Assembly: GCA_002269645.1 (NCBI GenBank)
Contig: NIVC01002511.1
Coordinates: forward strand, 62,001-126,000
Source: Macrostomum lignano
Taxonomy: Eukaryota
Length of the DNA stretch: 64,000 bases
Reading direction: 5' to 3'
Positions within the stretch are counted from its first letter, which is position 1, and each line of letters opens with the position of its first letter. The notes under the pieces are model-generated. The model was not told the origin of the DNA and searched no databases. It saw nothing but the letters and a program-made list of their open reading frames with translations. Positions 1 to 64,000 of this stretch are shown here, piece after piece. Made by a program: the position numbers and the translations under genes.

Positions 1-974
1 TTCGATGTATGATATGATTACTTGATAATATCTGCTTTCGAATGTGATTTGTTCCTATTAATATCATGTGTAAATCGATATTCAAGAAATGAACAAAGTG
101 GAAGTTTGAATTTTGTACTTTATTTCCTCGATTGGATCAACTATGAGTTAAAACTATCTTAATTACAGCTTTATATGTTTCACTATTTGTTATAATGCAG
201 AGTTTTTATTACTGACAAAAATTGCAAAAAATATAATCAAAACACTTTCTTAAGTGTTCAATTTTAATATATATGGCGTCTAGCATTGTGTTTTTATGCT
301 GTGTTGCTTATGCACTAAATTCAATTTCATTGAAGTCTTTAATAGTTCTTTATATCTAATAGTTCTTTAATAGTTCTTTATTTAAGTCTTTAATAGTTAG
401 TTATGAACTTATGACCCATTCAAAGTGCGGGCTATGACGTATTTTTAGACTCGGGCTATGACCCATTTACAGAAGCGGGTATGACACATTCACGAAAAAC
501 TAGCTATGACCCATTTACAGAGGCGGGTAATGACCCATTCACAGAGGCGGGCTATGACCAAGCTCAGTGGATTTGCTGATTACGATTACAGTTTTGTTTG
601 CTGATTAACGAGCTATTATATTGTAATATCCAGGATCTGGTTAGGCTATGGCTCTTCCAAGTGAGTTTATGACTCATTCTAATTCTCAGAATGAATGAGG
701 CTTCAGCGTTTTCATGAAAAAAGACATTCGGCTACGCACTGTCAATAGAAATCGAGCTTGCCCCAATTAGTGGCTGGCGGCCTCGATCTGATTAGTTTTG
801 CGCACATCATTCTACTATCTCTACTGCCAATAGTGCAAGCCGCGCATCGCTAACGGACTTGATCCGTCGTAGATGGCTGGCCGAGAGAAATCCCAATCTA
901 CGAGTAGACACATGACACCCCAGCGAAAACCACCAGTGACCGCTGGACAAAGAAGCTGGGCAAGCAGACAGAAG

Positions 975-1198
975 TCAGTTAATTAGCTATTTAACTGGTT
1001 GGTTTGTTAGTTAATTAATTAGTTAATTAGTTAACTCGTTGGCTAGTTAATTCGTTAGTTAGTTAGCTAGTTAGTTAGTTAATTAGTTAGTCAGTTAGTT
1101 TGTTAGCTAGTTAATTAGTTAGTCAGTTAGTTAGTTAATTAGTTAGTTAATTAATTAATTAGTTAGTTAGTTAGTTAATTAATTAGTTAGTTAGTTAA

Positions 1199-1243
<45 letters not shown>

Positions 1244-1382
1244 CAATTAGTTAGTTAGTTAGTTAATTAGTTAGTTAGTTAGTTAGTTAGTTAATTAATT
1301 AGTTAGTTAATTAGTTAGTTAATTAGTTAGTTAGTTAGTTAGTTAATTAATTAGTTAGTTACTTAGTTAGTTAGTTAGTTAA

Positions 1383-1413
<31 letters not shown>

Positions 1414-1418
1414 ATTAA

Positions 1419-1465
<47 letters not shown>

Positions 1466-1486
1466 ATCAGTCAGTCAGTCAGTCAG
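975..1486. repeat. (TTAG)n/(TTAA) microsatellite
   Basis: About 500 bp of AGTT units with TTAA variants, ending in (CAGT)n. Confidence 0.95.
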
Positions 1487-1927
1487 ACCAGTTTTATTTT
1501 TAGTCGCGAAAGTCGGACGCGTTGCCGCAAAATTTATGATTTATTACTTTTTCCTGCTCAGTTGTTATGCTAGCGGAAAAGTTTTATTCATAAATCTGCT
1601 AAATACACTGTAAAAAGTTGTTTTTCAAGATTACGAGTACAATTGCTTTTGGTTTATGAGCCCTCACAATAGAAAAAGGTGCGCAATATGTTTGTTTTCT
1701 GGTTTGTTTTGACTTTTGACTTCGACTTTCTCTGTATATATTAATCTTTGATGTAAACCCACCTTGTGCTTGTATTAACAATTAGGTTCTTGCGCAGGAC
1801 ACCTGGAGTTCGAGTATGGAGACATCTGGATTGGAAACTGACAGTGGGGGTATTGTTTCAGATATGTTAGGATTAAAATTTCATTAGGATTAATAAAAAG
1901 CTCTGTGGCTTATTTGCATGGTTACTA

Positions 1928-2200
1928 GGTTGTAGCCTAGCATGATCAGAGCGTCGGACTCACGACTTGAAGGTCGGGGGTTCGATTCCCGATCCCACTG
2001 GAACAATTTGTGTCCTTGAGCAGGACACTTAAGTACTCTGCATTGCTTCAGTTCATCCAGCTGTAAAATGGGTGCCAGCATTAGCTGGGGTAATTGAGGG
2101 TGTGGCGACCCCCCAGTCCTTGGACTGAACAGCCGTACGCAGTCTTCAGCTGCGGCTGAGCTGTCGGTCGCACATCTGGCCCAATGGGGGCATGTGTAAT
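1928..2200 (+). mobile_element. tRNA-derived SINE with CORE-like central domain
   Basis: A-box-like GTAGCCTAGCATG and B-box GGTTCGATTCC (~1979-1989), followed by GTGTCCTTGAGCAGGACACTTAA...CAGTT...CTGTAAAATGGG. This resembles the MIR/CORE consensus (GTGACCTTGGGCAAGTCACTTAA...CTGTAAAATGGG). The 3' limit is approximate. Confidence 0.7.
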
Positions 2201-3030
2201 CAATTATTATTAAAATTATCAGTGGCTATATGCAATTTATTTGACAAGAAACTGTAAGAAGTTGAGAAATATTTTGCACGTTCTTGAAGTTCTTACTTCC
2301 TAGACACTTCATCTAGAAATCCATGACTGAGAGATGGAGGGTGAGATGATGAGGGTCAGAGAGCATCTAGAGCCCGCAGCGTCTTGAGCTTTTGCCAGAT
2401 CGCATCCTGGTTACCTGAACTCAATTCAGACTGCAGCATCCAGACCCAGTTGATGAGGCATTGTTGGGCAGCTCATTCTTCTCCTTCATATTCTTTAGTG
2501 CAAGCGCTCCGTTGAGCATACTGGGTAGACTTTGCGATCGGCTGTGCACATTTCCACCGGCATATAAATATTGCTACGATACAGGATTCAATCCTGACAT
2601 TTAATCAGCTGCTGGCACACTAATAAACAGTTTTATTAGACTTTGGCAACTAATTCGGAAATTTCGGTAAGGAATCAATCAATGTTCTTGTCTAGGAAAT
2701 GTCTCCCCAAGTGCATTTCGAATCTTACCATGTAACTTTTAAACTTTCACGACATCGACTTAATATCAACGGACCTTAGAGGCCTACTTTCAACGATTTA
2801 AGCTACCAATCCAGGTTTGAGTCCTTGTTTATTTAGTTAGCTTCCAGTTCAGGCAGCTTTAAGAGTCCATCGTTATAGCTTATCCTTTTAGCTTTCCAAT
2901 CCACGTAGTTTAAGAGTCCATGGTTATAGCTGATCCGGATAGCTTTCCAGTCCACGTAGTTGAGTGATCCATGGTTACAGCTAATCAATACGCGGCGATA
3001 AAAAATTCCCAAATTAGACTTCGATTCGAC

Positions 3031-6000
3031 ATGCCCACCGCGTCGAGCTCGGCCAGCAGCAGCCGGCCAGGGACTGCGAAATCCATGCAAGCCCAGCAGC
3101 AGCAGAGATCGGCCAGCAGCAGCCGGCCAGGGACTGCGAAATCCATGCAAGCCCAGCAGCAGCAGAAATCGGCCAGAGCTCAACGATTGTCAGCCAAATC
3201 GACTCGTCAGTCGTCCGATCCGCTGGCTTCGTCGGCTTCAGCCGCTGCAAACGACGCAGGCGGAGACGCGGCATCGGCTTCGACTTCAAGAGCCGTTGGT
3301 GGCGGCGGCGGCAAATTGCAATTCAAACACGAGACTGCGTCGCGGGGCACCGCCCTGTCTGGCAGCGGGTCACAGTTTTCATGTGAGAAAAAAGAGGCCC
3401 GTTCATAATGCATATGATGTGTGTTTTAGTTTTTAGTTGACACTAATGCTGACACTAATTCTGACACTAATGCTGACACTAATGCTGACACTAATTTTGA
3501 CACTAATCCTGACACTGATGCTGACACTAATGCTGACACTAATTCTGACACTAATGCTGACACTAATGCTGACACTAATGCTGACACTAATGCTGACACT
3601 AATGCTGACACTAATTCTGACACTAATGCTGACACTAATGCTGACACTAATTCTGACACTAATGCTGACACTAATTCTGACACTAATGCTGACACTAATT
3701 CTGACACTGATGCTGACACTAATGCTGACACTAATTCTGACACTGATGCTGACACTAATGCTGACACTAACGCTGACACTGAAACCCACATTCGCCCACG
3801 GAGCAGTGAGCAGCTCACTCAGCCTGCTCAATCGCAACGGCGCAGCGGCGGAGCAGGAGCGCCAGAAAACCGATCACAACCTTCGCAGCCTGCTGGTGCA
3901 GTCGCTTCGCGAGGTCAGTCGTCAGAAGCTGCGCTCCTTCCTGACGGCTCTGCGCACCGCGGCCAGCTCTGAAGGCGAACTGGCCAAAGCCGAACTCCAA
4001 CGCCTGGTGACGGAGCAGAAGCTGCCGTTGAACGATCGACTTCAGAGCCTCCTGGCTCGAACCTGCGACGTTGACAACGGCGAGACCGGCGTCATTGACT
4101 ACGAGAAGCTGGCCGACTGTCTGGGCAAAGCGCACCGAATGACCCGGCGAGACAGCGTCGAGGCCGCCCAGGAGACCGAGATCACCACCACGGAGATGCT
4201 GCGAGAGGACGACCGCGACCAAGAGCTGGTGATGCGAGCGGTTGAGCACTTTGTGACGCATCACAACTACTTTGACATCCCGGCGTTGAAAGCCGACCTG
4301 CAGCAGCGTGACACGGACAAGAGGGGTCGCATCGCCAGGGCTGAGGTACGGCGACTAAGGAGAGATGGGGAGAGGGGTGGGCAGAGGGGTGGGAAGAGGG
4401 ATGAGGAGAGGGGTGGGAGAGGGGTGGGGAGAGGGGTGGGGAGAGGGGTGGGGAGAGGGGTGGGGAGAGGGATGGGGAGAGGGGTAGGGGTAGGGAGAGG
4501 GGTGGGGAGAGGGATGGGGAGAGGGGTAGGGGTAGGGAGAGGGGTGGGGAGAGGGGTGGGGAGAGGGGTGGGGAGAGGGGTGGGGAGAGGGGTGGGGAGA
4601 GGGGTGGGGAGAGGGGTGGGGAGAGGGGTGGGGAGAGGGGTGGGGAGAGGGGTGGGGAGAGGGGTGGGGAGAGGGGTGGGGAGAGGGGTGGGGAGAGGGG
4701 TGGGGAGAGGGTGGGGAGAGGGGTGGGGAGAGGAGTGGGGAGAGGGGTGGGGAGAGGGGTGGGGAGAGGGGTGGGGAGAGGGGTGGGGAGAGGGGTGGGG
4801 AGAGGGATGGGGAGAGGGGTGGGGAGAGGGATGGGGAGAGGGGTAGGGGTAGGGAGAGGGGTGGGGAGAGTGGTGGGGAGAAGGGTAGGGAGAGATTTAA
4901 GGAGAGATGTGGAGGAAGGGTGGGAAAAGGGTTAGGGGTAGGGAGAAGGGTGGGGAGAGATCTGGGGAGAGGTGTGGGAGAGAGGTGGGAAGAAGGGTAA
5001 GGAAAGGTGTAGCCAGAGGTATAAGACAGGTATTGGACAATCTGCATTTATCCAAATGCCAATCTGCATGCGAAGATTGTGGAATCCTGCGCCAAGCACG
5101 ACTGCCCGGTGTACGGAGCCGTGTTCAACAGTCTGCTGAAACGGTGCGATCCAGAGAGAAACGATTTCATCAGGTGAGCTGCATGGCTCAAACAAAACGG
5201 TCAGAACTGACTCAAACAAGCCAAATAATCTGACAATTTGCAACCAAACCTCAGCTGGCCCGAGTTCACCAGTTTTCTCGAACGGGCCCAGGAGACATTC
5301 TTCGAGCACGTGCCCGACGCGCCTCGGGTGGCCCCGGAAAAGCAGAACACGCCAACCACTGCTCGAATGGAGATGCAGAGCAAGTTGAAGAGTTTGGCTT
5401 GGAAGGTAGATGCTTGCTTTTATTGTCAGCATTAATTTGGTTTCATTGTATTTTTTGCGTTTACTATTTCTTATAATAAGTAATTTCTCTGTACTCTAAT
5501 AGAGGGTAGAGGGGAGAGAGGGGAGAGGGAATAGAGGGTGGAGGGGAGAGAGAGTAGAGGGAGAGAGGGTAGAGGGGAGCGAGGGGAGAGGGGAGAGAGG
5601 GTAGAGGGGAGAGAGGGGAGAGAGGGGAGAGGGGAGAGAGGGTAGAGGGAGAGAGCGTAGAGGGGAGAGAGGGTAGAGGGGAGCGAAGGTGAGGGAAGAG
5701 AGGGTAGAGGGGAGAGAGGGGAGAGGGAATAGAGGGTGGAGGGGAGAGAGAGTAGAGGGAGAGAGGGTAGAGGGAGCGAGGGGAGAGGGGAGAGAGGTAG
5801 AGGGGAGAGAGGGGAGAGAGGGGAGAGGGGAGAGAGGGTAGAGGGGAGCGAAGGTGAGGGAAGAGAGGGTAGAGGGGAGAGAGGGGAGAGGGAATAGAGG
5901 GTAAAGGGGAGAGAGAGTAGAGGGAGAGAGGGTAGAGGGGAGAGAGGGGAGAGGGGAGAGAGGGTAGAGGGGAGAGAGGGGAGAGGGGAGAGAGGGTAGA

Positions 6001-9000
6001 AGTAAGAGAGGGTAGAGGGGAGCGAAGGTGAGGGAAGAGAGGGTAGAGGGGAGAGAGGGGAGAGGGGAAGGGTGAAGAGAGGCAAGAGGGGAATGGCAGA
6101 AGAGAGAGGTTGAGGGGAGAGGCAGACGGCATAGGGTGAAATAGTATTGGACTGAGTGGTACCACATTTGTCCCAAAGCATATCACATTGCAGCTCCGTG
6201 AAGGAACGATTTCCACCGAATGGAACCATAGAGAAACCAAAAGTTTGTCTTTTAAAAACTTCTTCTCTTTATCATTTTTGCATCGACAGGCAATTTCTCG
6301 GAAACTCGCCAATGGATTCTTATAAAATTTAGGCTAAATTTCTAGGAAACTCACCAATGGATTCTTATAAAATTTAGGCTAAATTTCTAGGAAACTCGCC
6401 AATGGATTCTTATAAAATTTAGGTTAAATTTCTAGGAAACTCGCCAATGGATTCTTATAAAATTTAGGCTAAATTTCTAGGAAACTCGCCAATGGATTCT
6501 TATAAAATTTAGGCTAAATTTCTAGGAAACTCGCCAATGGATTCTTATAAAATTTAGGCTAAAATATGAAACTCTCCGATCCATTTTACCTGACTAAAAT
6601 AGCCAAAGAGTCTATTGAAATAAGGATATAAGTCAATGCACGAATACTGCAATATTCAGGCGCGAAATATGGACCCGGTTAAAGAGGCTGGCAATGAGAC
6701 ATCTGCTGCTTCAGGCAACTCCAGTTTGCTCAGCAAGTTGAAGAAGTCGCAGTCGCAGCAGTCCCAGGTGGCACCGCTGAATGAATTACTGAAAATGATT
6801 AAATAGATGCAAGCAAATCACCGCCGCCAATCTCCCTCTAGAGTTTGCTGCCATAGGAGCTGAAATCTGGCTTAGATTGCTCAGACTGTCTGCGTTTGTC
6901 CTAAGTTTTTAAATGCCTCTGGTATTATTTGAACGGGCAGCATGATCCTCAGTTGCTGGGCCAGCCTCCCAGATCCTCAGTTGCTGGGCCAGCCTCCCAG
7001 ATCCTCAGTTTCTGGGCCAGCCTCCCAGATCCTCAGTTGCGGGGCCAGCCTCCCTGATCCTCAGTTTCTGGGCCAGCCTCCCAGATCCTCAGTTGCTGGG
7101 CCAGCCTCCCAGATCCTCAGTTTCTGGGCCAGCCTCGAGATCCTCAGTTGCTGGGCCAGCCTCCCAGATCCTCAGTTTCTGGGCCAGCCTCCCAGATCCT
7201 CAGTTTCTGGGCCAGCCTCCCAGATCCTCAGTTGCTGGGCCAGCCTCCCAGATCCTCAGTTTCTGGGCCAGCCTCCCAGAGTGTCAGTTGCTGGGCCAGC
7301 CTCCCAGAGTGTCAGTTGCTGGGCCAGCCTCCCAGAGTGTCAGTTGCTGGGCCAGCCTCCCAGATCCTCAGTTTCTGGGCCAGCCTCCCAGAGTGTCAGT
7401 TGCTGGGCCAGCCTCCCAGAGTGTCAGTTGCTGGGCCAGCCTCCCAGATCCTCAGTTTCTGGGCCAGCCTCCCAGATCCTCAGTTGCTAGGCCAGCCTCC
7501 CAGAGTGTCAGTTGCTGGGCCAGCCTCCCAGATCCTGAGTTGCTGAGCCAGCCTCCCAGATCCTCAGTCGCTGGGCCAGCCTCCCAGATCCTCAGTTGCT
7601 GGGCCAGCCTCCCAGATCCTCAGTTGCTGGGCCAGCCTCCCAGATCCTCATTTGCTGAGCTGCCACATTTCCATAACAATACCTATAGCTCATACGTTTA
7701 TTACCGTTCTGGACCTGGTGCAATGCGCTCGTTCAGGTATTTACAGCACAACCACCTATTCAGTTTTATAATTTGCTTCAGTTGGTCCGGATAATATAAG
7801 TTTTTTGGTTATTGTTTTTAAAGCTTAATTTGCTAGATGTAACCCTGTGTACTTAAGGTACAGTTATACCTTCTTATAAGTTATTTTTTGCAAGCGAATG
7901 AACTTTTTATAGCTCGTATGTAATCTAATTTTATTTGATTTTATTTTTGATATACTGAGCTCAATTTCCTAGAATAATTTATTTACAAATATGCTGTTTA
8001 TTTCGATAAAAAAACTGTAACAACTTCTATTTTATTGCTTTTCAAAGCGACGAGAGGACGCTTTGAAGGCGGCCGCCGCGCAGCAGGCTGCTAACAGCCT
8101 TCTGTCCTCGTCGGGTGACGTCATTCGTGTGACGTCACCGCTGACGACGACGCAACAGCAGCTCCAGATGGACGAGGGAGGCGGAGGCGGTGGAGAAAGT
8201 GGCGTCTCGGATGCCAGTAAAAATGGAAAAGCCGCTCTACTCAGAGGCATAAAAAGTAAGTTTGTGAATTTTATTGCTCACGAAAATGGTGTTGTCTGAT
8301 AAAGAAACTTTTTTATTTTACTAACACTTATAAGTGCCGTCATTTCCCCATGCCCTCGAGGCCACAGATAACACAAGTTAGAGAGCCGCCTCCATCCCAG
8401 AGCCCTCTCAATTCAAGACCCACTACGAAGCGCCCGCCACCCCACAACACTCTCAACCCTACTGCGCCCACCACCCCACAACACTCTCAACCCTACTGCG
8501 CCCACCACCCCACAACACTCTCAACCCTACTGCGCCCACCACCCCACAACACTCTCAACCCTACTGCGCCCACCACCCCACAACACTCTCAACCCTACTG
8601 CGCCCGCCACCCCACAACACTCTCAACCGCACTGCGCCCACTACCCCACAACACTCTCAACCCCACTGCGCCCACCACCCCACAACACTCTCAACCGCAC
8701 TGCGCCCGCCACCCCACAACACTCTCAACCGCACTGCGCCCACTACCCCACAACACTCTCAACCCCACTGCACCCGCCACTCCACAACACTCTACCACAC
8801 AGCGCCCAACACCCCACGACACTCAACCACATTGGCGTGCTCCACTCCACGCCACTTCGGCCCTTAAGCTCCAATCACCCCACGACACTCAGCCCCACTG
8901 CGCCAGGCAGCCCACGACACTTACATTCATACATGTAATTTACGTCTTTTATAAAGATTTTTTATTTGCTCTAATCCTATTAAAAAGGCTATATTGTGTT

Positions 9001-12000
9001 TTTGATATTTACAACAAAAGCTAGTTTATTCAAGATCCAATTAATTTACATAATATTTAGAAATGAAAGCACTGGAGTTATTCTTTCGACTCGGTAAGTT
9101 CAACACGCTTGTATCGTCACATTAAAGCCTATTTTCTACTTGAAAAATTATGTCAACTTTGTCAAGTATTCCTTTGAGAAATAGAAAGATTCTCTGGCTG
9201 GGCCACCGCCCCCCTCGGATCCAGGCACTCACTGCCGCTCATCCCAATCCTCAGGCTTTCCTACCGACATCCAGGCTTTACTTTTGACCTCCCCAGCTCA
9301 CCAGCCGATCCTCTCAGACATCCACAGCGCATCCCAGAAAGCGCTGAGCGCAACCGAAGTTTTCAGTTTCGAATTTTAATTCGACTTCCTCCGAATCATC
9401 AGGTGCCGGCTCAGGCGGCGGCGGCGGCGGCAAATCCGGCAGTCCAACCGCCGCCTCGTCGCCCGCCCCGTCTCCGGCGCACCGAAACCGGCCGACGTCA
9501 GCCGCCTCTGCCAGTTCGTCGGCGACGCGGCCGAACTCCGCCAGCCCCAACCGCCTGCTCGGCGCGCCCACTCCGCCGACTCCTAAGCTTAAAGCAACGG
9601 CGACGCCGCGGTCCCCGCCGCGACAGACGCCGCCTGCTGCCAACAAGTCGGCAAACGACGTCGAGGAGGTGGAACAGATTGGCCCGCTGCCAGCTGGCGC
9701 GATGACCGCTCGAGTCCGCGGCAGCGTCCGGGTGGCCGTCTGCCCGTCGGGATTCGAGCCCGGGTCCGCGTCGAACGACCTGCCGCATCAGCGACTGCAA
9801 CTGGACTGGGTGTAGGTTCTGTTTGCGGAGCTTTTTGGGATTTCAGGCTTGGAATTTCGGATTTGGGATCTGAGATATGGAATTGGGGATGTGGGATTTG
9901 GGATTTGGGTGTTGGTTTTGGGATTTAGGATTCAGGATGTGAAACCTAAAATTTAGGATCTAGAATTTAGAGTCTTGGGAATTGTATTTGGGACTTAATA
10001 TCCGTGATCTGAGGTCATAGATTTGGAAGTTGGGATCTGAGATCTGGGATCTGAAATCTGGGATCTGTGATGTGGGATCAGGATTTGGGATCTGGGAGTT
10101 GGGATCTGGGATCTGAAATGTGGGATAGGTACTCGGGTGGCGCACAAGTCTTGCCGTTTAAGCTATGGCTCTGCTAATAATAGCTATTATTCCATATTTT
10201 TCACTCAAATCAAAAATGGTCATAAACAAAACAGCTGCTAAAAAAACTGGCTTGCTACGAGAAAAACTCACTCAAAGTCAGACTTAAAACCATTGAGTGT
10301 CTATAGGGCATGCAACGAGCCTAAGGAAAAGCGCAGTCGAAGCTGGAGCCTGACAGGACGATGCTCGGCCGCATGTTGCACGACTCTTTCAGGGATTCCT
10401 CTGTCACCGTAATTTGGAAGAGCCCCTACAGTCCCGATCTGAACCTGCGTGACCGATTTCTGTTCCTCTGGCTGAAGAACGCACACCGCGGCATGACCTT
10501 CAACAGCTGTCAAGAGGTTGAAGAGGCCTCGTTGCAGGTGTTGCGGAGCATCTCCGAAAGTGCCCGTCCGAGACCAGGTGGATCTGCTCATGGACCACTG
10601 CCAGCGCGTGATTACAGACAATGGACACTGTGCTACTGATTAGAGTTAAAATATTTCATGTTTTTACCGGTTTGCTTGTCTAGAGGTACTGACGACAAAA
10701 CTTTTGTTCCACCTGTAGTATTTGGGATCTGAGATCTGGAATGTGGGATCGGGATTTGAGATCTGGGAGTAGGGATCTGAAATCTGGGATTTCGGATCGG
10801 GATTTGGAATCTGGGATCTCAGATCAATGGGATGCCGGATCGGGATTTGGGATTGGGATTTGTGCTCTGAAATCCCAGTTTTGAAATCAGAAAATTCAGC
10901 CTGTTTTCATTATAAATTTTGCTCCCCAAACATGGTGCCCCAATGTCCCGTCACATGTTCCTTCACAGATACGGTTACCGTGGCAACGACTGTCGCAGCA
11001 ACATCCACGCGCTGCGCACGCAGGAGATTGTGTACTTTAGCGGCCACCTGGTGGTTATCCTCAACCTGGAGGAGAATCAGCAGCGGCACTACCGAGAGCA
11101 CACAGCGGATGTGCAGTGGTGAGACTTCTGTATCCTTTTTGTTCACTCCTATAACTGTATTCAATAATTCTCAAATCGCAATTCATAATTCATAATTTTC
11201 AAATCCCAATTCATAATTCTAATACCCAAGTCATAATTCTAATATCCCAATTCATAATTCTCAAATCCCAATTCATAGTTTTTGAATCCAAACTCATAAT
11301 TCTCAAATCCAATTTCCTTATCAACAACCCCGTCTCGAATTCGCAGTCTCTCAGTTCACTCAGACGGGCTAACAGTGGCCAGCGGTCAAGGCCAAGGTCA
11401 TCGAAAGCCCACCGAGCGGCCGTGTATTCGAGTATGGCGCTCGGACACCTTGGAGACGCTTAGCGTCCTTGGCGACGGACAATTTCACGGTTCAGTTGTT
11501 GGTTTGGCCTTTTGCAAGCCTTCGGTGAGTTGAGGGATTCAGCTTTGTTCTTTGCAAGTATTTTTTCTGCGCAATATGTCCCCGTGTTCTACTGTTAGTA
11601 GAAATATAGGAAAAATATTCTTGTCGAAGCGAAAAATTGGTCAAACTCTCGTATTCGGAATTTCCGCCCCCTTCAAATGGAATCTCCGCCCCTTCACCCG
11701 AATCTCCTCCACCTTCACTGGAATCTCCGCCTCCTTCAACTGGAATCTCCTCCACCTTCACTGGAATCTCCGCCCCCTTCAACTGGAATCTGCGCCCCCT
11801 TCACCGGAATCTCCGCCCCTCCAACTGGAATCTCCGCCCCTTCAACTGGAATCTCCTCCACCTTCACTGGAATCTCCGCCCCCTTCAACTGGAATCTGCG
11901 CCCCCTTCACCGGAATCTCCGCCCCTCCAACTGGAATCTCCGCCCCTTCAACTGGAATCTCCACCCCTTCACGTGAATCTCTGCACACAATCGAATCCCG

Positions 12001-15000
12001 CCAATCATTGTGAACTCAGTTTCAGCTTCCCCTGGAAAGCGACATCAGCGTCGACGATCTGAGGGTAAATTTGTTCAAGCTTTTGATTCTTTTGATTGTT
12101 GAATTTTATTGATTTCTGGTGTTTTGTAGCTGGACCTGTAGTTCACAAACTGACTTATTAATTCACTTAATTATAGGTAAATCGGTAGATTAACCGCTCA
12201 GTGATTTACGGTTGTCAGCTGAGCTAATAATAGTTAGACCAAGCCTAGCCCCCACCCAGAAGCCTCTCGTATTGCAACATTTCTTTGCCCACCTTGAAAG
12301 CTTTTCATGTCATACTCTATACTTTCTACTTATCAGTAGGCAAACTCTAATAATAAATAAAGTAATAATTTTATGCTGGAATTTTCATTCGATTTTTTTC
12401 GTAAAGTTTTCCTAAAACTTTGCTTAGGAATTGCAGCGCGTCCTGCTAGTACTCGTATGTCTTTGTCTGGTTAGTTGTACATAGAGAGATATAGACAAAA
12501 TCAATAAAAATAGACATTATACAAAGCTTACTAAGTATTAATCACTGTTGCCAATTCTCCAACCGAAGGACCGCCTGCTAAGCATCTCAGACCCGCCTGA
12601 GCATATGATTGCTCTTTGGGACTCAAAGCGTCATTCGTTAATCGCCTCAAGCCCTCTCGGCACGGACATCATGTGCGACTGCGACGTGAATCCTCAGGAT
12701 CCAAATCTGTTTGTCACCGTTGGCAGAGATCACACAGTCTGGTGGGAATATAGCGAAGCTCTGGGCGCCATCAACATCAAAGCTGCCGGCGAGTATCAAA
12801 CATTCTTCAAGGCTCGCTACGTTGTCAGCTTGTTGCACAATAGACAGGGCGACCTGGTCACTGGGGACTCCAATGGCAACGTCTACGTGTGGGGCGGCGG
12901 CGGCAACCTTATCACTAATTATATCAAACATGCCCACGAGGTTTGTCTGGCTGCTGGAGAGCGCGATTCCAATTCGACACATTTTCTCCCGCCACCACCC
13001 CAATCCGACACCCCTTCCACCGCCACCACCCTAATCTGACACCCCTTCCCCCGACACCACCCTAATCACACACACCTTCCCCGGACACCACCCTAATCTG
13101 ACACCCCTTCACCCGCCACCCCAATCTGACACCCCTTCCCCCGCCACTACAATCCGACACTCCTTCCACCACCACCACCCCAATCCGACACCCCTTCCAC
13201 TGTCACCACCCCAATCCAACACCCCTTCCCCCGCCACTACAATCCGACACTCCTTCCACCACCACCACCCCAATCCGACACCCCTTCCACTGTCACCACC
13301 CCAATCCAACACCCCTTCCCCCGCCACTACAATCCGACACTCCTTCCACCACCACCACCCCAATCCGACACCCCTTCCACTGTCACCACCCCAATCCAAC
13401 ACCCCTTCCCCCGCCACCCCAATCCGACACCCCTTCCCCCTTTCCAAACTCCAGCTCACTCGCCCACTACCTCGCTCTCCAGGGTCCGGTGTTCTCTCTC
13501 TGCTTGTACCGCGGCTGGCTTCTAACAGGCGGTCGCGACAGCGCCCTCCGCTGCTGGCAGTGGGGCCGAAATATGGACCGAGTGTCGGAGCTTCGCCTGC
13601 CAGTCACGGAGGGCGCGCCCCGGTGCATTCGCGCCCATCGCGGCGCCGAAGTGGACCGTCTGATTGTTGGCACAACGGCAAACTCCATGCTTGACTGTCC
13701 GCTCTGTCCCGAGCCGGGCTTGGCCCCGCTGGAAGGAGTCGCTTTTTGCGACGTGCCAATCACTCAGGGTCACTACGATCAACTGCAGAGCCTGAGTCTG
13801 GTGCCCGGGCATGAATCTTTGTTCATCACCGCGGGATACGACAGCCAGGTGTGCATCTTTAATGCCGACAATCATAGCAGCGTGCAGAAAACTGTGCTAA
13901 AGGTGAGAGCCACACTGGCTAACTGAGTTTCTGTAGCTCTGATTTGTGCTTACTTTTATTTCTACTTTTAGTAGGAAAGAAAGCGTGTGTGAATAATATT
14001 TATATCTTGAGATATGATTGACTGACAGTTTACACCAATTGTTGACCTGTTTACAGAAAAAGTGTATTACCTACGCCAGCTGGGACGAGAGCAGCACCAT
14101 TATATTTGGCACGAGAAATGGCGAGATTATCATTCTGTACGAGGAGAATAGCAATCTGGTTGAACTGTTTAAAAGTAGCATTGCTTATTGCAAAGTGTCC
14201 GCGATCGCCATGTCGCATAGTGAGTTGCTTGATGTTTTAGCCGCGGTAGCTAGCACAGTGGTGCAGAGGTCCTAGGAGGGCACCCCCACTCCTAATCGGC
14301 CCCAAAAGGTATCCACCTGCCCAAGATATATAGGGGCGCCCACCAAGAATAGAACGGTTATAGAACGGCAGCGGTAGTCATTTGATGTTATAGAATGGTA
14401 GCGGTAGTCCTTTGATGTTATAGAACGGTAGCGGTAGTCCTTTGATGTTATAGAATGGTAGCGGTAGTCCTTTGATGTTATAGAACGGTAGCGGTAGTCT
14501 TTTGATGTTATAGAACGATAGCGGTAGTCCTTTGATGTTATAGAACGGTAGCGGTAGTCCTTTGATGTCATAGAACGGTAGCGGTAGTCCTTTGATGTTA
14601 TAGAACGGTAGCGGTAGTCCTTTGATGTTATAGAACGGTAGCGGTAGTCCTTTGATGTTATAGAACGGTAGCGGTAGTCCTTTGATGTTATAGAACGGTA
14701 GCGGTGGTCCTTTGATGTCATAGAACGGTAGCGGTAGTCCTTTGATGTTATAGAACGGTAGCGGTAGTCCTTTGAGGCTATACATGTAGAACGGCAGCGG
14801 TAGTCATTTGATGTTATAGAATGGTAGCGGTAGTCCATTGATGTTATAGAACGGTAGCGGTAGTCCTTTGATGTTATAGAACGGTAGCGGTAGTCCTTTG
14901 ATGTTATAGAATGGTAGCGGTAGTCCTTTGATGTTATAGAACGGTAGCGGTAGTCCTTTGATGTCATAGAACGGTAGCGGTAGTCCTTTGATGTTATAGA

Positions 15001-18000
15001 ACGGTAGCGATAGTTCTTTGATGTTATAGAACGGTAGCGGTAGTCCTTTGATGTTATAGAACAGTAGCGGTAGTTCTTTGATGTTATAGAACGGTAGCGG
15101 TAGTCCTTTGATGTTATAGAACGGTCGCGGTAGTCCTTTGATGTTATAGAACGGTAGCGGTAGTCCTTTGATGTTATAGAACGGTAGCGATAGTTCTTTG
15201 ATGTTATAGAACGGTAGCGGTAGTCCTTTGATGTTATAGAACAGTAGCGGTAGTTCTTTGATGTTATAGAACGGTAGCGGTAGTCCTTTGATGTTATAGA
15301 ACGGTCGCGGTAGTCCTTTGATGTTATAGAACGGTAGCGGTAGTCCTTTGATGTTATAGAACGGTAGCGGTGGCCCTTTGATGTCATAGAACGGTAGCGG
15401 TGGCCCTTTGATGTTATAGAACGGTAGCGGTAGTCCTTTGATGTTATAGAACGGTAGCGGTAGTCCTTTGATGTTATAGAACGGTAGCGGTAGTCCTTTG
15501 ATGTTATAGAACGGTAGCGGTGGTCCTTTGATGTCATAGAACGGTAGCGGTAGTCCTTTGAGGCTATACATGTAGAACGGTAGCGGTAGTCCTTTGATGT
15601 TATAGAACGGTAGCGGTAGTCCTTTGATGTTATAGAACGGTAGCGGTGGTCCTTTGATGGTATAGAACGGTAGCCGTGGTCTTATCGAAGCTATAAATTC
15701 TTTTCACCTATCCAATAAATTAAAAACATGTCAGCAAAAGAGACCGTTGCGGTCGGTGGCTCAGATGGTCGCGTGCATTTCTTGCGGTTTCTACCCACCG
15801 AAGAGGACCCAACTGTACGGGCCTGGCAACCGGCTGGTCAGCTGCTGGCCACAAGGCACGGCGTTGATGCGCTCGATTTTGCCGAAGATTTTATCGACGA
15901 ATCGTTGATTGTTTGCGCAACGAATACGAGTGGAGAGAGGGCCATCTGTAAGTGCGCGGATCGATGCCTTTTGATACAGTCATCCAGCAGGTCTTAGAGT
16001 ACAGTAGCCCTCGTACAGTACTCGTAACATGCCGGTAGAGGGGGGAAGAAGGGGGGGAAGAAAAGCAGGCGACGATAGCGAGAAGCAACCACAGATACTA
16101 GAATAACTAGATGGGCCACTCAGCACATTTGCGTACAAGCTACTTTCAGTTCAGTAGTAAGTTAAACAGAAGCATTCTAATGTATTTTTAAAGCCAAGGC
16201 TCATTTAGTGGCTCTTAACCCCCCCCCCCAGCTTAAACCCTCCAACCGCGCCTTTCCACACTACGCCCCGCCCCGCCCCAATTTTTATTGCCTTTCTCGG
16301 AATTTCAGTCTAAAGCTGCCATGTACATTTCAGTGGACTGGCTAATGTACATTATTGCTGAACCAAATAGCAAGCTGTTTACCCCCGCAACCTTGCAAAC
16401 TTATCAAAGTCATTCAGTTGCCTTTTTATTAAATAGCTTATGTCTTCTTCTTTGCTACTGAACTGAAAGTAGAAAGCTGTTTTGCTAAGTATATGTGCCT
16501 GAGTGGCCCGTCTGGTTATTCTAGTATCTGTGGAAGCAACCAGCCAATCAGCGCGCAGTAATAAGCAAGTCAAAATGGGCAAAGGCGTATGACGCAACGT
16601 AGGATCTATGAGATTTTCTGATGGATTTGAGGGTTCTAGAAGGGCACCAAAACATCGGCGAAAAAAATGTCGGGAGAATCCCGGCGGGAAAAACGCGAAA
16701 TGGGTATGACTGCTCTCCTCCTCGCTTACTTCCTACTTAAGTTGTTCATGGCCAATATTTCATGGACTTTACAGGAATCAGACATGCTTGAAAATAATCT
16801 ATATCTAACAAACAATCTGTTTGCTGTTTCCAGGCGATGCGACAAACTTTTGTTTGCTTGAAGACGAGGAAAAGGTTCGGGATGTTCGCTGGAAGACGCA
16901 CAATTTCCTATTCGCATATTACAACGTTGGTGAGTTCAGTAAAAGCTTCGGTCACCAAAGGAGACAGCGTTGTATTTTTTAAGCAAAGAGAATTAAATTA
17001 CCTTTCAACAGGTGCTTGGAACTCCAAGTCTAGCCAAGAGTCCAGCATCACGTCTGTTGATGTCTGCATAGAAAGGGAACTGCTAGCGGTCGGGCTGAAC
17101 AATGGCCACATTCTGCTGTATAAGTACCCGTGCACCAAATCTGATGTAAGAAAGTTTTTTAGTGTGACTCAATTCAATTTAATATTGACTCGTGTCTCTC
17201 TTGTGGCCACATTGCCACATTGACAGTTTAGGGGTTGCAGGGTCTGTGAGAATTTCCCACAGGAGGTTTTACCCGCCGAGCCTTCCCCGCAGCGAGATTT
17301 TCTCATAGGGGTTTTCCAGTTTTCAAGTCAAACCCAGTCGTATGTAAATCGCTAGTCTAGTCTAGTTCTAATCTAGTCTAGTCTAGTTCTAATCTAGTCT
17401 AGTCTAGTTCTAATCTAGTCTAGTCTAGTTCTAATCTAGTCTAGTCTAGTTCTAATCTAGTCTAGTCTAGTTCTAATCTAGTCTAGTCTAGTTCTAATCT
17501 AGTCTAGTCTAGTTCTAATCTAGTCTAGTCTAGTTCTAATCTAGTCTAGTCTAGTTCTAATCTAGTCTAGTCTAGTTCTAATCTAGTCTAGTCTAGTTCT
17601 AATCTAGTCTAGTCTAGTTCTAATCTAGTCTAGTCTAGTTCTAATCTAGTCTAGTCTAGTTCTAATCTAGTCTAGTCTAGTTCTAATCTAGTCTAGTCTA
17701 GTTCTAATCTAGTCTAGTCTAGTTCTAATCTAGTCTAGTCTAGTTCTAATTGATTCTAGTGAAGTACTTAAGGGTTGTCTCGGGGTTTTCTCGAGGTGGC
17801 CTGGTAGGTCTTTGAATCCCACCGCTGCCACCAGTGAAGTACTTGTGCTTCTCCTGCTGTCTAGCACAGTGATTTGGGCTCTCCGTCTTCTCAACCGGAA
17901 GCCTTCTATGAGTAGCGTAGGTAGTGCTGCCACCAGTTCCTTCAGGTCTCAGCCTTCGGGGAGGTGAGCTTCCCGTCGGAACGAACGGAACAAGTCAACG

Positions 18001-19364
18001 AACTCAGCACAGCGTGCAGATTTGCAGATTAATGAACAAGGCGTCCTGGTCAGCAGATCCCGCCGGGTCAGCAGATCCCGCCGGGTCAGCAGATCCCGCC
18101 GGGTCAGCAGATCCCGCCGGGTCAGCAGATCCCGCCGGGTCAGCAGATCCCGCCGGGCTCAGGGGGTGGCTGAGAAGGCAGTTTTGGCCTCCCTTAGGCT
18201 TGGGTGTCTAAGTTTAGTCAGGCCAATTACAGATAGCTTAAATGGGCAACTGAACGAAGTCTGGAAATCTAGACTTACGAGTAAGAAGAACAACAAGAAG
18301 AAGAAAGAAGAAGCCAATACGAAGACCAAGAAGACAAAGACGACAAATCCTTGACTGAACCGAGGGTGAGGGGCACGTATTTATAGGCAGGGAATCCCCG
18401 CTGCGCCAGTGTGCGCCGGACCTCGTGACTCTGTTCTATTTTTAGAGCCGGCGTCACCCTCCGCCTTAGAGAAGGCAGGGTCTGCGGGTAAAGTGCACAG
18501 GGCCGCACGACTCAGTATCTATTTTTAGAAACATGAGTCACCTGTTACCTTAGAGAAGGCAAGGGCCCCGAAGCACGTGATTCCTCCCGTAAACATGGGC
18601 CAACGAGTGCAGTAAACATGTTTACTGCACTTTAGGACTTCTAGAAAACAAGACTTGTCAGGTGACTTGCTCACATGACAAGGGAAACAGGCCGCCAGCG
18701 GGACCTCAGGACAGGAACGAAACGCAGAGCAGGCCACAGCAGAGAAGCTCGTGGCTGCAAGCAAGAGCGCAGAGAACAGGGGGGCCCCAGAGAACAGGCA
18801 GCAAAAGGGGAGGCTGCCCAGCGGCAGACAGCAACCCAGGGCGAGGGCGAGGGCGAAAGAAGCTGCTGACAATAGTGCGAGGCCTAACACCAAACTAGCG
18901 GATCACTACACTAGTCTAGTTCTAATCTAGTCTAGTCAAGTTCTAATCTAGTCTAATCTAGTACAGTCTAGTCTAGTTCTACTCTATAGTCTAATCTTTT
19001 CTAGTATAGTCTAAAAACTAGATTTGACCTGAAAATTCGACTGGAAACCCCTGCGGGAAAGCCTCGCTGCGGGAAAACTTCCTGTGGCAAATTCCTGTAC
19101 TCCCTGAACACTTTGTTTTGGGTCTCTGCTTTTTCAACTAACTCCGTTTTATTGCGGAACTTATTGCGAAATTCCAATGTGAATTTTCTAACATTTTCAA
19201 CTGAAAATTCATTCATAAGCTGCTCCAAAATCCTCAATCAGGCATACTGCCACACCTTTGTCGGGCCAACAAAAATCACGGCGCTAAAATTCACATCCGA
19301 CGGCCGACATCTCATCAGCATTGGCGGCCGAGACGCCTGCGTTATGCAGTGGCGCCTCACTTAA
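3031..19364 (+). CDS. EF-hand-region + echinoderm microtubule-associated protein-like (EML/EMAP; HELP motif + WD40 TAPE domain), ~1237 aa, 16 exons
   Basis: Hand-spliced exons: 3031-3382, 3807-4345, 5076-5173, 5255-5405, 6660-6767, 8048-8255, 9403-9811, 10969-11118, 11347-11524, 12569-12940, 13483-13902, 14057-14219, 15735-15947, 16834-16929, 17012-17145, 19242-19364. All introns are GT-AG with matching phases, total 3714 nt. EML motifs: [98 protein letters not shown]-hand-like loops: [37 protein letters not shown]. The start codon and the exon 1/2 junction are the least certain parts. Confidence 0.85.
3426..3781. repeat. 12-bp minisatellite (ACTAATGCTGAC)n filling intron 1
   Basis: Directly visible tandem array; source of the LTLMLTL and SVSISV ORFs. 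Confidence 0.95.
4360..5010. repeat. G-rich 12-bp minisatellite (GGGGAGAGGGGT)n
   Basis: Tandem array in intron 2. Confidence 0.95.
5500..6125. repeat. purine-rich (GA/GGGGAGAG) low-complexity array
   Basis: Intron 4; gives rise to Leu/Ser/Pro-rich spurious ORFs. Confidence 0.9.
6298..6565. repeat. 45-bp tandem repeat, ~6 copies
   Basis: Unit GGAAACTCGCCAATGGATTCTTATAAAATTTAGGCTAAATTTCTA. Confidence 0.95.
6942..7660 (+). repeat. 28-bp minisatellite (CTGGGCCAGCCTCCCAGATCCTCAGTTG)n
   Basis: Tandem array; the same family occurs at ~20410, ~39290 and ~43400. Confidence 0.95.
8430..8900. repeat. ~39-bp C/A-rich minisatellite
   Basis: Unit approximately GCGCCCACCACCCCACAACACTCTCAACCCTACT. Confidence 0.9.
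9840..10870. repeat. degenerate (GGGATCT/GGGATTT)n repeat interrupted by a mariner remnant
   Basis: Arrays at ~9840-10140 and ~10722-10870; a related array lies at ~42985-43085. Confidence 0.8.
10271..10718 (+). mobile_element. Tc1/mariner transposase remnant (3' part, frameshifted)
   Basis: [10 protein letters not shown] (HDNARPH-like, ~10354), then in another frame [33 protein letters not shown] (mariner YSPDL motif). The putative right end ...TTCCACCTGTAG is followed by TA. Confidence 0.8.
11660..11990. repeat. 22-bp minisatellite (ACTGGAATCTCCGCCCCCTTCA)n
   Basis: Tandem array in an EML intron. Confidence 0.9.
12985..13445. repeat. C-rich compound minisatellite (CAATCCGACACCCCTTCC...)
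   Basis: Tandem higher-order array in an EML intron. Confidence 0.9.
14355..15680. repeat. 30-bp minisatellite (TAGAACGGTAGCGGTAGTCCTTTGATGTTA)n, >40 copies
   Basis: Head-to-tail array without spacers; source of the [13 protein letters not shown]. Confidence 0.97.
17355..17750. repeat. 21-bp CTAG-rich satellite (CTAGTCTAGTCTAGTTCTAAT)n; resumes at 18911-19020
   Basis: Homogeneous tandem array interrupted by an insertion. Confidence 0.95.
17760..18910 (-). mobile_element. probable solo LTR (1151 bp)
   Basis: Ends TGAAGT...ACTACA (TG..CA, 5/6 inverted match), flanked on both sides by CTAG (17756-17759 and 18911-18914). TATAAATA on the - strand at ~18378-18385, an internal 18-bp x5 repeat, and no credible ORF. 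Confidence 0.65.
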
Positions 19365-20409
19365 AAACCGTCGATTTCAAAACCCTTGCAATAATTGGAC
19401 GCTTAATCAACAATTGACCGAAGTTTCTAATCACTCCAAACATTTGATACTATCTTCTACTTATAGTAGCTGCATTTGCGTGTGATATTATATTATATAA
19501 ACTTTATATCTATAATTCTGTTTTTCCTCGAAAGCTCTATTTAGTGACGGATGGCGCTTATTCGGTTAAATTTTTAAACAAATAAATGTGTTTAAAATTC
19601 CATTCGAGCTGCAGTGATCTAAGACATAATGCGTAGAAATTTACACTTACTTACCTCATCAGGCATCACCCTATAAATCAGATTCACGATAAATTGGTAT
19701 AAGAGCAGTCAATGCTCAGAGCTGTTCTCTTCTGTGATTTCAGATTTTTTTAAGGAAGAGTGTCTCAAGTGACAGCTAATCCATTCAAGGTTGAATGGTC
19801 TCTGTCATTGTTGTCAATATGCTTGATTGAGTAGTGCTTCAGCACACGATGCCAGAAGATAATATAATATGCCTCGTAACTTCAAGATGACTGACTACAG
19901 TTTATGCTTGAGCAATGAGTCGCTAAACATTTGGCAAATGATGCGAAACTGCCGTGTCAGGTCCCCCAGTTTTAGGATAAATACTTCGCACCTTCCGCAT
20001 CATAGAGAGCTCTCTCTGAGGAACCAGCATTTTGACACCTTTCAATGCGCGTTGAGTGCATTGTACTCATGACAGGCTGCGGTGACTGGGTATATTCTAA
20101 AAAAACATACTTCCACATTGTATAGGAGAGTTCAATCAGATCCCCGGTGGGTAACTATAGGGCCAAATTGGCGCTGCCATTGCGGCGGTGACATGTGACA
20201 CGGGGAAGTTGGTGACGGTTAAGCCAAATTAGCTCAGTGGTTGGCTAGCAATCTTCCCTGGGTATCCCAGATCAATAGCCAGTATTGTCATTGACAGAAT
20301 GAAAATTTTCAAAGTTTAAATACTTGAAGTTGCTCGGAAGTTTCATCAGACCTATTTTGACGTCGGTGTCTGAAGCGATGCTTTATCTGCCTTAGAGCTG
20401 GATCAACAA

Positions 20410-20790
20410 CCCTCCCAGATCCTCAGTTGCTTAACCAGCCTCCCAAATCCTCAGTTTCTGAACTAGCCTTCTAGATATTCAGTTGCTGAACCAGCCTCCC
20501 AGATCCTCAGTTGCTTAACCAGCCTCCCAAATCCTCAGTTTCTGAACTAGCCTCCTAGATATACAGTTGCTAAACCAGCCTCCTAGATCTTCAGTTGCTG
20601 AACCAGCCTCCCAGATCCTCAGTCGCTGGGCCAGCCTCCCAGATCCTCAGTTGCTGAGCCACCACTCTCCCAGATCCTCAGTTGCTGAGCCACCACTCTC
20701 CCAGATCCTCAGTTGCTGGGCCAGCCTCCCAGATCCTCAGTTGCTGAGCCACCACTCTCTCAGATCCTCAGTTGCTGGGCCAGCCTCCCT
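20410..20790 (+). repeat. 28-bp CCAGCCTCCCAGATCCTCAGTTG minisatellite family, second array
   Basis: More degenerate copies of the 6942 unit. Confidence 0.9.
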
Positions 20791-21634
20791 GAGTCTAAAA
20801 ATTTCTTGTCACAATAGATAAACAGCTGACATAAGAAGGAACCAACAACAGGGTCGTGTAGGGCCTTTGCTTTGACACGAACTCGCAGAATGAAAGAGAC
20901 AGAACAAGAAACAAATCAATTATCTACTCGTCGAAATTAACAAAATCAACACTGTTTGTTTTTTGTTTTAAATCTCGAAAAAGCTTCAAAGTTCGTGCTT
21001 GATATTTTAAAATATTCTATCAATCAAGCAATTTCAAAAGCAGCCGAATCTTAACGCATGCTTGCTCCTCTCTGATTGCCAGATGGCTTTGATGGCAGTC
21101 GTCTGTTTATTTCATAGCGATTCTATTCATACATAAATAAACCAAATAGTTTTATAAATTTCCTGTCAAACCTCTTTAGGCAGTCCTGCATACTGGAAAG
21201 TGATTGCCTATAGGATATATGCATATCCGCCATCAAATCTGGACGTGTCTCAAACCATGAGAATCAGAAACTCTGTTTAATTAATTTAATTGAACAGAGG
21301 ACTAAACACTGTAAACCCTGTACGGGGCATAAGTGAGCGATTTTCGGAATTTAGACACTGACGGTCAGGGCTGTTTGCTCTGTAGGGTTCTGTGTGAAAA
21401 TTTTATAGTTTAATTTGGATCTCCATCTTCATCTTCAGTATTTATTACTTTGTAGTTTAAAAAATCATCAGGATGACACTACCATAGTACAATTGGATGT
21501 CTCAAGATGTAAAAATATGAAATTTCGAAACCGTAACAAGGATCAGGATGTCACCTTAAAGACGGAAATATCAGTAAAAATACGAGCGTACGAGTACATT
21601 TGAGTCAGCTTTGACGCCATAGTGTCAAATATAA

Positions 21635-22610
21635 ATGCGAGGATGTCAGAATGAATGCGAGGATGTCAGAATGAATGCGAGGATGTCAGAATGAATGCGA
21701 GGATGTCAGAATGAATGCGAAGATGTCAGAATGAATACGAGGATGTCAGAATGGATGTAAGGATGTCGGAACAAATTTGAGGATGGCAGAACGAATTTGA
21801 GGATGTAGGAACAAATTTGAGGATGGCAGAACGAATTTGAGGATGTCGGAACAAATTTGAGGATGGCAGAACGAATTTGAGGATGTCGGAACAAATTTGA
21901 GGATGGCAGAACGAATTTGAGGATGGCAGAACGAATTTGAGGATGGCAGAACGAATTTGAGGATGGCAGAACGAATTTGAGGATGGCAGAACGAATTTGA
22001 GGATGGCAGAACGAATTTGAGGATGTAGGAACGAATTTGAGGATGTCAGAACGAATTTGAGGATGTCAGAACGAATTTGAGAATGTCAGAACGAATTTGA
22101 GGATGTAGGAACGAATTTGAGGATGGCAGAACGAATTTGAGGATGTAGGAACAAATTTGAGGATGGCAGAACGAATTTGAGGATGTAGGAACGAATTTGA
22201 GGATGTCAGAACGAATTTGAGGATGTCAGAACGAATTTGAGGATGTCAGAACGAATTTGAGGATGTCAGAACGAATTTGAGGATGTCGGAACGAATTTGA
22301 GGATGGCAGAACGAATTTGAGGATGGCAGAACGAATTTGAGGATGGCAGAACGAATTTGAGGATGGCAGAACGAATTTGAGGATGGCAGAACGAATTTGA
22401 GGATGTCGGAACAAATTTGAGGATGGCAGAACGAATTTGAGGATGGCAGAACGAATTTGAGGATGGCAGAATGAATTTGAGGATGGCAGAACGAATTTGA
22501 GGATGGCAGAACGAATTTGAGGATGGCAGAACGAATTTGAGGATGGCAGAACGAATTTGAGGATGGCAGAACGAATTTGAGGATGGCAGAACAAATTTGA
22601 GGATAGCAGA
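21635..22610. repeat. 20-bp minisatellite (GAGGATGGCAGAACGAATTT)n
   Basis: About 48 tandem copies. Confidence 0.95.
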
Positions 22611-24059
22611 GTTACGCATCTTGTGAATCAGGCGGTTGACATATATTTTGGCTATAAAATAAATGCAGCAGTTATGAGAACGTCATAAAATTTTTGACAG
22701 CCACTTAACTCTGCCTCTGAGTCCATCGGTCCGCAGCGCACAATATAAATCACAGATGACGCATTCCATCCTAAGCCATTCAGTTTAATTATATGGCAAT
22801 ATTGGCATACACGGTTAAACACCTTTACCTGCCAACCTTTCAGCACTTCAAGGCTCATTCAAAATACCTTTGGTGGTGCAATTCATGTAGGTGAGAAGCA
22901 TTTTTTTATAAAAAAACACTTATGTGAGCAGCCCGCCAAGGATTTGGTGAGAGCCAGCTGTTCAATATTATTATTCAGCAATGAAGTGCCCCTGCATGGG
23001 GGAGTAACCGGACATAAATAACTGTTTTTCCTTCGGGTTAGCGCACTTTACCTTCAAAGGGGTTAACTTCTCTTACCTGATCTCATCTCTCCCACTCACA
23101 CCTTAACGCCTTGACTATAATGAAGGCAGAACAAATCAGGAAGTTATATGTGTGCGCTGTGCTGGTTTTTCTTCTTTTGGAAGAACCACACCTCTTCTCC
23201 CTCTTGTGAGGCATTTTTTACCCTTGGCCTCGGCTTTGCTCGGCTATTTCTGCAATGCGTCCCTTTCTAGCTGCATCTCCAGACTCAGCAACTTCATCAA
23301 TCATAACTTTAATGATTAGTTCAAGTCTTTCTTTGGGTTTAGCCAATTTATTTCAGTGAGTAATGTAGAAAAATATACAGCATGGATGTTAGGGTGCCAG
23401 GTCCAATTGGTGTAATTTTTAGCATGTAAAAATTGGCTCATTTTTAGTATATAGGATTATGAGTTAATACGATGGAGAAACTACCGAAAGAGATGAAGAT
23501 GAGAGGCTGGTAAGAAAACTAAGAATAGAAGTTGGAAGGAATATGAGGAAGAGAGGCTTAAGGAAGGTTGAAGAGGAGTGGTTTGTGAGAAGATGGAAAA
23601 GATAGGCTGGTGGGAAGATGGGAGAGAGGCTGAATGGATGATGGGGAAGAGAGGCTGAAGAGATGAGACCAGAGGGAAGATAGAAAAAGTGACTGGTGGA
23701 AATGAGGTGATTGTGAACTTTAAAACTTAAAAAAGTTTAGTTCTAGCAAACAGTTGATTAAATAATTCTTTTGTCATTCTGTAATTTAAAAAAGCAACAG
23801 TCACAAATAAAACCCAATTATAAGTAAAAAAGTCAAAAGTCAAAAAGCGACTTTCTTGAAGGCTTTTTAAAATAAGGTAGTTATAGATAGAGGCTATTAG
23901 TATGGGAACACACGTATTTACGAGCTAAATATTTTGTGTATTTTTAATCGGTAAATTTACATGTAGAACAAAATTTGCCTCAAATTGTCTAAACAAGCAG
24001 CTGGTTTGAGATCAGTTTAACCATTTAACCAGGTTTCAAACGCCTGTTCTGAGAATATA

Positions 24060-24530
24060 ACGCTGCACTTCCGGTTCCTAGCTACCTTCGGGTTTTCCCG
24101 GTTGCCAAAAACACTGCACTTCCGGTTTCTAACTATCTTAGGGTTTTTCCGGTTGCCAAAAACACTGCACTTCCGGTTTCTTATAATCTTAGGGTTTTTC
24201 CGGCTGCCAAAAACACTGCACTTCCGGTTTCTTATAATCTTAGGGTTTTTCCGATTGCCAAAAACACTGCACTTTCGGTTTCTAATAATCTTAGGGTTTT
24301 TCCGATTGCCAAAAACACTGCACTTCCGGTTTTTAATAATCTTAGGATTTTCCGATTGCCAAAAACACTGCACTTTCGGTTTCTAATAATCTTAGGGTTT
24401 TTCCGATTGCCAAAAACACTGCACTTCCGGTTTTTAATAATCTTAGGATTTTCCGGCTGCCAAAAACACTGCACTTCCGGTTTCTTATAATCTTAGGGTT
24501 TTTCCGGTTGCCAAAAACACTGCACTTGCG
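24060..24530. repeat. ~57-bp tandem repeat, ~8 copies
   Basis: Unit approximately GCCAAAAACACTGCACTTCCGGTTTCTTATAATCTTAGGGTTTTTCCGGTT. Confidence 0.9.
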
Positions 24531-24686
24531 TTTGTTCACCATACTAAATCAATAACTAGCTACATAATATGTAAATGTGCATATCTAGCTGGGAATCAGA
24601 CGCAAATATCTATTAAATTGAAGTCGTCAACAAGAAGCCATTGCGCAAAACAAAGTGAAACAGTGGTAGCATATGATGAGGCCTAT

Positions 24687-27600
24687 CTATGGCATATAGC
24701 CGCTCTCAGGGCTAGGGGTGCAGCTGTTCAGCATTGGCGGCCCAACTGAAGCTGCAGAGCTGCATCGCTCTCGATGCTGCTGAGGCTTGAGTTCGGCTTC
24801 ATCAGCTTCCTCAGCAGCAGCAGCTTCATCGTGGCCTCCTCGCTCATTGGCATCCTCATCGGAATCGCTCGCTTCGACTTGCTGTGGCTGTTCAACTCCG
24901 CCAGTCGAGGAGCTGCAGCCGCCGACGCCGCCGCCCGGGACGCTGTTGTTGAACAGCTCGCGTTCCTTGGAGTTTCGCCATTTCATTCGACGATTTTGAA
25001 ACCAGATTTTCACCTGCGGCGATGTGTGAAGTGGATTAATTACTGAGAATTGTCATGGCTTGTTCGGGCGGGCAGAGTAGCCAAGTGGTAAACGCGTCAG
25101 ACTCTCGCCTCAACAGTCCCCGGGTTCGAATCCGTGCGGGCGACGAGAAAGTCAGGGCTGCTGTACACCCTGTGGGAGCGGGTGCCCATAGGTTCAGGGC
25201 TGCTGTACACCCTGTGGGAGCGGGTGCCCATAGGTTCAGGGCTGCTGTACACCCTGTGGGAGCGGGTGCCCATAGGTTCAGGGCTGCTGTACACCCTGTG
25301 GGAGCGGGTGCCCATAGGTTCAGGGCTGCTGTACACCCTGTGGGAGCGGGTGCCCATAGGTTCAGGGCTGCTGTACACCCTGTGGGAGCGGGTGCCCATA
25401 CGTACAGGGATCAGCGAAACTCCCGACCGACCTTCGTATTGATTCGCGGCACCGTCCAAAAGACTCGACTACCAACTAATTAAGAATCCTCTGTAGATTT
25501 GCAATTACCGATATGTATCGAAAGTTAAATTTGTAAGGGACACAAAATCAAAACGATCGTGACAAAAAATTGTTTCCCGATGGGAATTCGAGTGGTGAGA
25601 GAAGGGAGACAAATGGGAAGGTGGAAAAAACTGCTCCACTATTCGAGCTGGAAAATGACTCGTAATATTCAAATCTCGTTTTTATCGACCTAGGAAAAAA
25701 CTCAGAGAGCGAGTCTATTTGGCGTTGTCAAGCGGAAAGGGAATGGCATGAATATTTGAGCGAAGTCGCTTCAGCCATGGTTGAGTTTTGACGTCAGTTT
25801 AGGATTAATCTCATGACTGGCCAATTTATTCAATTCCCCCAAGACTTGGAACTAGAAAAAGGGATATTTCGCCTCAAACCTGTTGGACTAAATTTTTTTA
25901 TTGACCTCGGGATGCAAATGAGAGCCTCGGCTCGCAGACCCATCTGGCGATGATGGCTCCCTGGGGTGCTGGCAGGCTGAGATGACCAATATGTGGCTTT
26001 TGTCCCCATAAATAAAGAGACGCCTCAATAAAGATTGAGTGGCTCATGTGCGACCAGCGCTTGCTTTATGCAGCTCATTGTTTGAAATATTTATAAGGCT
26101 GTTCCTATTTTACCACACAGAAATCATCATCAACTATGCCTAATATAATTTCATATTCACATCCTAATGATCTGACGAAATGTGTCGAGCTATAGGGGGG
26201 GGGGCTATATAAATTTAGATTCGTCAGCATCTTTCAAGACAATTTGGTCAGCGCTACAAGTTAAGCCGAGCTGGTCGTGGTTAGTTAGTTACAAAGAGAC
26301 ACAAAGCTCTCACCAAGAGACAGGGGCACCCACCAAGGAACAGGGGCGCCCACCAAGAGACAGAAAGCGCTCACCAAGAGACAGTGGGCGCCCACCAAGA
26401 GACAGGGGCACCCACCAAGGAACAGGGGCGCCCACCAAGAGACAGAAAGCGCTCACCAAGAGACAGTGGGCGCCCACCAAGAGACAGGGGCGCCCACCAA
26501 GAGACAGGGGCGCCCACCAAGAGACAGAGGGCGCCACCCAACAGAAAAGGGCGCCCACCAAGAGACAGGGGGCGCCCACCAAGAGACAGGGGGCGCCCAC
26601 CAAGGGACAGGGGCGCCCAACAAGAGACAGGGAGCGCCCACCAAGGGACAGGGGCGCCCAACAAGAGACAGGGGGCGCCCACCAAGGGACAGGGGCGCCC
26701 AACAAGAGACAGGGGGCGCCCACCAAGAGACAGGGGCGCCCACCAAGAGACAGGGGGCGCCGACCAAGAGACAGGGGCGCCCACCAAGACACAGGGGGCG
26801 CCCACCAAGGGACAGGGGGCGCCCACCAAGGGACAGGGGCGCCCACCAAGAGACAGGGAGCGCCCACCAAGAGACGGGGCGCCCACCAAGAGACAGGGAG
26901 CGCCCACCAAGAGACGGGGGCGCCCACCAAGAGACAGGAGCGCCCACCAAGAGACGGGGGCGCCCACCAAGAGACAGAGGGCGCCACCCAACAGACAGGG
27001 GTGCCCACCAAGAGACAGGGGCGCCAAACCAAGAGACAGGGGCGCCCACCAAGGGACAGGGGCGCCCACCAAGAGACAGAGGCGCCACCCAAAAGACAGG
27101 GGCGCCCACCAAGAGACTGGGGCGCCCACCAAGAGACGGGGGCGCCCACCAAGAGACGGGGGCGCCCACCAAGAGACGGGGGGCGCCCACCAAGAGACGG
27201 GGGCGCCTAACAAGAGACAGGGGCGCCCACCAAGAGACGGGGGCGCCCACCAAGAGACAGGCGCGCCCACTAAGAGACAGGGGCGCCCAACCAAGAGACG
27301 GGGGGCGCCCACCAAGAGACAGGCGCGCCCACTAAGAGACAGGGGCGCCCAACCAAGAGACGGAGGGCGCCCACTAAGAGACAGGGGCGCCCAACCAAGA
27401 GACAGGGGCGCCCACTAAGAGACAGGCGCACCCAACCAAGAGACAGGGGCGCCCACTAAGAGACAGGCGCGCCCAATCAAGAGACGGGGGGGCGCCCACC
27501 AAGAGACAAGGGCGCCACCCAAGACGCCCTAAGGTTTGCGGCCCCCTTCAAAAAAAATTCCTCGCACGCCTCTGTGTCAAACCTCAGTGTACAGCCGCTG

Positions 27601-30531
27601 CGAAAGCTCTCAGCTCCAGCAGTTCAGCCCTCGTGCTGCTGTGAATTTGGTTCTACGACAATTGCCAGTCAGAATTACAGGCTGCAACACCTGACGTCAC
27701 TCACCTGCGAATCCTTGAGGCCGAGTTTATCGGCCAGTCGCTTTCTGTCCGGTTTGCTGATGTACTTTTGCCGCTGGAACACCTTCTCGAGGCCGCGCCT
27801 CTGGCAGTCGCTGAACACGGCCCGTCGGAGCATTCCCCGACGTGGCTTGCCGCGGAACGCAGCCACGGAAGCGAAGGCGGCGGCTGCGGCGGCTGCGGAA
27901 CCCGGCGGATACTGCGGATGATGCTGGTGATGCTGGTGATGAAGCATAAAGTCCAGGTGGTGCAGCGGGCCTGGTAGCAGGAGGCTGCCAAGCATCAGCT
28001 GCTGATGCTGGCTGGGCAGGTAGCTGGCTGCTGCTGCTGCGGCGGCCGCGGCCGCTGCCGCCGATGCAGCCGAAACTGTAGGGCCCGCCGCTGACGGTTG
28101 ATGAGGCAGAGAGGCTGCAAGGAAGCGTGCAGGTGTTGGGTTTGGTGAAAGCAGTGTTGAGAATTAAAAATTATTTCAAGCAGAGATTTGAGCCTGTAAG
28201 TTAGTCTGTAAATCTGTAAGTCTGTAAATCTGTAAGTCTGTAAATCTGTAAGTCTGTAAATCTGTAAGTCTGTAAATCTGTAAGTCTGTAAATCTGTAAG
28301 TCTGTAAATCTGTAAGTCTGTAAATCTGTAAGTCTGTAAATCTGTAAGTCTGTAAATCTGTAAGTCTGTAAATCTGTAAGTCTGTAAATCTGTAAGTCTG
28401 TAAATCTGTAAGTCTGTAAATCTGAAAATCTTTAAATCTTTAAATACTGTAAATCAGTAATCCTGTAATCTGTAATCCAGTAATCTGTAGTCCTGTAATC
28501 TGCAATCCTGTAATCTGTAGTCCTGTAATCTGCAATCCTGTAATCTGTAATCCAGTAATCTCTAGTCCTGCAATCTGCAATCCTGTAATCTGTAGTCCTG
28601 TAATCTGTAATCCTGTAATCTGTAATCCAGTAATCTCTAGTCCTGCAATCTGCAATCCTGTAATCTGTAATTCTGTAATATGTAATCCTGTAAGACAAAT
28701 ATGAAACTACAATAAATAGTTAAGCCTAAATATGTTTAAGTTAATAACTTATGCTCATAAATTAGCTGTTTAGGTTAATTAAGTTCGTGAGAAATTAAGC
28801 TTTATATAGTATATTTCTCTGTAACCTCTGCTGCGATGGGTCTCGGGCCATTTTAACACTTCTTATCTTACAGTGGGTTGGAAGCTCAGCCCTCAACTGC
28901 GAGTAAGTATCTCATTAAATTGTGCATTTGGATTTAATTGTACCACTTATTAACTCACCGTGCAATGCTGCTGCATGGGCCCACCTCAGAGGGATGCCCC
29001 CCCGCAGCTTGGCCACTTTATAGCCAGTCTTTATCTTATCTAATCAGCAAGCGTAATTATTGTCACGCTGGGCGAACCCATTACCTGTAAATAGCTGCTT
29101 TTCGTTACTTAGGCCTTGATAGTCTCAGGTCTATGGGCGGCGTTCAAAGTATAGAGCAACTTCCCAATGCCCCCATGACCCCTCGTTTTGATTGAGAAGG
29201 ACAGCTGACCCCTCTGCGTGCTTATGTCAGACCTGATTTGTGCTTATGTCAGACCTAATATGTGTTTATGTCAGACCTGATGTGTGCTTATGTCAGACCT
29301 AATATGTGTTTATGTCAGACCTGATGTGTGCTTATGTCAGACCTAATATGTGCTTATGTCAGACCTGATGCCTGCTTATGTCAGACCTGATGCGTGCTTA
29401 TGTCAGACCTAATGCGTGCTTATATCAGACCTAATGCGTGCTTATGTCAGACCTGATGTGTGCTTATGTCAGACCTAATATGTGCTTATGTCAGACATGA
29501 TGCCTGCTTATGTCAGACCTAATGCGTGCTTATGTGTGCTTATGTCAGACCTGATGCGCAGTCAGCGAACCAATGCGAATTTATCCTGGCTTTGAACAAC
29601 AAGTTAATGAGCCTATGTATACAGCATATATATATATATATATATATATTCTTGTTAATCATAACATCGCAATCTCGTCATCTTGACACTCGATTTTGAG
29701 CTTCAAAATCTAATTATTTCCCTATATTCTATTGTATGGCTCGCTAAACTCAGTTATTGAGTGTCTGGCTATCTTATAAATTTTAACAAAAACTGTGAAA
29801 ATTCAAGTGCCTGCAGGCCTTGTGTTGCTCTCAAGATTCTCTAAGAGAAGAATGAATGAGATACAGTTAGAGAATATATAGGTGTAGGTGGTGGCGCACT
29901 GCGATCTTGAGACTTAAGAGGCCAATTAGTAGAGAGTCGAGTCGAGTTATGAGTATGTGAGCACACACACACACATGACTCATACTTGTATATTTAACGT
30001 GATGCAGCAATAGTTCCGAATTAAATGACATGAATCAGACGTAACAAGTATATACAGGGCCTGTTAGACTAATTAGTAGCATAAGTATGCATAAGCATAG
30101 AATAGTCTTCGTTCTGGAATCCCTCAACAATAGCTATTTTAATAACTATACAGCTACAACTGATATGCTTGCTCTTCTGAGCTTGCTCTTCTCTTCTTCG
30201 TTCGCGAGCCTCAAGTGGTTAAAAACATTCAAGATTTTGTTGTTCAACTATAGAGATAGCATAATATAGTGTGTGCTCAGGCATCCCAAGTGTCTTGAGT
30301 CAATCTTGACTCTCTCAAGTGCCAAGGAATTTGAGGAAAAGACTAAAAATATGTTTTTAATCAAGCGAGAATCTTTCTCCAGAAAAATCACTGCATTTTC
30401 AGACAGATGTACTCGTAACATTGACTGCGTGAAATTTAAACGCGCTCACCGTTAATATTAGCAGGTAGATACGGCGCAGTTGCTGGGCAATAAAACTGCG
30501 ATTGTAACCGCTGTTCCTGCAGTTGTTGTTG

Positions 30532-30576
<45 letters not shown>

Positions 30577-32352
30577 AGCTGCTACTGATGAAGCTTCTAG
30601 CAGACGGTAATCAATGAGTCCAGCAGAAGCGAGAGAATGCAGTGAGGGTGCAGCAGAAGCAGCTGCACGATGCTGCTGATGAAGCACCGCTGATTCTGCA
30701 AGCGAATTAGATGAAACTGGAGACGCCTCTGATGATGCTGTGGTTGCCACGGGCAACGAATCCGACTTGGTGAACTGCCGGTGCAGCTGACTGGGTGCTT
30801 CTGCTATCGTGTGTAGAATTGGGGTGTGATTCTTGGGATTCATTGTGCATAGCTATATGGATATTGAGATGGAGATAGAGAGGGAGAGGGAGATGGAGAT
30901 GGAGATAGAGATGGAGAAGGAAATAGAGATGGAGATAGAGAGGGAGAGGGAGATGGAGATGGGGATTGAGATTGAGAGGGAGATAGAGAAGGAGATAGAG
31001 ATGGAGATAGAGATGGAGATGGAAATGGAGATGGAGATGGAGATGGAGATAGGGATTGAGATTAAGAGGGAGATAGAGAAGGAGATGGAGATGGAGATGG
31101 AGATGGAGATAGAGATGGAGATAGAGATGGAGAAGGAGATAGAGATGGAGATAGAGATGGAGATGGAGATGGAGATGGAGATGGAAATGGATATGGAGAG
31201 GGAGAGGGAGAGGGAGAGGGAGATGGAGATGGAGATAGAGATGGAGAGGGGAAGGGAGAGGGAGATGGAGATAGAGAAAGGGAGGGAGATGGAGATGGAG
31301 ATGGAGATAGAGAGGGAGATGGAGATGGAAATGGAGATGGAGGGGGAGATAGAGATGGAGATGGAGATGGAGATAGAGCGGGGGGGAGAGGGAGATGGAG
31401 ATAGAGAAGGAGATGGAGATAGAGATAGAGAGGGAGAGGGAGATGGAGAGGGGGAGGGAGAGGGAGATGGAGATAGAGAAGGAGATGGAGATGGAGAGGG
31501 AGAGGGAGAGGGAGATGGAGATAGAGAAGGAGATGGAGATGGAGATGGAGATAGAGAAGGAGATGGAGATGGAGATGGAAATGGATATGGAGAGGGAGAG
31601 GGAGAGGGAGAGGGAGATGGAGATGGAGATAGAGATGGAGAGGGGAAGGGAGAGGGAGATGGAGATAGAGAAAGGGAGGGAGATGGAGATGGAGATGGAG
31701 ATAGAGAGGGAGATGGAGATGGAAATGGAGATGGAGGGGGAGATAGAGATGGAGAGGGAGATGGAGATAGAGAAGGAGATGGAGATAGAGATAGAGAGGG
31801 AGAGGGAGATGGAGAGGGGGAGGGAGAGGGAGATGGAGATAGAGAAGGAGATGGAGATGGAGATGGAGAGGGAGATGGAGAGGGAGATGGAGAGGGAGAT
31901 GGAGATGGAGAGGGAGATGGAGATGGAGAGGGAGATGGAGATGGAGAGGGAGATGGAGATGGAGATGGAGATGGAGATGGAGAGGGAGAGGGAGAGGGAG
32001 ATGGAGATAGAGAAGGAGATGGAGATGGAGATGGAGAGGGAGATGGAGAGGGAGATGGAGAGGGAGATGGAGAGGGAGATGGAGATGGGTAAAAGTGTAA
32101 AGCATTTTATGAAGAGAGCAGGCAGAGAGTCAAAATGAAGAGACAAATGAGGTGAAAATAGAGATGAGAACAAACATGAGCACTAAAATAAAGCAAAAGA
32201 GAATTGATCTGATAAAAGGCCAGACTCTAACCTTGCTTGATATCGTCCGAATCGTTGCAGCCCAAGATTGCGGACATGCCAAATTTCAATTTAGGCTGCT
32301 GCTGATGCTGCTGCGGCGGTTTTGCAGCCTTGAACTGCCGGAATCCGTCCAT
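24687..32352 (-). CDS. Dbx: Dbx (developing brain homeobox) transcription factor, ~402 aa, 4 exons
   Basis: Exons 32352-32232, 30800-30450, 28114-27705, 25013-24687, with consistent phases (1209 nt). The homeodomain [46 protein letters not shown]|[19 protein letters not shown] is Dbx-diagnostic. An N-terminal eh1-like motif [10 protein letters not shown] is present. Confidence 0.92.
25066..25520 (+). mobile_element. tRNA-derived SINE with internal 42-bp tandem expansion (6 copies), in Dbx intron 3
   Basis: A box GTAGCCAAGTGGTAA and B box GGGTTCGAATCC, followed by (CAGGGCTGCTGTACACCCTGTGGGAGCGGGTGCCCATAGGTT)x6 and a unique tail. The 3' end is uncertain. Confidence 0.7.
26305..27525. repeat. 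GC-rich ~24-bp minisatellite (GGGGCGCCCACCAAGAGACA)n
   Basis: About 50 degenerate copies; source of the GAHQET and APTKRQG ORFs. Confidence 0.95.
28195..28695. repeat. 16-bp (TCTGTAAATCTGTAAG)n grading into (CCTGTAATCTGTAAT)n
   Basis: Tandem array in Dbx intron 2. Confidence 0.92.
29218..29560. repeat. 22-bp minisatellite (GTGCTTATGTCAGACCTGAT..)n
   Basis: About 15 copies. Confidence 0.92.
30855..32090. repeat. (GGAGAT/GGAGAG)n hexamer array in Dbx intron 1
   Basis: Source of the EMEMEI and LHLHL ORFs. Confidence 0.95.
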
Positions 32353-32518
32353 TGCAAATCTAAACAAGGAGTAAATTAATTGAGAAAACGGTTTTAACCA
32401 AAGCAGAGAAACAGCTTCCCCGCGCCGCGCCGTATTAAATAAAAGCATTCAGCGGACAGAAGAAAGGCTGTAAGATTATCGAAAAGCTCTCATTCGTCCA
32501 GTGGAGTTCAGCGGAGAT

Positions 32519-32532
32519 CTCTGATTGGCTGC
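32519..32532 (-). promoter_or_regulatory. candidate CCAAT (NF-Y) box upstream of Dbx
   Basis: GGCAGCCAATCAGAG on the - strand about 170 bp upstream of the ATG; motif match only. Confidence 0.35.
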
Positions 32533-33004
32533 CTACTTTCCGGGTTTTTTCTTCATGGCTCCGCAAAGGGGGTGGGTGTGTGGCGGCGGCTGGGCAAGGC
32601 GAGAATGTCGTGGAGAACTCAACTGGGGCATGGAATACTATAGCTAGAATCTGGAGCGGAGGAAACTTTAGATTCCATAAGTAATCAACTTGTGAAATTG
32701 CACAGTTGATTGAATTAAACTATTAAACAGTATACATTGATCAACTACGTAACTATGGTATCTATCACTGGCACCATCGTGCAGACTTCTTTGCAACAGA
32801 TTAAAAATATTATGAAAAAAATTGCTTACTAATAAATTCATAGTTTTCGGAGTTATCAAATTACGCCGCAAATTGTAAACAGCTACAATTATAGTGAGGT
32901 AAAAAGTTTCCATTTTCAGTATAACGATTTCCAGGAAATGCCAATGTTTTTATAGTAATAATGTCATGTAGTTTGGTTGTGACTCTCTTGTCAAACTCCT
33001 GCAG

Positions 33005-33630
33005 CAGAGGCGCCAAAAGGTTTCAACAGCGCCAGATATGGTTTTGGTAGCGCCAAAAATGGCTTTGGAGTGGCGCCAAAGATGGCTTCGGAGTGGCGCC
33101 AAAACAAAGAGTCAATGGCATCACAAAAAGAGTCAGTGACGCTAAAACATAGAGTCAGTGGTGCCAAAACAAAGAGTCAGTAGCATCAAAACAAAGAATC
33201 AGTAGCGTCAAAACAAAGAGTCAGTGGCGTCACAACAAAGAGTCAGTAGCGTCAAAACAAAGAGTCAGTAGCATCAAAACAAAGAGTCAGTAGTGCCAAA
33301 ACAAATATTCAGTGGCGCCAAAACAAAGAGTAAGTAGCATCAAAACAAAGAGTCAGTAGTGCCAAAACAAATATTCAGTGGCGCCAAAACAAAGAGTCAG
33401 TAGCGTCAAAACAAAGAGTCAGTGACGCCAAAACAAAGAGTCAGTAGCATCAAAACAAAGAGTCAGTAGTGCCAAAACAAATATTCAGTGGCGCCAAAAC
33501 AAAGAGTCAGTATAGCATCAAAACAAAGAGTCAGTAGTGCCAAAACAAATATTCAGTGGCGCCAAAACAGAGTCAATGGCGCCACAACAAAGAGTCAGCA
33601 TAGTGTCAACACAGTCAGTGGCGCCCCCCT
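33005..33630. repeat. 22-bp minisatellite (CAAAACAAAGAGTCAGTGGCGC)n
   Basis: Tandem degenerate array. Confidence 0.9.
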
Positions 33631-34509
33631 TCCCTAGCTTCAGTGTTGGCGCGCTTGCATAGCCCAGGAGTCAGCTAAATGGGTAGAATTGCCTCAACCT
33701 GCACTGGGGTGCCTCTTGCAATTGTTATTATGCTGTGCCCTGTTAACACTGCGGAAATGTACACCTGTGTTACATCCGTTCAGATGCATGCATGAACCGA
33801 TTGCAGGACCAATGCGCAGATGAAGCATTTCTGCATCGCATGCAGATGGGTATCAGATTTCTCCTCAACTCAATCGCTTGGAACTGATGCTCTGGCTATG
33901 CTACAATTATTATTATTGTTATTATTATTATTATTATTGGCACTGAATTCATATGAAACCTATACGGCGGATTTACTCAATAGAGCCTACATATACAAGA
34001 CTGTGTTTCACACAGAAGACATATACAATTCACTTTGTGGCATGTGATATCCGAAATTGAGGACTTCTGCAGTGGCTGCAATGGATGTGTGTAAGTTAAA
34101 AACACACAAAACACACACACAAGGCCATGCACTGCCTGCCTGCCTTATAAAAGACGAGGGGGGGTTTAAGGTTACAACTGGAGCCATCTAATTGCAGCAA
34201 TAATTTCATAGCATAATTTTTTTGCTACAAAATCTCTGTCAACTTCCTAATGCGCTTGATTTGAGAGATCTGCAGCAGATCTCATGCCGCCACCGAACTG
34301 TATAGAAAGCTTATACATCATCATTTACGAATGGAATTCTTGTTTATTTAATAAATATGCAACATATCGAGGCTGTTCATTAACGGAAAGAAGAGCGGTT
34401 GATATTTGGCACTAATTTGAGACAAAGATTCTGCATGACTTCATGTAGACTGCTTCTTGAGTGATATGTGCTTTTTAGAATGCATTTTGTACTGTGACGA
34501 GACTATAGG

Positions 34510-35035
34510 GAGGGGTAAAAGAGGGTTAAAGAGAGTGGGAGAGGGTAAGAGAGGGTGGAGAGCTAGGATAAGAGAGGGTGGGAGAGTGTGGGAGAGGGTA
34601 AGAGAGGGTAAGAGAGGGTGAGAGAGGGTGGGAAAGTGTAAGAGAGGGTTTGAGAGGGTAGGAAAGGGTAAGAGAGGGTGGGAGTGGGTAAGAGAGGGTG
34701 GGAGAGGGTAAGAGAGGGTGGGAGTGGGTAAGAGAGGGTGGGAAAGGGTAAGAGTGGGTAAGAGAGGGTGGGAGTGGGTAAGAGAGGGTGGGAGTGGGTA
34801 AGAGAGGGTGGGAGTGGGTAAGAGAGGGTGGGAGTGGGTAAGAGAGGGTGGGAGTGGGTAAGAGAGGGTGGGAGTGGGTAAGAGAGGGTGGGAGTGGGTA
34901 ATAGAGGGTGGGAGTGGGTAAGAGAGGGTGGGAGTGGGTAAGAGAGGGTGGGAGTGGGTAAGAGAGGGTGGGAGTGGGTAAGAGAGGGTGGGAGTGGGTA
35001 AGAGAGGGTGGGAGTGGGTAAGAGAGTGTAAGAGA
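34510..35035. repeat. 20-bp minisatellite (GGGTAAGAGAGGGTGGGAGT)n
   Basis: Tandem array. Confidence 0.93.
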
Positions 35036-35984
35036 GAGTTTGTTTTCAAATTTTCATGCCAAGTCGGTGCCGTATGCATGCAGCATCATCTCATAATGGC
35101 TCCCAATGCCTCATCAATCAGATCCAGAATCGCAATCCGACGGGGAGCAGAGAACACAATCAGAGAAGGGTAAAAATGTAAATGTATTCTTCCCAACTCC
35201 AACAGATCCAGATTACAGGGTATAAGCGACGCCTCCTGCCGATCTCCCATTTGCGGGATAATCCCGCTCATATGCTCGGTCAATCAGCTGGATGACCCCT
35301 CCCCCCTGGTAGAATCATTCTCACACTATCCACAGGGAATAACGGCGCCAGATTAACTTCGAGCGTGCATTGGGGGATCGCTGATAGGGGATAATCTTCC
35401 CCTTTAGCTCTCATTCCTCCATAGGGGCCACTTAAAAGCGGATAAACTCCCCAAATCTGCGACACGAGGCCGGGAAGAGCCAAGATCTCTCAAATCTCCC
35501 CAAATATAGAATGGGATATTAATCCCTTCGATATTTGCTTCGTTCCAGTCGAAAAAAGCCAAGATATGTTTTTGTCTGACCAGAGTTATCGGTGACAAAA
35601 AGCCAATTTTGTGAACAAATATTTCTCTTTCTATATGACTCTCTCTGTGTAGACTGTAGAATATCTTACTAATATATATCATATAATAATATAGGTCGCT
35701 GACATCAAAGGCAGGCGGCACAGACACACAGGCTTAGCAAGGCAAACGAACAAATTAGGAGACCATGGAGAATTTATTTGTTTTTGAGCTTAATAAACGC
35801 CTCCCCTTCTAAGAGCTCGACTTGGTGCCGAGCTTCAATAAACAGCGTTGGACCTAGGCAGCTCAGGGCCGGCTGCTGAGCATGGACCGCTGCAACAGAC
35901 AATATGGACTGCGGGCTTGAAACCGAGACAGAATGCTAGTACGTTAGAAACTGTAAAATAGATACTCTTAGATAGTTACATGTA

Positions 35985-36555
<571 letters not shown>

Positions 36556-37222
36556 CTGGTTGTTACAAATATAAATTCTATTTTGTCGTCTTTATCAATG
36601 TAAACAATTTTTGTTAATTAAAATCCGCTCATGGAATGCTTCTCTTAAGTGTCCACGTCCTTTAGTGCGACACTTAGTGGTCTGTTGAGTTTGAGAAATC
36701 TTGCTTCGCTTTCCAATCCAAGTGTCCCCTAGGGGTCTTTGGTAGTAGTCTCACATCAATAGCTCTTAGCCAGTCTATGAGGCTAATAATATGCACTACT
36801 CGTATATAGACCACAAGCATTAAACTGTTTGACAGCTCGTTCGAGCACAGCATTCATAGGTGCCGAATATGATAGCCTGGCCCGGCTGTGTGCACTGCGG
36901 CGTCCTTTGATAATGGATTCTCTCTTAAATCGCTTTGACAGCAGATCGAGGAGCCGGGGGTGCCAAAAGAAAACAAGTTAAATAAAAAGAGAACAGGAAA
37001 TTTCTTTCAATAGAAAAGCAGCGAGTGTCATCATCGCATATTTTTTTAATTACTGCCAGGTGCCAGGTGCTATACGATGCTGCAAGATGGCTGTTTAACT
37101 GACTATGCAAGTTTGAGTAGACCCTGTGGCTTACGGGCTTTGAGTTAAGCTGACGCTGGACATTATGCTTGATAGAAAAGAATGCTTTTGCGTTAGAAAC
37201 TGTAAAGGCAGATATATACCAG

Positions 37223-37223
<1 letters not shown>

Positions 37224-37312
<89 letters not shown>

Positions 37313-37360
37313 TAGATAGATAGATAGGTAGATAGGTAGATAGATAGATAGATAGATAGG

Positions 37361-37415
<55 letters not shown>

Positions 37416-37416
37416 G

Positions 37417-37451
<35 letters not shown>

Positions 37452-37480
37452 GTAGATAGATAGATAGATAGATAGATAGG

Positions 37481-37534
<54 letters not shown>

Positions 37535-37558
37535 TAGATAGATAGATAGGTAGATAGG

Positions 37559-37593
<35 letters not shown>

Positions 37594-37594
37594 G

Positions 37595-37625
<31 letters not shown>

Positions 37626-37626
37626 G

Positions 37627-37677
<51 letters not shown>

Positions 37678-37678
37678 G

Positions 37679-37717
<39 letters not shown>

Positions 37718-37786
37718 GTAGATAGATAGATAGATAGATAGATAGGTAGATAGATAGGTAGATAGATAGATAGATAGATAGATAGG

Positions 37787-37837
<51 letters not shown>

Positions 37838-37838
37838 G

Positions 37839-37916
<78 letters not shown>

Positions 37917-37940
37917 TAGATAGATAGATAGGTAGATAGG

Positions 37941-37983
<43 letters not shown>

Positions 37984-38012
37984 GTAGGTAGATAGATAGA
38001 TAGATAGATAGG

Positions 38013-38046
<34 letters not shown>

Positions 38047-38116
38047 TATAGATAGATAGATAGATAGATAGGTAGATACATAGATAGATAGATAGATAGG
38101 TAGATAGATAGATAGG

Positions 38117-38155
<39 letters not shown>

Positions 38156-38184
38156 GTAGATAGATAGATAAATAGATAGATAGG

Positions 38185-38227
<43 letters not shown>

Positions 38228-38228
38228 G

Positions 38229-38263
<35 letters not shown>

Positions 38264-38284
38264 GTAGATAGATAGATAGATAGG

Positions 38285-38315
<31 letters not shown>

Positions 38316-38316
38316 G

Positions 38317-38347
<31 letters not shown>

Positions 38348-38367
38348 GTAGATAGATAGATAGATAT

Positions 38368-38426
<59 letters not shown>

Positions 38427-38448
38427 TATATATAGACAGATAGATAGG

Positions 38449-38479
<31 letters not shown>

Positions 38480-38603
38480 ATAGATATATAGATAGATAGA
38501 TAGATAGGTAGATAGATAAGTAGATAGATAGATAGGTAGATAGATAGGTAGATAGATAGATAGGTAGATAGATAGATAGATAGATAGGTAGATAGATAGA
38601 TAT

Positions 38604-38635
<32 letters not shown>

Positions 38636-38680
38636 GTAGATAGATAGATATATAGATAGATAGATAGATAGATGTAGATA
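37224..38680. repeat. (GATA)n microsatellite, array 2 (~1.45 kb)
   Basis: GGTA variants; source of the YLSI ORFs. Confidence 0.97.
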
Positions 38681-39289
38681 GGCATCCATTAAAAAGACAG
38701 ATAAATAGAGACACACAGACAGACATTAACAAGATAGATAAACAAATGCAAGAAACAGACGGTTGGACAAACGCAACAGGTAATAACTGCACGCATGTTT
38801 CACTGTGAGCACACTGACTCACCTGACAATTACATCTTTAATGCTGCTACACAGTCCTGAAGCGACAGTCGTTTAACAAACACTCCACCCTACCCTACAA
38901 TAAGCTACAGAACAGTGTAAAACAGAAAGCCTATCAGCTGTCAATCAAGTGCTCGGGATTGAACTCTCGCTTTTTCTCACCGCGATGAGCCAGCATTTAA
39001 TTAGAATTTTTACTCCAGCCCGCCAACATCGCTAAGCATGCGATGCGCATTTACCATTTTTATAGTAGAGACACGTACAATTAAATAAGAGTGGCGTCAG
39101 CAGGAAAGCAATCGAGCTGAAGCAGCTGAAAGATAGCAGCGACTCAGCGCAAAACTGCAGTGGTTTGCCTGTGCTAAAGCACTACAACTTGATGCTCAAT
39201 TCTAATGAACGCAGTGCTAATACTGAAAAGAATCACTACTGCCTTTGGCGAGACAAAAGCGGGAATCTGGAGGAGGCCGAGGCTCAGCA

Positions 39290-39880
39290 ATTAAGGATCT
39301 GGGAGGCTGGCACAGAAACTGAGGATCTGGGAGGCTGGCACAGAAACTGAGGATCTGGGAGGCTGGCCCAGAAACTGAGGATCTGGGAGGCTGGCACAGA
39401 AACTGAGGATCTGGGAGGCTGGCCCAGCAACTGGGGATCTGGGAGGCTGGCACAGAAACTAAGGATCTGGGAGGCTGGCTCATCAACTGAGGATCTGGGA
39501 GGCTGGCACAGCAACTAAGGATCTGGGAGGCTGGCTCATCAACTGAGGATCTGGGAGGCTGGCACAGCAACTGAGGATCTGGAAGGCTGGCACAGCAACT
39601 GAGGATCTCGAGGCTGGCCCAGAAACTGAGGATCTGGGAGGCTGGCTCATTAACTGAGGATCTGGGAGGCTGGCTCATCAACTGAGGATCTGGGAGGCCG
39701 ACCCAGCAACTGAGGATCTGGGAGGCTGGCCCAGCAACTGAGGATCTGGGAGGCTGGACCAGCAACAGAGGATCTGGGAGGCTGGCCCAGCAACTGAGGA
39801 TCTGGGAGGCTGGCCCAGCAACTGAGGATCTGGGAGGCTGGCTCAGCAACTGAGGATGTGGGAGGCTGGCCCAGCAACTG
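39290..39880 (-). repeat. 28-bp minisatellite family, third array (inverted)
   Basis: CAACTGAGGATCTGGGAGGCTGGCCCAG is the reverse complement of the 6942 unit. Confidence 0.95.
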
Positions 39881-40689
39881 TATTTCTGTGCGTATGGCTA
39901 GAGATAACCTAGAGAATAAATTTATCAATGGATATGGACGAGTAGCTACTCGATATTCTGTACTCATAGTAGGCACAATCGAGCAGTGCGATAATATTAT
40001 TATAAAAAGAAAGTAACAAATGAAAACATAGAAATGCTGTTTACTGTAACAAACACAAATGAACTCTTTGAATAGACAACAATGCCTTTGATTTTGTTAA
40101 TTTCAGCGGCACGAATTCAAATATTTTATTTAGTCTCATACCGATTGCATGTTGATAAATAGACAATGGCTGCATCAATATATTGTAGCAAGAATTTGAA
40201 ATGTTTAATTGTGTTCAAACACATCAAAATGTGTATTAAAATGAATTTAGGGTTGTTTATTAAATGAAAAACTGAGTCAGTGAGTCTTGATAAACTTTCT
40301 CAACATCCATAGCTGAAATCAGTATTGGTGAAAAGAAATTATTTAAAAAACATAACATACTACTTTTGAACTTGAGTAATAAATAGATTAACAATAGGTA
40401 AATGTAGATTACCGGTTAAATATCAGAAACTCTTTGTCTTTAGATTAAATGCTGTTGCAATGCTTTTAATATTTTTTTCAATTGACAAAGACAATTTAAT
40501 TAACAGCAGAGTGAAAACAACTTGAGGGCACAATGCGAATTTCTAGGGTGGCGTATATAAATGAGAACTGAGTAGTTACTGTCAAACCAAAAAATCTGAT
40601 AAAAAGCTATATTAATAAGGCTAAGGAGGGAACAATAGAGAAAGTGCAATTCAAAGTTTCCACTTTCGATTTGGGAGAGAGGGATAAAG

Positions 40690-41120
40690 GGTGAGAGTGT
40701 GGGTGAATGTCGATGAGATTTTGACTGAGAGTCAGGGTGAGAGTCAGATAGAGAGTTGGGGTGAGAGTTGGGGTGAGAGTTGGTGTGTCAGGGTGAGAGT
40801 CAGATTGAGATTTGGGGTGAGAGTCCGGTTGAGAGTCAGGGTGAGTCCGGTTGAGAGTCAGGGTGAGAGTCAGGGTGAGAGTCAGGGTGAGAGTCGGGTT
40901 GACAGTTGGGGTGAGAGTCAGGGTGAGAGTTGGGGTGAGAGTTGGGGTAAGAGTCAGGGTGAGAGTTGGGATGAGAGTCAGATTGAGAGTTGGGGTGAGA
41001 GTCAGGTTGAGAATCAGGGTGAGAGTACGGCTGAGAGTCAGGGTGAGAGTCAGGGTAAGAGTCAGGTTGAGAGTCAGGGTGAGAGTTGGCGTGAGAGTTG
41101 GCGTGAGAGTCAGGATGGGA
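40690..41120. repeat. 12-bp minisatellite (GAGAGTCAGGGT)n
   Basis: Tandem array downstream of NADK2. Confidence 0.92.
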
Positions 41121-41266
41121 GAAATACAAGACTTATTACAATAAAACAAAAGAGAAAATCTGCCAAATTAAATTATTCATAAGCAACAGAAGTGTACAAT
41201 AGATGCACACAGTGGCAGACAGAGATTCACATGAATAAAAGGCAGAACATAAAAAACCGAACCGAA

Positions 41267-44200
41267 TCAATCCAACAGTCTCACGCAGCAGATTGCATCC
41301 TCTGGTCGCATCTCCAGCAGGGCAACGCAGCCGTCATTGAAACTGAAGGCGTAGTCGCCATCGATCACCAACCTGGCGTCCCACATTCGAGACCGGACTC
41401 GAATCAGGTCCGTCACGCCGCGGCATTGATCGGCCGCGAACACGGAATTAACAACCGGATCCCGAACTGCCCAGGCCATGCGGATCAGCTCCGGGTCGAA
41501 TGTTAACGCAGAATTGTAGTTGCGCGCTATGCTAGCGATTTCGGCTGGAGTGTAGCGGCGACTGCGGCTGCCACTGCCGTCAGGTGAGTCAGCTAATTGG
41601 TTGGCGTAGTGCAGGATCTCCTCTACCTGGCTCTCGGCTGCAGGTGGGGGGATTTCTGGCTTTCTAGTTCGAGTTTAGGGGCGATTCCTAAAGTTTAGGG
41701 CAATTCCTAAAGTGAGTTTAGTGGCGATTCCTTAAGTGAGTTGAGGGCGATTCCTAAAGTGAGTTGAGGGCGATTCCTAAAGTGAGTTTAGTGGCGATTC
41801 CTAAAGTGAGTTTAGTGGCGATTCCTAAAGTGAGTTTAGTGGCGACTCCTAAAGTGAGTTGAGGGCGATTCCTAAAGTGAGTTTAGTGGCGATTCCTAAA
41901 GTGAGTTTAGTGGCGATTCCTAAAGTGAGTTGAGGGCGATTCCTAAAGTGAGTTTAGTGGCGACTCCTAAAGTGAGTTTAGTGGCGATTCCTAAAGTGAG
42001 TTTAGTGGCGATTCCTAAAGTGAGTTTAGTGGCGATTCCTAAAGTGAGTTTAGTGGCGATTCCTAAAGTGAGTTTAGTGGCGATTCCTAAAGTTTAGGGC
42101 GATTCCTAAAGTGAGTTTAGTGGCGACACCTAAAGTGAGTTTAGTGGCGATTCCTAAAGTGAGTTTAGTGGCGACTCCTAAAGTGAGTTTAGTGGCGATT
42201 CCTAAAGTGAGTTTAGTGGCGATTCCTAAAGTGAGTTTAGTGGCGACTCCTAAAGTGAGTTTAGTGGCGATTCCTAAAGTGAGTTTAGTGGCGATTACTT
42301 AAGTGAGTTGAGGGCGATTCCTAAAGTGAGTTGAGGGCGATTCCTAAAGTAAGTTCAGAGGCGATTTCTAAAGCTTAGGACGATTCCTTTAAAGTGAGTT
42401 TACAGCGATTCCTATAGAAATTTTAGAGCGATTCGTATAGAGATTTTAGGTCTTTAGGAGTTAAGGGAGTTAAGAATCTATTTTTAGCGGGAATTTAAAT
42501 ACGCGATTTCTTAGCGACAATCAGACTTCAAGGGCGATTAAAAAATGAAAATTTTTTTAACTCACACAGGTGATTGATATGGAAATACCAAGAAGTGGAA
42601 CCGGTCCCAGTGCACACGGTCACTCCGGAGGATTTCTGCTTTCGCATTCGCCCCTCTCGGCCCAGTCCCATCTCATAATAGGACACTCTGGCCGAAAGGG
42701 ACTCGCCGATGAACACTTCGTTCAGTGCGAGCACTGGCAGCGGGCTGAGCTCATGCTCCTGGCACTGCAGCATCGGCTGCCGGCGCAGCCAAGCCTCCTC
42801 GAGCTCCTTGTAGTGCTCCGAAAAGCGGTACTCCGGGTACTTTAGGTGTAACGACTGCAGGCGGCTGGCGCCATCGGCTGGGCTGTCCGCTGACGACTGG
42901 CTGCTGGAAGGCAATCCCGTTGACATGGAAACCCGGATGCGTTGCCGCCACAGCCAGCGGAACCTGGGCGGATGGGGAGCGGCGGATCAGGATCTGGGAT
43001 GGGGAATGGGGATTTGGGATGGGGAATGGGGATTTGGGATGGGGAATGGGGATCTGGGATGGGGAATGGGTATCTGGGATGAGGAAAGGGGTCTAGGAGG
43101 CAGTGTTAGCTTGAACTGAGGCTATTGCGCAATTCGAGTTCTTAAACTGGGGATCTGGGATCAGCATTAAACCTGTCCGCCTCGTGACTAAAGGGCCGGT
43201 CCATTGTTCCGGACTGCGGGCCCATGATAAGCGCAGAGGCGCCGCTGTCTCTCTTGCAACCCAAACTGCCAACTCCGATGCGACACTGTGAGAACTGCTG
43301 TCAATATCAGAGCTCAACTGGGTGCGAATTTGCCTCTGATGTCTGCATATTGAGCAGATGGAGGCGCAACTACTGATAATGTAAGCTGAGTGGCTGCTGC
43401 ACCTGGGTCTGGGAGGGCGGTGGCTGAGCCTGGGGTCTGGGAGGGTGGTGGCTGAGCCTGGGGTCTGGGAGGGCGGTGGCTGAGCCTGGGGTCTGGGAGG
43501 GCGGTGGCTGAGCCTGGGGTCTGGGAGGGCGGTGGCTGAGCCTGGGGTCTGGGAGGGTGGTGGCTGAGCCTGGGGTCGGGAAGGGCGTGGCTGAGCCTGG
43601 GAGGGTGGTGGTTGAGCCTGGGAGGGTAAGTGGCTTGGCCTGGGGTCTGGGAGGGTGGCCCAGCAACTTAGGATCTGGGAGGATGGCACAGCAACTGACA
43701 CTCTGGGAGGCTGGCCCAGCAACCGAGGATCTGGGAGGCTGGCTCAGCAACTGAGGATCTGGGAGGCTGGCCCAGCAACCGAGGATCTGGGAGACTGGCC
43801 CAGCAACTGACACTCTGGGAGGCTGGCACAGAAACTGAGGATCTGGGAGGCTTGCCCAGCTACTGACACTTTGGGAGGCTGGCCCAGCAACCGAGGATCT
43901 GGGAGGCTGGCCCAGCAACTGAGGATCTGGGAGGCTGGCCCAGCAACTGACACTTTGGGAGGCTGGCCCAGCAACTGAGGATCTGGGAGGCTGGCACAGC
44001 AACTGACACTCTGGAGGCTGGCCCAGCAACCGAGGATCTGATGCGAGACTCCGCAGGCTCACCTTCCAGCCAGCAAGGCATCGATGGCATCGGGCGCAGT
44101 CTTGCTGGTCGGCATGCACAGGTAGCCTTCTGACTTTCCCGGATCGGTGTTGACGCCAATCAAAGGCTTAGTGGCGGATTTAATCCGGCTGGCGGCCAGC

Positions 44201-45870
44201 AGAAAGGTGCCGTCGCCGCCAGCTGAAACCACGGCGTCGGCCCAGTCGATGGCGGCCAAGGTGTACATGTTGCGGGACACCACCTGGCAGTCGATGCCGC
44301 GCTGTCTGAATTGAAATTTAGGTACAGATTGATCAGTGCTGGAGAGGAAGAGAGGGAGAGGGAAAGAGGGTGAAAGGGAAATAGGGAGAGGGGGAGTGGG
44401 AGAGTGAGAGAGAGAGGGAGATAGCAGAGAGGGAGTGGGAAAGAGGGAGAGGGAGGGAGGGAGGGAGGGAGGGAGGGAGGGAGGGAGGGAGGAGGGGGAG
44501 GGGTAGAGTGGGAGAGGGAAAGGGGGTGAGAGGTGAGGAAGAGAGGGAGAGGAAGAGAAGGAATGGGAGAGGGTAAGAGGGAGAAGAAAAGAGGGAGAGA
44601 GAGCGAGGTAAAGGGAGAGAGGGAGAGGGGGAGATGGAGAGGGAGACGGAGGGAGGAGGAAAGAACGAGAGGGAGGGGAAGGGAGAGAACACAAATGAAA
44701 GACAACTCACTGCAAAGCAGATTCAAGAGTAAGCTAAATCTTTTATGCTTATAAACATACATATATTAGTACTTTATATTAGCACATGTGAATTTACAGT
44801 TAAATTTAACTCACTGCAGATGAGCAACCAGCGAATTCAAGGTGCCATGGTGAATATTGTGGTGCAGCAGTAAATTATCGTAATCCGACCCTTTGCGCTT
44901 TAACTTAAATTTAGATGAAAAAGGATACGATTGTTGATTAACTTAGCAATTCTCTAAAACCTCAGATCCCTAAACTCTGAATCCCTAACTTTAAATGCAT
45001 AAACTAATAAATACCCTAAAATCTAAATCCCCAAACTCCAAATCTCTAAACTCCAAATCCCCAAACTCCAAATCTGTAAGCTCCAAATCCCCAAACTCCA
45101 AGTCTCTAAACTCCAAATCTCTAAACTCCAAATTCCCAAACTCCAAGTCTCTAAACTCCAAATCTCTAAACTCCAAATCCCCAAACTCCAAGTCTCTAAA
45201 CTCCAAATCTCTAAACTCCAAATTCCCAAACTCCAAGTCTCTAAACTGCAAATCTCTAAACTCCAAATCCCCAAACTCCAAATCCCCAAACTTTAAATCC
45301 CCAAACTCTAAATCCCTAAACTCTAAATCCCTAAACTCCCCAAATCCCTAAACTCCAAATCTTTAAACTCCAAATCTCTAAACTCCACATTCTCAAACGA
45401 TAAATCTTAATACTTCCACTTGAAAGTCCATAAAATCCAAATCCCGAAACAACAAATCCAAGACCATAAATCCCTATAATCTAATTAATTCCGTAAAATT
45501 GAAATCCAAAAAGTAAAATTTGTTAAACACTAAATTCATAAACTACAAATCCATAGGTGTCAATGCAGATATAATAGAGCAGAAACAAATCACTCACATG
45601 ATCCTTCAGCTTCTCCTCAGACAGATGCGGATTAAGCGATCTCTCATACTCCAAGCGAGTAATTTTAGTTAGCAGCAGAAGTCGCCTGGGCTCAAAACCA
45701 GGCAGCTGCTGGGAGAAGCGCATGGCTGGCTGGCACCAACCGCCCGTGGCAGCAGAGGAGAGCAATTTAGCCAACTGTTTGGTACCAGTGCAGCATCGGT
45801 TGCACTGGCTGACAGTCGCAATGGCCAACTGACATCCATGCACTGTGCGAAGTATAACTGAACCAAGCAT
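41267..45870 (-). CDS. NADK2: NAD kinase 2, mitochondrial-type, ~457 aa, 5 exons
   Basis: Exons 45870-45598, 44903-44815, 44305-44063, 42963-42566, 41637-41267, with consistent phases (1374 nt). Motifs: KITRLEYE, ADAVVSAGGDGTFLLAAS, KPLIGVNTDP..SEGYLC, FRWLWRQRIR, LPVLALNEVFIGESLSARVSYYE, KQKSSG..VCTGTGSTSW, RSRMWDARLVIDG..AFSFNDG. The N-terminal ~50 aa lack acidic residues, as expected of a transit peptide. An alternative ATG lies at 45723. Confidence 0.92.
41680..42420. repeat. 24-bp minisatellite (GTGAGTTTAGTGGCGATTCCTAAA)n
   Basis: Fills NADK2 intron 4. Confidence 0.95.
43395..44040 (-). repeat. 28-bp minisatellite family (fourth array) plus related GGTGGCTGAGCCTGGGGTCTGGGAG units
   Basis: NADK2 intron 3; runs to within about 20 bp of the splice donor. 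Confidence 0.9.
44985..45400. repeat. 15-bp minisatellite (AAACTCCAAATCTCT)n
   Basis: NADK2 intron 1. Confidence 0.9.
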
Positions 45871-47031
45871 TGCACTTATTAATATTCTGTTTTTTAAATA
45901 TTAGTAGACTGATAGATAGCAGGAAAATTTTGATTTAACATTGCACAATTGATTGAGTAGTTTTTAGGTTTGATGACTGGCTGTAAAATGTAAAATTTTT
46001 GGATAAAGACCTAATTGCATTAATGCTAGTTTGTCAAGCAATCTCAATTGTATTAGAGACAAAGCAAAGTAGAGACTTTGGTAAGGATATTTCTTGTTTT
46101 TGTTAAAAGGATAGGCCACAATAAAGTGTTGATTAAATATAGTTAGCATGTGGTAAATCAGGTGGCAAATATGGATAGCAAATCAAAAATAAAAATATAC
46201 TGCATAATTACAATTATCTATCTGGTCATACTAAATTATCTACTTGCTGGTTGGAATTTTTATCAGTGGCTATTACTTGTCTAACTATAACTTTTTACTC
46301 TTTTTGTAGTGTGTTATAAAATAATTCTACTTAAATTTATTGTAGTAAACTAACATATGCATATTCATATTATGGCTATGACATTTTCCCAAAGTAATGT
46401 TTTTACAAATCATAGAAATCGCATTTTGGCAAAGAGTTATATTATATAAAAAATAGAATTATATTGCAATTTTACAAATCTGATAAATTGCAAAAGAAAT
46501 GTTAAAGTGCCAAATATATAAAAAGTGTAAGTAACAAATAAAGAATAAGCTTTTACTTTACAAATTAAAAAAGGAAATTTGAAGTAATAAAGAAGTAAGA
46601 GAAACAAATCTATCTATGCCTTGTTAGGTCTGACTCTAGGCCTAACCTTATTGCTTTGAGTTTTGTAACAAAGAAGATAGAATAGAGTTTGGTAGGATGC
46701 TTTGCAGTTGCAACATAGTAAGTATGACAAAAAGGTAGCCTATGGCTATGTTTTACTTGCATTACAGTAATATAATTTCAATCAAAAACTTCTAATAGCC
46801 ATTCTTATCAACTAAAATGATACAAATCTTGCTAAACTTTAGGATACAATTAATAAATAATATGCAACAAACTTGCTAAACTAATTAATAATTTAATAGG
46901 CTAAACTAAGCAATGCTCAAGACTTTGAAAATTCAACTTTATATTGCGCTGATAGGCTATGGCCTGGGTTTTTTGCTACTGCTAAGATTCAAAATAGCAT
47001 CAAAGGTCATACTTCAAGTGCATGGTCATTT

Positions 47032-48045
47032 GCACTTGACAGCTGCTGTGACAACACCGGACGGCCTATTGGACTCCTTTGAGACATCCTCCGGAGTACT
47101 TCAGGGAGATATGCTGGCGCCGTCCTGTTCGTCCTGGTGCTTGACTGGGTGCTGCAGATTGCTCTTCCTACCGACGACGACGGTTTTCTGCTGCGGCGAC
47201 GTGTGGGTCGAAGTCAACCAGAGAAGCGGCTCAGCGTGCTTGGCTACGCCGACGACCTCGCCCTGTTGTCCTCGACAGTCAAGGGCGCCCAACGGCAGCT
47301 GGACAGGCTAGTTGCCATTGCGGCGAGTGTCGGCCTGGTGGTCAACACGCAGAAGACCATTGTGCTATGCGTGCCGGACAACATCGAGGCTGCAATATTC
47401 TGCCGAGGCGCTGACGGGCAGGCGACCGAACTCCTGCGATGTCAGCAGTTCGTCTACCTTGGCGGTCTGGTTCCAGACGCTCGCAAGGACCTGCGACGCC
47501 GTCGCGGGCTTGCCTGGGCTGCTTTTCGTTCTGTGAGGGCAGTCCTAGCCTGCAGTCCGAGGCCCTACCAGACCGCCAGAGGGCGGCGCTGTTCCAGGCG
47601 GTAATCGAGACCGTCCTGCTGTACAACGCTGAGACCTGGACGCTGACGGACTCACTCGAACAGCAAGTCGATGCAGCGCACGCTGGCCTGCTGCGCACCA
47701 CCTTCAACATCGGCGTCGAGCGAGTCACCAACGCGGCACTCTATCGCCGCGCTGGCCTGCCACGTCCAAGTGATCTACTGCGCCATTGGCGACTCCAGCT
47801 CGCAGGCCATCTCATCTGCGCCGAGTCGTACTGCCCACAGCCAGTGCAGGTGCTGCTGCTCACTCTGCAGGCACCCTACCGGCGAGGTCAAGCGCAAACT
47901 CGGCATTATGTCGACTGTCTGCTGGCTGACGCCGGCGCCCTGGACACTGCCGGTGCTGCGGCCTTTGTTCGCGCCCAAGCCATGAAGCGCACCCTGTGAC
48001 GCTGACTTTTGCCATCCTGACAGCGTATTTTGTTGTTGTTGTTGT
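47032..48045 (+). mobile_element. 5'-truncated RTE-like non-LTR retrotransposon (RT C-terminal part, frameshifted)
   Basis: SGVLQGD.LAP, LGYADDLALL, GLVVNTQKT, FVYLGG and VLLYNAETW motifs spread across shifted frames. It has a (TTG)n tail and a 10-bp TSD ATGGTCATTT at 47022-47031 and 48046-48055. Confidence 0.88.
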
Positions 48046-48413
48046 ATGGTCATTTATTTCATTTCACAAATAAGTATTTGTAAACTAATATAAAACATAA
48101 ATTATGTTTTATAAAGGATAAATATATTATAAAGCTTTTTTTTAATAATTAGTTTGCAGGTCATTTTAATATTTATATTCAGATGTAATTTTTTGAATTG
48201 AGCTACAAGTTTTCTTTAACAAAATAACACATGCATTCTTATTGTCACTATACACTTTTACCACTTTCTGCTTTTGTGCATTTAGCTACAAATATTCTTG
48301 GTCATGGTCAGCCTTTTACCATTGTTCTTTAAATAAAATAACATTAATTTTTTGGCATTGTCCAATAAAAAGTAAACAAAGTCTAATTAGCAAAATAATC
48401 ATACATTTGCAAC

Positions 48414-49692
48414 CAGTGTTGGGCACTTCCGTTACCGAGTAACTTGTAAATGGTAACGCAAGTTACTTTTTCGTAAAGCGTTCCTTACGCAAGTTACTTT
48501 CCTATTTTGGTAACGGAGTAACGGTAAGTTACTCAAATTTCGGAAGTCCGTTACAGTTACTTTGCAACAATCGCAATATTTAAATTTAAAACTGATATGC
48601 TTAGCTATTACTATAGTTGTCACATTTTTAGCATTTTTCATTCCTAAATTCAAAACTAAGTGAATAATATCATACGGTATTATGCTGTAATTAATAAAGA
48701 AATACTTGAAACATGTTTTTACTTTGTTATTTTCGGTAAAATATTTTTGCTTTTCGTTTTTAAGTTAATAAAAATATTTTGTTTAGTTCTTAGAAACAAA
48801 AAACCAAAGAAAGAAATTCATCTGTAGTCTCCACAAATCCACTCAGTGATTGACGTAGCCAGGAATTTTAATTGGGGGGGGGGGGGCGGGTTGGCCTGGC
48901 TGGCCATGCCTCATGCCATTGCCACTTTTAGCGCCGCAGGCACTCATTTTAGCGCCGCAGGCACTCATTTTAGCGCCGCAAGCACTCATTTAAGCGCCGC
49001 AGGCACTCATTTAAGCGCCGCAGGCACTCAATCGCCTCATGGATTTTGGTACCCGCCACGCCCAACCCCACCCCCCAGGTGGGGTGTCTTGCAGGTGGGG
49101 TGAAGTTGCCGCCCCAACGATTGTTAAGGCGGCCTCCCTGGCTACACCACTAAAGTCCACTGGCACTGCACTGCACTGCACAATAATTTAATATTAATGA
49201 TAATAATTGAAAATAAATAAAAAGACTAGTAAAGCAGACTATAGAGTGGAGTAAAGCCAGGTACTTATTACGAGCGATGTATTATCAAGGACAACTGAAG
49301 TTACGTTAAGTTGTCCTTGTGTATTATAACTTATAATGTTATTAAAAATTAAATTGCGTTTTGCCTTTAACGTTTCTGACCTTCAGCTTCTTTTCTTTTT
49401 ACGGAAAGGGCCTAAAGTGATTAAAATTTAATACAGTTACTGAAATTAATGTTGTTTTATTCTTCCTCCTGGCTTTCGTGATCATTTGTGCTGTTCCAGC
49501 GCATTTGCAATGTTAAAAAAGCAGAAAATTTTGTTAATAACATAGGTAACGGAAGTAAGTAATGGAAGTAACTTAAAAGTTACCGGGTTTTTGTATAAAG
49601 TTACTAGGCTAATGTAAGTTACTTTTTGAAAAAGTGGTAACTTGAGTTACAGTAACGCAAGTTACTTTTTTTGAGTAACTTGCCCAACACTG
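48414..49692. mobile_element. non-autonomous hAT-type DNA transposon (1279 bp)
   Basis: TIRs CAGTGTTGGGCA / TGCCCAACACTG, a perfect 8-bp TSD TTTGCAAC on both sides, subterminal GTAAC/GTTAC motifs and no ORF. Confidence 0.88.
48844..49151. mobile_element. GC-rich MITE nested in the hAT element
   Basis: Imperfect TIRs ...GTAGCCAGG / CCTGGCTACACCACT, an internal 21-bp repeat, and an imperfect AAA(G)TCCAC duplication. Confidence 0.6.
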
Positions 49693-50249
49693 TTTGCAAC
49701 ATTACTGACTTACACTGGCTGTGTAACTTACTTTTCAACCAAAAATGTAATTTACCTTTGAAAGAAAGCTAAGCAAAATAAACATAATTTTGGATAAACA
49801 ACAAGAGTAACTATAATAATATTATTTAGACTAAATGCTGCACCATCTAATTAGTACTATATGAACATTACTGGTGCTTTTTTAATAGCTAATCAGCATG
49901 CCACCTAATGGTAGCCTATGAAGTAATTTGTAAATTGTCTTAATACAATGTAGTGAGCTTACTATATAAGTCATGATTCATGAAAGTCTAGAATGCTTAT
50001 GCCTAGAAGAAAAGTGAAATAAATACAGTGTGATACAATTTGCAATGTATTATAGTGATGGATCGAAATTCGATTTCGATTTCGATATTCCGAATTTTGA
50101 AACTAATTACGCATTTGTTTCCCGATCGATATTCAGATTGATATTCGAAAACTAACAAAATCTCTGCTCTGCAAAAATATTTTAGAACGCCGTTTGACAG
50201 GAAAAAAAGTGCAACCAAGAACATTGCAAAAATTAAGTTTCAGCTTGAT

Positions 50250-50895
50250 CCATCACTCTGGCTCGAAATGGCACCGATTTTCGATGTGCTCCCATTTAAA
50301 ATACATGTGATTTTATAAGGCAGATCGATATTCGAGTTCGCTCACTTTGGCTTGACCATTCAACATGAAATTTTACACACTAAAAAGTGCAACTCAGAAA
50401 CCGATAAATATACAGTTTCAGCTCGATCCGTCACTCTGGCTCGAAATGGCACCGATTTTCGATGTGCTCCCATTTAAAATACATGTGATTTTATAAGGCA
50501 GATCGATATTCGAGTTCGCTCACTTTGGCTTGACCATTCAACATGAAATTTTACACACTAAAAAGTGCAACTCAGAAACCGATAAATATACAGTTTCAGC
50601 TCGATCCGTCACTCTGGCTCGAAATGACACCGATTTTCGATGTGCTCCCATTTAAAATACATGTGATTTTATAAGGCAGATCGATATTCGAGTTCGCTCA
50701 CTTTGGCTTGACCATTCAACATGAAATTTTACACACTAAAAAGTGCAACTCAGAAACCGATAAATATACAGTTTCAGCTCGATCCGTCACTCTGGCTCGA
50801 AATGGCACCGATTTTCGATGTGCTCCCATTTAAAATACATGTGATTTTATAAGGCAGATCGATATTCGAGTTCGCTCACTTTGGCTTGACCATTC
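50250..50895 (+). repeat. 178-bp tandem subunits, left arm (~3.6 copies)
   Basis: TCACTCTGGCTCGAAATG recurs at 50253, 50431, 50609 and 50787. Confidence 0.95.
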
Positions 50896-51533
50896 GACTC
50901 GAAGTTTTGTTACATTTTGATAGCAAACATTTTTTTATCTTGCTCATTTATTTTACGCAGGAGGCAGAACATTGTTAAGTTCGGATGTTGGTGCATTCAG
51001 AAAAGTATATACAATGAGGAACGCGAAATCTATAGCTCTCGTATATAGCTCACAGAAGGCAGGTTGCGGATCTAATTAGGGGTTGCAAATCTTATTCAGC
51101 TTCCCGAAGAATGGTGTTTTCTAAGCAATACTAAGCAAGCAGTACATTCTATTTATTGCCTCGTCTTGCAATTTCCAGCAGCTATGTGAGAATTACCTTA
51201 CTTATTAAATTAAGACTTAAAGCAGGGGGGCAACAGCCCTCGGCCCCAGGGCCAGATCCAGCCCTTCCAATTCGCCCCCAAGGCCCTTGGTGATCTAGCA
51301 TTGCATTAGGCCCCACTCAAGAAATTCCTGGATCCGCACCTGACTGATGGAGTATGAGAATTTGTAATGGAAAAATATAACAATAAAAACGGTGCGATTG
51401 CACGGACGATGAGATACGCGATTCATAATTCCTACTATACGATTGCCTGTATGCTTTAAGAAACAGTCTAGATGTACTCGTAAAATTAAAAAAGCGCTGG
51501 TTAAATTCACTAGTTTGCTGTTGCTTCGTTCGT

Positions 51534-52569
51534 TCAGATCGAAAATAAGTTTTGGCAGCTCGAACAGATAAAGGTGTCGGTCGGGCCACTGGCCACGCAT
51601 TTGTCGTGGTACCAATTCAGGCAGGATGGGCATTCAATCTGTAGTAGGTAATTTAATTTCAGCGTTAAATGGGGTTTCCCCAACTTTTATTTAGCATATC
51701 AGTAATGGTTAATTACTTCCTTTTTAGCTTTTTTTGCCACTGTTGGCTACCTACAGTGAAATGGTTTTAGTACTAGCTACTTATCGGCGATATATCGTTA
51801 ATACTCGTAGATTAGCCTATTTCCGGAAATAACGACTTCAACGAAGAGCAGCATAATATAGTAAAGCCTTTAAAATGTAGTCAATAAAGCAAGCGTACTG
51901 CTACCCACCCAGTCAATCGTCCGATTTCTAGCACAAGCATCAGGTACCATTCTGTTGCACGTGCTGCAGGTCGCCTGGCTTCCTCCTTGACTGTAATTCT
52001 GGATAACCTGCCAGATGTGACACCGGTACTTTTCTAGGGATCCTGTGTCGTTTCTGAAGTGTAGCGGTGATCCAGTTGCAATAGCCCTGGCATACAGACA
52101 GACGAAAACACCGCAGCTATAGCCGTCATTCTGCATGGTCCGTGGCAAAGTATCTGGCTCAAAAGTCACCGGGCTGCTTCTGAACACAGGTGCTGTTTGG
52201 TCCACGAACGGAGCGACGACATTCGAATCGAGGAGTTGTCTGCAGGAGTATGAAATGTAGTTTAGCGGAATATTTTAAGTACGGATTTTTAGTATATGGA
52301 TGGACGTTCAGGGCTTTATGCTCTATACGATAGCAAGTAAATTTAGAGGCAAAAAGTTAATCAGCACATTGTACGAGCGTAGCTCGTAGGTGCGATTATA
52401 CGACACAAATGACCTACTTCCATCGATGAACTATGGACTTCAATTGACGAATTGCAGCGGCTCCGTTTTTTAGTGAGTCCAGGATTAGAATTTTTCTGCT
52501 GGCACCGCAAATCACAATTAGATAAAAATGTGACCCGTGTAAGACCGGAACAACTATTTGACTTAGACC
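51534..52569 (-). CDS. Ulp1/SENP (peptidase C48)-like protease and PHD finger exons of the foldback element
   Basis: Exons 52569-52418, 52239-51909, 51638-51534 splice in phase. They read IVVPVLHGSHFYLIV..ILILDSL (His, Asp), QNDGYSCGVFVCLYA (Gln, Cys), then CSTC...DW|IECPSCLNWYHDKCV...FICSSC (C4HC3 PHD) and stop. Confidence 0.8.
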
Positions 52570-53283
52570 CTGCAAATGGACACGGTGTTCGGTAATCATT
52601 TAGTAACTGTAGCATGCGCAGGCAGGCAGTTCGGGCACTCAGTTTGCACTCCGTGACCCCCACCCAGCCTATCCACTTTCCCCTGCTCGAGCACATCCCA
52701 ACGCGCACTCAATTAACCGGAAATCTGAGTTCCGCAGGACAATAAATATGCAGACACAGCCACCTTTTATTTCTCCACTAGGTAACTAACACTCGCAATA
52801 ACCAGCTAGAGTTGCTCGCTACAGTAACCTTTAAACCATTCATTTGTAAATTGCTGGCAAATTTGACCAAAAATACGCTCAAAGGGTGGCTACAGTGGCT
52901 ATCATGGTGTCCAGCTTTTACATATTCCATATTCGAGTGTATCGTTTCATAAGGGAAGCGTACGTAAGAAAACTATATACACGGAGAGGATCAACGGATA
53001 AATTCTTCCGTTAACCCCCCTAAATAAGGCGTGAAAAAAATTATTACCTTCCATCCAAGAGTTCTCGTCAGCAAATTTTGGCTCTCGCTAGTCAGTTCTC
53101 CATCATGTAGGTCAAGGATACTGCGAAAATCTCCCTCGCTCATCACTACCTGTGTTGCATTGGTTGACGTTACAGCGGTGCAGTAGGCCAGCAGAATCTA
53201 AGATGGATGGACAGCGCATCACATTATTGTATATTGGACAGTAGACACTGTTAGGGCGTGCCAGGAAGCATGGATAACTCAAC

Positions 53284-55143
53284 TTACCGAATACTCGAGC
53301 AAGTTTTTTTTTCGAGACTTTGGCGATGCAACTGTGTTACAGGTATATCACTTCCTGAACCAGGGAGTATAAAAATTAGATCACTGTAGTCCCCATGAGC
53401 TTGGCCACCACGTTGACGTCCTGAGCGGCGAGCGACCCCTGATTTGAATTCTGTTTGGCATTGATTTAAACCTTTATTTTTTCGAGGTGTACATCTGAAT
53501 TTGGGCCGGTCGTTTTGTTTTAATATGTTATTTCGTCTGCAACGCGAACCTTTTCTGTTCATTGGGCAGCAGTCGGGTTCATCCGGGTCGACGAGAGGTG
53601 AGTGCATGCTTCCAGGGTCCTCCGGGTCGACGAAAGGTGAGTGCATGCTGCCAGGGTCCTCCGGGTCGACGAAAGGTGAGTGGCATTCATGTTCTTCCGG
53701 TGTGGGTGAATGGGCGTAATCAGATTCGTCCAGGTCGACGACATTGGAAAAATGTGCATGACTAGCCTTTCCAACGTACAAAGAACGACGCCCTTGCCTT
53801 TTCTTTCTGTCCCATCCTTCTGTTGCCACATCCTCAGTTATCTCAGATTTCCTTTTTCTCCTGAAGCATGCCGCAGGTGTTCGCTGCAAAATGCGACACT
53901 CCGATACTCGTCGAAGAACAAGTGGGACATAGTGCTCAATAAACTTCGTTAACGAGGTTTTAACCGAAAACTTTTTTTTTACCATTGCGAACCAGCTTTC
54001 TACATGCGCGTTTGAATAAAACGATTTTGTATCTTTTTCTATTAAATGACTCCACGAAAACATGGCCCAAAAGGGTAATATTGCCAGGTATCGAAGTAAA
54101 AAAAAGTCTATCAGCTGGGGACAGTAAAACTCATTTTGTTTCAGATGTTCATGTGCCGATATGGTCGCCGTTGTGTCTATATTTTGATCGAGAATCCGCT
54201 TAAAGTAAATGTAGTACGGGGAGTTCTTTAGGATTGCTTCGCCGTCTGATTCTGTCGTGGTATCTGCGTCGTGAGTCACTCTCTTTCGGGCAGCCACTGT
54301 GTGTTCTACATAACGAGACCCAAAAATAGTAAGTGTGTCTTTAATGATTCCGACGCAAGTATCCTGATTGTTGGAATACTGGATTAAGGAAAAAAACTTT
54401 AGAAACAATGTCCGGCATCGTGGAGTGATGGATAGTTTCTTGCAATAGTCCGACACGGATTTAATAACGTGGTTACTACACAGGAAGACTCCATAACTTA
54501 TCTCACTTGGAACTTGTTGCATGAAAAAGTGGTAGTGCATGTTAAGGTATGTAGCCACATCAGTATGGTGGAAGTCGAGACAAGCGTATATCTGTGCCCA
54601 AGAAAAATCTGTGACGAAAAGTATGCTTACATCAGTTGAGCAGGGCGTGCTCATAAATTGCAAAATTTTATGCCGTAAAACCTTCAAGAAGTGAGAAATC
54701 GATGCAACGTTGTGCGAGTCGGATATTAAATTAGCGACAGAAGCAGATGGTACAGAATTCGTTGCCGATGTGACGATAGAATACAGCAGTATGGAGCCAG
54801 GTGAAGTACTTTTCTCAATCAGGGATCCCGTGGCGTCTATATGCAATACCGTAGGTGCAGCGTTGCGCAGCATTGACGTAAGCAGTGTTATCTCATTTTG
54901 GGAAAACATTACTACGCGGAGGGGATCTAAACAACGTTCAAGTATCATTCCGGGTAGCAATGGATGAGGAAATTTCTCTTCATATACCAATTTCAGCTTC
55001 CCTAAGGCAACGAAAAGCAGAGGGTGCAGCTGCTCCTCTTTTTCCATTAGACTTTTAATATTGTGCATGACAGTTTTTGTTTTGCATGCATCCCAGTTAC
55101 GAGACAATATAAAAGGCAAATTATCTAGCGACAAAAAACGCAT
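53284..55143 (-). CDS. Mutator/NOF-like DDE transposase (main ORF, 619 aa)
   Basis: LHIDATGS (D1), FVTDFSWA (D2), LCSNH (CxxH) and NAHVESWF (E), followed by the basic RRKRK motif. The ORF ends at a splice donor CG|GTAAGT (53288), consistent with splicing to the downstream exons. Confidence 0.8.
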   Translation of the reverse strand: MRFLSLDNLPFILSRNWDACKTKTVMHNIKSLMEKEEQLHPLLFVALGKLKLVYEEKFPHPLLPGMILERCLDPLRVVMFSQNEITLLTSMLRNAAPTVLHIDATGSLIEKSTSPGSILLYSIVTSATNSVPSASVANLISDSHNVASISHFLKVLRHKILQFMSTPCSTDVSILFVTDFSWAQIYACLDFHHTDVATYLNMHYHFFMQQVPSEISYGVFLCSNHVIKSVSDYCKKLSITPRCRTLFLKFFSLIQYSNNQDTCVGIIKDTLTIFGSRYVEHTVAARKRVTHDADTTTESDGEAILKNSPYYIYFKRILDQNIDTTATISAHEHLKQNEFYCPQLIDFFLLRYLAILPFWAMFSWSHLIEKDTKSFYSNAHVESWFAMVKKKFSVKTSLTKFIEHYVPLVLRRVSECRILQRTPAACFRRKRKSEITEDVATEGWDRKKRQGRRSLYVGKASHAHFSNVVDLDESDYAHSPTPEEHECHSPFVDPEDPGSMHSPFVDPEDPGSMHSPLVDPDEPDCCPMNRKGSRCRRNNILKQNDRPKFRCTPRKNKGLNQCQTEFKSGVARRSGRQRGGQAHGDYSDLIFILPGSGSDIPVTQLHRQSLEKKTCSSIR

Positions 55144-55189
55144 TCTAAACGCCTCCGTAGGTCCTAACTCTCGAATATCGGAACAAAAT

Positions 55190-55960
55190 TCAGCTCTCTC
55201 TCTCCTTGTTGTTAATGGTCAAAAAATTCTGCTTTGATTTCCTTGAATTGTAGCTTCTAATATGGTTGTAACCAGTCATTTTTAGGCAACATGTAGTGAC
55301 AGATTTCATTGCACGGCAAATAACTTCATTAGTGTTCGGCAGTGAGTATCTATAGCGAGGCCCCGATTGGGTCTCCTCCAATCGTAAATTGATTAGACGG
55401 ATATCTTCCTCACCTATCTCTATACTTAGTCGCTCAGACGCTTCACAAAACTGAATCTCTTCTTCAAACGATAGATTAGCAGAGGAGCTAGCACCAAACG
55501 AAGGACTAAGGCTGCAGGATTCATTTAACTCAGCGGCTTGAACACCTTCCTGGACGGAGGGTTCATCGCTTTCATCGTCAGTGTCCAGATGTTCAACGGA
55601 ATTGCAGTCAGGTTTATGTTTCTCCGAACTGGTGTTACTTTGGTTCACAGACTGTACATTATCGTTTTTTTTGCTTTCTTCCCTCCGTCGATCTTCAGCG
55701 GACGCTCGGACAGGAGACGCGAGCACGTTATTTTTTGCACATCTCCTTCTCTTTACAGTCTTTTTTCTCGAACGGAATCCCGTGCCATCCGCTTCTCTAT
55801 AACCATTCGATCTGCGAATGAAATTCCACAATATGACTCGATTACGCAACCGGTTTCTAATTTTCAGGACCTTACACAGGTAGGTATAGATTGGAATTGA
55901 TGTACGGAAACTGGATGGTCGTTCGTAAGTATCTGGAGCATTCTTCAGGGCAGTCCGAAC
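55190..55960 (-). CDS. probable N-terminal part of the transposase (separated from the main ORF by a frameshift)
   Basis: The frame is open from an acceptor TTTTTAG| at 55960 (VRTALKNAPD...LRNRVILWNF...RKKTVKRRR). It stops in a (GA)n tract that overlaps the frame of the main ORF. Confidence 0.5.
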   Translation of the reverse strand, partial: VRTALKNAPDTYERPSSFRTSIPIYTYLCKVLKIRNRLRNRVILWNFIRRSNGYREADGTGFRSRKKTVKRRRCAKNNVLASPVRASAEDRRREESKKNDNVQSVNQSNTSSEKHKPDCNSVEHLDTDDESDEPSVQEGVQAAELNESCSLSPSFGASSSANLSFEEEIQFCEASERLSIEIGEEDIRLINLRLEETQSGPRYRYSLPNTNEVICRAMKSVTTCCLKMTGYNHIRSYNSRKSKQNFLTINNKERES

Positions 55961-56074
55961 CTAAAAAGTTCATTTTGTTAGAGGAGTCTAAATAATTATG
56001 ACACCACCTCGTGCTGTCTACCTATGTACCTGTTTGATCCAATTTGTGTATAACTCAAAAATAAGCGTTCCAAA

Positions 56075-56325
56075 CTGTGGCGGATCTAGAATTTTATTCT
56101 GGGGGGGGGCGGTCCAAGTTTGGGGCGCCAACATGAGTTTGAGGGGCGCCAATTTTAAGCTAGGGGCGCAAAAAATGCGCGGAGGGGGCGAAAAATCAAG
56201 TTTAAAGGGAGCGCAAGTTCGCGGTTCACAGTTTTTGGTTTTTGGGGGGCGCAATGTGGTACAACGAGCTGTGTCGGCAGCCGCCCGCCCCGCCCCCGCC
56301 TCCCCCCCCCCTAAATCCGCCCCTG
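56075..56325. mobile_element. GC-rich MITE inserted in the foldback element
   Basis: TIRs CTGTGGCGGATCTAG / CTAAATCCGCCCCTG; flanks GTTCCAAA and GTTCAAAC form an imperfect 8-bp duplication. Confidence 0.65.
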
Positions 56326-57529
56326 GTTCAAACGTTAAAGATGCTAACGCAAAATGAACATAACCAACGAATTTCCCTTAACACATTAAAATTAGAACAG
56401 CAGGCGTTACTTCTACAAAAACTCTTAAAAATTTCACAAATTAACGTTTAACGCTCATACACGGATTAACCACTTGAGTTATTGAAACAGAAATTGTCAT
56501 TGCCCACCTCGTTCTTTGATGGAAATCCACCGCAAGTGGTTACTACCAGAGTAAAAGCCACAAGAGCAGCAACCACGACGGTTACTTTCCGCATTGCTCG
56601 AAGGTCTACAACACATTTTTCGAGGACATACACTGAATATTACGTAAGTGGCTAGTACAAATAGTTTCACTCAATATTTTCCAGGTAACTCTGGACGCTG
56701 AATAGCAGTTGGAAGTCGAGAAATAAATCAAGGAAAGATAAATAATCTACGTGTTCTTAATTTTAAGCATAGTGTACTTGTTTTTCCTACCTTAATTGAC
56801 GATTGTGATTCGATTACTGTCGCTCCGACAAAATAGTGACGTTTGCTATAGAAAAAAAGTTAATTCTACCCGATTTATTTTTCTTTAGCTAGTAATGCTG
56901 ATTAATAGAAATTTGGCTCTCGATGCTTGAAGGCGAAAAAACAATAGCGCAGGAGCCCACTGGAGTGGGTATACTAGCTTATATAATTTATCAAAGAAGC
57001 CCAAAAACTTCTCGGACATGTGAATGTACATTAGGCCGATACCACTACTTCGAAAAATCGATTAACGGGGATACAGTCTGACCAGAAGTGGGGGGTCAGT
57101 ATGCAGGGGCGGCGTGGCGGTGCAATGCTATTTGACAGAAAAGACGGATATTTTCTCACTTAGGTTGTACAGTAAGAGAAGCGATTACCATAGACTATCT
57201 TGAATTTTTTATTGTACAAGATGTGACTCGTGAGCTAAAAATTCGAAACGTGACATGCATCGGTGACAATAGAACAGTAGCAAGAGTCTATTTAAGTCCT
57301 GGATGTATTTTATGGAACTCTAACAACATACTGGCGAAGCCAGCATAACGTGTTTGCCTCCTTCATCCACACATGTGAGCGAACGTAGATTACTTGTTTT
57401 CAAAAGTTTCCCCGAACTTAGTTAATCAATATAAATGAGGCCAAAACAATGTTCTGCCTTCCTGCGTAAATAAATGAGCAAGATAAAAAAATGTTTACTA
57501 TCAAAATGTAACAAAATTTTGAGTCGAAT

Positions 57530-58715
57530 GGTCAAGCGAAGCCAAAGTGAGCGAACTTGAATATCGATCTGCCTTATAAAATCACATGTATTTTAAATGG
57601 GAGCACATCGAAAATCGGTGCCATTTCGAGCCAGAGTGACGGATCGAGCTGAAACTGTATATTTATCGGTTTCTGAGTTGCACTTTTTAGTGTGTAAAAT
57701 TTCATGTTGAATGGTCAAGCCAAAGTGAGCGAACTCGAATATCGATCTGCCTTATAAAATCACATGTATTTTAAATGGGAGCACATCGAAAATCGGTGCC
57801 ATTTCGAGCCAGAGTGACGGATCGAGCTGAAACTGCACATTTATCGGTTTCTGAGTTGCACTTTTTAGTGTGTAAAATTTCATGTTGAATGGTCAAGCCA
57901 AAGTGAGCGAACTCGAATATCGATCTGCCTTATAAAATCACATGTATTTTAAATAGGAGCACATCGAAAATCGGTGCCATTTCGAGCCAGAGTGACGGAT
58001 CGAGCTGAAACTGTATATTTATCGGTTTCTGAGTTGCACTTTTTAGTGTGTAAAATTTCATGTTGAATGGTCAAGCCAAAGTGAGCGAACTCGAATATCG
58101 ATCTGCCTTATAAAATCACATGTATTTTAAATGGGAGCACATCGAAAATCGGTGCCATTTCGAGCCAGAGTGACGGATCGAGCTGAAACTGTATATTTAT
58201 CGGTTTCTGAGTTGCACTTTTTAGTGTGTAAAATTTCATGTTGAATGGTCAAGCCAAAGTGAGCGAACTCGAATATCGATCTGCCTTATAAAATCACATG
58301 TATTTTAAATAGGAGCACATCGAAAATCGGTGCCATTTCGAGCCAGAGTGACGGATCGAGCTGAAACTGCACATTTATCGGTTTCTGAGTTGCACTTTTT
58401 AGTGTGTAAAATTTCATGTTGAATGGTCAAGCCAAAGTGAGCGAACTCGAATATCGATCTGCCTTATAAAATCACATGTATTTTAAATGGGAGCACATCG
58501 AAAATCGGTGCCATTTCGAGCCAGAGTGACGGATCGAGCTGAAACTGTATATTTATCGGTTTCTGAGTTGCACTTTTTAGTGTGTAAAATTTCATGTTGA
58601 ATGGTCAAGCCAAAGTGAGCGAACTCGAATATCGATCTGCCTTATAAAATCACATGTATTTTAAATGGGAGCACATCGAAAATCGGTGCCATTTCGAGCC
58701 AGAGTGATGGATCAA
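57530..58715 (-). repeat. 178-bp tandem subunits, right arm (~6.6 copies, inverted relative to the left arm)
   Basis: GCCAAAGTGAGCGAAC recurs about every 178 bp from 57541 to ~58610. Confidence 0.95.
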
Positions 58716-61654
58716 GCTGAAACTTAATTTTTGCAATGTTCTTGGTTGCACTTTTTTTCCTGTCAAACGGCGTTCTAAAATATTTTTGCAGAGCAGAGAT
58801 TTTGTTAGTTTTCGAATATCAATCTGAATATCGATCGGGAAACAAATGCGTAACTAATTTTGCATCGAAATAATTTTGATTTTGATTTCGAATTTCGACA
58901 CCATTCATCGAAAATCATTTTGAAATTTTGGTTATATTTTAACAATTTAGACATTGATGATCATGCTATACAAGTAAGAAAATCTATAGGAAGTGAAACG
59001 AAGTGCGGTTCAAAGACTCAGTGGGGAGGTGAGAATCGTCTTTTCTACAAGAAAAGATTGTGCGGGGCACACTGCACACACTGTTCTAGGCCTTGTGCTG
59101 CACCCACCTCAACCTCCACAAGCCCACTGGCTGAACTCATTGGCGTGGATTTTAATTGGCTAAAGATTTAAAGCCTTAATAAGATGGATATAGGCTACTC
59201 GTATCTAGATCTTCAGCTTAAACAGCGGTGAAGTATAATACAACTTCTACTATATTTCTATGTGGACGAGTGTATAATACATAATTCACCAGCATTTTAT
59301 ATTTTGTATTTTTTAAAGTAAGTTAAATATTAAGTATTCTGGTTTAAACATATCAAAGATACTTTTTATAAAATATGTAAGCTCATACATGCAGAGGCAA
59401 GGTGTTAACCTTTTTGCATAGCAAAAAAGTAAAAATTTGTTAAGCTTAAAAATTTTGATTTCGATTTTGATTTCAATTTTGATTTCGATTCTAAGGAACC
59501 GAAAATTTTGATTTCGATTTGGATTTGAAAAATAATTTCGATCCATCACTACAATGTATTCTGGGTTTTTTTGGGTCATATGGGGTTTTTTGGCCCCTTA
59601 AAAAATCTTATTGGCAACTGGATTTTTGGCATCAAAGGCCAATCTGGCAACTTCATTTTCCTTGTACCAGTTGCCAATTTAAAAAAATGATTTTGTAAGT
59701 GTAATAAAAGACTACACAAAAATTTAATAAAACTATATAAATCAATGTGATGGAATTATTAGTTTGTTATTATTTGCAGAATAGATAGCAATCTTAGAGT
59801 TGAGAAGAAAACAAATTTCTGCTTTTTAAGTGCAGCTTTGGAAATATCCATCCTTGAGAATGTAGCAGGCCTGCTTCCTCTATCTCTCAGAATCCCACTA
59901 AGTGCCACAAAGTTGTAGCAGGGGTTCCTACTTCTAGCTTATAATTCCACAGCTGAATCACCAAGTTGTTGCAGGCCTTCTGGCTCTCTCTATTTAATTC
60001 TAAAGTTTAAACACTGAACTGTACTAAAACTGCTAAATTTGCTATTTCTAAGAATCCTATTTCTATGCTTATGTGTACTTTTACGTTATGGGCTATCGTC
60101 GCTACGAGTTACCCCTGGTAGCTTCAGTGCCCGAGCGGCAAGACACTGCTGACTACTGTTAAATTCCTAAAATTATCCAGTCCAAACACGGCGCGTTTAC
60201 GACAGACCGAGGGGTTTCCGGCTTCCTGTCTCTCACGACTTAGAACTGCATCACGCTAATCTGAGCAACCTGAAAATTCTCCCTTCCTGGGTAATCCAAC
60301 CTTTCTACACTGGGTATTCCACCCTTTGTACTGGGTATTCCACCCTCTTTGCACTGGGTATTCCACCCTCTTTACTGGGTATTCCACCCTCTTTGATCAG
60401 CAATCCCTGCTTGTCACTGTACTGGCAAAACGCTTTCTGCTATCCAACACGGTAACTTAGTTTGCAATACTGCTTCAAAGGACTAATTCAGAAGAACCAA
60501 GAAATCTTAATTTCCTGTTAACTGATTAGGAACCCGAAAGGTTGAGGTTTCGTTTTATTTTGGCCTTGTATTTATACTAGTTAGAGTCTTGTTTCATTGG
60601 CTTACGTATCTAACATTAAAACAAATGAATAGCTAAAACAAATTATTCGCATCATTAAAACAATATTATTCAGTAAAACAAATTTACGAATTAAAACAAA
60701 TTATACGGTACTTGTTATTTTGGCGGGAATTTGATTTCGCGGAAAGATACTAATTTAAGCATAGGCCCTTCTACAAGAATATGGCTAGTTGCCAATGGGC
60801 AACCAAAAATAGGCATTGGCAATTGGATTTTGAGCCCAAGGGCCAGCTGACAACTAGATTTCCAACCTTAAAAAACTCAGAAAGTATTCATTTATAGACT
60901 CAAGAATAATTCTACTTGCTAGATAATTTTGCCACAGAACATGAGAGCCCTGGTTTAGACAGCTCATCAGATGCAAAACACAAATATAGTAGAGATACAA
61001 GCTATTTAAACCTGCAGATTTTGAGACTGCTAAATTCTAAGTTTATGAAACTACGAGTATTTTTGCATAGATTCTTAAATTGAAGTCAGGCTCTAAACTC
61101 TTAACTGGTTAGCAAAAATTTTAAAACTCCCGCGCGCTCAGGGTACGAATTTCCTAGAAAGCATCTTTCGCTAATTCCGGAATATAATCTGTCTATCCCC
61201 ACTATTTATAAATTCACAAAATAAGTTAAGTTCAAGTAAACTTATTTAATTATAACGCACATTCATTGCACTAGCTAACTATCAGCAAATCAATTCCTTT
61301 TTGTCGAATTCTGGAAAGTTTTTCTTTCGGTTTAATTAGGTATGGAAGTTTTTCATAGTTAGTGCATTGTTTATATTTGTATATAAATTGATACTTACTG
61401 ACCAACTTTTATTAGAATCGCGGTTTGCTACCTTATATTAGTATAACATGTCAGCTAGCGCTTATGTGCTTGCATGGTGTACGTACATGTACATGTACAT
61501 ATACATGTATGTACATGTTGAGTCGATCCAGTCGAGCTTCTTTCGAAATCGATATTTCCTAAAAAGTGAGCCTCCACATCCCGTGCGCAATTTCAGAGCT
61601 AAGTATAAGGGTCCGGGCCCAAAAATAAAGTGCCCTCTGTCTGATGTTCATGAC

Positions 61655-61843
61655 CAGCTGGGAGCTGGTACGGATCCAGAAAATTTTGAACGGGGGGCGC
61701 AGATTACTAAGGTACATGTATGTATATCATGTACATTGTATATGCACACGATAATGTGTATTTTCCATATAAAAAATATAAAAAATTCTAACTCGACGGT
61801 TGGGGGCGCGTGCTCTGTACGCCTGCCCCTAAATACGCCACTG
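61655..61843. mobile_element. short GC-rich MITE
   Basis: CAG...CGGATCCAG at the left and CTAAATACGCCACTG at the right; the 8-bp flanks TTCATGAC / CTCATGAC match at 7 of 8 positions. Confidence 0.6.
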
Positions 61844-63299
61844 CTCATGACATTCTAAATGTCAAATTTCATTCATGTTCATGTAATGCATGTAAGTGAT
61901 CGATTAAGTGCTTAACGCAATCACACAGTGCAGTGCTATCAGTGATACATGTTTTTCATGTGTGCACTAGTTTTAGGCAAAGTTAACTATGATCTTCGCA
62001 GGTTTTCATGCTGGCCAATTTTCTACGAAAATATATACATACGAGCATACATGTTATATTATGTATATGTATCATACTTATACACGCTATTATAGCTAAC
62101 AACTTATGCATGTTATTCAGTAGTACGAGACCGAGTAGTATTGCAATTATAATCTTCAAAAGGATTTGACACTAGAGTCTCTAAAACTCAGAGATAATGC
62201 AGGAGGCAGGGAACAGTGGGGCAACTGACCCCAGACATTGATGATTAATATCATCTTCAAGTTCAATGTAATGGGAGATCGAGGACATAAGTACATGATG
62301 TATTAGATTCATTTATTAGATAATTTTTTAGCGTATTTTCCTTATACTTCTACTGGCAGTAGAGTATAAAATAAAAGTTTAGTATAATTTAGGCTGGGTA
62401 TTTTTTGTGCGTTTCGTACTTAAACAATTATCGATATACCAGTTTTTATTTTTATATACGGTACAAGTATTTCGTGGTGGGTCTAGCCATATAAATATAA
62501 ATATATACTGGAGCGGTCTGTAAAGCTCACTACTTCTCTGCTGCAACTGCAAGTACAACTGTACGTAATAACCAACAGCATCCAGTCGAGGTCAAATGCC
62601 CCCCTGTTAAAAAAGGGCTTCGAAAAAATTTTCTTTGAAAAACTATACAGACGGTGGCTTCTGCTCGCTCTACTTTTTTGATTCCACGAAACTCTTCCGT
62701 TAAAATTATCTTAAGCTTTTATCAATGATTTCAACTCCCCAAAACTCAAACTTCCCCTCGGCATTAAAAAGTTTCATCAAATTAACAAATTTTCGTTAAA
62801 GTATCTCGCAGCAATCGTTCTCAACCTCAGGAGAACTAAACCCTTCAGGATTTCAAGTCCGCCCCAGCTCTTGGTACACTTTAATCCGAGTTAAGTCCAG
62901 CCCCATTAACCTTATCGATTCTAGCGAATGCAACGGAGCCATAAAACCGGTTCAGAATGCAATTTAAAAGGATTTTCTTGGCAAGATTTGATCATGATTT
63001 TTGCCAGTTCAACTTCTACAGCGACTGAGCTTCACAGTTCTAAAAATGTAGATTTTAATTTGATTCAGGACATACCTAATCCTCGATCGATGCCATGCTT
63101 TAACAAACTTGAGCGAGCTGTCCCGAACTTAATTTGTATTTTTCTGCTTTCATCGGATCGGCACTTAAATTATGAGTTGTATTGTATTTCTAGTTTCCTA
63201 AAAAGATGCGAAGCTGTTTTCTGTGTTTTGTTGATGTTGATGTTCATGAGCATGTGAAAGATGCTGTCCTGTCCCGTGCTGTGCTGTTTTGTGCTGTAC

Positions 63300-63490
63300 C
63301 AGCACCAGAGGCGCCAGCACCAGGGACTTCAGCACCAGGGACTTTAGCACCAGGGGCGCTAACACCAGGGGCTTTAGCCCAGGGACTTTAGCACCAGGGG
63401 AGCTAGCACCAGGGGCTTTAGCACCAAGGGCTTTAGCACCAAGAGGCTTTAGCACCAGGGGCACCAGCACCAGGGGCGCCAGCACTAGTG
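63300..63490. repeat. 15-bp minisatellite (TTAGCACCAGGGGCT)n
   Basis: About 12 degenerate copies. Confidence 0.88.
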
Positions 63491-64000
63491 GTACCCCTGA
63501 TATTGATGTAACCGGCTTATTGAAAAATAAGTTTACTATCGAATGAGTTTATATTACGCTAATTAACAAACTTGACCACAAAAATATGGTAATGTGGTTT
63601 AACCATCCTTCTATACACTGAATTTGGTTCCGAGCTCGGGAGCTCAGCTTTCTCTATCATGTCGCGAGTCTCAATCTGTCAGATGATCGAGACTGCCAAT
63701 TGCGTGTAAATACCACCCAAAGCTGACCAATCCTGGACTCAGCACAAGTGAGTTTGCTATAGGAGTGTCTAACGGGATTCCGATTCTGCTGCATATTGCA
63801 ACGGAGAGTGGAATTGAGTAGCCAAACCAGCCAACCGCCGGAGGATAGCAGCTCGCGGAGATTCCTCCGGATGAGCTGGTAGACAAGAAAGCAAAAGACA
63901 GCTGCTAGTGGCTACATAAGTAAGGAGAAGGGAAAGAGACTAAAATGATGTATTAATCCTGACTTAATCTGGCCTAGATGAGCTATCTATAGGCGCTGAG

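What the first reader, a model, noticed from the sequence alone, without database searches (positions are those of the whole stretch)
50053..59551. Foldback (FB-NOF-like) Mutator transposon whose transposase gene appears fused to a SUMO-type protease and a PHD finger
Seen in the sequence: matching 16-bp termini, a 9-bp flanking duplication (CAATGTATT), kb-scale inverted arms, a D/D/CxxH/E transposase ORF ending in a perfect splice donor, and downstream in-phase exons with a full Ulp1 catalytic set (H, D, Q, C) and a C4HC3 PHD finger. Established: Drosophila FB-NOF combines foldback arms, a 9-bp TSD and a Mutator-related ORF, and some plant and animal MULEs carry Ulp1 domains. Inference: one transcript encodes transposase-protease-PHD, so the element may read chromatin marks (PHD) and remove SUMO or ubiquitin-like modifications involved in silencing. 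I do not recognise this three-part architecture in a foldback element. I could not resolve the linking exon(s) at ~53240-52820; a candidate frame, MSEGDFRSILDLHDGELTSESQNLL, resembles the Ulp1 N-terminal helix.
Basis: partly seen in the sequence, partly recalled or inferred. Interest (0 to 1): 0.85.

Follow-up and report, generated by a model that had tools for sequence, protein, structure and literature searches.

The report
Rehavkus foldback transposon, damaged copy
This is a 9.5-kb cut-and-paste transposon of the already described Rehavkus group, whose transposase is fused to a SUMO-type protease and a PHD finger as in many relatives; this copy has a frameshifting deletion, so it is an ordinary and probably non-autonomous member.

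Summary
The termini are identical and inverted (18 nt). CAATGTATT flanks both ends. The kb-scale inverted arms are built from a 178-bp tandem unit. A 644-codon minus-strand frame carries D/D/CxxH/E. Downstream GT-AG exons, all in phase, encode a Ulp1 catalytic set and a C4HC3 finger.

The element is not a new architecture. A profile built only from the ORF's homologues scores the published Rehavkus transposase domains at 210-289 bits (hhalign 100%). Canonical Mutator controls score 2-8 bits. The size, 9-bp duplication, repeat-bearing foldback arms and PHD finger match Rehavkus-1_TC of Tribolium.

The transposase-protease-PHD fusion is a family trait. Relatives encode all three parts in one uninterrupted ORF. 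Of 75 long homologues, 18 hit Peptidase_C48, 20 PHD, 5 USP and 4 OTU.

This copy is damaged. About 149 bp are missing at ~55213. That removes the Cys/His half of the N-terminal zinc finger and shifts the frame. The N-terminal part of the protease domain could not be placed either.

The anti-silencing or chromatin-reading role is an untested inference. Verdict: new member of a known kind, modest interest.

The parts
50043..50051 (.). Left copy of the target-site duplication CAATGTATT. It is followed by one extra A at 50052.
50053..50070 (+). Left terminal inverted repeat TAGTGATGGATCGAAATT. It contains the 13-nt motif AGTGATGGATCGA.
50100..50976 (.). Left foldback arm, including the 178-bp tandem array at 50236-50895 (3.7 copies). 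Each unit carries one copy of AGTGAYGGATCGA, inverted relative to the terminal copy.
51534..51638 (-). Last exon: second half of the PHD finger (IECPSCLNWYHDKCV...CSSC) and the stop codon TGA at 51536-51534.
51909..52239 (-). Exon with the Ulp1 catalytic Q (52133-52131) and C (52115-52113), and the first CxxC of the PHD finger.
52418..52569 (-). Exon with the Ulp1 catalytic H (52530-52528) and D (52479-52477), 17 residues apart.
53048..53120 (-). Provisional linking exon (ILDLHDGELTSESQNLLTRTLGWK). Acceptor TTTTCGCAG|T, donor AAG|GTAATA.
   Evidence: An overlapping frame (ENSWMEGNNFFHALF) also weakly resembles the WL-helix of the protease, so this is unresolved.
53288..55212 (-). Large exon: transposase core (D 54837-54835, D 54609-54607, CxxH 54480-54469, E 54000-53998) followed by a low-complexity linker. 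The linker includes a 39-bp (13-aa) repeat at 53582-53682. The exon ends at the donor TCG|GTAAGT.
55213..55213 (-). Junction of a deletion of about 149 bp. The 50 codons for the Cys/His half of the N-terminal zinc finger are missing, and the frame shifts from -1 to -2.
55214..55960 (-). N-terminal coding region (frame -1), starting at the acceptor TTTTTAG|G at 55961/55960. It contains the first half of the zinc finger (CCLKMTGYNHIRSYNSRK) and runs into a stop at 55192-55190. It has no ATG, so the start codon must lie in a 5' exon that was not found.
57445..58898 (.). Right foldback arm, including the 178-bp tandem array at 57539-58724 (6.7 copies).
58899..59534 (.). Right-end segment that has no counterpart in the left arm. 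It starts with an inner degenerate copy of the terminus (about 58895-58915) and contains short ATTTYGATTTCG repeats at 59452-59490.
59534..59551 (-). Right terminal inverted repeat.
59552..59560 (.). Right copy of the target-site duplication CAATGTATT.

Best explanation
The interval 50053-59551 is one insertion of a Rehavkus-type DNA transposon. Repbase now files this foldback group under the MuDR/Mutator superfamily.

Shown: the element has identical inverted termini, a flanking 9-bp duplication, and arms made of a 178-bp tandem unit. Each unit repeats the 13-nt terminal motif. A multi-exon minus-strand gene has a DDE(CxxH) core that is homologous to the reference Rehavkus transposases. In the family, that core is fused in one protein to an N-terminal Cys/His finger, a Ulp1-type (C48) cysteine protease and a C-terminal PHD finger.

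Inferred mechanism: the transposase binds the terminal motif and its copies in the arms. It excises the element and reinserts it with a 9-bp staggered cut. The PHD finger would tether the protein to histone H3 tails. The protease would remove SUMO or another ubiquitin-like modifier from the transposase itself or from silencing factors.

Shown for this copy: a deletion of about 149 bp at ~55213 removes the Cys/His half of the N-terminal finger and shifts the frame. The first roughly 57 positions of the protease domain cannot be found. This copy therefore most likely cannot make a working transposase. It could move only if an intact relative supplied the enzyme; its ends are intact.
For: Structure.

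Homologues: 618 at E<=0.001 among 1.84 billion representatives, with the best at 52% identity.

Direct membership test: a profile built only from the ORF and its hits scores Rehavkus-1_TC 289 bits, -3_TC 265, -1_HR 210, -1_DY 143, 1_AP 107 and -2_NVi 89. The ORF alone scores 59 bits against Rehavkus-1_TC over the whole DDE domain. hhalign gives 100% probability, E 1e-52. Five canonical MULE domains from the same published alignment score 2-8 bits, and hhalign gives 6.6%.

Literature: Rehavkus has a 9-bp TSD, TIRs of 26-400 bp, one ORF, a PHD finger and a minisatellite. Rehavkus-1_TC is 9485 bp, with 164-bp repeats in 5-8 copies in its inverted termini. Rehavkus elements are foldback transposons with subterminal tandem repeats.

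Fusion: P0002, P0004 and P0005 contain all the parts. L004 is a single ORF from the E-motif to the PHD finger. tblastn with these proteins hits both the core and the protease exon of the window. Pfam on 75 long homologues finds C48 in 18, PHD in 20, UCH in 5 and OTU in 4. The spliced C-terminus of the window hits Peptidase_C48 at E 2e-11, 44.5 bits against a cut-off of 20.7.

Deletion: residues 1-47 of the closest relative map to 55354-55214 in one frame and residues 98-356 to 55212-54436 in another. Residues 48-97 are absent.
Against: No transcript data exist, so every splice junction is a prediction. The stretch 53288-52569 is ambiguous: two overlapping frames each weakly resemble the protease N-terminal helix.

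The PHD hit of the window is below Pfam's cut-off (16 against 24 bits).

One extra base separates the left duplication from the terminus, so an 8-bp duplication cannot be strictly excluded.

No second copy of this family is in the window, and no empty site could be examined, so the ends rest on this one insertion.

The structure model of the core failed (pLDDT 36), so the RNase-H fold is inferred from motifs only.

The accessible Rehavkus literature mentions the PHD finger but not a protease. Only the DDE domains of the reference elements were available to me.
Confidence: 0.85

Rival explanations
1. The copy is autonomous and active: one transcript from this very locus encodes a complete transposase-protease-PHD protein.
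For: The arms are 99% alike, and the termini and the duplication are perfect. The core frame is open for 644 codons with all catalytic residues present. The downstream exons are in phase with consensus splice sites.
Against: Fifty codons that are conserved in all examined relatives are missing at 55213, and the two halves of the gene lie in different frames with 1 nt between them. That leaves no room for an intron. The first ATG of the core frame (55143) would give a protein with no N-terminal finger. The N-terminal part of the protease domain was not found.
Confidence: 0.07
2. There are two genes: a transposase plus a captured host Ulp1/PHD gene fragment carried as cargo, in the manner of a Pack-MULE.
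For: The protease and PHD parts lie in separate small exons downstream of a very large exon. The linking region is unclear.
Against: Distant relatives (25-40% identity) keep the same order of domains within single uninterrupted ORFs. Across 75 homologues, protease and PHD domains recur. The protease exon is itself homologous to the C-termini of those transposases.
Confidence: 0.04
3. It is a canonical Mutator-like element of the FB-NOF/Phantom kind rather than Rehavkus.
For: It has foldback arms of tandem repeats, a 9-bp duplication and a D/D/CxxH/E signature. Repbase merged Rehavkus into MuDR on weak similarity.
Against: No Pfam Mutator/MULE model is hit by the ORF or by any of the 75 homologues scanned. 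Canonical MULE domains score 2-8 bits, against 89-289 bits for Rehavkus. The NOF and Phantom proteins themselves were not available to me, so that comparison was not made.
Confidence: 0.05
4. It is a Zisupton/KDZ element. I recalled that group as having zinc-finger and SUMO-protease associations, and it makes 8-bp duplications.
For: An 8-bp reading of the duplication (AATGTATT) is formally possible. Zisupton genes are long and multi-exonic.
Against: The KDZ transposase model PF18758 (named) is not hit by the ORF or by any of the 75 homologues scanned. The Rehavkus references match at 100% hhalign probability.
Confidence: 0.02

Closest known systems
Rehavkus-1_TC (Tribolium castaneum) and the other Repbase Rehavkus families (-3_TC, -1_HR, -2_NVi, -1_DY, 1_AP)
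   Same: The 9-bp duplication. The size of about 9.5 kb (9485 bp for Rehavkus-1_TC). Inverted termini that carry 5-8 copies of a repeat of about 164 bp (here 178 bp, 3.7 and 6.7 copies). [quoted passage not shown] A homologous DDE domain with the same DATGS / TDFS / CxxH / NxxVE(N)WF motifs.
   Different: Only about 25% identity to the references, so this is a separate family. The closest sequence anywhere is 52% identical. The gene is split into at least six exons. A Ulp1-type protease domain is present, and the accessible descriptions of Rehavkus do not mention one. This copy bears a frameshifting deletion.
Drosophila FB-NOF foldback element (from memory, not tested)
   Same: Arms built of tandem repeats, a 9-bp duplication and an internal transposase-like ORF related to Mutator.
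   Different: No PHD finger or protease is known to me in NOF. Sequence relatedness was not tested here.
Plant KI-MULEs (Kaonashi) and plant CACTA elements carrying Ulp1/Peptidase_C48 domains (KI-MULEs from memory; the CACTA case appears among the search results, and that paper was not opened)
   Same: A cut-and-paste transposon that encodes a C48 protease.
   Different: The transposase clade is different (canonical MULE or CACTA). These are plants, not animals. In KI-MULEs the protease replaces or accompanies a decayed transposase rather than forming a conserved fusion with a PHD finger.
Zisupton / KDZ transposons
   Same: Long multi-exon transposase genes in animals, and a terminal-inverted-repeat element.
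   Different: 8-bp duplication. The transposase domain is PF18758, which this family does not hit.
Ginger1 transposons (from memory, not tested)
   Same: A transposase fused to ubiquitin-like-protein protease modules (OTU or Ulp1) and a PHD-type finger. This parallels the C48/OTU/USP alternation seen in this family.
   Different: Ginger uses a retroviral-integrase-type DDE domain and makes short duplications. It has no foldback arms.

Membership tests
Rehavkus (MuDR superfamily in Repbase) | Transposase DDE domain homologous to the reference Rehavkus transposases | tested here: met
   A family profile built without the references scores them at 89-289 bits. The window ORF alone scores 59 bits against Rehavkus-1_TC over the whole domain. 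hhalign gives 100%, E 1e-52. The reference sequences come from the supplement of PMC6446971.
Rehavkus (MuDR superfamily in Repbase) | 9-bp target-site duplication | tested here: met
   CAATGTATT lies at both flanks and nowhere else in the window. Caveat: one extra A lies between the left copy and the terminus.
Rehavkus (MuDR superfamily in Repbase) | Long inverted termini carrying subterminal tandem repeats (foldback structure) | tested here: met
   809-nt arms at 99%, with a 178-bp unit in 3.7 and 6.7 copies. Compare.
Rehavkus (MuDR superfamily in Repbase) | PHD finger in the transposase protein | tested here: met
   C-x2-C-x18-C-x2-C-x4-H-x2-C-x10-C-x2-C across the last two exons. The Pfam PHD score is only 16 bits for the window, but PHD is found in 20 of 75 homologues. 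The best PDB sequence matches are the KDM5B and BPTF PHD fingers.
Rehavkus (MuDR superfamily in Repbase) | Single transposase ORF | tested here: inconclusive
   There is one gene, but here it is split into at least six exons and broken by a deletion. Relatives have single ORFs.
Canonical Mutator-like elements (MULE/MuDR) | Match to Mutator transposase profiles or canonical MULE DDE domains | tested here: not met
   No Pfam Mutator/MULE model is hit by the ORF or by the 75 homologues. Five canonical MULE domains score 2-8 bits, and hhalign gives 6.6%.
Canonical Mutator-like elements (MULE/MuDR) | D, D, CxxH, E signature and a 9-11-bp duplication | tested here: met
   This signature is shared with several other superfamilies, so it does not discriminate.
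FB-NOF | Homology of the internal ORF to the NOF protein | not tested
Only the structural resemblance (foldback arms, 9-bp duplication) was seen.
Zisupton / KDZ | KDZ transposase domain (PF18758) | tested here: not met
   No hit for the ORF at E<=1, nor for the 75 homologues.
Zisupton / KDZ | 8-bp duplication | tested here: inconclusive
   An 8-bp reading, AATGTATT, is possible if the first terminal base is mismatched. The 9-bp reading fits the family that the sequence test supports.
Peptidase C48 (Ulp1/SENP) | Profile match above the curated cut-off | tested here: met
   The spliced C-terminus scores 44.5 bits, E 2e-11, against a cut-off of 20.7.
Peptidase C48 (Ulp1/SENP) | Catalytic H, D, Q, C with canonical spacing | tested here: met
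   H to D is 17 residues and Q to C is 6 residues. This is the same spacing as the yeast Ulp1 numbering I recall (H514, D531, Q574, C580).
Peptidase C48 (Ulp1/SENP) | Complete fold, including the N-terminal substrate-binding half | tested here: not met
   Only profile positions 86-192 of 217 (Pfam) and 58-168 of 177 (family model) are found. The first part is missing or unrecognisable in this copy.
Peptidase C48 (Ulp1/SENP) | deSUMOylating (or other Ubl-cleaving) activity | not testable with these tools
   This needs an enzyme assay.

The most novel reading that the evidence does not exclude
Rehavkus transposases as a clade carry an exchangeable ubiquitin-like-protein protease module (C48 in most, OTU or USP in others) together with a PHD histone reader. 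This module could be a transposon counter-defence in animals. Tethered to chromatin by the PHD finger, the protease would strip SUMO or ubiquitin from the host's heterochromatin or piRNA-guided silencing machinery, or from the transposase itself, at the element's own locus or at its target sites. The accessible Rehavkus literature lists only the PHD finger, so the protease module would be an undescribed, conserved part of the family.
Probability: 0.2. Interest if true: 0.65.

Novelty: new member of a known kind. Interest (0 to 1): 0.3.

Why it matters
For annotation: the interval should be masked as a Rehavkus/MuDR DNA transposon and not called as a host SUMO protease or PHD gene. Its 178-bp arm repeat is a likely seed of satellite DNA, as shown for Rehavkus in Tribolium.

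For biology: the modest point of interest lies in the family, not the locus. Across 75 long homologues from rotifer, springtail, fish and many unassigned assemblies, the transposase is repeatedly joined to a PHD finger and to one of three unrelated classes of Ub/Ubl protease. Recurrent acquisition of the same activity suggests that removing SUMO or ubiquitin is useful to the transposon. That can be tested with intact relatives. This damaged copy cannot answer the question by itself.

Tried and rejected
1. Pfam on the raw ORFs gave no transposase family and only weak C48 hits on single exons.
2. All three word-index protein searches were nearly empty: 0, 3 and 2 hits. Only the exhaustive HMMER search found the family.
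3. PDB sequence searches with the ORF and with the family profile found no transposase.
It gave pLDDT 36, which is unusable, so no fold search was run.
5. An exact look-up of the ORF in public assemblies found nothing, so the host organism stays unknown.
6. The metagenome scan for related loci returned only two short contigs. The Allacma and Adineta loci end inside or next to the gene. The ends and duplications of relatives therefore could not be compared.
7. The Zisupton hypothesis, my first guess from memory of a zinc-finger/SUMO-protease transposon, was rejected. PF18758 is not hit and the Rehavkus match is decisive.
8. The first brute-force splice enumeration timed out. The pruned version worked. 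Its top-scoring paths contain extra, implausible introns, so I kept the simplest two-intron path.
9. I looked for a hidden exon restoring the N-terminal half of the protease inside the 478-nt intron. Only insignificant hints turned up.
10. Rfam found nothing in the window.

Full report
**1. The observation**

- The 17-nt string TAGTGATGGATCGAAAT occurs exactly twice in the window, at 50053 on the plus strand and at 59551 on the minus strand. Only 0.17 matches are expected even with three mismatches allowed. Reading the two ends side by side shows 18 identical bases.
- CAATGTATT occurs only at 50043-50051 and 59552-59560.
- The arms 50100-50908 and 58052-58860 are 99% complementary over 809 nt. 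They consist of a 178-bp tandem unit, with 3.7 copies on the left and 6.7 on the right.

Two corrections apply.
- One extra A (50052) separates the left duplication from the terminus. An 8-bp duplication with a mismatched first terminal base is therefore formally possible.
- The right end has about 640 bp (58899-59534) with no counterpart on the left. This segment begins with a degenerate inner copy of the terminus.

A further finding concerns the terminal motif AGTGAYGGATCGA. It occurs once in every 178-bp unit, 13 times in all, and always inside the element (0.14 expected). Within each arm the internal copies are inverted relative to the terminal copy. I read these as repeated transposase-binding sites. 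That is an inference.

**2. The gene**

On the minus strand, a frame is open from 55218 to 53287 (644 codons).
- It hits no Pfam family and no PDB sequence.
- An exhaustive HMMER search of 1.84 billion representatives finds 618 relatives at E<=0.001. The best is 52% identical.
- In an alignment of 40 of them, T130, D204, C247 and H250 are invariant. D128, A129, G131, S206, N403 and E407 are nearly so.
- The frame ends at TCG|GTAAGT.

**3. The downstream exons**

A profile of the C-termini of the long relatives places three exons:
- 52584-52417, carrying H and D;
- 52175-51903, carrying Q, C and the first CxxC of the finger;
- 51638-51549, carrying the rest of the finger.

Reading the DNA gives GT-AG junctions in phase at GAA|GTAGGT...CCTGCAG|A and TGG|GTGGGT...CTACAG|A.

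The simplest good path has two introns, 53287-53121 and 53047-52570. Both have consensus sites, and they leave a 73-nt exon at 53120-53048. The spliced C-terminus hits Peptidase_C48 at 44.5 bits (E 2e-11, cut-off 20.7). It hits PHD at 16 bits, which is below the cut-off. The catalytic H and D are 17 residues apart and Q and C are 6 apart, as in yeast Ulp1 (numbering from memory).

There is a caveat. Only the second half of the protease profile is matched (positions 86-192 of 217; 58-168 of 177 in a family-specific model). Two overlapping frames around 53100-53030 each weakly resemble the protease's N-terminal helix. The model between 53288 and 52569 is therefore provisional, and the domain may be decayed in this copy.

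**4. Is the fusion real?**

At the family level, yes.
- P0002 (1212 aa), P0004 (995 aa) and P0005 (1010 aa) each contain, in one protein, an N-terminal Cys/His finger, the DDE core, an H/D/Q/C protease region and a C-terminal PHD finger.
- These proteins come from metagenome and read-assembly ORF calls. I take them to be uninterrupted ORFs, although only L004's reading frame was checked directly.
- tblastn with them hits both the core and the protease exon of the window.
- The metagenome contig L004 carries one ORF running from the E-motif through the protease to the PHD finger.
- Pfam over two non-overlapping sets, 75 proteins in all (mostly long homologues), finds Peptidase_C48 in 18, PHD in 20, UCH/USP in 5 and OTU in 4. 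This is a lower bound, because Pfam misses the divergent protease of P0002, P0004 and P0005. A family-specific model finds a C48-like domain in 36 of the 174 family proteins held.
- Named members come from the rotifer Adineta ricciae, the springtail Allacma fusca and the fish Triplophysa rosa.

**5. What family is it?**

My first guess, Zisupton, failed. Its transposase domain PF18758 is not hit by any member.

The literature describes Rehavkus as follows:
- a 9-bp duplication, inverted termini of 26-400 bp, one ORF, a PHD finger and a minisatellite;
- Rehavkus-1_TC specifically is 9.5 kb (9485 bp), with a 164-bp repeat in five to eight copies in its termini.

That is a close structural match to the 9499-bp element here.

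The supplement of Dupeyron et al. 2019 holds the DDE domains of six Rehavkus references and of canonical MULEs, so I could run a direct test.
- The profile built only from the window ORF and its database hits scores Rehavkus-1_TC 289 bits, -3_TC 265, -1_HR 210, -1_DY 143, 1_AP 107 and -2_NVi 89.
- The window ORF alone scores 59 bits against Rehavkus-1_TC, end to end over the domain.
- hhalign gives 100% probability, E 1e-52.
- Five canonical plant MULE domains score 2-8 bits, and hhalign gives 6.6%.

The element is therefore a Rehavkus. Its tie to Mutator proper is only the weak one on which Repbase merged the two groups.

**6. This copy is damaged**

The closest relative (L002, 52% identity) reads straight through the N-terminal finger...CCLVFRGYNHIRAPNSRKERSSFWTV-KASCKISGCDRKF...GTFDHSRSPSSCFRR-TTYDERQGF....
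- In the window, residues 1-47 of that ORF align to 55354-55214 in one frame.
- Residues 98-356 align to 55212-54436 in another frame.
- Residues 48-97 have no counterpart (DNA).

The missing block carries the C-x4/5-C...H part that is conserved in P0002-P0005 and P0167. The two halves abut with 1 nt between them, so no intron can rescue the frame. The copy has lost about 149 bp.

The upstream frame also has no ATG. It begins at an acceptor (TTTTTAG|G, 55961/55960) whose position matches one in L002, so a 5' exon remains unfound.

The near-identical arms and the perfect duplication argue for a recent insertion. The insertion was probably of an already deleted element, mobilised in trans. That last step is an inference.

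**7. Mechanism**

Shown: the anatomy, the homology, and the domain composition.

Inferred, from what is generally known of DDE transposases and of subterminal-repeat elements:
- The enzyme binds the terminal motif and its arm copies, excises the element, and inserts it with a 9-bp stagger.
- The PHD finger keeps two of the four aromatic positions of the BPTF cage: W in DWIEC and W in NWYH (alignment; cage residues from memory). It may therefore read H3K4 methylation.
- The protease's substrate cannot be told from sequence. That C48, OTU and USP modules alternate in the family suggests the useful activity is removal of a ubiquitin-like modifier in general.
Nothing here tests it.

**8. Verdict**

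This is a real element. However, it belongs to a known group whose hallmarks already include the foldback arms, the 9-bp duplication and the PHD finger. It is a new, distant family of Rehavkus, seen here as a deletion-bearing copy.

The one point that may not be in print is the regular presence of a Ub/Ubl protease in Rehavkus transposases. I could not see the full Repbase entries, so I do not claim it as new.

Noticed in passing
window 1-45400: The first 45 kb are packed with more than 25 different minisatellite and microsatellite arrays, with units of 4-106 bp and many at 90-100% match. The 28-bp unit GATCCTCAGTTGCTGGGCCAGCCTCCCA recurs at 6944-7657 and 20411-20789. It also recurs, reverse-complemented, at 39281-39880 and 43646-44040. 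These arrays explain the large 'ORFs' and the extreme GC skews.
   Followed up: partly
window 46900-48000 (+): A decayed fragment of a non-LTR retrotransposon reverse transcriptase (LGYADDLALLS motif), frameshifted over three overlapping ORFs. RVT_1 scores 25 bits, E 1.7e-5, below the cut-off.
   Followed up: partly
window 50245-50791 and 57635-58715: The 13-nt terminal motif AGTGAYGGATCGA is repeated once per 178-bp arm unit, in the orientation opposite to the terminal copy of the same arm. There are 13 copies, all inside the element, against 0.14 expected. These may be transposase-binding sites.
   Followed up: partly
window 58895-59534: The right arm ends with a degenerate inner terminus (GATGAATGGTGTCGAAATTCGA). 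About 640 unique bp then precede the true terminus. The left arm has only about 30 bp there. The origin is unknown; it could be a duplication of the end or a loss on the left.
   Followed up: no
window 53582-53682 (-): A 39-bp tandem repeat lies inside the coding linker between the transposase core and the protease. It encodes HSPFVDPEDPGSM 2.6 times.
   Followed up: no
family proteins P0164 and P0019 (not in the window): Two members of this eukaryotic transposase family are deposited as proteins of a bacterial MAG: Sedimenticola sp., MES9881301.1 and MES9883988.1. Most likely this is host or eukaryotic DNA binned by mistake.
   Followed up: no
L001 (Allacma fusca contig CAJVCH010547237.1) 1029-1356 and 7964-8367: The springtail relative is flanked by tandem arrays, 41-bp units upstream and 166-bp units downstream that run to the end of the contig. 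Its protein (P0168) has an N-terminal PHD finger, a USP-like stretch and a C-terminal C48 domain.
   Followed up: partly
family proteins scanned: Single family members also carry a YqaJ-like recombinase domain (E 2e-16) or a C2HC zinc finger (E 1e-8). These were not looked at further.
   Followed up: no
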